Source: a virus | Taxonomy: Duplodnaviria; Caudoviricetes | Strand: one strand, 5' to 3' | Virus record (IMG/VR): IMGVR_UViG_3300048583_000524 | Coordinates: 1-50,602 of that record | DNA length: 50,602 nucleotides | Shown: piece by piece, positions 1 to 50,602 of the stretch | Layout: each line of letters opens with the position of its first letter | Position numbering within the stretch: the stretch's first letter is position 1 | Notes under the pieces: generated by a model | The model's database searches: none | Seen by the model: only the letters and a program-made list of their open reading frames with translations | What the model was told of the DNA's origin: nothing | Translations under genes and position numbers: made by a program

Positions 1-90
1 CGGAATAAATGTAGGATACAGATTTACGACAGAATGATCGAAGTGAACGGTACCCATTGTAATGAATACAGTTTAAAACCCTTTGAATAA
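1..90 (+). CDS. 3' end of a small ORF, possibly a winged-helix DNA-binding protein (partial)
   Basis: Frame 1 open from the window edge: RNKCRIQIYDRMIEVNGTHCNEYSLKPFE*; stop overlaps next ATG (TAATG). Confidence 0.45.
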   Translation, partial: RNKCRIQIYDRMIEVNGTHCNEYSLKPFE

Positions 91-197
91 TGGATGCAAA
101 TTTTTTATATGCTGTAATAGCATCCGGCTTTTGGGTATGGATAGTAATTGAATTTCTAAACCCGGAAACTGATGATGATGACTTTTTCAATTCTTAA
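90..197 (+). CDS. 35-aa single-pass membrane peptide
   Basis: MDANFLYAVIASGFWVWIVIEFLNPETDDDDFFNS*; TAATG coupling to upstream ORF; below ORF-track cut-off. Confidence 0.5.
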   Translation: MDANFLYAVIASGFWVWIVIEFLNPETDDDDFFNS

Positions 198-217
198 TGA
201 TATAAAGGCCTTCCAAA

Positions 218-652
218 ATGACTATAAAAAATTATACAAGTTCAATTCCTGCAAGTAGAAGCATGGCACGGATTGAAGAATTATTGGTAGAAGCCGGTGC
301 CACTGATATAAGCAAAAGTTATAGTGATGGTATTTGCTCAGCAATAAGATTTAGAATGGAAATAAATGGAATGCCTGTTTTCTTCCAATTACCTGCAAAT
401 GTTGATGCATGTTTCAACGTATTATGGGCTGGGGTTAAACGACCGCAACCGGATACAAAAAAACGACTTAAGGATCAAGCTTCCATGACTGCATGGAAAA
501 TTGTATCTGATTGGGTTGAAATACAGTTGGCTATGATAAAGCTTGAACAGGCGAAAACCCTGCAGATATTTCTGCCGTATGTATGGAACCCTGATAAAAA
601 TGAAACACTATATCATAGGATTGAAGCCAATCAAAAACTTTTATCCTGGTAA
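218..652 (+). CDS. Phage hypothetical protein
   Basis: 144-aa ORF in early operon. Confidence 0.8.
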   Translation: MTIKNYTSSIPASRSMARIEELLVEAGATDISKSYSDGICSAIRFRMEINGMPVFFQLPANVDACFNVLWAGVKRPQPDTKKRLKDQASMTAWKIVSDWVEIQLAMIKLEQAKTLQIFLPYVWNPDKNETLYHRIEANQKLLSW

Positions 653-683
653 TTTTTTTTTTAATCATCAATAAATAAAACCA

Positions 684-1238
684 ATGGCAAAAACTAAAAT
701 GAAAGTCGTGAGTGCTGACGAAACAAGCGCAACAATTACAATGGAAGAGTTGGCCGAAAAAGCAAGGGCCGTTAATAAACTTTCCGGCAGGTATGAAATA
801 AAAAAGGCCAAGCTTAAGGATGAGAACTTCCTGGAAGCAGAGTACAATGAAACGCTACAGGACAGCAGCAACACAGTGAAAAAAGATTGCACAGCAGCTG
901 TACACGCTGATCTGAAGGAAGCATTTAAGCGGATGGATAACATACTACTTAATGTTTGCGAGCAACAGGATGATAGTGTAGTGGTATGCAACGGATTTAC
1001 CATTGGCAAGGATGGATCCGGGGTAACCCTTATTGGTTACCGTGATCTTGAAAGCGGATCCGTTCTCAACCTTACTAGCCCTTACACAAAATTTGAAGAC
1101 AACGGCGATCTCGAGCATGCTATTTCAGTTGCAAAACAGGAAGTGCTTCAATACCTTTTTGAAGGTAAACATGCCCCTGATGCTCAGCTTTCCTTGTTTC
1201 CTGAAGGTGATAACGATTTAGTAGAAGAAGAATTCTAA
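684..1238 (+). CDS. Phage hypothetical protein with acidic C-terminus
   Basis: 184-aa ORF, TAATG-coupled to next gene. Confidence 0.8.
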   Translation: MAKTKMKVVSADETSATITMEELAEKARAVNKLSGRYEIKKAKLKDENFLEAEYNETLQDSSNTVKKDCTAAVHADLKEAFKRMDNILLNVCEQQDDSVVVCNGFTIGKDGSGVTLIGYRDLESGSVLNLTSPYTKFEDNGDLEHAISVAKQEVLQYLFEGKHAPDAQLSLFPEGDNDLVEEEF

Positions 1239-1492
1239 TGACAACGCCTGATATACTGGACGATATCTTCAAGGAGCTGGCACGCGCAAAGAAAAAGCAT
1301 CCCAACTGGCCGGACCACCCGGCTGGCCAGGCTGGGATTGTGTGTGAAGAATCAGGCGAATTGATGAAGGCTTGTTTGCAGAAAAAATACCAGAGAAAAG
1401 AACTAACTGATAATGAACATCGCAGACGAATGCGGTCAGAAGCAATTCAAGTTGTTGTCACTGCAATTCGCTTTTTAGAAAATCTTAAATAA
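1238..1492 (+). CDS. MazG-like (all-alpha NTP pyrophosphohydrolase) protein
   Basis: EESGE...EAIQ acidic helix pattern typical of the MazG-like fold. Confidence 0.55.
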   Translation: MTTPDILDDIFKELARAKKKHPNWPDHPAGQAGIVCEESGELMKACLQKKYQRKELTDNEHRRRMRSEAIQVVVTAIRFLENLK

Positions 1493-1509
1493 CAATTCAA
1501 ATAATTATT

Positions 1510-3321
1510 ATGTCGACATTTCAAGATTTATCAATCGTTTCAGTACTTCCTGACCCAAAGCAGCCACGGAAGTATTACGATGATGTGGCTATGGAAGAAC
1601 TGGTGGCCAGTGTAAAAACACATGGAGTAATTCAACCTATCCTTGTAAGGCCTGATACAGACGGATTTATGATCGTTGCCGGTGAACGCAGGTATAGGGC
1701 AAGTTTGTCCGCAGGTTTGGAAACCATTCCAGCCACTATTCGTAACCTTACTGATGAACAGGCTCTGGAAATCCAAATTACAGAGAACCTTCTTCGCAAA
1801 GATGTGCATCCGTTAGAAGAAGCGGTTGGCTTCAAAAGCTTGTATGAAAACCTTTCCATTGAACAGATCAGCAACCGGGTGGGTAAATCACAAGGATTTG
1901 TTGCAAAGCGGATAAAGCTGGCTGAATTAGTTGAAGATGCTCAAACTATTTTCTTCCGTGGGCATATGGATTTAGAACAAGCCCAACAATTATGCAGGTT
2001 AGCTCCCGATGATCAGCAAGCAGTGTTAAAGGAGTACTTACCCAAAGATTGGAAAACAAAAAAAGGTGATTGGCATATTGGAAATATTGCGTGGTTGATA
2101 AATAAGAAGATGGTCGAACTAAAGGATGCAAAATTCAAAACCAATGATGCAAACCTTTATCCGGAAGCAGGCGCCTGTACAAAATGCCCCTACAACAGCG
2201 CAAATCAGCCGCTTCTGTTCGATGATATGAAAGGTAAGCATTGTACCAAGCCTACGTGCTTTGCCATCAAACAACAGCGGGCTATGAAAGCAAAAATGGA
2301 AGAGTTGGCCGCTAACCCTAATCTAATTTGTGTAACAAGCTACATCTATTCTGATGAAGACAAAGCGAAAGTAGCTGCAGCCAAAGAAATGGGTATTACA
2401 ATTCTCGATGATAAAATGTATGAGTCCCATTATGAGGTTGATGCTGAGTGGCCAACGTTTGAAGATTGGGTTCAGGATAACGATGATCCGGAAGATGAAG
2501 ATTATAATGAAGAAAGTGCGAGGAATGAATATGCCCGAGAGAAGAAAATATGGGAAGAAGACCTTGCAGAGCAAAATGCCGCTATTGCAGAAGGCAGGGT
2601 TATCAAAGCTTACATCATAGCCGGTAATGCTGAAGGTGAAGAGAAGCTTATTCAATTGAAATCGTCTGCAAAAGCGATGGTTGATCAAGCAACTGGCAAT
2701 GGTGATGATAGCGCCACTACCTATGAAATTGCACAAATTGAAATGCGGGAAATAAGGAATAAGCAGCTCGATGGTGAAAAAATTTGGACGGCTATCAGGG
2801 AATTGATAGGATCTGATGAAGCTGAAAAAGTATTGTTCAATACTGAGCCACTTTCTGAAACTGAAATGCTGGCCGTTGCTCATGCGATTTATGACAAAAT
2901 AAATTATTCTACCAGGCGGAAATTTGAAGACCAATTGGGAGATATCAATAAATCCGTAGCTGTTACTGATATCGGCTTAAATGTTGCCCTGCGAATTTTC
3001 CTTCTTGATGTTTTAGTAAGTGCTTATGGTAGCCATCAGGTAAATGGCTCCAAAAATGCTATAGCCTACCAGGTAATAAAAAAATACCTACCAACAGAAA
3101 TTGCTCAAATAGAAATCCAGCATCAGGAGAAAGCAGAAAAGCGACAAGCCAATATTGCAAAACGAATTGCAGCTCTCCGGAAACAATCTGAAAAAGCTAA
3201 GGAATTACCGGCTGTTGCAGAAGATGTTTTGCCTGAAGGAAATAACCTTTCTGACCAGGTAACAGATGCATTCTTCAATGCAGCAAAAGCCAAAAGCAAA
3301 AGAAAAGCAAAGGCCGATTAA
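1510..3321 (+). CDS. ParB/RepB/Spo0J family protein (long, with Cys cluster)
   Basis: QPRK, GVIQPILVR, AGERRYRA, ENLLRKDVHPLEEA motifs, HTH, CTKCPYNS...CTKPTC. Confidence 0.9.
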   Translation: MSTFQDLSIVSVLPDPKQPRKYYDDVAMEELVASVKTHGVIQPILVRPDTDGFMIVAGERRYRASLSAGLETIPATIRNLTDEQALEIQITENLLRKDVHPLEEAVGFKSLYENLSIEQISNRVGKSQGFVAKRIKLAELVEDAQTIFFRGHMDLEQAQQLCRLAPDDQQAVLKEYLPKDWKTKKGDWHIGNIAWLINKKMVELKDAKFKTNDANLYPEAGACTKCPYNSANQPLLFDDMKGKHCTKPTCFAIKQQRAMKAKMEELAANPNLICVTSYIYSDEDKAKVAAAKEMGITILDDKMYESHYEVDAEWPTFEDWVQDNDDPEDEDYNEESARNEYAREKKIWEEDLAEQNAAIAEGRVIKAYIIAGNAEGEEKLIQLKSSAKAMVDQATGNGDDSATTYEIAQIEMREIRNKQLDGEKIWTAIRELIGSDEAEKVLFNTEPLSETEMLAVAHAIYDKINYSTRRKFEDQLGDINKSVAVTDIGLNVALRIFLLDVLVSAYGSHQVNGSKNAIAYQVIKKYLPTEIAQIEIQHQEKAEKRQANIAKRIAALRKQSEKAKELPAVAEDVLPEGNNLSDQVTDAFFNAAKAKSKRKAKAD

Positions 3322-3397
3322 TTGCTTGATAAGCCACCACTCTCTTTCTATTGTTGCAGTACAATAATTTTTTAACAACAAACAAAAATCAAACACA

Positions 3398-3811
3398 ATG
3401 AAACTTGTAAAATTTGACAAAACCAATTCTGCAACTATCCGCACCAAACAAGCTGCAGTAACTGTAAAGGCTGATGGCCAAATAGTAATTAACAATGAAG
3501 CCGCTACAAAAATTGGGCTGAAGGCTGGCGATACCATTGCCATCTTCCAGGATAGTGAGACACCAACAAATTGGTACCTGGTTAAGGATAAAGACGGCTT
3601 TAAACTCCGTGCATCCGGAAAAACCAGCCCAACGTTAGTTACCGCCAATCCAACAGTTGTAAAGAACTTGCTTGCAAGCTTGAAAATTGAAAGCAAGGAT
3701 GCGGTTCGCTTCAAAATGGGAACTGAAGCTATCAAGCATGAAAAGCTTAGCCTTTTCGCAATCAATACTGCAGAGTTCAGAATCAGCGAGCGTAAAACTG
3801 CAAAAGCTTAA
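3398..3811 (+). CDS. Hypothetical protein, possibly AbrB-like or nucleic-acid-binding barrel
   Basis: 137-aa basic ORF; GQIVI...KIGLKAGD pattern. Confidence 0.65.
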   Translation: MKLVKFDKTNSATIRTKQAAVTVKADGQIVINNEAATKIGLKAGDTIAIFQDSETPTNWYLVKDKDGFKLRASGKTSPTLVTANPTVVKNLLASLKIESKDAVRFKMGTEAIKHEKLSLFAINTAEFRISERKTAKA

Positions 3812-3814
3812 GCC

Positions 3815-4699
3815 ATGCCAACAGGACGGGTAACTATACTAACCAATTCACAAATGAACTTTATCCGGAAGAACCGGCTGAAGATGAGCGGAAGCGATAT
3901 CGCCAATAAACTTGGTGTTGGTAAAGGTGTAGTTACCTGTTTCCTTCGCAGGGAAGGGTTGCAGGTACCAAAGGAATTGGTTCACAAATGGAAAGGTGAA
4001 AAGAATGCACGAAGGTCAACCAGTGACACAAAAACAGATAGCTACCTGAAGCGCAATTACCTTAAAGTTCCTAGCAAGCGGATGGCTGAACATATTGGCC
4101 GTAGCGATACATTCGTAAGGACCCGGCTTCGCCAATTGGGGTTGATCATTCCTGCTGATATCATCCTGCAAAGAAAAATTGACAGCCGCATCAAACCCGG
4201 TACTATTCCCCCGAACAAAGGCAAACGAATGTCAAAAAGCCAATATAAAAAGTGTATGGCTACGATGTTCAAGAAAGGGAATATTCCACCTAATACAAAA
4301 ATGCGTGATGGTGTAATCTCCATCCGTAATGATAAGCGTGGAGTTCCTTACAAACACATAAGGGTAAGTATGGGTGTATGGATACCTTATCATCGATACC
4401 GTTGGGAAATGTTTCGTGGTCCAATTCCAGCCGGCCACTGCATTTGGTTTAAGGATGGTAATTCGCTTAATACCAAACTCGAGAACCTTGAACTGATTAC
4501 ACGAAAGGAAAACATGAGTAGAAATACCATTGCCCGTTATCCTTCTGAAATCCAAAGTGCAATTCATAAATTAAAAAAACTTCAAAAATCAATTACATCA
4601 TGCGAAACAAAATTGGAGACCTCACAGACCATCTCTTCGCGCAAATCGAAAGGCTCAACGACGAAGACCTTAAAGGCGAAGAACTACAGAAAGAAATAA
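3815..4699 (+). CDS. HNH endonuclease (HNH_3-like) with N-terminal HTH repeats
   Basis: HRYRWEMFRGPIPAGHCIWFKDGNSLNTKLENLELITRKENM and FKKGNIPPN motifs; C-terminus overlaps next gene by 100 nt. Confidence 0.85.
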   Translation: MPTGRVTILTNSQMNFIRKNRLKMSGSDIANKLGVGKGVVTCFLRREGLQVPKELVHKWKGEKNARRSTSDTKTDSYLKRNYLKVPSKRMAEHIGRSDTFVRTRLRQLGLIIPADIILQRKIDSRIKPGTIPPNKGKRMSKSQYKKCMATMFKKGNIPPNTKMRDGVISIRNDKRGVPYKHIRVSMGVWIPYHRYRWEMFRGPIPAGHCIWFKDGNSLNTKLENLELITRKENMSRNTIARYPSEIQSAIHKLKKLQKSITSCETKLETSQTISSRKSKGSTTKTLKAKNYRKK

Positions 4700-4842
4700 A
4701 CAGGGGTAAGGCGATGGCAGCTCTAGCCACACCTATTGTGAATGCCGCAAAAATTACTGTTGATGCGGCAAAATTGGTTGGAAGGGGCGATACGAAGAAA
4801 AGAGACATGCTACTTATTTACGGCAAAACTGAAACAGAGTAA
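4600..4842 (+). CDS. Conserved small phage protein
   Basis: MRNKIGDLTDHLFAQIERLNDEDL...EINR, a common neighbour of phage HNH genes. Confidence 0.8.
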   Translation: MRNKIGDLTDHLFAQIERLNDEDLKGEELQKEINRGKAMAALATPIVNAAKITVDAAKLVGRGDTKKRDMLLIYGKTETE

Positions 4843-6512
4843 TGACTATCACTGCAACCAAACATGATTTTATAATAAGCTTCAATTTCCATGCGGGAAT
4901 TATTGCCGATGTTAAGGCAATTGATGGCCGCTGGTTTGATCGGGAATCCCGAGCATGGCATGTACCTGCAAGCGAAAGTGAAGCAGTTGAAAACCTGAGG
5001 CGAAAGTATCATTACCTGGTACCGAGCACAACAATGCAAGCTTCTGAATTTATTGGGAATATTCCCGATCTGCCTGAATTGAAAATTGACATACCCCTAA
5101 AGCGCAATTTGTTCGCTTATCAGCGCAAGGGCGTTGCGCGTAGCATGGAACTAAAGCGGTTTATTAATGGCGATGAACCCGGATTAGGAAAAACGGGCCA
5201 GGCAATAGCAACGCTTCATGGTGCGGCTTTACGGGGTGAACAGACGTTTCCATGCCTTATCATTTGCCCAAAATCACTAAAAGAGAATTGGGCCCGGGAA
5301 TGGGCGATTTGGACGGATAGAAAGGCAATCGTTCTTCGTGACAGCATGCGTAATACCTGGAGCCAATATTTACGTACCGGTTTGGCTGATGTGCTGATTG
5401 TTAATTACGAAAGCCTTAAAAAGTATTTCGTTGCATCAATTAATAAGCCGGATGATGCTGCACTGTCACTTAAGTATGTAAAGTTTAAGGAGCCAATTAA
5501 TCTCTTCAAATCTGTGGTAATAGATGAACTCCATAAATGCAAGGACAATGGAACACAACAAAGTAAGTTTACGAAAGGGCTTAGCAGTGGTAAGGAATGG
5601 ATTTTAGGACTTACAGGAACGCCTGTCGTAAACAAGCCCAAGGACCTGATTTCCCAACTAGCCATAATTGACCGGCTGGGAGACATTGGGGGTTACAAAT
5701 TCTTCATGAACCGGTATTGCGGTGGCAATGGATCCGGAGCCACCAATCTTAAAGAGCTCCAATATCGATTGGCAACAACCTGCTTTTTCCAAAGGCAGAA
5801 AAAGGATGTGTTAACCGATTTGCCAGATAAGATGCGGCAAATAATCCTTTGTGATATCACAACCCAGAAAGAGTATCAGGATGCTATAAAAGATTTAAGT
5901 AATTACCTGCGCGATTACAAAAGCAAAACTGAATCAGAAGTAGAAAAATCCATGAGAGGTGAGATCATGGTGAAAATTGGCATTTGTAAAAATATCAGTG
6001 CAAGGGGTAAACTGAATGAAGTTACTGAGTATGTAAATGAAGTAATTGAATCAGGGCAAAAGATTGTTGTATTTATCCATCAAAAAGAAATTGCAGAAGC
6101 CTTACTTAAAATATATCCGCATGCTGTTACCATTCGTGGTAGCGATAGCACGGATGCCAGGCAAAGTAATGTGGACCGGTTTCAAAAGGATCCAAAATGT
6201 AATATCATCATCTGCAATATTAAAGCCGGGGGTGTAGGTATTACCCTTACCGCATCATCGCGTGTGGCTTTCGTAGAACTGCCCTGGCATGCTGCAGATG
6301 CAAACCAATGTGAAGACCGCTGTCATCGTATCGGGCAAAAAGGATCTGTTCAATGTACCTACTTCCTGGGTGGTGGCACTATCGATGAAGACATCTATAA
6401 AATTATCGAGAAAAAGCGTGAAGTGGCTAACAGCATTACCGGAAGTGAAGATGATGTACAAAAGGAAATAATTGACAGGATTGCAGAATCATTATTCAAT
6501 ACGAAGGCATAG
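4842..6512 (+). CDS. SNF2-family helicase with N-terminal HARP-like domain
   Basis: DEPGLGKT (I), DELH (II), LTGTP (III), GGVGITLT (V), QCEDRCHRIGQ (VI); N-terminal IDGRWFDRESRAWHVP. Confidence 0.93.
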   Translation: MTITATKHDFIISFNFHAGIIADVKAIDGRWFDRESRAWHVPASESEAVENLRRKYHYLVPSTTMQASEFIGNIPDLPELKIDIPLKRNLFAYQRKGVARSMELKRFINGDEPGLGKTGQAIATLHGAALRGEQTFPCLIICPKSLKENWAREWAIWTDRKAIVLRDSMRNTWSQYLRTGLADVLIVNYESLKKYFVASINKPDDAALSLKYVKFKEPINLFKSVVIDELHKCKDNGTQQSKFTKGLSSGKEWILGLTGTPVVNKPKDLISQLAIIDRLGDIGGYKFFMNRYCGGNGSGATNLKELQYRLATTCFFQRQKKDVLTDLPDKMRQIILCDITTQKEYQDAIKDLSNYLRDYKSKTESEVEKSMRGEIMVKIGICKNISARGKLNEVTEYVNEVIESGQKIVVFIHQKEIAEALLKIYPHAVTIRGSDSTDARQSNVDRFQKDPKCNIIICNIKAGGVGITLTASSRVAFVELPWHAADANQCEDRCHRIGQKGSVQCTYFLGGGTIDEDIYKIIEKKREVANSITGSEDDVQKEIIDRIAESLFNTKA

Positions 6513-6516
6513 GGAT

Positions 6517-6903
6517 ATGGGACATACTCGGGAGAAAATACTTAGGATAATTCAAAACAATGAAAGTGGAGGCGATATTCTAAGGCTTCTCAATAAAAGA
6601 TTAGATGCGTTTTTGGATTGGGCGATTTGTGATGGGAATTATTCAAATGAAATGGATATAGTAAATGTTTGGATCACCTTCGAAAAGTCTATTCCGAGAT
6701 TTCCTTCAAGAAAGCTCAGGGAAAAAATACTGGTTAAATTTAATTTTATCTGCCAATACTGCGGAGCCACTGAAAGTAAATGTATTGACCATATAATTCC
6801 TTATTCATTAGGGGGTAAAACGCTTGAAGAAAATCTTCAAGTATTGTGTAAAAGTTGTAATAGCAAAAAAAGAGATAAGGTAGGATATGAACTATATAAC
6901 TGA
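6517..6903 (+). CDS. HNH endonuclease
   Basis: CQYCG...IDHIIPYSLGG...NLQVLCKSCNSKK; ATG at 6517 preferred to the ORF-track start. Confidence 0.9.
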   Translation: MGHTREKILRIIQNNESGGDILRLLNKRLDAFLDWAICDGNYSNEMDIVNVWITFEKSIPRFPSRKLREKILVKFNFICQYCGATESKCIDHIIPYSLGGKTLEENLQVLCKSCNSKKRDKVGYELYN

Positions 6904-7678
6904 AATTAACAGGTTCTACGATTGGCTCGAAACGAATCAGGTTCCAAAATCGGCAATTGCCCTATGGCATAGTATGATGCACATAGCAAATAAAACAGGA
7001 TGGGAACAGACATTCACGGTAGCTATATCAACCATTGAATCTAAAACAGGATTCAAACGGTCAGAACTTTTTGAAGCAAGAAATATTTTGACGCAAAAGG
7101 GAAGAATTAATTGGCGTCAACGTGGTGGAAATCTTTGTGCGGAATATGAAATAATTCCCTTTTGCGTCCATAATACGGACGCAAACCCGGACGCAAATGG
7201 TAACACAAACCCGGACGCAAATGGTAACACAAACCCGACGCAAAGGCCTACTATTAGTAAACTAAAGAATAATAAACTAAACAGTAATACTTCCGGTTCT
7301 AAAGAACCGGCACATTGGAAAAAAATTATTGATATCTGGTTTAGTTTTTACGCTGAAAATATTTCCGATGAACATGGCGAACCAGCGCTACCTGTTTTCA
7401 ATGCCGTCCAAGGATCCCATCTTAAAAAAATAATTGCCGCCTTAACCAAAAAAGCAAAGGAAAAAAATCAGGAATGGACCGAAGATTATGCCTGCAGAAC
7501 TTTTAAGCGCTTCCTGGAACTTGGGTGGAAGCATGATGATTGGATGAAACAAAACTTTGAACTCGCAAATCTTCTTTCAAAATTTAATTCAATAACAAAT
7601 TCAACTCCTACAAATGGACCAACTAAAAAATTTAATGGAAAAATCCCCGAAAAAATCGATTATTCCAAATCTATATGA
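6887..7678 (+). CDS. Phage replication initiator (lambda O/DnaD-like architecture)
   Basis: N-terminal winged helix (MNYITEINRF...ALWHSMMH), central repeat linker, directly upstream of a loader ATPase. Confidence 0.8.
   Translation: MNYITEINRFYDWLETNQVPKSAIALWHSMMHIANKTGWEQTFTVAISTIESKTGFKRSELFEARNILTQKGRINWRQRGGNLCAEYEIIPFCVHNTDANPDANGNTNPDANGNTNPTQRPTISKLKNNKLNSNTSGSKEPAHWKKIIDIWFSFYAENISDEHGEPALPVFNAVQGSHLKKIIAALTKKAKEKNQEWTEDYACRTFKRFLELGWKHDDWMKQNFELANLLSKFNSITNSTPTNGPTKKFNGKIPEKIDYSKSI
7161..7290 (+). repeat. Putative replication origin: iterons plus AT-rich tract
   Basis: 24-nt unit CAAACCCGGACGCAAATGGTAACA at 7182-7205 and 7206-7229, partial at 7230-7244; core GACGCAAA x4; inverted copy TTTGCGTCC at 7161-7169; AT-rich 7251-7290. 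Confidence 0.75.
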
Positions 7679-8435
7679 TAATGTTGATTTAACTCAATCT
7701 GAAATTGATTCAGCAATTGCTGATGCTAAAATTAAAAAGTATTGGCAGTTAAAAGACGAAAGGGAACGACTGCAAAAAATAGAACTGTTTAAAGAGCTTA
7801 CCAGGCCTTGGAGTGCAGATGAATTAAAAAAAGTAGCACTTGGAAGGGCAAATACATTGGTGAAAAAATCAGGGAAAGAATATTTTGAATTGGATGAGTT
7901 CTCACAACCGGTATTTGATCTGCTTTGCCTTTACTTTTCAAATGATCCAAAATTTGAAGAACATGGCTACAGCCTTCATAAAGGTAATTTACTGATTGGT
8001 GAAGTGGGGGTAGGTAAAACAGAGATGCTTCGTGCATTTGAATATAACAAAAGGCAATGCTTCAAAATGATTACCTGCAGCCAGATAAGCCTTAAGGTTG
8101 ATGAAAATGGAAGTGACTATTGGAAAACATACACAGGTTATATACCCGGCCATGGTAATACTCAGGATTATTATTATCAACCAAATGTTGGATGGTTGTT
8201 TGATGAATTTGGTACTGAGGAGCCAATCAACTGCTATGGAACTAGGGTAGATCCACTTTTCAATATCATTCAAACTCGTTATAACAAAAGAGATAGCGTT
8301 CCATTTTCAAGCCTTCACATGACATCCAATTTAAATGGTGAAATGATGCAGCATAGATATGGGGCACACATCAGGAGCCGGGTAAGAGAAATGTTTAACG
8401 TTATAAAAATTGATGGGGTTGATAGAAGAAAGTAA
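7614..8435 (+). CDS. P-loop ATPase, DnaC/IstB-like helicase loader
   Basis: Walker A GEVGVGKT, Walker B WLFDEFG, TSNL...RYG..IRSRVREM. Confidence 0.88.
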   Translation: MDQLKNLMEKSPKKSIIPNLYDNVDLTQSEIDSAIADAKIKKYWQLKDERERLQKIELFKELTRPWSADELKKVALGRANTLVKKSGKEYFELDEFSQPVFDLLCLYFSNDPKFEEHGYSLHKGNLLIGEVGVGKTEMLRAFEYNKRQCFKMITCSQISLKVDENGSDYWKTYTGYIPGHGNTQDYYYQPNVGWLFDEFGTEEPINCYGTRVDPLFNIIQTRYNKRDSVPFSSLHMTSNLNGEMMQHRYGAHIRSRVREMFNVIKIDGVDRRK

Positions 8436-8488
8436 TTAATCACGCCAAAAGGCTGGCGATAATCAACAATCTACAAAAAAGTTAAGCC

Positions 8489-8824
8489 ATGAAAAACATT
8501 TACGTAAACGGCCAATGGGAAGCGCTTGATGGTGAGTATGAGTGTCGCCTTGATCATGCTTACCTGCGAATAAAGGGATGGAAGAAACTGTACTTTAAAA
8601 AGAATAGCACCAAGCCGGCCACCATTCGCCTGCTGATTGATACAAAAGGACCAAGCCAGGATTGGTGGAAACACTGGATCCAGCTTTTTCGGGATGGCAA
8701 GCTGGTGGACCGCTTTCGCATTCGCGACGAAGCAAGCGACACTTTCAGCCGCAATCTGCCTGAGGAAAACGTTGACGGCAACTACATCTACATCATTGAA
8801 AAATTTGAACCAGAAAAAAACTAG
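8489..8824 (+). CDS. Hypothetical protein
   Basis: 111-aa ORF, appears more GC-rich than neighbours. Confidence 0.65.
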   Translation: MKNIYVNGQWEALDGEYECRLDHAYLRIKGWKKLYFKKNSTKPATIRLLIDTKGPSQDWWKHWIQLFRDGKLVDRFRIRDEASDTFSRNLPEENVDGNYIYIIEKFEPEKN

Positions 8825-8894
8825 AAATCTTTTGAGAAAATCGGTTATTAATAATCAAACGATAATTAAAAATTTAAATCAAAATACCAACATT

Positions 8895-9464
8895 ATGAAA
8901 ATTGGAACAAAATCAGTTTTATTCGGAGCTCATTGTTTTATCATCCACCCATGGTTTGTTGCATTCGCCTGGTGGAAATTGTATGGTTTCCCATTTGATC
9001 CCCGGCTATGGGTAGCATTCTTTGTGCATGACATTGGATATCTCGGAAAGCCGAACATGGATGGAGATGAAGGAGAATTGCATCCATACCGTGGAGCTTG
9101 TATAATGGGTGCATTGTTTGGCAAAAAATGGTTTGACTTTACGCTGTATCATTCCAGATTTCTTTCAAAGAAAAATGGAGCGCAATACTCCCGGCTGTGC
9201 GTTGCTGATAAGTTAGCAATTGGAATAACTCCATCATGGCTGTATTTGCCTATGGTGCGAGCAACCGGAGAAATACATGAGTATATGAAGGATGCTGAAA
9301 GGAACTCAGGTGGAAAGATTAAGGTTCAGCAATCACAGAAAGTTTGGTATAGAGAAGTGCAGTTATATGTAAAAAATTGGGTGAAAGAACACAAAGAAAT
9401 AAAGGAAGATACATGGACACCTTCTTCACGGGTGGCTATTAACAAGGAGGGAGTTTGGCAGTAA
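8895..9464 (+). CDS. HD-domain-like phage protein
   Basis: Start MKIGTKS at 8895; H...VHDIG...H...YHS...ADKL spacing typical of HD phosphohydrolases. Confidence 0.65.
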   Translation: MKIGTKSVLFGAHCFIIHPWFVAFAWWKLYGFPFDPRLWVAFFVHDIGYLGKPNMDGDEGELHPYRGACIMGALFGKKWFDFTLYHSRFLSKKNGAQYSRLCVADKLAIGITPSWLYLPMVRATGEIHEYMKDAERNSGGKIKVQQSQKVWYREVQLYVKNWVKEHKEIKEDTWTPSSRVAINKEGVWQ

Positions 9465-9504
9465 GGATGTAGAAGAATTTAACCAATTTAACTAAAAACA
9501 ATTA

Positions 9505-9753
9505 ATGTGGAGCCTTGAACTACATATAAAACAAAGTTACAATGCTGCTTCCCAGCAGTTTGAAACCGGAGCAAATGATGTATTTGATTCCTGGCATATA
9601 ATCGAATCGGTGGAAACCTATTCAGAAAAACACCAATGGGAAAAAATGGCTGAATGGAAAATGAAGCACAACCTTGACAGTTCAGATAACAATCATTTTT
9701 TCTGCCTTAGCAGATTAAGTCATGGAGTAAATGAGTTCAATGAAGAAAAATAA
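9505..9753 (+). CDS. Hypothetical protein
   Basis: 82-aa ORF in operon. Confidence 0.6.
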   Translation: MWSLELHIKQSYNAASQQFETGANDVFDSWHIIESVETYSEKHQWEKMAEWKMKHNLDSSDNNHFFCLSRLSHGVNEFNEEK

Positions 9754-10378
9754 TCGATTTACAATAGAAGATATTGAGCAATTGCAGGCTAAGGGATTAT
9801 TACCCAACCTAAATAATAATGCTCTGATTATGGAAAACCCGCCACCGCCACCTGGTAAGGATAAAAACAATACAAAGGCTACAAAAGCAAAAGACGCACC
9901 CCGGGACGCTGTTCTTATGGGTAGCGTGGTGCGTACTGTTGATGCAAATGTAAGCAAAACCTTTCTCGTTGGTATTGATCCGGATGTGGAGCGCTGCGGC
10001 TTCGCAATAAAGGATAAGGAAACCGATATCATCATTGAAGTGAAAGCCTTACATTTTTTCGATGTAATTAACCGGATAAACAAATTGAAGCAAGAAGGCC
10101 AGGTAATAGTTTATGTAGATGCAGGATGGTTACATTCAAAAAGCAATTGGCATGAAGCTCAAGGGAAAAGGGCTGAGAAAATAGCAAAAAATGTAGGTAA
10201 TTGTCATCAGGTAGGGAAGCTGCTGTGTGAATACTTTAGAAGAAAAGGGCTAAAATATTATGCAATTAAGCCGGTAACGAGCAAAATTGACGGAAAGGCT
10301 TTTGATAGATTGAAGGTATGGAAAGGCCGGACAAATCAAGATATGCGCGATGCGGTTGGGCTTATATTGGGGCGGTGA
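9731..10378 (+). CDS. RuvC-like Holliday junction resolvase
   Basis: VGIDPD N-terminal motif and C-terminal NQDMRDA; located at end of replication operon. Confidence 0.75.
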   Translation: MSSMKKNNRFTIEDIEQLQAKGLLPNLNNNALIMENPPPPPGKDKNNTKATKAKDAPRDAVLMGSVVRTVDANVSKTFLVGIDPDVERCGFAIKDKETDIIIEVKALHFFDVINRINKLKQEGQVIVYVDAGWLHSKSNWHEAQGKRAEKIAKNVGNCHQVGKLLCEYFRRKGLKYYAIKPVTSKIDGKAFDRLKVWKGRTNQDMRDAVGLILGR

Positions 10379-10449
10379 AAAAGAACAAATGCACAATAAA
10401 ATATGTACATTTCGTTTTTTTTATTGGAATTAACTTATAAATTCGCCCA

Positions 10450-10584
10450 ATGAAAAAGCCCCAACGCTGCAAACGTTGAGGCTTGGGTGCTCCTGCGGGA
10501 GCGTCTTAGTTAGCGTAATTATTTGTCCTTGAATCTGCATTTAGGGATACATAAAGCTTGGGAGCCCCCAGGCTTTATTTTTTT
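10450..10584 (+). ncRNA. Candidate antisense sRNA
   Basis: -7-like TAAATTCG at 10438-10445; hairpins at 10456-10484 and 10489-10502; terminator stem 10551-10578 plus T-run; overlaps 3' end of a minus-strand small ORF. Confidence 0.4.
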
Positions 10585-10677
10585 CCCACTGCGCCAATGG
10601 GTAGACCAATTAAGGAATACCATTTCGCAGTCTCCAATGCAGCCTTGACAAAACGCCTTTTTTCTTGGCTGTTTCAT
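10519..10677 (-). CDS. 52-aa basic Cys-rich peptide (not in ORF track)
   Basis: MKQPRKKAFCQGCIGDCEMVFLNWSTHWRSGKKIKPGGSQALCIPKCRFKDK*; A-rich leader; followed by a minus-strand terminator-like hairpin. Confidence 0.6.
   Translation of the reverse strand: MKQPRKKAFCQGCIGDCEMVFLNWSTHWRSGKKIKPGGSQALCIPKCRFKDK
10551..10584 (+). terminator. Intrinsic terminator
   Basis: ATAAAGCTTGGG-agcc-CCCAGGCTTTAT followed by T-run. Confidence 0.7.
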
Positions 10678-10823
10678 AGACTTGGTTTTTAAATAATAAA
10701 AGCATTTCTAACATTTAGCAAACAAAAGGTTTTAGTAAGTAACATTAAGGATATTTTTTGCACATCAAATTTTAAAGTAATTCTACCTTTCGAAATTTGG
10801 CTTGTTCTCCATAACTTGCATGC

Positions 10824-11132
10824 ATGCCAATTCAGAAAACTGCCTTTCGGGACCGGATCAAAGCCAAGGCAGATTTATACACCTTCCTTTACGAAAGCAC
10901 AGATGATCTGCTCAACCTTTCATCAAACAAAACCCAGCTTGTCAAAGAACTAATACACTATTCCGTCCGTTTCCTTTTTCCAGCTTATAAAACCGCGGAT
11001 GAAATAGAAGCTGAGTGCCGGGAAATATGCTCACTATTCCATTGTTATCCACCTGAAAACATCCGTGCTCTTGTTTCTTCTTCCATGGTTGATAAAGCCT
11101 TTGGAACCTTACCACCTGATTTGAAAAGCTAA
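10824..11132 (+). CDS. Hypothetical protein
   Basis: 102-aa stand-alone ORF. Confidence 0.65.
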   Translation: MPIQKTAFRDRIKAKADLYTFLYESTDDLLNLSSNKTQLVKELIHYSVRFLFPAYKTADEIEAECREICSLFHCYPPENIRALVSSSMVDKAFGTLPPDLKS

Positions 11133-11425
11133 ATTAGGGTAAGAACTTCTTTCTTTATCATTGCCTTCGCAACTGCGAAGTAGTCCATCCCTTATTGTGC
11201 AGCCTCGATGTGTATTACATCCAATTTTATTTCTAAATTTTACTTTTTGTTACCTTTTTTTATAAGTGAGTTCTATTATTACCGAATTGTTATACTAAAA
11301 ACAAATATAACTCTCAATTATCTTTTGCTAAACAAATTAGGCTGTAAAAGATTTACACACCCTGATACAAAAGTCAAAAAAATGTCTGCGATTAAAAAGG
11401 ACACTCCAAATTGATTACTGCAAAA

Positions 11426-11446
11426 TCGTATTTTATACTACTTTCG
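11426..11446 (+). promoter_or_regulatory. Palindromic operator-like site overlapping a -7 promoter element
   Basis: TCGTA-TTTTA-TACTA (11426-11440) and TACTTTCG (11439-11446; Bacteroidota -7 consensus TAnnTTTG) upstream of 11467. Confidence 0.55.
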
Positions 11447-11466
11447 TGACAAAATAAGTCCGAAGC

Positions 11467-12924
11467 ATGGGTAGCATTCAATCCAAAGTCATTGATACCA
11501 AACCAATTAACTGGCGATATCTTAAATTTTTACAGCAAGATGACTTTAAAGGCTGGACAGCGGATGCAAAAAACAGGTTAAAGGAATCTATTACCGCTAA
11601 CCATTTCAGCCAGCCCTTTTACGTATGGCAGGATATGGATGGAACCATTTGGTGCCTTGACGGCCGTCACCGTTTCCTTATACTGAATGAATTAATTGCC
11701 GATGGTTTATCGGTTCCTGAATTACTTCCAGCAACTTTCATCGAGTGCATGAATAAAAAGGAAGCTGCTGAATTGGTGCTGCAGTATTCTTCCGTGTATG
11801 CCCGGGTGCAGGAACAAGGGTTGCTTGATTTCATGAAAGCCTTTGAACTCGACTTCGAAGCCATGAAAATGAAGATTGATCTGCCCGATTTCAATATGCT
11901 TGACTTTGAATTGGACATGAAAGGGCCCGACGAAGTTGCAATTGATATGGCAAAGCGCAGTCTGCAGGAAGATTTCATCGTTCCCCCATTCTCAATACTC
12001 GATACCAGGCAGGGGTATTGGAAGGAGCGCCGGGCGATGTGGGATAAACTATTGCCCGACAGCCAGGAAACACGGGAAGATGTAGAGCTGATGGCAGATA
12101 GCGCCCAGAATAGCGAGATATATGAATTGCGCAATAAAATGCGGGCTGTACTTAGCCGGGATCCTTCATGGGAAGAAATACTCGATGAAGCCAAAAAGAA
12201 AGGTATGAGCCTTTACAAGGGTGCGAGCATCTTCGACCCGGCACTATGCGAGATTGCGTATCGTTGGTTTAATTTACCTGGTGGAACTATTCTGGATCCG
12301 TTTGCCGGTGGATCTGTTAGGGGAATAGTTGCGGGATTACTTGGCTTTGGATATGCAGGGATTGACCTGCGTATTGATCAGGTTGAAGCCAATAGGAAAC
12401 AATATGAAAGCATTAAGGATGATGTATCGGGTGTTTCATGGGCCTGTGGAGATAGTAATGTGGTGCTTGATTCATTTCCTGGGCAATACGATTTCATCTT
12501 TTCCTGCCCACCTTACCATGACCTGGAGAAATACTCAGAAGATCCTGCCGATCTAAGCAATATGAATTATGATGAGTTCCGCGATATCTACACTTCCATC
12601 ATCAAGAAATCAGTGGCCCGGCTAAAGGATAACCGCTTTGCTTGTTTTGTAGTTTCTGAAATACGTGGCAAGGATGGATACAACAAAGGATTCGTGCAGG
12701 ATACAATTGATGCATTTGAAAGTGCCGGTGCAAAGTTTTACAATGATGCAGTATTGATCAACCAAATTGGTAGCGGTGCCATTCGGGCCCGCAGGATGTT
12801 TGAAACAAACCGGAAGCTTTGTAAAGTGCATCAGAATGTTTTGGTATTTTTTAAAGGGGATTGGAAGACGGTGAAGGAAAATTATCCTGAAATCAGCACA
12901 GCCGAAATGGTTGAAGAAACTTAA
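11467..12924 (+). CDS. ParB-like N-terminal domain fused to amino (N4-C/N6-A) DNA methyltransferase
   Basis: CLDGRHR in ParB-like domain; DPFAGGS (SAM motif I) followed by FSCPPY (motif IV). Confidence 0.88.
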   Translation: MGSIQSKVIDTKPINWRYLKFLQQDDFKGWTADAKNRLKESITANHFSQPFYVWQDMDGTIWCLDGRHRFLILNELIADGLSVPELLPATFIECMNKKEAAELVLQYSSVYARVQEQGLLDFMKAFELDFEAMKMKIDLPDFNMLDFELDMKGPDEVAIDMAKRSLQEDFIVPPFSILDTRQGYWKERRAMWDKLLPDSQETREDVELMADSAQNSEIYELRNKMRAVLSRDPSWEEILDEAKKKGMSLYKGASIFDPALCEIAYRWFNLPGGTILDPFAGGSVRGIVAGLLGFGYAGIDLRIDQVEANRKQYESIKDDVSGVSWACGDSNVVLDSFPGQYDFIFSCPPYHDLEKYSEDPADLSNMNYDEFRDIYTSIIKKSVARLKDNRFACFVVSEIRGKDGYNKGFVQDTIDAFESAGAKFYNDAVLINQIGSGAIRARRMFETNRKLCKVHQNVLVFFKGDWKTVKENYPEISTAEMVEET

Positions 12925-12969
12925 AAGATAATTGCTCTTTGTCTTGATAAGGTCGTTATCTCTCCCCAA

Positions 12970-13189
12970 TATTGCCTTGTGAGACAAGAGCGGACAGCCT
13001 TAGTGCAACGTGCCCCAGGTTCTCACAAGGCCTTATGTTATATTTTCTACCATGCCGCAAGCGTGGGTCTTTTGAGATGGTTTTGAGCCTTAATCAAATC
13101 CTTTGAAAAGAAACGGTGGCATCGAAAGGTGACCACCGTACCGGTTAACTGGCGAATAACTAATTTGCCGCTCCAAAAAACTGAGCGGT
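12970..13189 (+). ncRNA. Candidate structured RNA or leader
   Basis: Six consecutive stem-loops, including a perfect 11-bp stem (12974-12984/13021-13031) and a GAAA-capped hairpin (13113-13139). Confidence 0.45.
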
Positions 13190-13429
13190 ATGGATGAACA
13201 GGAAAAACTAATGATTATGCAAGCAACAATTTCAAACGTCAAGGACTTGCTGCAGAAGCGCCTTAACAGCCGCATCGAAATGATGAATACCCTTGCATCC
13301 AGCCCAATGGATGGCCTTCCTGAGAAGGTGCAAGAACTCCGTGAACGCGAAGCGGAAAAAACCCGGGCAGTCATTACCGAGCAAAAGGATCTTCTTGAAC
13401 TTCTCAAAATGCTTTTCCCACAAACATGA
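13190..13429 (+). CDS. Hypothetical coiled-coil protein
   Basis: 79-aa ORF before terminase genes. Confidence 0.7.
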   Translation: MDEQEKLMIMQATISNVKDLLQKRLNSRIEMMNTLASSPMDGLPEKVQELREREAEKTRAVITEQKDLLELLKMLFPQT

Positions 13430-13433
13430 GCCT

Positions 13434-13853
13434 ATGGCACTAATTGATAAAATAGAGTTTGAGAAGCGGGTGCGAATGGTCCAGGAATGGATCATTGAAG
13501 ATTGGCCGGAAGCCGATATTCGAAATAATATAATGAAGACCTGGAAGGTTTGCGACAGGCAGTCTCGAAGGTATGTAGCTGAAGCAAGGAAGCGTTGGGC
13601 CGGGGAAAACCAAAAAGAAGTCGATGAAAGGCGTCGCCTTCGCATCGAGAGCCTGAAAAAATTAAAGCGATCGTTAAAAGAACAATATAAGGGCTCACCA
13701 TCAGGAATATTTGCAGTACTGGCCGTTGACAAAGAAATCATTAAACTCGAAGGACTTGACCCTGCAATAAAGGTTCAGCATACCGGTGCAGGTGGTGGGC
13801 CCATTCAAACCGAAACGACCCATAAAGTGGTTTTCGAAGACTATGCCAAATGA
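13434..13853 (+). CDS. Putative terminase small subunit
   Basis: ATG at 13434; N-terminal HTH, C-terminal VQHTGAGGGPIQ motif; overlaps TerL start. Confidence 0.7.
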   Translation: MALIDKIEFEKRVRMVQEWIIEDWPEADIRNNIMKTWKVCDRQSRRYVAEARKRWAGENQKEVDERRRLRIESLKKLKRSLKEQYKGSPSGIFAVLAVDKEIIKLEGLDPAIKVQHTGAGGGPIQTETTHKVVFEDYAK

Positions 13854-15204
13854 TGCCACCTTTCATTTCAACAAAGTTTATAAGCCGGTATTTACCACTA
13901 AGGCAAGATATATATTTTGTTGGGGTGGCCGTGGCCGTGGTGGATCCCACTTTGGCACTGATTACTTTCTTTATAAAATGACCCAACCAGAGTACTTCCG
14001 TGGCGTGATCATGCGCTCGGTTTACTCTGATATCAAAGATTCCCTTTACCAGGATTGGAAAGACCGGCTGGAATCAAGCGATTTCCCTGAAGAAGATTTC
14101 ACTATTACCGACAGTAAGAAATCAGCTATTTACAAACCCACAGGAAATGGTTTCATTGCAAAGGGCTTCAAAAAATCTTCCGGCAGCCAGAGCGCAAAAC
14201 TTAAATCGTTAGCCGGTATTACCCATATCATTATTGAAGAAGCCGAGGAAGTCGATGAAGAAGACTTCAATAAACTAGATGACTCTATCCGTACCAATAA
14301 GATTGAGAACATTCAAATCATCCTGCTTTTCAATCCACCAAATAAGAATCATTGGTTGATGAAAAGGTTCTTTAATCTGGAAGATTGCGGGCTATTAGAT
14401 GAAAAGAACAAGCCGCTTCCTTATTATAAGGCGATACCTAAAGCTATACCCGAGCTGTTGGCAATTCATTCAACCTATCAGGATAACATCAAGAATTTAA
14501 ACGAAAAGACCATATCCAAATACCGTGGATATGGAGATCCAGATAACAACTTCTACAACCCTGAAAAGTATTATGTAGATGTTTGCGGGTTGGTACCTGA
14601 AGGTGCCAGGGGCCGCATATATCGCAACTGGAAGGTTATATCAAGCGCTTTTTTTGATAGCCTTCCCTACCCTTCATTCTATGGCCTTGACTTTGGCTAT
14701 AGCGATGATCCGGTGGCGCTCGTAGAAATAAAGAGCCACAACAATCGTAATTTTTACCGGGAGATTGTCTATGAGCCTGGGCTTACTAACCCGGCACTGG
14801 CCAGCCTGATGAAGGTTCGTGGGGTAAATAAGAAGGCGCCAATTTATGCGGATAGTGGAGAACCAAAGAGTATTAAGGAGTTACGAGACCTTGGCTTTAA
14901 TGTTCTTCCTGCAGATAAGGGCCCTGATAGCGTACTGTTTGGCATTAAGCAGATAAGTGCCATGGAGAACTATGTTACCCAGGAAAGCGAGCATATTTGG
15001 TTTGAGAACCAGGAGTATAAATGGATGCTTGATGCCAATAAGGAGCCGACAGACACACCAAGGGATAAACATAATCATGCCAAAGATGGGATTAGATATG
15101 GGGTAACCATGCACAGGAATATGAAGCGGAAGCGGAAAGTTGTGGTGGGTTCTGGTACTACTATTGAGCCGGCTAAGAAAAAAAATCCTTTGGAATGGGT
15201 GTAG
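13843..15204 (+). CDS. terL: Terminase large subunit, PBSX-like
   Basis: GGRGRGGS P-loop variant, LKSLAG, IIIEEAEE, FNPP, GLDFGY, ADS, NHAKDGIRY. Confidence 0.93.
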   Translation: MPNDATFHFNKVYKPVFTTKARYIFCWGGRGRGGSHFGTDYFLYKMTQPEYFRGVIMRSVYSDIKDSLYQDWKDRLESSDFPEEDFTITDSKKSAIYKPTGNGFIAKGFKKSSGSQSAKLKSLAGITHIIIEEAEEVDEEDFNKLDDSIRTNKIENIQIILLFNPPNKNHWLMKRFFNLEDCGLLDEKNKPLPYYKAIPKAIPELLAIHSTYQDNIKNLNEKTISKYRGYGDPDNNFYNPEKYYVDVCGLVPEGARGRIYRNWKVISSAFFDSLPYPSFYGLDFGYSDDPVALVEIKSHNNRNFYREIVYEPGLTNPALASLMKVRGVNKKAPIYADSGEPKSIKELRDLGFNVLPADKGPDSVLFGIKQISAMENYVTQESEHIWFENQEYKWMLDANKEPTDTPRDKHNHAKDGIRYGVTMHRNMKRKRKVVVGSGTTIEPAKKKNPLEWV

Positions 15205-15216
15205 GTGTCAAGGGTG

Positions 15217-15441
15217 TCAAGATTCTGGAATAGAGTGGCTGATTAAATTAATATTTACTGTCGCACCATCTATTTCCGATCCATTAGCAACCTTTACAAC
15301 GATCTTGTTTTTATGAACAGAAGTAACATCGCCTAGTAATTTCCCATTTTGATATAGTTTTCCCTTTTCAACACTTATGATTTTAAATGGTGCCGATGCA
15401 GAATGGCAGGGGCTAATTGGTTCAAATTTCTTATATATCAT
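15217..15441 (-). CDS. Hypothetical protein
   Basis: Likely start MIYKKF at 15441; last gene of minus-strand block. Confidence 0.55.
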   Translation of the reverse strand: MIYKKFEPISPCHSASAPFKIISVEKGKLYQNGKLLGDVTSVHKNKIVVKVANGSEIDGATVNINLISHSIPES

Positions 15442-15973
15442 AATTCTTAATTTTATCATTATTGGGGTCAGGGTATATATCATGTCCAAATTCCACCTTG
15501 ACTTTCTCATTTTCAATTGAAACCCTTGGAACGATTGAATAGTAGCCAAGTGAGTCGCTTAAGTTTGTCTCTCTAATTTCATGCTTTAAGAACAATTCAA
15601 ACCATTTATCATTTCCACCGACATTGACCCTTTCAATTCTTTCCCTGTAGAAGTCGAAAAAATCTCCATATTTGAATTCAAAAAACAAATCGCATCTATG
15701 CCTTAAGTTTTCAAGGACATTGCGAAACAAGTGCTTCTCATAATTTTTCATTGACTCGGAAACCGATGCCTTTAAAGTTGGGTGCATCCATGCTTCGCCG
15801 CTAACTTCCGCATATAGCAATATTTTGTCCGCATTGTATGTCTCAACAAAAAGTGGTGAGCATTCATTCCAAGATAGGCAATTTGTCAGTCTGTCAAGAT
15901 ATGCTTCCATGTCTACCGGTTTATTGTCAACTGGCATGTGTGGAATGAAATTGCAGTGGTTCATATGTATCAT
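15431..15973 (-). CDS. Hypothetical protein
   Basis: 180-aa ORF, ATGA-coupled to upstream gene. Confidence 0.7.
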   Translation of the reverse strand: MIHMNHCNFIPHMPVDNKPVDMEAYLDRLTNCLSWNECSPLFVETYNADKILLYAEVSGEAWMHPTLKASVSESMKNYEKHLFRNVLENLRHRCDLFFEFKYGDFFDFYRERIERVNVGGNDKWFELFLKHEIRETNLSDSLGYYSIVPRVSIENEKVKVEFGHDIYPDPNNDKIKNYDI

Positions 15974-16344
15974 AAGTCAATTCTAAATGCAGATAGAAAA
16001 AGATAAAGAGCGAATTTTAATGCAAAATATATCATAATTAGTACGGTAATGAGATTGATGATAGAAAGCCACAATGGAATATCTTCCCGGAACCAATTCT
16101 TGCGGGCGTGCCATGCAGTATGCTCTACGGTTTTCGATGAAATGTCCCATTCTGCACAGTCCATATTACTCATTTTCCCAACAGACACAGCAACCCCGTT
16201 TGCAAATTCGAACTTGAATTCCGATCCATCAAAGGAAAGTTTCTTTAGTGCAACTGTATCCAGCAATTCTTTTAATTCTTCCGGAGTCATAAAAGCATTT
16301 TGTATTTGTAAAATGGATTTATTTTTATTCCCTTTGATTTCCAT
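15970..16344 (-). CDS. Hypothetical protein with C-terminal transmembrane helix
   Basis: 124 aa; IPLWLSIINLITVLIMIYFALKFALYLFL. Confidence 0.7.
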   Translation of the reverse strand: MEIKGNKNKSILQIQNAFMTPEELKELLDTVALKKLSFDGSEFKFEFANGVAVSVGKMSNMDCAEWDISSKTVEHTAWHARKNWFREDIPLWLSIINLITVLIMIYFALKFALYLFLSAFRIDL

Positions 16345-16384
16345 TTGGCAGCTCGCATTATATCGCGGATAGTTCGTTTCTTTT

Positions 16385-16849
16385 TCATAGAATAGTATTT
16401 AGCTTAGCACTTTCTCCAAATAGTTGCTTAGCCTTAAAATTGTATGCTTCAGCAGCTTCAATTTCAGTATCGAACTTTCCTATATTAATTGTTCGGCCTT
16501 CAAATCTTATCCTTGCCATAAAGTAATTCACATGGCTTACACCTACATAGCTGCTAGTCTTTAACCTATTGTTCTGCAATTTACTTTCTTTCTGTGTGTT
16601 ATCTGAATGCCTAATCCAGATCAAATTCTCCTTTCGGCAATCTAAGGTATTACCATTGATGAACTTTACTTGCCAATTTTTGGCAACTTTATTACCCATG
16701 ACGAGATTATGCAGGTAACCTAAATCATTGTTTCGGGCATAGAAGAATTTTTTGCTTTTTGCAGCATAAAATTTCCGATGATTGTACTTATCGTAAATAT
16801 CATCATCAACGATAGCCTTTTGGCCTTGAGTTAATTGAATCTCTTTCAT
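16385..16849 (-). CDS. HNH-AP2 homing endonuclease-like protein
   Basis: LTQGQKAIVDD, INGNTLDCRKENL, SSYVGV...IGKFDTEIEAAEAYN..A..LFGE.A.LN. Confidence 0.9.
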   Translation of the reverse strand: MKEIQLTQGQKAIVDDDIYDKYNHRKFYAAKSKKFFYARNNDLGYLHNLVMGNKVAKNWQVKFINGNTLDCRKENLIWIRHSDNTQKESKLQNNRLKTSSYVGVSHVNYFMARIRFEGRTINIGKFDTEIEAAEAYNFKAKQLFGESAKLNTIL

Positions 16850-17061
16850 TTCTTAATTTCCTTCAAAATCAATTCATCATTTTCTCCATAGCTGAAACAT
16901 TCCGGACAATAGTGTTTAGCCCCTTCTTTTAACCAATCGGCTTCCATCGCCACATCTTCTGCAAATTGTGCGTCACTCCATGCCGAATATTCCGCATCAG
17001 CATTTTCATCTTTATCACAATTGTCGCATACAACTGTGAACATTTTTACTTCTTTTAGCAT
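16846..17061 (-). CDS. Small zinc-finger protein
   Basis: CDNC...HYCPEC. Confidence 0.75.
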   Translation of the reverse strand: MLKEVKMFTVVCDNCDKDENADAEYSAWSDAQFAEDVAMEADWLKEGAKHYCPECFSYGENDELILKEIKK

Positions 17062-17078
17062 CTTATTGGTATTTATAT

Positions 17079-17420
17079 TTAATCAGTGTAACAAACCACA
17101 TAGGCATCAAACATGTCTTCCGGATCGCGCCTGTATTTTATATCCAGTATTAAAAAGTTCTTTATCAGGCCAGATTCAGCCTTACAAAGCAAGGTATCTC
17201 CTTTTGATGGCGGCTTAATCCCAATTAAACGCATATAGAATCCATTTACTTCATTGACAAATTTGCTAATATTACGCCTGTGGGTTACTGTTTTTCCCCA
17301 CATTGGCTTAGTATAGTCAAACGTTTTGCCCGTTTTAATGCTTAGGCCGTATGCAAACAATTCATCTTCGGTGCAGGTTTCTGCAAAAGCTTTGATGTCG
17401 GTAATTGTATCTGATGTCAT
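17079..17420 (-). CDS. Hypothetical protein
   Basis: 113-aa ORF in minus-strand operon. Confidence 0.7.
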   Translation of the reverse strand: MTSDTITDIKAFAETCTEDELFAYGLSIKTGKTFDYTKPMWGKTVTHRRNISKFVNEVNGFYMRLIGIKPPSKGDTLLCKAESGLIKNFLILDIKYRRDPEDMFDAYVVCYTD

Positions 17421-17429
17421 AGATTAATT

Positions 17430-18041
17430 TTAAAACGTTCTATAATACTTATAATAAAACTTATCGAGCAATGTCTTCCATATCTCCAATTTCCTTTTAT
17501 GAAGGAAAGGCGCTTGCTTAACCATTACCGGCCCACGATCACTAATTTTAATTAAGCCGGCATACTCTGGCACACTTATATTCATATCATCCGGAACGGC
17601 AAAATAAAACTTATTAGGAATTTTCGACTTGCTCAGGTCGTGTATTCTAATCCTGCTGCAGGGCGCATACACATGCTGAATGTTGTGGCTGATATCTGTT
17701 TCATAAAACCAATGCTTCCTTCTCCAGCGTCGGGGATTAGGCACATCCAATCTCCCATACCGGTATGAGCAAATTTTATTCCCTTTTCCCTTACCAAGGT
17801 ATTCAACATAACTATTCTTCCCGGCTCTCAGCGCTTCAAAGAATTTATGCTTTTCCTTTTCAAAGTCCTTTCTATAATCTCCCTGGGAAACTTTTATCTC
17901 CACCTCAACGCAATAGCCGCGTTCACTCATACAAAAAAAATCGCTCTCCCAATCATGCCGGAAAATATATTGGTTATTGATTTGGTATAAGTAGTTCCGG
18001 AATTCCTTGTTAAGGGCCTTTTGTACTTGCGTTGAATTCAT
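17430..18041 (-). CDS. PD-(D/E)XK nuclease-fold protein (MmcB-like)
   Basis: ESDF...EVEIKVS..DYRKD...PNKFYFAVP...PEYAGLI. Confidence 0.75.
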   Translation of the reverse strand: MNSTQVQKALNKEFRNYLYQINNQYIFRHDWESDFFCMSERGYCVEVEIKVSQGDYRKDFEKEKHKFFEALRAGKNSYVEYLGKGKGNKICSYRYGRLDVPNPRRWRRKHWFYETDISHNIQHVYAPCSRIRIHDLSKSKIPNKFYFAVPDDMNISVPEYAGLIKISDRGPVMVKQAPFLHKRKLEIWKTLLDKFYYKYYRTF

Positions 18042-18129
18042 TGTATTCTTACAATTTTTTTGTTCGATGTGCCCTGTTTAGTGAGTTTGACGGCTCTCAG
18101 ATTTAATGTATTCTTACATTTTTTTTGTT
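18042..18129. repeat. Pair of 23-nt direct repeats with a 42-nt spacer
   Basis: TGTATTCTTACA(A/T)TTTTTTTGTT at 18042-18064 and 18107-18129, one mismatch. Confidence 0.85.
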
Positions 18130-18475
18130 ATGCCAAGCCTATCTCAAAACATTCCCGACATTGCATAAGGCCTTTTTGAAGTTTGTAATTTTCGTCCACC
18201 ATCGGATAATGATCGCCGGTAAAAGACTGTCCACACGAATCGCATTTTTTGGTTTTATCTTCAACCCTAGTCATAATTTCACACCATTCCGCAACCCAAT
18301 CTGTAATAGTTCCATCCTTGGATTTTATTTCTACTCGATTGTTATCGCTTCCGTAATTTACAACTTCCGCAACTCCTTTGTGCCATTCTTTTCCATCAAC
18401 TCCTTTAGGTGAAACTAAATCTCCTATGCGTAATCCGTAGTATCTTTTTCGGTCAATATTTTCAAACTTTTCCAT
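18128..18475 (-). CDS. Hypothetical protein with C-terminal zinc finger
   Basis: CDSC...CREC. Confidence 0.7.
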   Translation of the reverse strand: MEKFENIDRKRYYGLRIGDLVSPKGVDGKEWHKGVAEVVNYGSDNNRVEIKSKDGTITDWVAEWCEIMTRVEDKTKKCDSCGQSFTGDHYPMVDENYKLQKGLMQCRECFEIGLA

Positions 18476-18511
18476 TTAGATATAATTAGTTTTGAAGTGA
18501 TAAAAATATGG

Positions 18512-18826
18512 TTAATCTGTTGTTTTCCTTCCACATTGGCAAACCCAATCTACCCTGTTACCACTATCAGTTTGGGTAATTACCTGCCTGTACTCATGAA
18601 TTCCATTGCAAACAAAATACTTATCTCCATAGCATTTCAATTCAGGTGGTGCTAAAAGCGGTTTAGGTAATTCCGCAAAATTTGGGAATTCCAGGCGGGC
18701 TATTTCCTTATCATCATTAATATCTACAACAACTATGCTTCCTAATTGCTGATGCAATAATTCATGCAACATTGCTGTTCGACCAATAGAAGCATCATCT
18801 ACAACTATAATCATTCCCCTTTCCAT
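18512..18826 (-). CDS. Hypothetical protein
   Basis: 104 aa; C..H...CQCG. Confidence 0.65.
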   Translation of the reverse strand: MERGMIIVVDDASIGRTAMLHELLHQQLGSIVVVDINDDKEIARLEFPNFAELPKPLLAPPELKCYGDKYFVCNGIHEYRQVITQTDSGNRVDWVCQCGRKTTD

Positions 18827-18829
18827 ACC

Positions 18830-19075
18830 TTAATTAATTGGCTTTAGAACTATTTCTTCAAATAAGCACCACACTGGCCAGATCCATTCGGGCAGTTCTA
18901 TAAGGCCATGATTCGTTTCCAAGTCATAGTTGAGCAATGGATATGCTTGGCCGTTTGAGTAGCCGATTGCAGTGTGATTTTCTTCCATAGTATTACCCGA
19001 TATTAGATTTGATGTATTCATAGCAATCGGTGATTGTTTCCTTTGTTCCGCTTTTCCACCGGATAACAAAGTCAT
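18830..19075 (-). CDS. Hypothetical protein (start uncertain, possibly about 19021)
   Basis: ORF track; fills gap in operon. Confidence 0.5.
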   Translation of the reverse strand: MTLLSGGKAEQRKQSPIAMNTSNLISGNTMEENHTAIGYSNGQAYPLLNYDLETNHGLIELPEWIWPVWCLFEEIVLKPIN

Positions 19076-19232
19076 CGTTAAGAACTTCTTTGATACATGG
19101 CTTCGTGGTAATTGTAAACTCCTTTGGATGCTTTGGATTGTTCTGGATCCATTCCAGGAAAAGCATTGGACCCTGAGATTGCTTAGGAAAAGACATTACC
19201 CAGCCTGATGCATATGATAGTTTGGCTTTCAT
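18993..19232 (-). CDS. Hypothetical protein
   Basis: 79-aa ORF. Confidence 0.6.
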   Translation of the reverse strand: MKAKLSYASGWVMSFPKQSQGPMLFLEWIQNNPKHPKEFTITTKPCIKEVLNDDFVIRWKSGTKETITDCYEYIKSNIG

Positions 19233-19245
19233 TTTATAAGAATTT

Positions 19246-19665
19246 TTAAGGTTTAAGCAGTTTCTCTGCCCTTTCCCAATGACCGACTAACATCGCTGTA
19301 TCGCCTGATTTTACAATATCAGTTAGCAACTCTTTATATGCATCGCGCTCTGCAGCCATTTTTATTAGTGTATCAATCTTGCTTTCGCCCAACTTCATTT
19401 CCGGGTGTTCGAATGAAACGACCTTCTCGAGAATTTCTTCGGCTTGCTTAATCCAAAGTTCAGGATAGGGCTTTCCTGCACATGCGTTGACACAGGCAAC
19501 GATGCGGGCTTTGTTGGCTAATGTTTGCTCAATAGGAATTGCCAAACTGTACCTACCATTACTATCCTTATTTGTACTGTAGGAAATATTGGTGTCAAAA
19601 TTTGAGCTAAGGATAACGTGTTCTTGTTGTATCCATGGCTCCGGTGTATGCTTTAAATCACTCAT
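19246..19665 (-). CDS. Phage hypothetical protein (KHTPxPW type)
   Basis: Start MSDLKHTPEPW; ANKARIVACVNAC motif common in phage early genes. Confidence 0.75.
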   Translation of the reverse strand: MSDLKHTPEPWIQQEHVILSSNFDTNISYSTNKDSNGRYSLAIPIEQTLANKARIVACVNACAGKPYPELWIKQAEEILEKVVSFEHPEMKLGESKIDTLIKMAAERDAYKELLTDIVKSGDTAMLVGHWERAEKLLKP

Positions 19666-19710
19666 AAATATTAGTTTGTGGCCCGGCAACGCACCGGGCC
19701 CATTTATTAA

Positions 19711-20019
19711 TTAATTCTTTTGAATTGCCAAAATGAAACTTCCACATGCGTTTGATACTTCAATTCCTTCAAATTGATTATCAACGTAAGGCGCCAGATA
19801 ATCTCTGCTACTACCTACAAACCATGCGCCTTCAATACCAAGGGTATTGTTTTCACCATAATTTTTCAGGGTGGTGTCCTTAGCCAACTCAAAAGAAGAA
19901 CCCTTGCATAATTCTATGCAATCTGTCATACTATCAAATCTGCTTTTCACATTAATGTGAAGCGCTTCCCGATGCTTCCTAACGAAATATTTTACTGTAC
20001 TCATTGTAATCCTTGCCAT
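19711..20019 (-). CDS. Hypothetical protein, first gene of minus-strand operon
   Basis: Start MARITMST at 20019, 25 nt downstream of a -7 element. Confidence 0.7.
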   Translation of the reverse strand: MARITMSTVKYFVRKHREALHINVKSRFDSMTDCIELCKGSSFELAKDTTLKNYGENNTLGIEGAWFVGSSRDYLAPYVDNQFEGIEVSNACGSFILAIQKN

Positions 20020-20043
20020 AATTGTGTTGTTTGAATTGTTTAG

Positions 20044-20110
20044 CAAACATAAAAAGAATTTAGTAAATTATACTATTAAGTAGTATTATTTATTTTTTCG
20101 TTTACTTTTG
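20044..20110. promoter_or_regulatory. Divergent promoter pair with central palindrome
   Basis: Minus-strand TATGTTTG (20051-20044), plus-strand TACTTTTG (20103-20110), both exact TAnnTTTG; TAGTA-AATTA-TACTA at 20061-20075. Confidence 0.7.
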
Positions 20111-20157
20111 GTTTCTCTTACCAATCGGAAACATGTAATACCACAAATTATTAGCCT

Positions 20158-20865
20158 ATGTCACAACAATCTGAATCCCAGTCCAGCCTACAAAAGCTGG
20201 CAGAAGGGATTACATTTATCAGGGATAATGCCCCAAAAATTGCTCCTGAATCGGAAAACCAAATAGTAGTGACCGGAGTGGTTGCATCATTGGACCGCAT
20301 TCTTAACCGGCTTTTCTTTTTGGCTGGTATTACCCATTCAAAAACCTTTGAGCCGCTTCCACCAATCGTACTTGGTGAATCTGAGAAAGTAATAGATCAC
20401 AAGCCCACGCCTGATGAAAGGCAATTGTATTTGAATAAGGTTAAGGCGCTCTCCGATCAAATTACAACCCTGCATCCTGATGGTATTCTGAATGATTACA
20501 CTTTACCGGAAGATGTATTGGTTATCCGTGGGGTTGCTAAGCGTGCGGGAATTGAAAATTATGAAGATGCTGAATTGACAGTTGAATTCATTGAAGCTAT
20601 CCAGGAAGCTATTAAGGCTAATGAAGCGGATGATGCATTGCAAGCTAAGATAGATGCGCAATTGGCCGAAGGGGAAAAAGAGCATAATGGCAAGGATCCT
20701 GATACATTAAATTGGAGTGATGAAGATATTTTGGATGCCTTCGGACAGGAAGATCATGATGAAGATTCCTTTGACGATGCTGATATTCCTGAATCAGAAC
20801 AGCCGGCAGCAGAAGTTGCCGAGCGCAAAAAGCCAGGCCCTAAACCAAAAGCCAAGCCGGAATAA
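20158..20865 (+). CDS. Hypothetical acidic protein
   Basis: 235 aa; first gene of tail operon. Confidence 0.75.
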   Translation: MSQQSESQSSLQKLAEGITFIRDNAPKIAPESENQIVVTGVVASLDRILNRLFFLAGITHSKTFEPLPPIVLGESEKVIDHKPTPDERQLYLNKVKALSDQITTLHPDGILNDYTLPEDVLVIRGVAKRAGIENYEDAELTVEFIEAIQEAIKANEADDALQAKIDAQLAEGEKEHNGKDPDTLNWSDEDILDAFGQEDHDEDSFDDADIPESEQPAAEVAERKKPGPKPKAKPE

Positions 20866-21635
20866 TGCGGATCCAAATCAACGGCAATATCGTAACACTT
20901 CCAACCAGCCTTAGGGAGATAACGCTCGGCCAGCGCATTGATTTCCATGATCAATATGGTCGGGATTTCGATACCATGGCAAAAGGCATTATTGAAATGC
21001 CTGATGGGTTGGACAAAGAACTGGAAATAGCGCAATTCCAGTTTGAAAAGATGTTTGCCGTTTTCGCCTTCTTCACAGGTACCACACCCGAAGCTTTAAA
21101 AGAAAGCGAGTATGTTGATCAGATTGCTAATATATATCTGTCAAGCCTTGCGGTACTGATGGAAGAAGAAAACTATCCTGAATTGCAGCATTCATTTTTC
21201 TGGAAAGATGTTACCTGGAAACTACACCCTACCGAACTAAAACAGGGTAGTATGATGACTTTCGGTGAATTCATCGACAGTAAGCAGATGGTAAAAGACA
21301 TGGAAGAATTGGGGCAAGGTAAATGGGAATCGATGCTTCGGTTAGCTGCAATATTTCTCCGCAAGGAAGGAGAGCAGTATGATGCATCATTCCTTTATGA
21401 AGATAGTGACCGATTGAAACTAATGCGGGAGTTACCTATGGATATCGCGATGCAGATAGGTTTTTTTTTGACCGGCTGTCTACGTTCATTTCTGACCACT
21501 TTCCCGTTTTCTTCCCAGGACGTGGACCAAAAGCTGGAAACCACAGCAAGAAACACTTTGAAAGGTTCGGCTGGATCAACTTCCTTAAAAGCATCGCAAA
21601 AACAAAGGTCTTCGATATCCCCAGCAGTGGGCTAA
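20865..21635 (+). CDS. Tail assembly chaperone (gpG-like)
   Basis: LREITLGQ, MTFGEFID motifs; contains slippery GGTTTTTTTTTG. Confidence 0.7.
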   Translation: MRIQINGNIVTLPTSLREITLGQRIDFHDQYGRDFDTMAKGIIEMPDGLDKELEIAQFQFEKMFAVFAFFTGTTPEALKESEYVDQIANIYLSSLAVLMEEENYPELQHSFFWKDVTWKLHPTELKQGSMMTFGEFIDSKQMVKDMEELGQGKWESMLRLAAIFLRKEGEQYDASFLYEDSDRLKLMRELPMDIAMQIGFFLTGCLRSFLTTFPFSSQDVDQKLETTARNTLKGSAGSTSLKASQKQRSSISPAVG

Positions 21636-21775
21636 ATAGTATTGACTGTGCAAGGCGGGCTTCGCTTTTCGATGTGCTGATATATGCAAGTGAAGAAAAA
21701 GAATTGGGTGAAGCGCAGGCCCTGGATCATCAGGCTGAAATGAATAAACAACGTTCACAACAAAAATCAAAATAA
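21459..21775 (+). CDS. -1 frameshift extension of tail chaperone (gpGT-like)
   Basis: T9 run at 21461-21469; -1 frame open for about 100 codons (DRLSTF...FERFGWINFLKSIA...LFDVLIYASEEK...) to TAA 21773-21775 with no usable own ATG; stop overlaps next ATG. Confidence 0.8.
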
Positions 21776-22047
21776 TGAGATCAGGAATTAAAAAATTGGC
21801 GGCTCTAATGGGAATTATAGCGATGGCCGGGGCACCTGCTGCCCATGCTTCTCAGGCAAGCATGGGTCAGGTTCAGCATGAGTATAAGGTTAGTGCTAAC
21901 AGGCCAACCGTTCAATCAGAGCGTAAGCAATTCAATGGCAACCGCAATCCTTATCGGCCATCTAAATGGGCCGGCGGCAACCAACGTCAGCAAAGAAAGC
22001 GTTGGAGCCAATGTCCTTGGACCCGTCCTGCAAAGAATCGTAAATAA
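21775..22047 (+). CDS. Small basic protein with signal-peptide-like N-terminus
   Basis: MRSGIKKLAALMGIIAMAGAPAAHA, then Arg/Lys-rich segment. Confidence 0.6.
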   Translation: MRSGIKKLAALMGIIAMAGAPAAHASQASMGQVQHEYKVSANRPTVQSERKQFNGNRNPYRPSKWAGGNQRQQRKRWSQCPWTRPAKNRK

Positions 22048-22054
22048 AACAACC

Positions 22055-22228
22055 ATGGATGTCATAACAAAAGCTGAAGAGCTTCAAAAGGACTGCCATT
22101 TATTCACTAGCGATTTGAATGGAAATGTTGCTGCTATACAGCCGCAAGACGCAACCAATGTTTGGCTGTTCAAAAAGCTTGCTGAGTTAGAATTGCGATT
22201 ACAGGCCCTTGAAGAAAGCAATAGTTGA
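22055..22228 (+). CDS. Hypothetical protein
   Basis: Start MDVITKAEEL at 22055. Confidence 0.6.
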   Translation: MDVITKAEELQKDCHLFTSDLNGNVAAIQPQDATNVWLFKKLAELELRLQALEESNS

Positions 22229-22267
22229 AATAAATCTTTTTACCAATAATCTAAATTAACCAAAACT

Positions 22268-22723
22268 ATGATTGCACAAAGATTTCAAGAAGAATTCCAA
22301 AAGGATTTAAAATCCAATCTATTACCAACCGGCTACACAACATCAGAATGGTTTGATGCTGCCATGTATGCCTTGGGTCAGGCTTCACCCGCTCAATTAG
22401 GCATTTCAGTTTCAGATTATGAAACTCTGCATCTTAAACTTTCAGGATGCTCCATTGCTCCCCTTTCCATGTTTGAATTTGCAGTGGCCAATAACATGCT
22501 CGAAGGAAGTTCACGCAAGGCGCTTGATTTGAACTTTCCAAGTTACATAACCCTTCAAAAAGAAGTGTACAACCTGGCTAAAGATTGGACAGCCCGTACC
22601 GAAGTAATCAGGACCGCTGTACAAAAGCGTATTAATGAAGAAGAAAAAGCTAAAGCCGCTCTTAATGGAGAAAGAGCTAAGCCCGAACCCGGATTTATGA
22701 AACCAGTAATTGGTGAAGCATAA
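22268..22723 (+). CDS. Hypothetical protein
   Basis: 151 aa, TAATG-coupled to next gene. Confidence 0.75.
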   Translation: MIAQRFQEEFQKDLKSNLLPTGYTTSEWFDAAMYALGQASPAQLGISVSDYETLHLKLSGCSIAPLSMFEFAVANNMLEGSSRKALDLNFPSYITLQKEVYNLAKDWTARTEVIRTAVQKRINEEEKAKAALNGERAKPEPGFMKPVIGEA

Positions 22724-23295
22724 TGCAGCCATATAGCCTACTATATCAGATTTTTAAAGCAGTGCTCAATCAATCCGCTACCATTCAAGGCCGGGTTTAT
22801 TGGGCACCGCAATTTGGTATTGAAATAAATACCGATCAGCTTAACCAGGTCTTTTCCGAGCATTCCATTCCAAAGAAATATCCGCTTTCGCTTATCATGC
22901 CACCAAGGAGCAATGGCAAGATGGGTGTAAAGAGCAATGTCTGGGAAAGCTATTCAATCACAATGTTTTTCCTGCGTACTACCTATTACGAAGGCACTCA
23001 GGTTGCCAGGCGTAATCTTAAAACCGGAACATCGGAAAGGCCGGTGACAGAAGACTGGGACGCTATGAAGGCAGCTAGCAATGACTTTATTAAAGTAGTG
23101 AAATTGGTGCAAGATCGCGACCGGCTTTATCAAACATCGTTCAGGCTATCAGATGATCCTGCTTACTCAGTACCGGTATCGTTTGTCGGTACTGATCGGG
23201 TTTCAGGAGTAAGGCTAGATTTCAAGTGCTCAATTTTTGTTCCCTGTGAATTAACGGATTACGATCCTGATAACATTCCAAATATATCAATATGA
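22723..23295 (+). CDS. Putative tail terminator/completion protein
   Basis: Size, position and KYPLSLIMPP...VSGVRLDF pattern. Confidence 0.5.
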   Translation: MQPYSLLYQIFKAVLNQSATIQGRVYWAPQFGIEINTDQLNQVFSEHSIPKKYPLSLIMPPRSNGKMGVKSNVWESYSITMFFLRTTYYEGTQVARRNLKTGTSERPVTEDWDAMKAASNDFIKVVKLVQDRDRLYQTSFRLSDDPAYSVPVSFVGTDRVSGVRLDFKCSIFVPCELTDYDPDNIPNISI

Positions 23296-23552
23296 ACCTG
23301 GATAAAGAATCAGAATTAAGGCAGTTTAATGCAAAGATGAACGCGGAGTTTAAACCTTCTTGCGAGCTGCCGCAGGTTGAAGAAACCGATGCCATCGCAA
23401 AGCCGGAAGTTAAAACCGCAGATAGCATCGACCCTGCACGTTTGGAAGCAATGAAACAACGGGCCAAGCAATTAAAAACCAAACACCCACACATGAAAAC
23501 TAACCGCATCATGCGGAAGGTGGCTGAAGAATTCAAAATAAAATTGGTATGA
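23292..23552 (+). CDS. Hypothetical protein
   Basis: 86 aa, ATGA-coupled. Confidence 0.7.
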   Translation: MNLDKESELRQFNAKMNAEFKPSCELPQVEETDAIAKPEVKTADSIDPARLEAMKQRAKQLKTKHPHMKTNRIMRKVAEEFKIKLV

Positions 23553-23812
23553 CATCAACAGATATCGCAAAACTGATTCCTGCAGAATATAGGAAGGAGA
23601 TATTGGATTTGAAAATGATTGAGCATGCACAAGCTATTCAAACCAATGATGATATGCATTACCTGTTTACCATCTGGAAAAACTACATCGAGCCTGGTAT
23701 TGAAATGGATTGTGGATTATGTATTCAGCGAATACTTGGGAATTATAAGCAGCTATTACCTGTGCTGATTACGCTTGAAAAGGATTTGCAATTATTAAAT
23801 GAAGTCGATTGA
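23549..23812 (+). CDS. Hypothetical protein (CxxC)
   Basis: 87 aa, ATGA-coupled. Confidence 0.7.
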   Translation: MTSTDIAKLIPAEYRKEILDLKMIEHAQAIQTNDDMHYLFTIWKNYIEPGIEMDCGLCIQRILGNYKQLLPVLITLEKDLQLLNEVD

Positions 23813-24287
23813 AGCCATATATCGTGGGGCACAAAAGATCCTTGAAAAAGCTATCCGAGATGAAAGCCGGGCGCAAGGTCACTATCTGACAGGTGCCATG
23901 GAAGAGTCGCTTGATGCTAATAATCAAAAACAAGCCGATGCAGATGTATTGGAAGGAACGGCAATCAATTATACGAAATATGTAAACGAAGGTGTGAGAG
24001 CTGAAAGTGCAAGCTTCAAGCAATTTCCTTTTCTCATAAGATACTTTCAATTAAGAGGACTCCCGGAAGAAGAAGCAAAGAGAGCTGCCGCAGCAACTAT
24101 TCGGGTTTGGCAAAAAGAAGGTATGCCAACGGAAGCGAGCTCACGGTTTAGCAAAAACAGAAAGCGTAAGCAGATGATTGAAGATGCTATAAAAGATGCA
24201 AGCAACGCACTCGATAAATACATGAGTACTTCATTGGATGCAGCTGTATCAAAAGAATTTTTAAAAGAAAAAAGCGAAACCATTTAA
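23799..24287 (+). CDS. Putative neck/tail completion protein (HK97 gp10-like)
   Basis: TGAMEESL...YTKYVNEG pattern. Confidence 0.55.
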   Translation: MKSIEAIYRGAQKILEKAIRDESRAQGHYLTGAMEESLDANNQKQADADVLEGTAINYTKYVNEGVRAESASFKQFPFLIRYFQLRGLPEEEAKRAAAATIRVWQKEGMPTEASSRFSKNRKRKQMIEDAIKDASNALDKYMSTSLDAAVSKEFLKEKSETI

Positions 24288-25726
24288 TGGCGATATCATC
24301 TATCATACAACAGCCGGAAAGTAATAGTTTGCATGCCGCTTACAGGCCTGTATTATTTCGTGTGGTAGCCGATGGCAGTACCCCACCCCCCGTTGTTTAT
24401 TGCGACATATATTTTAACGGTGTTTATTACCGAACTATCAGTAAAACGGTTTATGCCAAATTAAATACCAGTACATCAGAATGGCTTTTTGATATCCAGG
24501 GTCCTGCACAAGAATATGTAAAGCATTTCTTGGCCACAAATGGTGGTGGAGTTTTGTCGCAGGCAGTACCGATCATGGCTCGCACCTTTTGCCGCTTCCG
24601 GGCCAGCGATAAGGATCCTGATGGATTTATCATTATAGATGGTACAATGCCAGTTCAGGGAACTGCAACAAAGAAGCCTATATCGGGTACCGGTATGGAA
24701 TCGAATTCATGCTTTATCCTAAATGCAACCCTGCAGCATGAAGACAATCAAATATTACCAACCCATCTGAGTGCATTTAAAACCGGTACATGGGCTGATG
24801 ATTGCTATCCGGTAACACACCGGCCAACACAAAGTATTTCAATTGGAAATTCAGACTATTTCCCTATAATTACCGATGGTGAAATATGCATCACCAAATT
24901 GATCCTTAATTACAAATTAAAAACCAGTTCATCTTTTGTCGCGACTGAAATAGATATCAATGATGTATGCGACGGTGCCATTGCATCAATCACAACTTCC
25001 CAGGTACCTGCTACTACCAATATAAATGTATCGTGGGAATTCACCGGCTCTCCTACATCCTTTGATTATCGTGTTGATGGCGGTGTTTGGATTAATACCA
25101 CCGAAACAACTATTGTCCTTACCGGTCTTGCCGTTGGTCCGCACAATATTGAAGTTCGACCTATTTGCAGTTGTGCTACCGGTACAAGCCTTCTTAAATC
25201 GTTTACCGTTGGCGATGTATCAACTACCTGCAATTCTGTAGTAACAATTGAAAGTATTACTGCAACTGGTGATAGAGAAATTACAATTGTTTTCTCATCA
25301 ACAGGCCCGGCCACCAATTGGCGATATCGCTTAAATGGTGGTAGCAATGTAGCTATTACCAGCACAACATTGGTGCTTACTGATCTTAGTTTTGGTAGCC
25401 AAAGCATAGTTATTGAGCCTGTTTGTGATGATTTTCAAATAGGTGTCGGTGATTCGGAAGATTTTATAGTAGAAGCGGATAATCCATCGGCTCTTGCTTT
25501 CTCAGTAAGACTTACAGATATTATTGAAGGTCACTGTGGTGCAATTGAAACCACTGCATATTCTGACAGCTTCTCTTTTGGTGCAGGAATCATTCTTTAT
25601 ATAGATCCTTTGTTCATAACCCCAATAGGTGGTTACAATTTTGTAAGCATCAGCGGGAGTGGTACAATACACACTATCGACCCATTCACAGGCGAAGTTG
25701 GAGCCGCAACATCTAATAGCTGCTAA
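24287..25726 (+). CDS. Tail/baseplate structural protein with FN3/Ig-like repeats
   Basis: Two beta-sandwich repeats (YRVDGG...LTGLAVGPHNIEVRPIC; YRLNGG...LTDLSFGSQSIVIEPVC). Confidence 0.7.
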   Translation: MAISSIIQQPESNSLHAAYRPVLFRVVADGSTPPPVVYCDIYFNGVYYRTISKTVYAKLNTSTSEWLFDIQGPAQEYVKHFLATNGGGVLSQAVPIMARTFCRFRASDKDPDGFIIIDGTMPVQGTATKKPISGTGMESNSCFILNATLQHEDNQILPTHLSAFKTGTWADDCYPVTHRPTQSISIGNSDYFPIITDGEICITKLILNYKLKTSSSFVATEIDINDVCDGAIASITTSQVPATTNINVSWEFTGSPTSFDYRVDGGVWINTTETTIVLTGLAVGPHNIEVRPICSCATGTSLLKSFTVGDVSTTCNSVVTIESITATGDREITIVFSSTGPATNWRYRLNGGSNVAITSTTLVLTDLSFGSQSIVIEPVCDDFQIGVGDSEDFIVEADNPSALAFSVRLTDIIEGHCGAIETTAYSDSFSFGAGIILYIDPLFITPIGGYNFVSISGSGTIHTIDPFTGEVGAATSNSC

Positions 25727-25728
25727 TT

Positions 25729-26292
25729 ATGAAAGCAATATATATTCCTTCAGGTGCAAAAAATTTAGTCCCCCTTTTCCCGGGTGTAAATTTTTCCAAC
25801 GTAGCCGAGTACTTCGTCCAATTGAAAAATAGTGATGATGAGATTATCTGCACAAGTAATTTGTATCGCCTTAAGATTGGATGCGATGATACGATAAGGA
25901 TCCACTTTCTTAATTCCCTTGGCGCTATTGATGCTGCGAACTTCGACGAAGTGATTATTCAGCAGGAAACCGATTCAGATGCACGTCGCATTGCCCCAAC
26001 AGTTCCATTACAAAAGCCTGTACATGCCACAAACCGATTCAATATAAGGGCTAATGATAAATACATTGTAAAAACAACAGATTACGGTGAAGATGATATG
26101 CCATGGATTGAAGAGCTTTTTAATTCGCCAATTGCCTGGATAGAATGGAAAGGAATACAATCACAGGCAGATAGTTACCTGCCTATTGTCATTGCAGATA
26201 GCAAATTTGAAAAGCTGAAATCAGATGGCCGATACATCTATGAAGTGGAAGTACAGTTCATTCTCAGTCATCCAAAATTCATTATCAGATAA
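25729..26292 (+). CDS. Putative distal tail/baseplate protein
   Basis: HFLNSLGAID...WIEELFNSP motif seen in Bacteroidota siphovirus tail modules. Confidence 0.55.
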   Translation: MKAIYIPSGAKNLVPLFPGVNFSNVAEYFVQLKNSDDEIICTSNLYRLKIGCDDTIRIHFLNSLGAIDAANFDEVIIQQETDSDARRIAPTVPLQKPVHATNRFNIRANDKYIVKTTDYGEDDMPWIEELFNSPIAWIEWKGIQSQADSYLPIVIADSKFEKLKSDGRYIYEVEVQFILSHPKFIIR

Positions 26293-28577
26293 TGCCTGAA
26301 GCCAGATATATAAGAGTTTTTGTAGATGATCAGGAATTGGATTTGCCAACTGAAACGCTTCCGCTTTCGCTTAATTATAAGTTGGAAGATGCAGATGACT
26401 TTCAGAAGAAAAAATCAAGCAATGCACTTGGTCTTGAATTCCCGGCTACAACCAATAACGATAAAATTGGCAATGCCTTCCACGATCCTGCGAGCGAAGA
26501 CAATTCTCCGGATAAATCATTTTCCAATTTCAGGAAAGGTTTGATAGAAGCAAATGGTTTTGAATTATTAGTCGGCAAGGCTTTTCTTAAAGCCGCTACC
26601 CATAATAGCAGGCCTTTAAGTTACCGGTGGGATTTTTATGGCAACAATGCCGATTGGAAGGTGGAGTTAGAAGAAGTGACGCTCTTCGAAGTGCTAAAGC
26701 ATATCAATTTCACTTTCGATAAACCAACCATTGAAGCAAGCTGGGCTTTTGATGGCACCAGCGAAAGCCTGCCCTATGTATTTGCCCCGGTACGCTACAG
26801 GAGCCCCATGGATGCATCCGATACTGATATGGCGGTTGATTACCTAAGGCCAGCGATATCCATGTTCTGGCCGCTATTTTGGGGTTTTAAAAAGACTGGC
26901 TATCGAATTGAAAGCGAGCTTTTGAATTCTGAATATTTCAGGAGAATGGTAATGCCCTGGACATGGGGGAATTTCTTGTATAGCGAAGGCACGCAACTTG
27001 ATCAGCTTGATTTTTTGGCAAAATCGGTAATGGATTTTACAAGGAGTGGTATTAGTCGAACCGAATATATTGACGCATTTGTAAGTAATGATAGCACAGA
27101 TGGTGCCTTTGATAATAACAATTCGTATACCTATGATGTGGCAAATAAAGCAATGACATGGACTTACCTTCCTGCTTTCAGCTTTGGCACAATAGAAGTT
27201 GGATTTTACATTAATATTTTCCTTGAAACCGAAGTAAACAGTAATAGCGATATGCACTTATGGGTGCGTTGGTTTAAAAATGGAACTCAGGTTGCAGAAA
27301 CATCGCTGAAAAATATTGCAGCTCCACCGGGCCTTTTAAATAAACGATCGTTTTTTGGTGCGGTAGAAGATTGGCAATTAATTTCAGTTGATCCAAGCGA
27401 TATCATCACAGCAAAGCTTTACTTACGCACCTATGATAGCAACATTGGCCGGGCTAAAGTAAAATTGTCTGTTGATGAATTTAGTATCCAGTACTTTAAA
27501 ATACCGGTAGGTGGAAGAATTGATTTCTCCAATTACCCGGCTTTTAAAAAATACAAATGGTTGGATTATCTGCGTGGTGTTATAGACCTTTTTAATCTTG
27601 AAATTCAAACAGATCCAATTAACAAAATTGTATTAATTGAGCCTGAGCATCCATACTCGCTTACTGCCAATCAATCGGAAAGATTGCCAGGATACTTTAA
27701 TGAAGATTATATTGATTGGGAAAACAAGCAGGATGTTGATAAGGTTTCAGAACTGGAACTATTTAGCGAGCACGAAAGAGAGCTGCTATTAAATTTCAAA
27801 GATGATACAAATGATGGCGCTCTTAAAGTAATTAGCAATCGAAATCAAAACGAACCGGGTTCATCAAAGTTTGTTCTTCCAGGAAGGTTTAAGGCTGGGA
27901 AGAAAGCCGTAACCAATAGGTTTTTTTCCCCCATGGTGCATTATGATGTGGAGCAGTGGGCAGCAATTGCAGGCACCGCTCCACAAATGCCTGTTTTGGT
28001 GCCTGAAAATATCAGCAATACTTCGCGTGATGAAGCGCAAAACACCTTTTCTCCAAAAGTAGCCTGGTATAAAGGCAATGTAACCGGCTTTGGTGGCTGG
28101 CGCTTTGATGGCGATGAATTAACCAGCTTTCCAATGATGTTTTCGGTTAATTATAAACCCGGTGGCGAAGCAGATCCTGTATTGAGTTACACCGATGAAA
28201 GAATTGGTACTGGTCCCGGTTCGTTAAGAGCCGTTGGATTACTAAGAAGATTTTATTTGCAGCGGATGGCCATCATGAGAAATGGCCAGCATTATAATAC
28301 TTATTTCCATTTACATAATACAGATGTATCTAATTGGTTTCATCGCGAACATATCAAATGTCGTGGCCAGCGTTGGGAATTAATTGAGATTAATAATTAT
28401 AGGCCACTCGAAGAAGAAACTACTTCAACGAAGTTGAGAAAATGGGTTCCCATTAGCCAGGAAGATTTGAACAATTGTTTTCCATCCGCATCGAGCATTA
28501 TTCTCGATACATCCGGCAATGAGTTCGATATTAAATACTCTCCACTTAAATGCCTTCCGTCTGACATTCCAAATTGA
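26292..28577 (+). CDS. Putative tail hub/baseplate protein
   Basis: 761 aa; ELDLP...LEFPATTNNDK N-terminus; adjacent to tape measure. Confidence 0.65.
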   Translation: MPEARYIRVFVDDQELDLPTETLPLSLNYKLEDADDFQKKKSSNALGLEFPATTNNDKIGNAFHDPASEDNSPDKSFSNFRKGLIEANGFELLVGKAFLKAATHNSRPLSYRWDFYGNNADWKVELEEVTLFEVLKHINFTFDKPTIEASWAFDGTSESLPYVFAPVRYRSPMDASDTDMAVDYLRPAISMFWPLFWGFKKTGYRIESELLNSEYFRRMVMPWTWGNFLYSEGTQLDQLDFLAKSVMDFTRSGISRTEYIDAFVSNDSTDGAFDNNNSYTYDVANKAMTWTYLPAFSFGTIEVGFYINIFLETEVNSNSDMHLWVRWFKNGTQVAETSLKNIAAPPGLLNKRSFFGAVEDWQLISVDPSDIITAKLYLRTYDSNIGRAKVKLSVDEFSIQYFKIPVGGRIDFSNYPAFKKYKWLDYLRGVIDLFNLEIQTDPINKIVLIEPEHPYSLTANQSERLPGYFNEDYIDWENKQDVDKVSELELFSEHERELLLNFKDDTNDGALKVISNRNQNEPGSSKFVLPGRFKAGKKAVTNRFFSPMVHYDVEQWAAIAGTAPQMPVLVPENISNTSRDEAQNTFSPKVAWYKGNVTGFGGWRFDGDELTSFPMMFSVNYKPGGEADPVLSYTDERIGTGPGSLRAVGLLRRFYLQRMAIMRNGQHYNTYFHLHNTDVSNWFHREHIKCRGQRWELIEINNYRPLEEETTSTKLRKWVPISQEDLNNCFPSASSIILDTSGNEFDIKYSPLKCLPSDIPN

Positions 28578-28583
28578 TAAATT

Positions 28584-31500
28584 ATGAGCGATCAGGTTAC
28601 AAAAATTTATGAGTTAAAAACGCTTGGATATAGCCAGGTGCAAACTGAATTGGAAGCTGTTGCACAAAGCTTCCGTGATATAAAGGCTGCAAAAAAAGAT
28701 GTAGAAGCCGAATCTAAAAGATCATCATCATCCACCAAAACAGAGACGGCCGAAATCATCAAGCAAAAGGAAGCCTTAGCCGCTTTGAAAGTGGAAGAGC
28801 AGCGTTTGAAGGTAGAAAAGCAACAGCTTGTAAATGAATCGAAGGCCCTTTTGGTTGTTCGTCAACAGGAAATCAATCAGCAACGCCAACAAAAGGCCGC
28901 TACAGATGCGGCAGCAGGCTCCTACAACGCCCTAAACAGAACGCTTAAGGAATTGTACGCACAGGTAAAGGGAGCGCCCAAAGGCTCCGCTATCGAATTC
29001 CGTGGCCAAACCCTTCAATATGATCAGGCAATTATAAAGCTGCAAGAATTATCGGCAGCTGAGCAGGATTTCCGCAGGCAGTTTTCCCGCGACAGTTTGT
29101 TGGTTGGTGAATATACATCGGGTATTGTACAGGCATTTAAACAGATGGGGCTTGATGATCTGATTGGTGGCCAGGTTAATAAAGCAAACGAGCGCCTGCA
29201 GATGTTGGATAATGAGTTTAAGGATCTCCAAAGTACTTTATCACAAATAAAAGTAACCGGTGAAGGAAGTCTTGAAGGAATTGAAAAGCAGCTGATTGAA
29301 AATAGGAAGGAAGCTATAGCCCTTAAAGAATCGGTTGGAGATTTAGAAAAAGAATTAAAGAGTACCGGTGATGTAGGGAATAAAATTACCAGTGCAATTA
29401 GCGAAGGTTTTAAGCAAATCAAAGGTCAGGCCGTTCAATTTGCATTATCATTTGTAGGCATACAAGCTGTATTCAATAAACTATCTACCGAAGTTGCAGC
29501 AGGTATCGAAGAAGCAAAGCAAATTGAAGGTGTTGAAGCAGCTTTCAAACGGTTAAACGACCCGGGGTTACTGTCTCAATTACGAGCCGCTACAAAAGGA
29601 ACGGTTAGCGATCTCGAATTAATGAAGCAGGCGGTTCAGGCCAGCAACTTTGAAATTCCACTTGAAACACTTGGTAATTTATTGGATTTCGCTAGGCGAA
29701 GGGCAAAAGATACAGGTCAGGAAGTTGATTTCCTTGTGCAATCTATTATCACTGGTATTGGCCGTAAGTCTCCATTGATATTGGATAACCTTGGAATTTC
29801 AGCAGTCAGATTAAAAGAAAACCTTAAGGGAGTTACTGCTGAATCCGCATCTATTGGTGACGTTGCTACCGCGGTTTCAGCAATCATATCTGAGGAAAAT
29901 GCAAAGGCTGGAAAGGAAATTGATACAACTACCGAAAGCCTTGCACAGCAAAGAGCAACCTGGCAAAACTTGCGTACGGAATTAGGTCAGGGGGTTCTGC
30001 CAATACTGTCTGCAATTGGTGCCGTCCTTCTTTTCTTGTTAACCAATCTCACCACCATTATAGGAGTACTCGGTCTTTTTGCCCTTGGCTGGGCTCTTAC
30101 CAATAAAGAACTAGTCATTGCAAATGCAAGGCTATTGCTGGTAAATGCTCAAATCGTTGCCAGCCGGATCGCTCTTGGTGCTATTACCATCTTCCAAACC
30201 GCTTATAATGCATCATTGGCATTATATACCGGTATTGCAAGAGGAGCGGCCGTAGCTACTACCCTATTGGGTACCGCTATGCGTTTGTTGCCAATTGGAA
30301 TAATTCTTACAATTCTTGGTGTATTGGTTGCCACCTTCAGGGCTTTTGCTGCCCAGGTAACATCAACCAATTCTGAATTGAAGGCGCTTGCCATGCAGCA
30401 GCAGATAAATGCTGATATAAGCAGGCGTGTTGCTGATGCCACAACCGAGCAGATCAGTAAAATGCAGGTATTAACCAAAGTGGCCGGAGACAATAATGTA
30501 AGCCTGGAAGGAAGGAAAAGAGCGCTCCAGGATTTGATAAACATTAATCCGGAATATCTAAAAGGCCTTACACTCGAAAATTTAAAAACAGAAGAAGGCA
30601 TTGGCATTCTTAATCGTTATGTTTTGGCTTTGCGTGAAAAGGCTTCATTGGAAGCTGCTCAGGCTATCAGAAACGAAAAACTGCAAAAAGATACACGGCT
30701 TCAGTTACTGCAGTTTGAATTAGAAAAAAGAGTATCCACCGGAAAGGGTACTGAGTTAGAAGATCTGCCTGATGAATTGAAGGAGTTTGTTGGCAATGCC
30801 AGGAAGCAATTTAATTTCACTGCAAGTCTAACAGATTTAGTAACCGGTGAAAGTGCAGCAGCCGAAGCGCTAAGAGCTATAAAGGCACAAAGGGGTGAAA
30901 TTGTTCTGGAGCTCGATGCAACTGATGAGATTATCAAAGAGCGTTTTGCCAACACAGGATCTACCGCGGTTGGCGTGGTTTCCAAACAAGTTGATATTGA
31001 TATCGCTGAGCTTCAGGATAAACTTAAAGGGTTGAATGAAGCGATTAATTCTTTCAAAGGAAGCCAGACAGAATTAAACAAATTAATTACAGATCGGGAT
31101 GCAACGCAAAAGCGCCTGGATAGTCTTCTTGGTAAAAAATCAGGTGGTGGAAGTAAATCAGGTGGATCTAAAGCTAAAGAAGATCCTTTTAAAAACATTG
31201 ATGCCTTACTTAATGCCAACTTAGCAACACTTGAACTTTCCAGAGCAGAAAATAAAATTAGCGAAGAAGAATTTCTTAAAGAATTTTTAACCATCAATCA
31301 AAAGGCGATCGCATCAAAGCTTGAACTAATTAAGAAAACTGGTACCGATGAAATAAGAATTAGAGCTGAATTAAATCTTTCCAGGATACAACTTGAAAAA
31401 GAGACTCAGGATAAACTTTTTGAATTGCGTGAAAAGGAAGTTCAAAAAGAATTTGACCTGGCAAAGAGAATTGCTGAAGCAGCATTTTCCGCAACATCAG

Positions 31501-33026
31501 AAAACGCTTCTGAAAGCGAAAGGATTGATGCACAATTAAAACTTGATAACGATCTCCTGCAGGCTCAAATCACCTTTAATCAAAATATGGATGCAATTGA
31601 AAAGGACTTCAATAAAGCATCGATTGAAAATTCCTTCGAAAGAGCCGAAGCAATTAAAGCCATCAACAGGCAGCTGACTAAGGACCAGGTTGATCAACTT
31701 AAAAATGATGTAAAGGTTTTAGAACAGGAAGGCGAAACGGCCGTTGCCAAGTTCCAGGAAAAGATTTCACAGGCAAGGCTCGCACTTTCCAATCAAAAAC
31801 CCGGAAAGGGTAAGGCAAATGATAAGGTCAAAGCCGGCAATGAATTAGATAGGGCAGAAAACAGGGGTGTCCTTGCCATTGAAGTAGAGAACCTTCAAAA
31901 GCTATTACCTAAATACAAAACCTTATTAGATCAAAAGCTTATTACCGATGAAGAGTATTATAGATTTTTAACCAAACTCAATGACAAGGCTGCTGAATTA
32001 AACAATGCGGCTGTACAGAATATTGAGACCAATACAGGTAAGATAAGGTCAATAGGCGATCTGATCAGAAGCGGAGCAGGTAAATTATTTGGCTTTGAAA
32101 ATGGTTCTGAAGGAGCTGTGCTATTTAATCAGATAGTTACCGAGTCTTTCGACCTGGCAAAGAGTGCAATGAATTCTTATTTTGATGCTGAAATAGAACG
32201 CATCAACCAAAGCAAACAGGCACAAATAGAGCGCTTGGATTTGGAAAAAAATCAGCTGCTTGCCCGTGCCCAAAGCCGGGATGAAGAAATTTCCATCGAG
32301 CAGCAATTCCAATCCAAAAAAGCTATTCAGGAACAAAAGGCTGGGGAGCGGATAAAGAAAATAAAGAAGGCTGAAGCCAAGATCGCCTTGGCTGTGGAAT
32401 TAGGAAACCTTGCTGTCTCTGCTGCTCAAAACCCGCTAAACGGTGTTTCGTTTGGTGCCGCTGGTATTGCTATGTATGCCTTACTTGCTGGCCTTGCCAT
32501 TGGCCGCTATGCAATGCGGGTTAATGATATCAATAAAACGCAGTTTGAATATGGTGGCCAGGTACCAACAGAAACCGGTGGAAAAATAACCGGTCCTTCG
32601 CACGCAGCGGGTGGCGTTCCATTTAATTATGAAGCAGAAGGAAATGAACTTGCCATCATCCGGACGAAAAATGCACCTGCAGGTAAAAAATATTCTATAT
32701 CCGGAACACACACGCAAATTGCATCAGCGCTCAATCAATTGGGTGGTGGTAAGGGGTTTATGCCGGGTGCATCACTTTCTAAGTTCGAATATGGTGGATC
32801 CTTGGGCGAAAGCCTTCAGGCCCCGGTATTTACCCCGGCGAGTAATACGCTTCCAATCAGCGATGCAGGTTCTATCAATCAGGTATTAGATTTGCTTACC
32901 GAACAGGCCAAGGCTACACAAGCCGTAAATGCAAGAATTGACCGGTTCCAAGTTTACCAGGTAACAAGTTCAGTTACATCGGCTCAAAGGAAAGAAGTTA
33001 TTCAGGACGAAATTGGTACATTGTGA
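28584..33026 (+). CDS. Tail tape measure protein
   Basis: 1480 aa coiled-coil; GIGRKSPLILDNLGIS, central hydrophobic helices, GPSHAAGGV...EAEGNE C-terminal motif. Confidence 0.92.
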   Translation: MSDQVTKIYELKTLGYSQVQTELEAVAQSFRDIKAAKKDVEAESKRSSSSTKTETAEIIKQKEALAALKVEEQRLKVEKQQLVNESKALLVVRQQEINQQRQQKAATDAAAGSYNALNRTLKELYAQVKGAPKGSAIEFRGQTLQYDQAIIKLQELSAAEQDFRRQFSRDSLLVGEYTSGIVQAFKQMGLDDLIGGQVNKANERLQMLDNEFKDLQSTLSQIKVTGEGSLEGIEKQLIENRKEAIALKESVGDLEKELKSTGDVGNKITSAISEGFKQIKGQAVQFALSFVGIQAVFNKLSTEVAAGIEEAKQIEGVEAAFKRLNDPGLLSQLRAATKGTVSDLELMKQAVQASNFEIPLETLGNLLDFARRRAKDTGQEVDFLVQSIITGIGRKSPLILDNLGISAVRLKENLKGVTAESASIGDVATAVSAIISEENAKAGKEIDTTTESLAQQRATWQNLRTELGQGVLPILSAIGAVLLFLLTNLTTIIGVLGLFALGWALTNKELVIANARLLLVNAQIVASRIALGAITIFQTAYNASLALYTGIARGAAVATTLLGTAMRLLPIGIILTILGVLVATFRAFAAQVTSTNSELKALAMQQQINADISRRVADATTEQISKMQVLTKVAGDNNVSLEGRKRALQDLININPEYLKGLTLENLKTEEGIGILNRYVLALREKASLEAAQAIRNEKLQKDTRLQLLQFELEKRVSTGKGTELEDLPDELKEFVGNARKQFNFTASLTDLVTGESAAAEALRAIKAQRGEIVLELDATDEIIKERFANTGSTAVGVVSKQVDIDIAELQDKLKGLNEAINSFKGSQTELNKLITDRDATQKRLDSLLGKKSGGGSKSGGSKAKEDPFKNIDALLNANLATLELSRAENKISEEEFLKEFLTINQKAIASKLELIKKTGTDEIRIRAELNLSRIQLEKETQDKLFELREKEVQKEFDLAKRIAEAAFSATSENASESERIDAQLKLDNDLLQAQITFNQNMDAIEKDFNKASIENSFERAEAIKAINRQLTKDQVDQLKNDVKVLEQEGETAVAKFQEKISQARLALSNQKPGKGKANDKVKAGNELDRAENRGVLAIEVENLQKLLPKYKTLLDQKLITDEEYYRFLTKLNDKAAELNNAAVQNIETNTGKIRSIGDLIRSGAGKLFGFENGSEGAVLFNQIVTESFDLAKSAMNSYFDAEIERINQSKQAQIERLDLEKNQLLARAQSRDEEISIEQQFQSKKAIQEQKAGERIKKIKKAEAKIALAVELGNLAVSAAQNPLNGVSFGAAGIAMYALLAGLAIGRYAMRVNDINKTQFEYGGQVPTETGGKITGPSHAAGGVPFNYEAEGNELAIIRTKNAPAGKKYSISGTHTQIASALNQLGGGKGFMPGASLSKFEYGGSLGESLQAPVFTPASNTLPISDAGSINQVLDLLTEQAKATQAVNARIDRFQVYQVTSSVTSAQRKEVIQDEIGTL

Positions 33027-33027
33027 T

Positions 33028-33132
33028 ATGGAAAACCGAAACTTTAAAGAGCGCTGGAAAACCAATATTGGTTTTGCCGTAATAATCCTTGCTATCTATG
33101 GAATTATTCAACTGATAAAACACTTCTTATAA
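33028..33132 (+). CDS. 34-aa membrane peptide
   Basis: MENRNFKERWKTNIGFAVIILAIYGIIQLIKHFL*; exactly fills the gap between flanking genes. Confidence 0.55.
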   Translation: MENRNFKERWKTNIGFAVIILAIYGIIQLIKHFL

Positions 33133-33351
33133 ATGGCAGAAGAAATAAAGATGACAGATTTGGATAAGCGCCTTCGGGAAATTGCAGCACTGAACTGGCC
33201 GCAGTTTGTGGCATTGGTTGGAGAAGATGTTATTATAAAAGCTAAGATTTGCCTAATGCGAAAGAGCAAGGCCAGTTATGGACAAATCAGTGTAAAGCTT
33301 GGTGTGACCGAGCGGGTAGCGCAATATAATTGCAGTAAGTGCGATCATTGA
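33133..33351 (+). CDS. Small HTH protein
   Basis: KASYGQISVKLGVTERVAQY HTH-like segment. Confidence 0.6.
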   Translation: MAEEIKMTDLDKRLREIAALNWPQFVALVGEDVIIKAKICLMRKSKASYGQISVKLGVTERVAQYNCSKCDH

Positions 33352-33390
33352 GTTTTAGAAAGTAAAAGGAAAACAAAAAATACTTCAGCC

Positions 33391-33882
33391 CTATAACTCA
33401 TGATTTTGGTCAAGGTATTTTTTAATGCACCTAAATACACTTACAAATATAAAAATAGACCCCATAAGGTTTATAATTAAGAAAATCATATAAATCCCTT
33501 TGCAAGCCAAAAAAAAGGTCCGACCATACTCATCTTCTATGCTTCCATGCATTAAAGAGTATTTAAATAATGATGTGATAATAAAAAAAAGTGCCAAAGC
33601 AATCGAACGGACTCCATTCCTATTTATATCCCTGCTAAGATTTTCGTTTCCTGTAATATTCCTGGCCCAAGAAAAAGCAACGGAGGCTAAGCCAAGGAAA
33701 AAAGCAATCCCATAATTTGTATATTGGATAGTATCATTCTCGGTGTTTCCAAAATCAACAACCGACTGAAATACTATGACATACATAATAAAAAAACCCA
33801 ATCCTAAACCAGAAATTAAGTAAAAAAGGGGAAGAATTAATTTTTGTTTTAATCTAGATAGTATTTCTTTAAAAACAATCAT
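33391..33882 (-). CDS. Multi-pass membrane protein (moron-like)
   Basis: About four hydrophobic segments, AT-rich, antisense to late genes. Confidence 0.75.
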   Translation of the reverse strand: MIVFKEILSRLKQKLILPLFYLISGLGLGFFIMYVIVFQSVVDFGNTENDTIQYTNYGIAFFLGLASVAFSWARNITGNENLSRDINRNGVRSIALALFFIITSLFKYSLMHGSIEDEYGRTFFLACKGIYMIFLIINLMGSIFIFVSVFRCIKKYLDQNHEL

Positions 33883-34015
33883 TTTATAATTTTTCGCTAA
33901 TATACTTAATTGTATTTATTTATAAATCCCATATCTGACTTATTCCCTGAAGTCCTAAAATAAGTGCTTGCCCAAGGGTAAAACAAAAATCAAATCCATA
34001 CAAACTACGTTACCC

Positions 34016-34036
34016 AAATAGTATTTTATACTATTT
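34016..34036. promoter_or_regulatory. Perfect 9-bp inverted repeat (operator-like)
   Basis: AAATAGTAT-TTT-ATACTATTT, 33 nt upstream of head operon start. Confidence 0.65.
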
Positions 34037-34069
34037 CTAAGTACAAAAACATTGCAGCTTTGTTCTGCG

Positions 34070-35242
34070 ATGAAAAAGAAACTACAAGTATTTAATTTCT
34101 CCATCCAGAATCAGGGCGATGATACACTCGATGTTTACATCGATGGTGATATTGTCGATGCTGAAACGCAACAAATAATGCGTGACTGGTGGGGCGACGA
34201 AACATCCGTTTCCTACAAATCTTTCCGCGATCAACTGACAGCCAGTGAAGCTAAAGTCTTCAACATCTACATTAATAGCTATGGTGGGCACGTGGGCGAT
34301 GCCATGGCGATGTATGATCTCCTGGTTGACCTTCAAAACAAAGGCAAAACCGTTAATACCATCGGCCGTGGAATCATTGCTAGTGCAGCTACCTACATAT
34401 TAATGGCAGGTAAGAACAGCGAAATCAGCAAGAATAGCTGGTTCATGGTTCATAACGTTTCGGGTGCTGTTTGGGGTGATGTTTACAGCATTGAAAACTA
34501 CGCAAAAACACTGCGGAAATTCAATGACAGGATCCGCGATTTCTATGCCGAAAGCACTGGCCTTCGCAAAGAAGAGATTTCCAAATTAATGGACCAGGAA
34601 ACATGGATGGCCGGTGATGAAACCGTAAACAAAGGTTTTGTCAAAAAACTATCCGGTGAAGCAAGTTTCAAGAACGCTATTCCTAAAGAGCAATGGGATT
34701 TTAGCAACATCGCTGTGCTCAACGCATATAACTCAGCCGTCGGCAAACCGCCCGCTCATCCACATGCTCCAGAAAACCCCGAACCAGATTCACTAATCAT
34801 TAATCACATCAACGAAATGAAAAAGTTCTTTACCGATCTCAGCGGTTCTATCATGAATGCAATTAAAGGCATAAAGCCCGCTGAAGACGGAACACAGGCA
34901 ACACTTGTAAACAGCATTGCCGATGCAGTAAGTAAGCCGTTTGAAAACTTATCTGAACAGTTTGAAAACTCTGTTGCTGATCAGGTTAAAAACGCTGTAA
35001 CCGACGCTGTAAAGGGAATGGATATAGCCACATTGGTTTCGAATGCTGTTGCAAAAGCAATAGAAGACGCGAAGCTTCCTGATGCAACTGAAATAGGCAA
35101 TCTAACCAAGAAGATTGGTGATCTCGAAAAGAAAGCCGGTGATCTTGAACAGGACATAGCCAAAAACAAAGGCAAGGAAACAGGGGCTAAAAATGAAGTT
35201 GTAAAAGAGCCTATCGGCAAGTGGAATATTCCCGGAGCCTAA
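34070..35242 (+). CDS. ClpP-type head maturation protease with scaffold-like C-terminus
   Basis: INSYGG, IIASAAT (Ser), FMVHN (His), ETWM; coiled-coil tail; ATG at 34070. Confidence 0.92.
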   Translation: MKKKLQVFNFSIQNQGDDTLDVYIDGDIVDAETQQIMRDWWGDETSVSYKSFRDQLTASEAKVFNIYINSYGGHVGDAMAMYDLLVDLQNKGKTVNTIGRGIIASAATYILMAGKNSEISKNSWFMVHNVSGAVWGDVYSIENYAKTLRKFNDRIRDFYAESTGLRKEEISKLMDQETWMAGDETVNKGFVKKLSGEASFKNAIPKEQWDFSNIAVLNAYNSAVGKPPAHPHAPENPEPDSLIINHINEMKKFFTDLSGSIMNAIKGIKPAEDGTQATLVNSIADAVSKPFENLSEQFENSVADQVKNAVTDAVKGMDIATLVSNAVAKAIEDAKLPDATEIGNLTKKIGDLEKKAGDLEQDIAKNKGKETGAKNEVVKEPIGKWNIPGA

Positions 35243-35284
35243 TTCCTTAAAAAACTATTCAATCAAATTTTAAAGTAAAAAATC

Positions 35285-35683
35285 ATGAGTTCAAATGCAT
35301 TTGATAATTCTGGCTTGAAGGATAAACTTCATTTGGAAGGTACCCCGGTAGCCGCCTTTACCCCATCTGTAACCTTTACCTATGGCCTGGTTGGCGATCC
35401 CGCTGAGTTATCCATAGTAGCAACTGCCGGTGGTACTATTCCATCAGGTGACACCTTTAAAAAGTGCCACTTAAGAGTGGTTGATCAGTTCGGTGGTGAA
35501 GTACGCGATACGATTACCGCAACCGGTGGTGGTGGTGCAAAAACCATTGATGTAACCACACTTAACATCAGTAAGCCACTTTCTGTATTGGCAACCTTCA
35601 TTACCACCAATGGCCTTGTTGCCGATGGTAAGGCCGATGTAAGCGGACCAACAGGAACCATTGCTTACTGGGATAAACAGTAA
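35285..35683 (+). CDS. Putative head decoration protein
   Basis: Gly/Thr-rich beta protein between protease and capsid genes. Confidence 0.5.
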   Translation: MSSNAFDNSGLKDKLHLEGTPVAAFTPSVTFTYGLVGDPAELSIVATAGGTIPSGDTFKKCHLRVVDQFGGEVRDTITATGGGGAKTIDVTTLNISKPLSVLATFITTNGLVADGKADVSGPTGTIAYWDKQ

Positions 35684-35740
35684 CCCATTACCAGGAAACA
35701 TTTAATCAAATTTTTATCAACCTATTTTAATCAATAAGCC

Positions 35741-36763
35741 ATGTTCGAAACAGTAAGCATTGATTCTCTGTCCTTCCATAATGCCGTTATACAACCGGCT
35801 TTTCAGGACCTTATTCCTCAGGGATTTCCCTACCGCGGTACCCTGAATGAATTCACTCTCATGGATAATGTGGTAAGCAAAAGGCCTATCATAGATATCC
35901 GCAGGGTGCAAAACATTTTACAACGTCGTGATGCAAGTTGCGATGTGAATTACAAAAAGGTAGTAGGTGCAAGTACCCGTCAAATTACGGTTGACGAAGT
36001 ATATGGTGCAACCACCTTTTGCCGCAACGAATTTTATCAGGGTGCGCTGAAAGATTGGCGCAATCGTGATCCTTTGTTCGCTGATAAAGTTCTTCCCTAT
36101 TTCCAAGGAGCGGTAAACATTGACGTTGCATCCAACAGCTATTTTGGTGACATTGACCGTGTGGTTTCACCAACAGCACAATGGAGCACCAATGTATTTG
36201 ATGGCATCTTCAAATGGATTAAAAAGTATATTACCGCAACCGTAATTCCTGCTAGCCAAACAGTGGCAATTGCAGACGGTACTGATTACCTGGCTAACCC
36301 ATCTGCAGCATACAACCTGATCAAAACCTTGCATGACAAGCAGAATCCTTTGCTGTATTCCTTCGAAGACAGCCAGAAGGCTTATTACGTTAGTAAGGAA
36401 GTTGCCAACGGTTACGAAGACTACCTGATCAGTGTTGGACTCGAAGCCCAGGGTTATACCCTTTTGGAAACTGGAATTAAAACGCTGGCTTACAAAGGCA
36501 TCCCTATTATGATTGAGCCAATCTGGTCCCCAATCATCAGCGAAATAAAAGGCGCTGCTGGCTTTGCCGCTGTACTTACGCTGCGTGGAAATTTTGTTTT
36601 CGCTACCGATAAAGAATACGGTGAAGGCGAAGATGGAAAAACCGCACTTGAAGTATGGTATGAGAAAAAGGATATGAAGTGGTATTACCGCTTGTTCCTG
36701 AAAGCCGGTACACAGGTAGCATTGCCGGAGCATTTGGTGGTTGCAATGTCAAGTTGGACCTAA
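35741..36763 (+). CDS. Major capsid protein
   Basis: 340 aa downstream of ClpP; LAYKGIPI motif and HK97-like C-terminal pattern. Confidence 0.75.
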   Translation: MFETVSIDSLSFHNAVIQPAFQDLIPQGFPYRGTLNEFTLMDNVVSKRPIIDIRRVQNILQRRDASCDVNYKKVVGASTRQITVDEVYGATTFCRNEFYQGALKDWRNRDPLFADKVLPYFQGAVNIDVASNSYFGDIDRVVSPTAQWSTNVFDGIFKWIKKYITATVIPASQTVAIADGTDYLANPSAAYNLIKTLHDKQNPLLYSFEDSQKAYYVSKEVANGYEDYLISVGLEAQGYTLLETGIKTLAYKGIPIMIEPIWSPIISEIKGAAGFAAVLTLRGNFVFATDKEYGEGEDGKTALEVWYEKKDMKWYYRLFLKAGTQVALPEHLVVAMSSWT

Positions 36764-36807
36764 TTCCGAAAGAAACAATTTTTATCAACGAATAAATTCT
36801 TTATAAA

Positions 36808-37389
36808 ATGCTTTGTGTACTTGTTCAACAATATAATCGCGCCTGCGGGCCGGTTTCCGGGGGCGTTAGTGATGTAGGGCTCTTTGATCCATCAGATTTT
36901 AATTTCACGCAAGCAGCCCCGGTAAGCGGGGTTGCTCAGCCCTATTCTGCAATCGCACTGCGTGCCGGTGCAACGGCAGAAGATGGAGCCAAAATTTACC
37001 CGGTTCATTTCAATGACAATGAAGCGGAATACACGCCCCAAAGGCAGAATGTTGGTGCATCGGTAAAATATACCCATGGTATTACTACCCAGTTGCCCGA
37101 TATCAGCCAATTGCTTACAACATTCCTTCAGTCGCTTGATGCAGCGAGCGTATGCTGCGGTATTGGTGTAGTGTTCCGGTTAAATACTGGCCGCATCTTC
37201 GTAATGGGCGAAAAGTTTGTCAATGCTAATGCCATTCCAAGATTCAAAGTAAAACTTGGTGATTTTGATGGTACCAGCGGTAAACTATTTGAAGACTTCA
37301 ACGGAATGAACGTTGCCTTTTCCGGTGACTATAGCCGTCCGCTTTACGAGTTCACAGGCGGTTGGGATGCTATTGAGGCAATGATGTAA
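36808..37389 (+). CDS. Putative major tail (tube) protein
   Basis: 193 aa; GGVSDV...SGKLFEDFNG pattern typical of Bacteroidota siphovirus tube proteins. Confidence 0.55.
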   Translation: MLCVLVQQYNRACGPVSGGVSDVGLFDPSDFNFTQAAPVSGVAQPYSAIALRAGATAEDGAKIYPVHFNDNEAEYTPQRQNVGASVKYTHGITTQLPDISQLLTTFLQSLDAASVCCGIGVVFRLNTGRIFVMGEKFVNANAIPRFKVKLGDFDGTSGKLFEDFNGMNVAFSGDYSRPLYEFTGGWDAIEAMM

Positions 37390-37420
37390 TTCAGTTTTTT
37401 AATCAAATTTTTTCTTCCCT

Positions 37421-37669
37421 ATGGCAGGTGCCAAAATAAAAGAAGAATTCCTGGGCGTTGTCATTGGTTTCAATGGCAGCGCCCAGCCTCTTGGTAAACG
37501 AGATGATATTGATGTGTTGGCTATCATAGCACAACAAAGCCAGGACCCTTCCTTACTGAAGCTCTTTGAAGAAAATCTTCCCGATGCAGATGTATTGATT
37601 AAGGAAAAAGTTGATGCGGAAATTAAGGCTCGAAAAAGCCGGAAGGCATTAAAGCAAAAAGCGGAATAA
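37421..37669 (+). CDS. Hypothetical protein
   Basis: 82 aa in head operon. Confidence 0.7.
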   Translation: MAGAKIKEEFLGVVIGFNGSAQPLGKRDDIDVLAIIAQQSQDPSLLKLFEENLPDADVLIKEKVDAEIKARKSRKALKQKAE

Positions 37670-37672
37670 AAA

Positions 37673-39064
37673 ATGACTGCAGGTCAACCAAAACATAATC
37701 AGAGAAACAATCCAAGAAAAAAAACTCGTGCCCATGTGGCTAACGAGGTGAAACTGGATGTGAAAAATCCGATTCCGTTTGAAAACCCGCAGACGTTTTC
37801 TTCCATTTCCCAACACAGGTACATCCCGTTTCTTTATCCTGATGATACCTATGCACAGCAGCTGCTTGAAGCAAGGTTAATATCTGTTACCAATAATGCT
37901 TGCATTAATACGAAAACTGATTATTGCGCCGGCCTGGGTTTTGAAGATAAAGACGGCAGAGATTTGGATCAAAAAATTATTGATTGGCTCGGGCAAATGA
38001 ACCGCAAGGCAGATAAGGCGCTTTCACTTAATAAAAAAGCTTTTGCCGGGATATTTACGTGGGGTAATCAACCAATTGAGGTAGTAAGATTCAAAGCCGG
38101 CGGTACGCCTTATTTCTATGTGTATGTTCACAACCTTTTGGAGTGGCGCTTGTGCGCTGAAAATAGTGATGGAGATGTAACACACGCTATTCGCAGTAAA
38201 TTATTTCGTAGGCAGGGAATTGCGACATCCGAGCAGCTAAAAGAAATTAAGCCAATTCCACTTTATCGCAGGAATGCAAAAGAATCAGATAATTGGCTGA
38301 AGGATGGTGATGTAGAACGTACCATGATCTGGTATTCAAATCAAGTAACTGGTTTTGATCATTATGGCTTGCCTTCAAACGTAGCAAGTATGATTTACCA
38401 ACTGCTGGAATACAAAGGTGCCAGGTATAATCTTGACAACTTCGATAATAATATGGTGCTTGGTGGCCTGCTTGCGTTGAAAGGTCAGCTTGGACAAATT
38501 GAAGCTAATAGGATAGCTAAGCAGGTTGTCTCTACCCATACCGGTGATGGAAAACGTGGCCGGGTTGCGGTTGTGGCTAGTGAAGAAGGTATTGATGGCA
38601 GTTCCTTTCATTCTTTCGATACTACTAAGGATGGAAGCTTTACAACTGCAGATGAAAAATGGATGCAAAAAATTATCCTGGCAAATGAGTGGGATGCTGT
38701 ATTAGCCGGTTTGATATCACCATCCACCATGGGTAAAGGATCTGGGTTCATCACTAAAATTCTTGAGCTAAAATTAAATACCGTTATACGTCCTGCACAA
38801 GAAGATATCATGCAAAATGTTTGGAATGACATTTTTGCTGAATGCCAAAAATGGACAAAGCTTCCTTTCGACAAATTTAATATCGGCATCAAAAACAGTA
38901 TTGATATAAGTGGCCTTACAGATGTAGATATTACTCCTGCAGTACAGGTAAATGAAGTAAGGCAAGCAAAGGGCCTTCCAGCAGATGATAAAATGGAAGG
39001 GGTTTATATGAATAGCGCAAAAGCCAAACAGGAAAAAGAAGGAGGTGAAGATGTACAACCTTAA
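37673..39064 (+). CDS. Portal protein
   Basis: 463 aa; HYGLP, FDNNMVLGG, IRPAQE, VNEVRQAKGLP portal motifs. Confidence 0.88.
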   Translation: MTAGQPKHNQRNNPRKKTRAHVANEVKLDVKNPIPFENPQTFSSISQHRYIPFLYPDDTYAQQLLEARLISVTNNACINTKTDYCAGLGFEDKDGRDLDQKIIDWLGQMNRKADKALSLNKKAFAGIFTWGNQPIEVVRFKAGGTPYFYVYVHNLLEWRLCAENSDGDVTHAIRSKLFRRQGIATSEQLKEIKPIPLYRRNAKESDNWLKDGDVERTMIWYSNQVTGFDHYGLPSNVASMIYQLLEYKGARYNLDNFDNNMVLGGLLALKGQLGQIEANRIAKQVVSTHTGDGKRGRVAVVASEEGIDGSSFHSFDTTKDGSFTTADEKWMQKIILANEWDAVLAGLISPSTMGKGSGFITKILELKLNTVIRPAQEDIMQNVWNDIFAECQKWTKLPFDKFNIGIKNSIDISGLTDVDITPAVQVNEVRQAKGLPADDKMEGVYMNSAKAKQEKEGGEDVQP

Positions 39065-39716
39065 TAACCTGATGCGTCCTGTGCTTATAACGGCACCTGA
39101 AGTTGTTTTCCATGCACCTACGAAGCATACGCTCGATGTTAGGACAATTGAGCAAAGCATTATTGTAGCTGAAGAAAGATTGATTCGTCCGGTACTGGGT
39201 TATGACTTTTATGAAGCATTAGTCGCACAAAAGAATGTTGATATCATATCTGATAATATTTCATCCATTCAAACATTAGCTGGTAGCGATCCGATTTTCC
39301 AGGCAGGAGATATTGCTAATGCATTTGAGCGCCTTTCTGTAGCTAACCAAAAGCTTTGGAAAATGCATCTGTGGAAATTGGTTGCGGAGTGTGTGGTTAT
39401 GCTTGCAACGCCTGAAGGGTTTGTTCAGTTTTCAAGTGAAGGCATTGTGCATACAAACCCAACGGCCGGGCCACTCACAAGTGGTAATACAATTACTCCC
39501 GGGCTGCAGTCTGTAAAATGGGCAATGGATAAAAAGATGATGGACCGCATCGATCCGCTTACTGAAGCTATGCATCAATGGATCTGTCGTAACAAAGCTG
39601 ATTATCCGCTTTACGAACGTGAATGCGATTGTGATGCAAAGGGAATTGCTTACAAAAGAAAAACAGATATGATTTTGGGAATTTATGATGATGATGAAAA
39701 TGATTGTTCATGTTAA
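39045..39716 (+). CDS. Putative head-tail connector (DUF6712-like)
   Basis: LITAPEV...IRPVLGYDFYEAL; directly after portal. Confidence 0.6.
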   Translation: MKMYNLNNLMRPVLITAPEVVFHAPTKHTLDVRTIEQSIIVAEERLIRPVLGYDFYEALVAQKNVDIISDNISSIQTLAGSDPIFQAGDIANAFERLSVANQKLWKMHLWKLVAECVVMLATPEGFVQFSSEGIVHTNPTAGPLTSGNTITPGLQSVKWAMDKKMMDRIDPLTEAMHQWICRNKADYPLYERECDCDAKGIAYKRKTDMILGIYDDDENDCSC

Positions 39717-39970
39717 AAAAACTCAATCACATATTTATCGGTTGGGGCAAACGCCTTGGATGGTTACCAACAAGTTTAGCCGAAAATAAAATGGCTGAAT
39801 TACGGCTGGAAAAATGCAAGAATTGCCAGGAAAGTAAAACACACAAAGCTCTCCTAATAATTAATGGAAGCGCACACTACGAACAACAGATTTTTTGCAA
39901 AATATGCAGCTGCCCTTGCTTCCAAAAAGCAATTGTAGTGCTTGAAAATTGTCCACTAAAAAAATGGTAA
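39704..39970 (+). CDS. Small Cys-rich protein (DUF6171-like)
   Basis: RLEKCKNC...CKICSCPC..K......CPLKKW. Confidence 0.7.
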   Translation: MFMLKKLNHIFIGWGKRLGWLPTSLAENKMAELRLEKCKNCQESKTHKALLIINGSAHYEQQIFCKICSCPCFQKAIVVLENCPLKKW

Positions 39971-39973
39971 ACT

Positions 39974-40663
39974 ATGAGTTTAATTACTGATCATTTTGGA
40001 ACTTACTGCGTTTGTACACCTGAAAGTTCGGGCCTTCCGCAATTACCTGCGTCTGCTGATTTGGATGAAACGGCAACAACCCAAAACTCAATTACATGGG
40101 TATGGGATGCAATTGCCGGTGCAACGAATTATGTACTTGAATTTTCTACTAACGCTGGATTTACTAGCCCAACAGTAATTTACTCGGGTTCGCTTCTTAC
40201 ATATACAAGGGCCGGTCTTTCACCTGGTACTACATACTATGCAAGGGTTAAGGGTCAGGCTTCCGGATACACGGATAGCGCATGGATTACAGATAGTGCA
40301 GCAACAGTTGCGGCACCTACTACCGAAGTTGCATATTGGGGCTGGTTGGATGCGGATGCTCTTCCTAATGAAGCTGCTATCCTTGCTGGCCAGGGTACCG
40401 ATGACTTTCCTTTTGGTGCAACTATCGTTGCTGACTTTACGGCAAATACAGATCCTAAATATTTATGGATGGCAGAGCGGAGTACTGAGCCTACAAAAAC
40501 GGTTTGGTATGGCAGCGCATTAAACAACGGGGCCATTGGTGCATCTGAAACATTCGCAATAAAAGGCACATCAGCCAGCGGATCAGGGGCAAGCTGGAGA
40601 GTGTATATGTCCACCTTCCAAACGGAGCAAACGGATACTACTATTGAATTCCGCGTAATCTAA
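39974..40663 (+). CDS. Fibronectin type III domain virion protein
   Basis: SITWVWDAIAGATNYVLE...GLSPGTTYYARVKG. Confidence 0.8.
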   Translation: MSLITDHFGTYCVCTPESSGLPQLPASADLDETATTQNSITWVWDAIAGATNYVLEFSTNAGFTSPTVIYSGSLLTYTRAGLSPGTTYYARVKGQASGYTDSAWITDSAATVAAPTTEVAYWGWLDADALPNEAAILAGQGTDDFPFGATIVADFTANTDPKYLWMAERSTEPTKTVWYGSALNNGAIGASETFAIKGTSASGSGASWRVYMSTFQTEQTDTTIEFRVI

Positions 40664-40710
40664 TTTAATAAAAACGGGTGCGGGTAAAACCGCATCCAAA
40701 ATTTTCTAAT

Positions 40711-42021
40711 ATGCCAATTCAAATAAATGATGGATTCCAGCCAAATGCACCAAGGGCGATAGACTTGCGCTCCGGGAAAATTGCATTAGGCAAAACGGTG
40801 CCTTATGCAAGTGTAGCAGAAGCATTGGCAGCGATAAACGTGGCATATAGGCATGAGGGGTTAGAATTCTTAGTGAATGATGGCACCTTAAAAAAGTATC
40901 GTTTCACAAGTGATTATGCTGAAGACGGTGTGGAAGAAATAGGGAGTGGTGGTAATGTTGCCTGGAGTGATATAACAGGTAAGCCATCTACTTTTTCACC
41001 TTCAGAGCATAGCCATTTTGATTTTGTATCACGACCTGCAGCAGAAGATAATGAATGGTATGCAGTCACCTATGGTAATGGATTATTTGTTGCAGTTTCA
41101 TTTACTGGTTCAAACAGGGTTATGACTAGCCCGGATGGTATAACCTGGACTTCAAGAACCGCAGCAGTTAATAATAATTGGCGGGCCGTCACATATGGTA
41201 ACGGGTTATTTGTTGCGGTCTCTTTTGATGGCTCAGAAAGGGTAATGACCAGTCCAGACGGTATAACCTGGACTTCAAGAACTGCAGCAGAAAACAATCT
41301 ATGGATTTCAGTCACCTATGGTAATGGATTATTTGTTGCAGTTTCATTTACTGGTTCAAACAGGGTTATGACTAGCCCGGATGGTATAACCTGGACTTCA
41401 AGAACCGCAGCAGAAAACAATGATTGGAGTGCTGTCACCTATGGTAATGGATTATTTGTCGCTGTTGCATCAAGCGGTTCAAACCTAGTTATGACTAGCC
41501 CGGATGGTATAACCTGGACTTCAAGAACTGCAGCAGAAAACAATGATTGGCGTGCTGTCACCTATGGTAATGGATTATTTGTTGCTGTTGCAGCATCTAC
41601 TGGGAATAAGATTATGACCAGTCCAAATGGTATAACCTGGACTTCAAGAACTACTCCAGAAATTACTGGGTCGAATACAATTACTTATGGCAATGGATTA
41701 TTTGTTGCAATTGCAGCTTCAGGCACAAATAGAGTAATTAGAAGCACCGATGGTATTACATGGGTATTAGCAACAGCGCCAGATAATGGTTGGCGTGCCG
41801 TCGCCTATGGTAACGGATTGTTTGTCGCCGTTGCTTCAAGCGGAACAAACAGAACAATTGCAACAGGATCCATGGGAACAGAAACATCAATATTATACTC
41901 TTTGACACCCGTTAATACAGCAGACGTTCGAGGCGAAATTAACGATATAAGGTATGATGATACCTATATCTACATTAAGACAAGTTCAGGATGGAAGCGA
42001 ACAGCCTTATCATCATTTTAA
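40711..42021 (+). CDS. Tail fibre/receptor-binding protein with 7-bladed beta-propeller
   Basis: WSDITGKPSTFSPSEHSH fibre motif; seven W..VTYGNGLFVAV...TSPDGITWT repeats; ATG at 40711. Confidence 0.8.
   Translation: MPIQINDGFQPNAPRAIDLRSGKIALGKTVPYASVAEALAAINVAYRHEGLEFLVNDGTLKKYRFTSDYAEDGVEEIGSGGNVAWSDITGKPSTFSPSEHSHFDFVSRPAAEDNEWYAVTYGNGLFVAVSFTGSNRVMTSPDGITWTSRTAAVNNNWRAVTYGNGLFVAVSFDGSERVMTSPDGITWTSRTAAENNLWISVTYGNGLFVAVSFTGSNRVMTSPDGITWTSRTAAENNDWSAVTYGNGLFVAVASSGSNLVMTSPDGITWTSRTAAENNDWRAVTYGNGLFVAVAASTGNKIMTSPNGITWTSRTTPEITGSNTITYGNGLFVAIAASGTNRVIRSTDGITWVLATAPDNGWRAVAYGNGLFVAVASSGTNRTIATGSMGTETSILYSLTPVNTADVRGEINDIRYDDTYIYIKTSSGWKRTALSSF
41029..41870 (+). repeat. Seven coding tandem repeats of about 123 nt (41 aa)
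   Basis: Units 1 and 3 share 105 identical nt (41063-41167 vs 41309-41413). Confidence 0.95.
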
Positions 42022-42046
42022 ATTTTAAAATTCCATTTATTTAAAA

Positions 42047-42487
42047 ATGAGAGAATACTTTATAAGCATACTTCAGGGAATTATTTATCCGGATGCAAGA
42101 TTGATGGTTGTTCTGCTTGCATTCATTTTTATAGATCTGCTAACTGGTATAAGAAAAAGCAAGAAAAAAGGAATTACAACGAAAAGTGCTGGTCTTAGAA
42201 TGACGATAGATAAAGCAACTTCATACTTCAGCTTCCTTCTCTGTGTTTTTTTACTTGCTAATATTTCAAAGCCTGGTACAGATAGCCATTTTGCTGAAGT
42301 GATACTTGATAACAGTTTGAATGCACTTTTCCTTGCAAGCATCTACATTGAATTTAAAAGCATTCTGGAAAATATTATGGAAGCTAATCCGGATAGTGAC
42401 CTTGTGAAATATGTGATAAGGCCGCTCCATAACATTATAATTCTAAAGTTTAAAACCCTTCCTTTTCAGGACGTTAAAAAGGATTAA
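42047..42487 (+). CDS. Holin (phage holin 4 family-like)
   Basis: IDLLTGIRKS...SAGLRMTIDK...EFKSILEN; three TM segments. Confidence 0.85.
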   Translation: MREYFISILQGIIYPDARLMVVLLAFIFIDLLTGIRKSKKKGITTKSAGLRMTIDKATSYFSFLLCVFLLANISKPGTDSHFAEVILDNSLNALFLASIYIEFKSILENIMEANPDSDLVKYVIRPLHNIIILKFKTLPFQDVKKD

Positions 42488-42504
42488 TTTCTATAAATAA
42501 TTTT

Positions 42505-43017
42505 ATGAAATACAACAGCCCGGTATATAAAATATTCGGAATTTTTATTGTAGCGCTCATACTTCTTTTTATGGCTATTGGGCTTGTAGGGTGTTCCTTT
42601 ATGCGCGAGATGGAAAAAAAAGATGATGAAACCAAATCGCTTACAAAATCGGATAGCAGCTACTTAAAAAAGGATAATAAAAGCTCTTTAACTGTTGATG
42701 AATGGACCAAAATAACAGAGCGCTTTGGAACACAACCACCACCCGTAATTCAAGGTGGCGATACCAATATCACCAATACTATTTATCAGCCAATATTGGA
42801 GCGCATCATCGAGCGTGGATCCCGGCAAGCTGCTACTCAATCATCATCAACTGATAGCGGCACACTCAATCGCTTAAATGCCATCGAGAAACTACTCACT
42901 ACCAAAACAGTTGATACCGAAACACAGGTATTAAACATCTGGCACATGATAGGAATAGCAGCTATTGTTGCCGTTGTAATGATTTTGCTTTCTAAACTTA
43001 AAATTGGGCTAAGATGA
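42505..43017 (+). CDS. Putative unimolecular spanin
   Basis: N-terminal lipobox LVG-C30 and C-terminal TM helix; between holin and endolysin. Confidence 0.7.
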   Translation: MKYNSPVYKIFGIFIVALILLFMAIGLVGCSFMREMEKKDDETKSLTKSDSSYLKKDNKSSLTVDEWTKITERFGTQPPPVIQGGDTNITNTIYQPILERIIERGSRQAATQSSSTDSGTLNRLNAIEKLLTTKTVDTETQVLNIWHMIGIAAIVAVVMILLSKLKIGLR

Positions 43018-43424
43018 GAGAGATAAAACACATCGTTGTTCATTGTACGGCCACACCACAAACTACAACAGTAGCAAGCATCCAAAACTATTGGCGTAGT
43101 ACATTAAAATGGAAAAGCCCCGGTTATCACATCATTGTTCATGCTGATGGAACGCTTACCCGTTTACAGCCAAATGAAAAACCAACCAATGGTGTAGCCG
43201 GTCATAATGCCAATTCTCTACATGTAAGTTATATCGGCGGTATCGATAAAGAAGGCAAACCAAAGGATACACGCACGCTCAATCAAAAGCAAAGCCTTTT
43301 GGCAGTTATAACTGTTTGGAAGCGCCTTTTTCCCAATGCCATTGTGCAAGGCCACAGAGATTTCCCTGGTGTATCAAAAGCATGCCCATCATTCGATGCA
43401 AAAAAAGAATATAAAAATATTTAA
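43014..43424 (+). CDS. Endolysin, N-acetylmuramoyl-L-alanine amidase (Amidase_2, T7 lysozyme-like)
   Basis: IVVHCTAT, GYH, GHNANS, GHRDF, KACPSF. Confidence 0.95.
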   Translation: MREIKHIVVHCTATPQTTTVASIQNYWRSTLKWKSPGYHIIVHADGTLTRLQPNEKPTNGVAGHNANSLHVSYIGGIDKEGKPKDTRTLNQKQSLLAVITVWKRLFPNAIVQGHRDFPGVSKACPSFDAKKEYKNI

Positions 43425-43445
43425 TAATAAAAAAACTTTATAATC

Positions 43446-43919
43446 ATGGGATACACATTCACAAAATCGGGCAATGTAACAGCCGTTGATGGACCCGGTG
43501 TCAAAATCAAAACCAAGGCAAGATGCTTATTGTCTTATGACGAAATGTCTCAAAGAATTAGTATCACGTTTGGTGATTCCGATTATCGGACTACTATTAA
43601 TATTCCAGTAAGTGAAATTGATTCAATCAATTCCGTTGCACCGGATTCGGATATTGAAATCCTGCTAAACCAGGTTATAAGGGTATTGCCCGATCAGGAC
43701 AACTCAGCTGCATCTGCAGCGGCTATAACTCCTAGTAATGAAGATGATATTGCTGCCACACGCGGTGTATATGTAGGCGGTACCGGTACCGTGGTGGCCA
43801 TTATAAATGGTGCCGCTGTAACCTTTACGAATGCAGCGGCAGGAAGTGTATTGCCCATTCAAACCACGCGTATAAATGCAACCGGTACAACTGCAACGGG
43901 ACTAATTGCACTTTATTAA
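43446..43919 (+). CDS. Head-spike base-like protein (RcGTA Rcc01079-like C-terminal domain)
   Basis: AAAITPSNEDDIAATRGVYVGGTG...VTFTNAAAGSVLPIQTTRINATGTTATGLIALY. Confidence 0.75.
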   Translation: MGYTFTKSGNVTAVDGPGVKIKTKARCLLSYDEMSQRISITFGDSDYRTTINIPVSEIDSINSVAPDSDIEILLNQVIRVLPDQDNSAASAAAITPSNEDDIAATRGVYVGGTGTVVAIINGAAVTFTNAAAGSVLPIQTTRINATGTTATGLIALY

Positions 43920-43928
43920 AAACAGTTT

Positions 43929-46259
43929 ATGATAGGCATTGGTATTTCATTACATCTTCAAAAAATAGGAGTAAGCACGCCACCGGTAAATACCGTGCTG
44001 CCTGGTATATCAGGTACACCGACTAATGGTTCAGTATTAACGGTTATCCCTGGTACCTACACAGGATCACCTTCGGCACCAACATATCAATGGTATGCGA
44101 ATGGTGTTGCGATAGTCGGGGCTACCAATACAACGTTTACAGTAGGGATAAATCAGCTTGAAAAGGTAATTACTGTTGTGGAAAATGTTGGCAGTGGCGT
44201 TAGTGCTACATCATTACCGACAGTATCGGTATATTATACTTTTACACATTCAGAAGCATCAACGTTCGTAGCTTCACAATCTCCCATACCGGAGATAAAT
44301 AAATACTACTATGATGATTTTGTTAGCAAGCTTAAAACCGGAGTAATAACGGGCTTGACAAAATTTGATTACTTTTATCTATTGACAAGCATTGACAGGC
44401 CAAGTAGTTTAAAAAATATAATTAACCCGGCGGGATTTAGTGCTGCTTTAATAGAAACCACGCCAAACACTTTAGGCTTTACACCTTGGGGTGGATATAG
44501 TGGTTTTAGCGCTGACGGATATTTAGGAGCAGGTAGGACTCCCGTGCAATTGGTTAAATACACTCAGAACGATGCCCACTTTGGAGTCTACGTTGGAGAG
44601 AGTTTAGGTAGTAGTTCAGGATTAGTCGGTGCTGAAACAAACCAAAACATGCAGCTTAGGGGTAGTGATGGAACTAACGGAACATGCCGTATAAATGGCC
44701 CAACTATTACTTTTGCGAATGTTACAAGTGCAGGTGGGTATATTATCAACCGTACAACAAATGCTAATGTTCAGATATATAGAAATGGTAATCCAGGTCC
44801 AACTTTTACAAATAATACAAGTACGACAAAACATAGCCAACCAATATTATTTGGGAGGCAGACATCTGCATATTGTGCATCGCCTATTTTAGCGGAACAC
44901 GGTGGAGCATCATTAAATGCTACTGAAGCAGCTAACGTGAATAATGCTATTGTAGAACTTTATCAAAATTTGGGTATTCTCCCAGGTGTAAATGCTGCAA
45001 AATTAGTACAAGCTAAATTCCCTGCCGATATAAACGGAAGAAGTTATCGTGACGCATCAATGGTAACTACTTTAATAGGAGGTGTAGAGTACCAAGTTCA
45101 AGCGTATTGGAATATTGACGCATACGCAATTATTCAGTACAGAACACGCACGGATGCTAATCTACCATTTGGAACATGGACAAGTTTTATATATGATGGT
45201 ACGGATGGGTTACCTGTTATACAGCAAAATGAAATTGTCAACGACCATAAAAATTTGAATGTGGGATTTGACCGTGACGGTTATGTGCATTTGGCATATA
45301 ACAATCATAACAATCCACTTGTTTATCGTAGAGCATCACAGCCTATTACAAGCTGGACAGGTGCAGTCGATGCTCTTACCAATCCGTTCCCTGGAGCATC
45401 AATTACTTCATATACAAAATTCTTTAACGACCCATCAGGCAAACTGTATTTAATCTACCGTAATGGTGGAGCTACTGCTGGTGGCATAGCTATGTCTCAG
45501 TATAGTGAAACAACTGGGTGGAGCGTTCCAAGTGGGTTGAATAGCAACGGGGAACTTTGCAATGAAACAATACTTACCAATGCGGGTGCATATCCGTATA
45601 GTGTAGGCTTCGACCCTGACTTCGGTTCAGGCGGTCACTTCCATTTCGCCTGGCATTGGAAAGTCGGGGGTGGTGGAAACCAGCAGATAGGCTATTTACG
45701 TTGGGATGGCACTAATTGGAAAAAGGCCGACAATTCACCACAAACAATGCCGGCAGCAATGCTTAATCAGGATACGGTGGAAAACAACACAGCGTATATG
45801 GGCCTTGGCGGTCAGAACTCATGTAAGAGCGACCATTTGGGCCGGCCACACATTGCATACATTATTAATGACCTTCCGCAAGCAGACCCCGCACGTAGAG
45901 CGAGAGTACGTCATGCTTACCACAACGGTACATCCTGGGTTAAAACAGATGTACTGATTAGTCCTGACATACTCGATTGCGGCGATCCTGAGAATGACTT
46001 CTGGCGGTGTCCTGATATTGCTATCAACCAAACCACAGGCAAAGTATATATCCTTTTAGCCTTGTTCGGCAGCAATGGGCTGCGTATGCTAAGTGGCCCG
46101 GCACCTTATACCACTTGGAGCACTACAGTTTTAGATACCACTAACATAGGCGAATGGTCACCAACCTTCGATGAATGGCAATGGCGTAATCATTTAAAGT
46201 TGTGGATACCTGTACAATCATCATTGCAATTAAAAATCATAGAACATACCCCCGCATGA
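43929..46259 (+). CDS. Head-spike/fibre protein: Ig-like, lectin-like and BNR-4 repeat propeller domains
   Basis: MIGIGISL N-terminus; PPVNTVLPGISG...YQWYANG Ig-like domain; HKNLNVGFDRDGYVHLAYNNHNNPLVYRRA...SYTKFF...LIYRNG. Confidence 0.7.
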   Translation: MIGIGISLHLQKIGVSTPPVNTVLPGISGTPTNGSVLTVIPGTYTGSPSAPTYQWYANGVAIVGATNTTFTVGINQLEKVITVVENVGSGVSATSLPTVSVYYTFTHSEASTFVASQSPIPEINKYYYDDFVSKLKTGVITGLTKFDYFYLLTSIDRPSSLKNIINPAGFSAALIETTPNTLGFTPWGGYSGFSADGYLGAGRTPVQLVKYTQNDAHFGVYVGESLGSSSGLVGAETNQNMQLRGSDGTNGTCRINGPTITFANVTSAGGYIINRTTNANVQIYRNGNPGPTFTNNTSTTKHSQPILFGRQTSAYCASPILAEHGGASLNATEAANVNNAIVELYQNLGILPGVNAAKLVQAKFPADINGRSYRDASMVTTLIGGVEYQVQAYWNIDAYAIIQYRTRTDANLPFGTWTSFIYDGTDGLPVIQQNEIVNDHKNLNVGFDRDGYVHLAYNNHNNPLVYRRASQPITSWTGAVDALTNPFPGASITSYTKFFNDPSGKLYLIYRNGGATAGGIAMSQYSETTGWSVPSGLNSNGELCNETILTNAGAYPYSVGFDPDFGSGGHFHFAWHWKVGGGGNQQIGYLRWDGTNWKKADNSPQTMPAAMLNQDTVENNTAYMGLGGQNSCKSDHLGRPHIAYIINDLPQADPARRARVRHAYHNGTSWVKTDVLISPDILDCGDPENDFWRCPDIAINQTTGKVYILLALFGSNGLRMLSGPAPYTTWSTTVLDTTNIGEWSPTFDEWQWRNHLKLWIPVQSSLQLKIIEHTPA

Positions 46260-47413
46260 TAGAAGCACAAAACCTTTGGAGCAAGATTAAAGCCCAGGCC
46301 GCTATAGATGTCGACCTAACTTTTGTGCGTGATAGCAGCCTGCCAATAGGTGCTTATAAAATACATGGGCCTTTGGTGGTGCATTGTAGTACAGATGATG
46401 AACCGGGAGCCGTATATGCGGTTGCTCGTATTGCTGCGGAGATGGGTTTCGCAATGCATCAGCCGGGGGTAATTACCCGCGAATCTGTGAAGCCTTTTAC
46501 CGATTGGAAGATTGATTATGTGCCGCAGTATGATATCCTTCACTTGGATAACAAAGTGCCTGGTAAGTTGAAGCCTTGGTTTCATTGGCACCATGTGCCT
46601 ACAGTGCCGCTCGACGAAAGTTACCACCGTAGCTGGTGGATACAGTTCCCACATAGGTATCCTAAAATTGCAAGTGGGGTTACCCGATGCAATATTCTAC
46701 ATGAACAATTTCCAATCATTGTTTACCAGGATTGGCTTGAAAGGCGCAAACCTGAAACAGTAAGTCTATTTGAAGTGGATGGAACCGGATATGCCTGGGC
46801 AGCAAATGTAATTTCCACGCCCGCTGGTTTAAATGCCTTTGAAAAGGAATGCTGGGATAAGACAATTGCGATCGGCGCTCGCACAGACAAGCCTTTAGGC
46901 ACGCGGGTTTCAAGGGCAGGGAAAGTAATGTATTATACACAACGTGCTGCTGATGCCATCAATTCGCTACCCTATAACGATAACAGCGATCGGCCAAAGG
47001 TGAACTATACCGACTTATATGTAAGGGCCTACAAGGCCATTGAAGCCTGTTTCCATGCGCACGGTGAGCGGCCACGGTTTCGCGTTCTGGCATATGCGTG
47101 CTACTTCAAAGCGCCCGCATTCGTTAATATGAGCGGCTTTGATGTGCATTACGTTTCGCCCGGCGCTGGAGCCTGGACACGCGAGCTTATGGAAGCTGAC
47201 CTGCTGAACTGGCAGGCCTGGAAACTTACTGGCGCAAAAATGATATGGCGCCCAAACCTATGGTTAAATAACAACCTGCCCGATATGGGGCTGGTTACTG
47301 AATTTATAAAGCGTGCGCGGCCCGATGGGCTGGTATGCGCTACAAATTATCGGGCTGAGCTTAATAGCAGCTTGTATGCTATTTTTAAGGCATTGCAGGG
47401 TTTGTTTCAATAA
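46256..47413 (+). CDS. DUF4838-like putative carbohydrate-active protein
   Basis: ATG at 46256 (ATGA overlap); GAVYAVARIAAEMGF (GH20/GH67-like N-domain), LAYACYFKAP, WRPN. Confidence 0.5.
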   Translation: MIEAQNLWSKIKAQAAIDVDLTFVRDSSLPIGAYKIHGPLVVHCSTDDEPGAVYAVARIAAEMGFAMHQPGVITRESVKPFTDWKIDYVPQYDILHLDNKVPGKLKPWFHWHHVPTVPLDESYHRSWWIQFPHRYPKIASGVTRCNILHEQFPIIVYQDWLERRKPETVSLFEVDGTGYAWAANVISTPAGLNAFEKECWDKTIAIGARTDKPLGTRVSRAGKVMYYTQRAADAINSLPYNDNSDRPKVNYTDLYVRAYKAIEACFHAHGERPRFRVLAYACYFKAPAFVNMSGFDVHYVSPGAGAWTRELMEADLLNWQAWKLTGAKMIWRPNLWLNNNLPDMGLVTEFIKRARPDGLVCATNYRAELNSSLYAIFKALQGLFQ

Positions 47414-47448
47414 AGAATGTTTTTCTCATAAGCAGTTAGTTTTGGTTC

Positions 47449-47470
47449 GGCCTGGGTTTCTACCCGGGCC
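47449..47470 (+). terminator. GC-rich hairpin (terminator or sRNA element)
   Basis: GGCCTGGGT-ttct-ACCCGGGCC. Confidence 0.55.
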
Positions 47471-47484
47471 CTTACTTTTGCTCT

Positions 47485-47694
47485 ATGATACGTACAGAAG
47501 AAACCGAAGCTTTAAAACACCGCATATCCATTATAAAGGATAAAATTGAACTAAAGAAGCAAGGCTTCTTTGAATTTGGAAGTACACTTGAACAGTTGGA
47601 AGCATCCCTTTCCTATGAACAATCACAATTAGAATTGGCCATTCAGATGGCTGATAAAAATAATTTTGAAGAAGACTTTGAATTTCCAATATGA
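47485..47694 (+). CDS. Hypothetical coiled-coil protein
   Basis: 69 aa; exact TACTTTTG -7 element at 47473-47480, so possibly leaderless. Confidence 0.6.
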   Translation: MIRTEETEALKHRISIIKDKIELKKQGFFEFGSTLEQLEASLSYEQSQLELAIQMADKNNFEEDFEFPI

Positions 47695-47737
47695 TAAATT
47701 ACCTTTATGGTTGTTTAAGGGTTTAGGGTTTTGAATT

Positions 47738-47769
47738 CCCCAGGTGTCTACCCGGGGTTTTTCTTTTTC
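47738..47769 (+). terminator. Intrinsic terminator
   Basis: CCCCAGGT-gtct-ACCCGGGG followed by long T-run. Confidence 0.75.
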
Positions 47770-47775
47770 AAAGCC

Positions 47776-47796
47776 ATGGTTCGTGTGGCACGAACC
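47776..47796. repeat. REP-like palindrome, copy 1
   Basis: ATGGTTCGTG-tgg-CACGAACC; related copy at 50277-50308. Confidence 0.6.
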
Positions 47797-47858
47797 TACC
47801 ATAAACATCCGCAATTTATTAACACATAACGCCTTACTTTACATTTAAAGGCAACAAG

Positions 47859-48037
47859 GTTATTTTTAAAGAGTTTGGTGGGATATATCATTCGGTTAAT
47901 AAAGAACATTTGCAGGCTTACATAAATGAATTTACTTTGCGGTTTAATATCAATAAATTCATAATTAAGGATGGGCTTGATCTCGTTTGGCGAATGTTAC
48001 AGATAAAAGAATGACCTATGAAAGCCTAATAAATTAA
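47859..48037 (+). pseudogene. IS1595-family transposase C-terminal remnant
   Basis: GIYHSVNKEHLQAYINEFTLRFN, then after a frameshift DKRMTYESLIN*. Confidence 0.8.
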
Positions 48038-48168
48038 TGATGAAACTTAACTTACAGGGAAAGGAAATATCTATTTTGCAGGTTGGCAACCAGGTTTTTG
48101 TCAGCCTTTCTGATATTGTAAAAGGATGCAAGTGTCACAGATCACCTAAAAAACAGGAGGCAGAATAG
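48037..48168 (+). pseudogene. KilA-N domain N-terminal remnant
   Basis: MMKLNLQGKEISILQVGNQVFVSLSDIVKG, then early stop. Confidence 0.55.
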
Positions 48169-48315
48169 CAATTCTGTTAAAGATTTAATGGATGGGAATG
48201 TTATTAATAGCTCAATTACCAGCTTATTGACAGCTAAAATAAACTTGAAAAAAATAATTTTGGACAACAACTAAAAGGATTAGCGAGTACAATCAACCTA
48301 AAAAGGAAATTAATA

Positions 48316-49287
48316 ATGGCCGACAAAAAAAAATCAACAAAAATAATAGCCCAGCCTTACCAAAGAATAAGTGATGATAAAGATAAATTTTATGGATTCT
48401 TAGATGAATCTAAATTGGTTTCGCATAAAACAGAAAGGCTTTCGATTGTTGATCTAAGTAAGTTAGTTATAGAAGCCATTGAATACGCTAATAAGAAATC
48501 CAGCCGAGAATTGCTTGAAATCCCGGCATTAATCACTGACCAGAAGCTGAAAGAGTTTTATGTAAAGAAAGGTAGGGAGTTATTTAAATATTTTGTAAGG
48601 TATTGCGGAGATCCAGCATCTACAGCATATGATTGTTTAAATAAACACTATTCTAATGTGGCAAAAGATAATTTCAGAAACAATCTTATTCAGAAAGGTA
48701 GAATGAACTCAGGATGGCGTTATCAGCATATCGCTAAAGATGCTGCCAGATTATCTAATAGGTTCGATTCAGTTTCTGACCTAAATTTAAAAGAAGCAGA
48801 CTTCAATGCAGTCCTGCGATACATAGAATCAAAGGATAAGATTAGCATTTATGTTTCAATGAAAAATCGCAGCAATACGATGGGCGGTCAGGATTGGCCT
48901 AAGGCAATTCACGCATTAGAATCAGCAGCGAATAATGATAAAAACAGGGGTGGAAATTATATATGTGTATTTGGCATTGCAATGGAAAAGGGACAGAGAT
49001 TTATAAAGGTAAGCAGGGAAACAGGGTTGCCCATTTCCTACAATACAGAAGTGTGGCTGTCTGATTACTTTTGGCCATTTTTTACAAATTTTACTTATGA
49101 AGAAATTGCCAAAACGGTACTAGATGTCTTAATTAAAGATGGGAGACAATCAAGTTTTGATATAGAGATACCAGAATTAGTAATAGAATCATTTGGAATC
49201 GAATGCAATAAATATTCTTTAATTGATACCAACGGAAACTTTAATGATGCTCACAGATTGGTTGACTTATTTACTGGAACATTATGA
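48316..49287 (+). CDS. Putative type II restriction endonuclease
   Basis: EADF...VSMKNRSNTM PD-(D/E)XK-like core; ATGA-coupled to a methyltransferase; AT-rich. Confidence 0.7.
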   Translation: MADKKKSTKIIAQPYQRISDDKDKFYGFLDESKLVSHKTERLSIVDLSKLVIEAIEYANKKSSRELLEIPALITDQKLKEFYVKKGRELFKYFVRYCGDPASTAYDCLNKHYSNVAKDNFRNNLIQKGRMNSGWRYQHIAKDAARLSNRFDSVSDLNLKEADFNAVLRYIESKDKISIYVSMKNRSNTMGGQDWPKAIHALESAANNDKNRGGNYICVFGIAMEKGQRFIKVSRETGLPISYNTEVWLSDYFWPFFTNFTYEEIAKTVLDVLIKDGRQSSFDIEIPELVIESFGIECNKYSLIDTNGNFNDAHRLVDLFTGTL

Positions 49288-50159
49288 ACAACAATAAACA
49301 ACATTTGGATATTTGGGAAGGTGATGCGAGAAAGATATTAAAGGATAACTATCCAGATGGATTTTTTAATCTAATAGTTACTTCTCCCCCTTATGCGGAT
49401 GCAAGAAAAAAGCATTATGACAGCATAAGCACAAAAGAATATCCTGACTTTTTTAAAACTTTCCATGATGAACTGTGGAGGGTCTTAAAGGATGACGGAT
49501 CTTTTATATTAAACATAAAGGACAAGGTTATAGACGGAGTTCGAGATAGGTATGTTTGGAAAACCGTAATGATGCTTAGTGAATTGGGGTGGAGATGTGT
49601 AGACGATTATGTATGGCTAAAGCCCAATGCTATGCCTGGATATTGGCCAAATCGTTTGCGGGATGAATGGGAGTATTGTTTTCATTTTACAAAGCAGACA
49701 AAATTTAAAATGTATCAAAATTCAGTAAAAAAACCCATTGGTGGTTGGGCACCAAAAAGGCTTGAAAAACTAACAGGTAAAAGTGCAGAAAGGCACAACA
49801 GTGAAAACGAGAGTGGTTTTGGTAGAGATTTGCGTAAATGGGTTAATAAGGATTTGGTCTTGCCTGGGAATACGATTTCTGTACCTTTAGTAGGTAAGGA
49901 TATGGGGCATCCGGCTGTTTTCCCTACAGGATTGCCTGACTTTTTTATAAAATTATTTACGACGGATGGTGATAATGTATTAGACCCGTTCGGAGGTAGT
50001 GGCTCTACGGGACTTTCCGGGATCGAATTAAATAGAAATGTCGTTTTAATTGATAACAATAAAAAATATATAGAAACTATGAAATCCAGACTAGGAAAGT
50101 ATGCACCTATTGTTCATTCGCCATCTATAAATAAGAAAAAAGATTCCAAAGCAGCATAG
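49284..50159 (+). CDS. Beta-class amino DNA methyltransferase (likely N4-cytosine)
   Basis: TSPPY (IV) precedes HPAVFP and VLDPFGGSGST (I). Confidence 0.93.
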   Translation: MNNNKQHLDIWEGDARKILKDNYPDGFFNLIVTSPPYADARKKHYDSISTKEYPDFFKTFHDELWRVLKDDGSFILNIKDKVIDGVRDRYVWKTVMMLSELGWRCVDDYVWLKPNAMPGYWPNRLRDEWEYCFHFTKQTKFKMYQNSVKKPIGGWAPKRLEKLTGKSAERHNSENESGFGRDLRKWVNKDLVLPGNTISVPLVGKDMGHPAVFPTGLPDFFIKLFTTDGDNVLDPFGGSGSTGLSGIELNRNVVLIDNNKKYIETMKSRLGKYAPIVHSPSINKKKDSKAA

Positions 50160-50276
50160 ACTTTTTAAGTCTCATAACCATTTGTTTTGACCCATATGCG
50201 GAGTTGAGATGCAATCTTATTCTAAAGGAACAATGACGTCAAACATATTAATAATTGCAAAGCAATAAAACTCCTA

Positions 50277-50308
50277 CGTTATGGTTCGTGTCCCCACGAT
50301 CCATAACG
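50277..50308. repeat. REP-like palindrome, copy 2
   Basis: CGTTATGGTTCGTG-tccc-CACGATCCATAACG. Confidence 0.6.
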
Positions 50309-50329
50309 CGCCAGCCAGTTTTGTTATTC

Positions 50330-50602
50330 CTACTCAATTTCTTTAAATTCCTTACAGATAAACCAATCTCTCCTTAATTTCTTTGAATAGATGATATGAT
50401 AGGCTCTTTCAAATAGTTCATCATATGTAAGTATGTCAATATTTCGATTATTACGTCTAAATCGTTCAAACGTTTTATTTTTAAGCAAATTATTATCATC
50501 AAGTGAATCTGTCGGAAATTCTTGCCTTTTGTTTCCAATTAGGAAAATAGTTTTTGGGTCTATTCATTCTATTTGATTTTTGTCAAGCCTTTTTCCTTCT
50601 TT
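50330..50602 (-). pseudogene. sduA: 3' end of Shedu (DUF4263) anti-phage nuclease gene with in-frame stop (partial)
   Basis: IDPKTIFLIG...FERFRRNNRNIDILTYDELFERA; TGA at 50566-50564 interrupts the frame. Confidence 0.7.

Follow-up and report, generated by a model that had tools for sequence, protein, structure and literature searches.

A putative capsid-vertex spike with a lyase-type propeller in an uncultivated phage, probably of a Bacteroidota host

Can a phage carry a capsule-degrading enzyme on its head? This question is raised by three adjacent genes (g1, g2, and g3; Table 1) in a viral DNA stretch of 50,602 nt (positions 1 to 50,602 of IMG/VR record IMGVR_UViG_3300048583_000524; Caudoviricetes), the whole of which we refer to as the window. 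A sequence-only reading of the window had described these genes as tightly linked, located after the lysis module, and carried by a Bacteroidota phage; the open reading frames are exactly as described and the host phylum is supported, so the host of this uncultivated phage is probably a Bacteroidota bacterium. Based on the analyses below, we consider it fairly probable that the products of g1 and g2 build a capsid-vertex spike of the kind known from RcGTA and Carin-1, with a lyase-type propeller as its cargo, with g3 likely acting on the same glycan. If this is true, the head of this phage may serve to degrade the capsule of its host.

The layout of the locus is compact. In the lysis module, the holin (42047-42487) matches Pfam PF05105 and the amidase (43014-43424) matches PF01510 and PHROG 822 (E 1e-44). 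The gaps are 21 nt from the amidase stop to the g1 start and 9 nt from the g1 stop to the g2 start, while the ATG of g3 (46256) overlaps the stop codon of g2 as ATGA (junction sequence GCATGATAG). A terminator-like hairpin lies 36 nt past the g3 stop, with 9 pairs (7 of them G-C) and then a T-rich tail.

Table 1. Features of the spike-like cassette and its flanks (positions in the window)
Feature	Position	Strand	Remarks
Lysis module (holin, TM protein, amidase)	42047..43424	+	directly upstream of cassette
g1	43446-43919	+	157 aa, spike-base gene
g1 N-terminal extra domain, residues 1-85	43446..43700	+	Ala/Ser-rich linker at end
g1 spike-base domain, residues 85-157 plus stop codon	43698..43919	+	Rcc01079 family
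g2	43929-46259	+	776 aa, putative fibre gene
g2 putative N-terminal plug peptide, M-I-G-I-G-I-S-L-H-L	43929..43958	+	hydrophobic at positions 2, 4, 6, 8, 10
g2 Ig-like domain, about residues 17-93	43977..44207	+	PHROG matches, homologues
g2 middle domain, about residues 95-357	44211..44999	+	phage-specific, possibly lectin-like
g2 BNR_4 / PL42-type beta-propeller, residues 391-776 plus stop codon	45099..46259	+	Pfam, PDB
g3	46256-47413	+	385 aa, divergent DUF4838-like (GH163/GH185-type, GH20/GH84-fold); without signal peptide
Terminator-like hairpin closing cassette	47449..47470	+	consensus match only

The C-terminal domain of g1, recognized in the sequence-only reading as a unit of about 70 aa, is real and a member of the family of Rcc01079 spike bases. 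Against NCBIfam NF048002, the score is 66.5 bits (67.1 in a second run; cut-off 28), and phmmer searches of the PDB returned 8cjz_h as the best match (E 6.7e-7), followed by Rcc01079 (6tb9, E 4.6e-6). No other PDB sequence matches g1 at E <= 10, and both of these spike-base chains come from capsid reconstructions. Foldseek also aligned g1 with 6tb9_A1 (prob 1.00, rmsd 2.5 A, 69 columns) and 8cjz_h (prob 1.00, rmsd 2.4 A, 71 columns); thus, the suggested match to Rcc01079 was found by both sequence and fold. The AF2 model of g1 is poor overall (mean pLDDT 57), and its N-terminal domain (32-69) is unreliable. That domain, of about 85 aa, is indeed an addition to the family plan: g1 is 157 aa long, whereas 71 of 80 relatives from IMG/VR loci do not exceed 96 aa. 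It has no family match in Pfam, PHROG, or NCBIfam, and is common to one other protein only (P0002, 66% identity at 100% length coverage); a tblastn search against all fetched loci returned the window itself as the sole match.

The N-terminus of g2 does begin with MIGIGISL, and its residues 2-10 (I-x-I-x-I-x-L-x-L) place five alternating hydrophobic residues in the same register as residues 2-10 of the RcGTA fibre Rcc01080. In PMC7296036, these Rcc01080 residues are described as a five-point star inside the base pentamer. At 20 of 80 IMG/VR loci, the gene after the base gene encodes such an N-terminus, versus 33 of 3865 other ORFs, which is an approximately 29-fold enrichment, and the 9-nt gap between base and fibre genes is the commonest spacing (9 of the 20 star-peptide loci). 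Relatives of this socket-and-plug module are widespread, with at least 433 in IMG/VR.

Behind the peptide, g2 continues with an Ig-like domain, as had been proposed: residues 18-93 contain the matches to PHROG 12736, 1407, and 4069 (Hoc-like), and homologues confined to this part bear Ig-type Pfam families. PHROG 26223 spans this domain and much of the next (residues 17-292), and the Ig-like and middle domains together also form the C-terminus of a GDSL-type protein of phiM12. An Atlas structure search with the middle domain reached viral hypothetical clusters (TM 0.77), and its nearest named family is Laminin_G_3 (Atlas score 0.85). The lectin-like region of the sequence-only reading is thus no more than a lead.

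The BNR-4-type propeller that had been recognized in g2 is a clear family match (Pfam PF15892, residues 391-675, E 5.4e-28, 98.6 bits versus a cut-off of 27.3). Its PDB matches include 5mum, 4irt, 5mvh, and 5muk (E 1e-12 to 1e-9) as well as 7esk (E 3.4e-4), the structure of FoRham1, an L-Rha-alpha-1,4-GlcA lyase. FoRham1, BT3686, BACINT_00347, and BACCELL_00856 are PL42 propellers (the family was formerly GH145), of which the ulvan lyases of PL24 and PL25 are fold-mates; PL27 cuts the same bond with a different fold. Over an alignment of about 330 residues, g2 keeps the catalytic His/Tyr/Arg set on which an enzymatic reading would hang as His/His/Tyr/Arg: H440 (45246-45248), H460 (45306-45308), Y495 (45411-45413), and R511 (45459-45461) align to FoRham1 His85, His105, Tyr150, and Arg166, the only active-site residues that could be aligned. 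None of the four varies among the 16 aligned family sequences, and FoRham1 mutants in these residues have abolished or strongly lowered activity. The propeller is otherwise distant from known enzymes, with 23-30% identity to any relative found and 67.8 bits against the BT3686 equivalog (cut-off 700). Those relatives that are cellular stand alone at about 440 aa, mostly with a hydrophobic N-terminus that by eye resembles a signal peptide. In g2, by contrast, the propeller is preceded in the same chain by a putative anchoring peptide, the Ig-like domain, and a probable binding domain.

The third gene, which had been called ATGA-coupled and DUF4838/GH20-like, agrees with that description in both respects. 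DUF4838 is the catalytic domain of GH163 (e.g. BT1035, an endo-beta-GlcNAcase) and GH185 (e.g. Sp_0475, a 6-sulfo-GlcNAcase), families distant from GH20. Although g3 has no Pfam match at E <= 0.1, DUF4838 included, it is nearest to these glycosidases by features and by structure: Atlas language-model features score 0.93, with 10 of the 10 best named matches being DUF4838, and the Atlas structure search gives TM 0.71 to DUF4838 clusters. The AF2 model (pLDDT 85.6) shows a two-domain GH20/GH84-type fold, and VIA-align relates it to GH20 GcnA/GH20C (Z 14.5) and GH84 (Z about 13), spanning residues 1-385. The g3 product is a very divergent DUF4838-like, glycosidase-like protein. Unlike the DUF4838 glycosidases, it belongs to a tiny separate family (19 representatives among 1.84 billion proteins), with no relatives found in IMG/VR, GTDB representatives, or 50,697 phage records.

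How might these parts fit together? By analogy with the two solved relatives, each capsid penton would bear a jellyroll socket built from five copies of g1, with the extra N-terminal domain of g1 probably contacting the phage's own capsid. The shared register with Rcc01080 suggests that the first ten residues of one g2 molecule would plug this socket by forming a star of five points, in which I2, I4, I6, L8, and L10 would each occupy a hydrophobic pocket of its own. The single flexible fibre would then bear the Ig-like domain, a probable glycan-binding domain, and the PL42-type seven-bladed propeller. RcGTA has one fibre per pentamer (PMC7296036), an arrangement that would suit a cargo present once and not as a trimer, for instance a seven-bladed propeller. 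The propeller would most likely be a metal-independent lyase that acts on uronic acids in the capsule or EPS of the host and cuts off the sugar (probably rhamnose) attached at their O4. Each head would bear as many as eleven of these monomeric enzymes, which would bind the capsule and clear it locally ahead of tail engagement. Translated together with g2, g3 would most likely share this glycan as its target and would be either set free at lysis or borne by the fibre.

The same spike could instead only bind, in which case the propeller and middle domain would be capsule-holding lectins and g3 an unrelated accessory enzyme. Several lines of evidence point this way: the RcGTA fibre is portrayed as binding in a lectin-like manner, and the terms lyase, depolymerase, degrad, and enzymatic do not occur in PMC10218006; several GH145/PL42 proteins are inactive in published assays; and the g2 propeller is very divergent (<= 30% identity). 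The recognised domains of other fibres are also binding modules. Among 22 partner fibres scanned against Pfam, CBM_4_9 in two, Laminin_G_3 in one, and PA14/GLEYA in one were above the cut-off, three proteins had weak matches below it, and 15 had none; these domains fit a glycan-directed role, and BNR_4 was found in 0 of the 22. Pure binding, however, would need none of the four FoRham1 activity residues, all of which g2 keeps, and we regard a binding-only spike as unlikely.

A capsid spike with enzymatic cargo also has to be weighed against a position off the capsid, with g1 and g2 on the tail or neck, or the products being non-virion late enzymes freed at lysis from a moron-like cassette. The g1 family, PHROG 12296, is labelled 'tail fiber protein'; this is an annotation only, and both solved spike-base relatives sit on capsid pentons. 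The cassette comes after the lysis genes, with about 4 kb between it and the head genes, on the genome arm where one related prophage carries its integrase. It is accessory, because the closest prophage relatives (TerL 66% identical) lack g1 and g2. In other phages, the annotated upstream neighbours of the base gene (33 with a PHROG match) include 3 tail proteins, but 19 are head and packaging (13) or connector (6) proteins, and at locus L081 a portal-like gene immediately precedes the base gene. The plug peptide argues in the same direction, as its five-fold pattern would suit a five-fold vertex rather than three-, six-, or twelve-fold tail sites. Altogether, this makes an off-capsid position rather improbable. 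It is highly improbable that g1 is a pentamer of the XepA/YomS kind aiding lysis with two jellyroll discs (XepA is a two-domain jellyroll pentamer from a prophage lysis cassette and YomS a one-domain form, according to PMC6834076): g1 is likewise two-part and adjoins the amidase gene, but no such chain appears among its PDB sequence matches (E <= 10) or the 50 best Foldseek matches, its match to the Rcc01079 family is specific, and a plug-type fibre gene comes next.

A capsid-vertex spike of this kind would resemble the RcGTA head spike, made of the Rcc01079 (GhsA) base and the Rcc01080 (GhsB) fibre (PDB 6TB9/6TBA/6TSU/6TUI), in its homologous base domain, its base-then-fibre gene order, its hydrophobic fibre positions, and its presumed capsule target. 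It differs in belonging to a true phage of another host phylum rather than a GTA, in the extra domain of its base (the RcGTA capsid contact is a short N-terminus), in a fibre of 776 aa versus 325 aa that ends in an enzyme-type propeller, and in the coupled glycosidase-like gene and the place of the cassette after the lysis genes. The sequence-only reading had proposed an enzymatic head-spike system far from Alphaproteobacteria. The enzyme-type cargo holds up, but distance as the novelty was overstated, because the capsid base of Carin-1 is solved, a curated NCBIfam model exists, and IMG/VR holds the many relatives counted above. Carin-1, a Cobetia marina podovirus with a gammaproteobacterial host, has its spike base on the mature capsid (PDB 8CJZ) and demonstrates use of this family on genuine phage capsids beyond Alphaproteobacteria. 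The novelty is thus the enzyme cargo; the two-gene socket-and-plug module itself is already known.

The presumed job, virion-borne cleavage of capsule or EPS, is shared with trimeric tail-spike depolymerases such as Carin-1 Dpo31 and the RcGTA tailspike TspA. In PMC13317679, Dpo31 is placed on the tail fibres and not on the head, and its crystal structure is trimeric, as for depolymerases of this type described on the tail. Unlike these, g2 would be a single-copy propeller enzyme on capsid vertices, held by a ten-residue plug. Within the cassette, GC3 is 0.47 in g3 versus 0.33 in g1 and g2, which hints at a separate origin of g3.

The record is linear and rated 100% complete by CheckV (50,602 bases). 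Downstream of its lysis module lie three genes that we refer to together as the cassette: g1 (the spike-base gene), g2 (a putative fibre gene carrying an N-terminal plug peptide), and g3 (a DUF4838-like gene). The sequence-only reading described three linked post-lysis genes here, and the ORF coordinates and spacings show that description to be correct: 21 nt separate the amidase gene from g1, 9 nt separate g1 from g2, and g2 and g3 share a 4-nt ATGA overlap. The GC and GC3 of g3 (0.48 and 0.47) are unlike those of the spike genes (GC3 0.33 in g1 and g2; 0.42 over the whole record), which suggests that g3 was acquired separately from them. Beyond the cassette, near 47736-47760, lies another hairpin similar to the terminator-like one at 47449-47470.

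Coordinates of the cassette, the adjoining lysis module and the head region
Feature	Position	Strand	Remarks
Head protease	34052-35242		head region, 4-9 kb upstream of cassette
Probable capsid protein	35741-36763		head region, 4-9 kb upstream of cassette
Weak portal match	37673-39064		head region, 4-9 kb upstream of cassette
Holin	42047-42487	+	lysis module upstream of cassette (Pfam, PHROG)
Membrane protein	42505-43017	+	lysis module
Amidase	43014-43424	+	lysis module (Pfam, PHROG)
g1	43446-43919	+	157 aa, spike base
g2	43929-46259	+	776 aa, candidate fibre
g3	46256-47413	+	385 aa, DUF4838-like
Terminator-like hairpin	47449-47470		strong; consensus scan only

The g1 protein belongs to the family of Rcc01079, the head spike base of the Rhodobacter gene transfer agent (RcGTA). 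Its residues 85-157 score 66.5 bits on NCBIfam NF048002 (spike base protein, RCAP_Rcc01079 family), where the curated cut-off is 28; they cover profile positions 11-85 of 85, and the DNA-level score is 67.1 bits. Among all PDB chains of at least 20 residues, the only sequence matches at E <= 10 were 8cjz_h ("Spike Base Protein", 6.7e-7) and 6tb9 ("Head spike base Rcc01079", 4.6e-6). The AF2 model of g1 is poor (mean pLDDT 57), with a moderate C-terminal part (pLDDT 70-77). Foldseek searches with this model nevertheless superimposed it on the jellyroll fold of the solved base proteins, the structural resemblance to Rcc01079 on which the earlier proposal depended: the two best matches were 6tb9_A1 (prob 1.00, TM (target) 0.63, rmsd 2.5 A, 69 columns) and 8cjz_h ("Carin1 bacteriophage mature capsid"; TM 0.62, rmsd 2.4 A, 71 columns), and all remaining rows had E >= 0.059. 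The host of Carin-1, a podovirus, is the gammaproteobacterium Cobetia marina (PMC13317679, in part). As 6tb9 and 8cjz both come from capsids, both solved relatives of g1 are capsid-located. For the present phage, known here from its sequence record alone, a g1 pentamer would be seated on the five-fold vertices of the capsid.

Where g1 departs from the family is in its architecture, not in the family domain. The usual member is a single domain of ~77-96 aa with a short N-terminus that binds the capsid protein, and g1, at 157 aa, has an extra first ~85 residues. A base-domain alignment scan of IMG/VR gave 603 pattern matches, of which at least 433 were confirmed as relatives, and in the best 80 loci of these relatives the base ORF is <=96 aa in 71. 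The extension is common to one protein, P0002 (66% identity over the full length), which argues that it is translated. No match besides P0002 was found by tblastn against the fetched loci or by family searches, and AF2 and Foldseek gave no fold for the extension. A structural parallel to a two-domain base beside a lysis cassette is offered by XepA (two jellyroll domains) and YomS (one), which are lysis-cassette proteins of Bacillus prophages and form pentameric discs; their authors suggest possible docking on capsid pentons (PMC6834076, in part). Neither showed a sequence or fold match to g1 in the PDB search or in Foldseek.

The second half of the proposed spike is the plug. RcGTA carries eleven head spikes, each a pentamer of Rcc01079 (the socket) with a single Rcc01080 fibre, of which only residues 2-10 (I-A-L-G-L-G-L-G-L) are ordered, as a five-point star whose (iso)leucines occupy hydrophobic pockets of the five base subunits (as described in parts of PMC7296036). 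The g2 protein starts M-I-G-I-G-I-S-L-H-L, placing I2, I4, I6, L8, and L10 at the register of Rcc01080 residues 2-10, and it is the sole ORF with five alternate N-terminal hydrophobics among the real genes of the window. We infer that this peptide docks into the base pentamer as its RcGTA counterpart does.

The same pairing recurs in other phages. Across the best 80 loci of the at least 433 relatives (nine of the 80 had no downstream ORF within reach), five alternate hydrophobics open the next downstream ORF in 20, versus 33 of the 3865 other ORFs in the same loci that reach 60 aa; these counts rest on a simple pattern and first-start ORF calls. The commonest gap between base and plug ORF is 9 nt (9/20), equal to that in the window. 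We scanned 22 fibre partners (12 from the strict set and 10 looser ones chosen by eye) with Pfam, and seven had a family: CBM_4_9 in two, Laminin_G_3 in two (one below the cut-off), PA14/GLEYA in one, and weak DUF642 and WbsX matches in one each. The other 15 had no Pfam family at all, and BNR_4 was found in none of the 22. Upstream of the base gene, 33 of 61 non-redundant neighbours had a PHROG family and 28 had none; the best class was head and packaging for 13, connector for six, tail for three, moron for two, DNA metabolism for one, and unknown function for eight. By eye, a short metagenome contig that ends at its base gene (L081) also has that gene directly 3' of a portal-like gene. Altogether, the neighbour and cargo surveys indicate that socket and plug form a widespread phage module, found mostly with head genes and carrying glycan-directed cargo.

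The cargo of g2 is a BNR_4 propeller, which occupies residues 391-776. The Pfam match (PF15892) scores 98.6 bits against a gathering score of 27.3, with residues 391-675 covering profile positions 4-269 of 272. PDB sequence matches of the propeller are the Bacteroides GH145 structures 5MUM, 4IRT, 5MVH, and 5MUK (E 1e-12 to 1e-9, ~330 residues) and, further, FoRham1, a Fusarium L-Rha-alpha-1,4-GlcA lyase (7ESK). What was GH145 is now family PL42; PL24 and PL25, which share its fold, are ulvan lyases, and PL27 cuts the same bond as PL42 with a different fold (PMC8377490, in part). The catalytic base/acid of FoRham1 is His85, aided by His105; Tyr150 is required, and the carboxylate is neutralised by Arg166 (same source, in part).

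An enzymatic reading of g2, as proposed from the sequence, would fail for a propeller lacking catalytic His, Tyr, and Arg residues, and by alignment these are kept. H440, H460, Y495, and R511 of g2 pair with 7esk chain positions 87, 107, 152, and 168, where our chain count equals the FoRham1 paper numbering plus 2; these four residues fall in the alignable part, and Tyr202 and Arg220 lie outside it. In a 301-genome sample of the Bacteroidota, the phylum of the Flavihumibacter genome with a related prophage (G001), 17 genomes had a propeller match. We aligned g2 with 15 of these relatives, leaving out an 863-aa fused form (L096) and a 318-aa protein (L105), and all four columns are invariant in the 16 sequences. 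Each relative stands alone as a protein of about 390-500 aa; identity to g2 is 23-30%, and by eye most have hydrophobic, signal-peptide-like N-termini. The score of g2 against the BT3686 alpha-L-rhamnosidase equivalog NF052497 (67.8 bits) is far under the cut-off of 700; thus, the propeller is a distant member of the family and not a BT3686 equivalog. By analogy with PL42, PL24, and PL25, g2 would catalyze beta-elimination at a 4-O-substituted uronic acid, presumably in the host capsule. A single-protein scan found no close IMG/VR relative of the propeller, and the propeller part was matched in only two of 50,697 phage records, one of which looks bacterial. That record, MT836317.1 ("UNVERIFIED Bacteriophage sp.", human faeces), gave the best propeller match in the phage collection and was rejected as a phage; by eye it looks like a bacterial polysaccharide-utilisation fragment, with a sigma/anti-sigma pair, a HemN-like gene, and several signal-peptide-bearing glycosidase-like proteins.

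Between plug and propeller, residues ~17-93 of g2 are Ig-like and match PHROG families, among them a Hoc-like head decoration. For residues 1-400, all homologues that turned up span just about 15-29% of that part and carry Ig-type Pfam families. Residues ~95-357 resemble hypothetical viral protein clusters in the Atlas (structure TM 0.77); the nearest named family, a ConA-like/Laminin_G_3 cluster at 0.85, is a lead only. The Ig and middle module (residues 19-285) also forms the C-terminus of a 775-aa protein of Sinorhizobium phage phiM12 (L108, locus 800-4505; 31% identity), which has a partial GDSL lipase domain and adjoins an endolysin gene. Since the module occurs there without a spike base or plug, it appears to be a binding module shuffled between phage surface enzymes. 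We considered phiM12 as a second socket-and-plug pair and rejected it: its small upstream gene has by eye no trace of the TGTTA-type motif conserved in the base family, and its fibre has no plug peptide. A Mesorhizobium phage match to g2 residues 1-167 was likewise set aside, being internal to a 1571-aa protein and not at an N-terminus.

The third gene could be placed by structure. The g3 protein has no Pfam family at E <= 0.1 (DUF4838, PF16126, included) and no PHROG, NCBIfam, or PDB sequence match. In the Atlas it falls beside DUF4838 clusters (features 0.93, with all ten best named matches DUF4838; structure TM 0.71 over 325 residues). HMMER over 1.84 billion representatives returned 19 proteins at E <= 0.001, g3 itself included. 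An AF2 model built from 16 sequences (P0029 and P0031-P0033 left out of the homologue set, P0015 added) reached pLDDT 85.6. With this model, Foldseek matched GH20 and GH84 hexosaminidases (prob about 0.99, with TM only 0.3-0.4), and VIA-align gave Z 14.5 to the GH20 enzymes GcnA and GH20C (rmsd 5.2-5.6 A over 287-292 residues, spanning 1-385) and Z about 13 to GH84. The predicted fold is therefore an N-terminal alpha/beta domain followed by a TIM barrel, as in GH20 and GH84. Families GH163 (BT1035) and GH185 (Sp_0475) have DUF4838 as their catalytic domain, and it is a distant relative of GH20 (PMC10570127, in part). In g3, candidates for the catalytic residues of the substrate-assisted mechanism are D175, invariant in 16/16 sequences, and E173, Y280, and Y283, which are conserved; they could not be aligned to the residues mapped in Sp_0475. 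D175, Y280, and Y283 lie just after predicted barrel strands.

Relatives of g3 were absent from IMG/VR and GTDB representative genomes by pattern scans and from the phage collection by tblastn, and the one match from a BFVD fold search, to a hexosaminidase of a crAss-like phage, was weak (E 4.4e-4, TM 0.24). By eye, several of the 15 relatives that were read seem to have a signal or membrane anchor at the N-terminus; g3 itself has no signal peptide by the same inspection. None of the 15 starts with the plug peptide, so g3 itself is not a plug-type fibre. Its most likely role, in our estimation, is that of a helper enzyme released at lysis; carriage on the fibre would rank second, and an unrelated moron function third.

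The phage probably infects a member of the Bacteroidota. Prophage genes from a Flavihumibacter sp. MAG (Chitinophagaceae, Bacteroidota) and from an uncultured bacterium share 66% identity with its TerL (13786-15201), and a copy of its amidase (56% identical) lies 23 kb from the TerL of a related prophage. A Shine-Dalgarno-like motif precedes only 3 of 37 gene starts in the window, and such scarcity is typical of Bacteroidota. By eye, the Flavihumibacter prophage continues from holin and amidase into small genes, an integrase, and host genes. Queries with g1, g2, the propeller, and NF048002 found no match in either genome with a related prophage (G001 and G002, both MAGs and possibly incomplete). 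As these related prophages are without the cassette, it is an accessory module at a variable arm of the genome. Separately, the amidase homologue in the Flavihumibacter prophage (L090, G001:C38:349800-350186) has one in-frame TAG.

The g1-g2 module is of the known RcGTA/Carin-1 head-spike kind. It differs from described head spikes in its fibre cargo, an enzyme-type PL42 propeller, in the extra N-terminal domain of its base, in the coupled GH163/GH185-like gene, and in its Bacteroidota host. The role given to the RcGTA fibre is that of a binder, and PMC10218006 uses none of the terms lyase, depolymerase, degrad, or enzymatic. Titles and abstracts found in our literature search, which largely covered journals outside subscription, contained no enzyme on a head spike. 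In Carin-1 and RcGTA, capsule-degrading enzymes sit on the tail (the trimeric depolymerase Dpo31, PMC13317679, in part, and the RcGTA tailspike, respectively), whereas the candidate enzyme of g2 would sit on the head.

Taken together, these observations admit a bolder reading, which we consider unlikely: that plug and pentameric socket are a general phage means of hanging single-copy, non-trimeric carbohydrate-active enzymes on capsid vertices, and that this head is a two-enzyme capsule-stripping device. It would carry up to eleven PL42-type lyases on flexible fibres, and the co-translated GH163/GH185-like g3, carried on the fibre or delivered alongside it, would complete the cut. Trimeric tail-spike architecture has no way to display single-copy non-trimeric enzymes. 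On this reading the extra N-terminal domain of g1 would adapt the socket to a new capsid lineage.

More likely is the narrower reading, a capsid-vertex spike of g1 and g2 tipped with an enzyme. If it holds, phage heads could bear catalytic cargo as well as binders, a PL42-type propeller would be part of a virion protein, and plug and socket would allow enzymes to be displayed in single, non-trimeric copies. Capsule stripping could start at the first, non-oriented contact, ahead of tail engagement. A ten-residue tag that docks proteins onto capsid vertices would also be useful for protein display. Should the reading be wrong, what is left is an ordinary accessory glycan-active module.

Several other features of the window bear mention. 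Just 5' of the holin gene (39974-42021) are two genes, the first for a 229-aa FN3/SusE-like protein and the second for a 447-aa protein with about six tandem 123-nt (41-aa) repeats, 78-81% alike in DNA, and Pfam EPTP and DUF6242 matches suggesting a propeller; the two may be tail fibre/receptor-binding proteins or further decoration. Between the cassette and the next genes, 47800-48320 is non-coding, and one frame reads as the C-terminal end of a transposase, with an EFTLRFN motif that we take to be of the IS1595-type enzymes; because this frame has no start, it may be the scar of a mobile element. At the genome end (48316-50159), a DNA methyltransferase (PHROG 67, E 9e-48) is coupled to a 323-aa protein that belongs to no known family, and the two may form a restriction-modification pair. 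Another methyltransferase is encoded at 11467-12924 and has a ParB-like N-terminus. Gene order over 13786-39716 is unusual, with terminase, a minus-strand block (15217-20046), genes of unknown family, and a tape-measure gene (28584-33026), and the head protease, probable capsid, and portal-like genes come only downstream of the last. Three HNH endonuclease genes (3815-4699, 6472-6903, and 16385-16849; PHROG) are spread across the replication and packaging regions.
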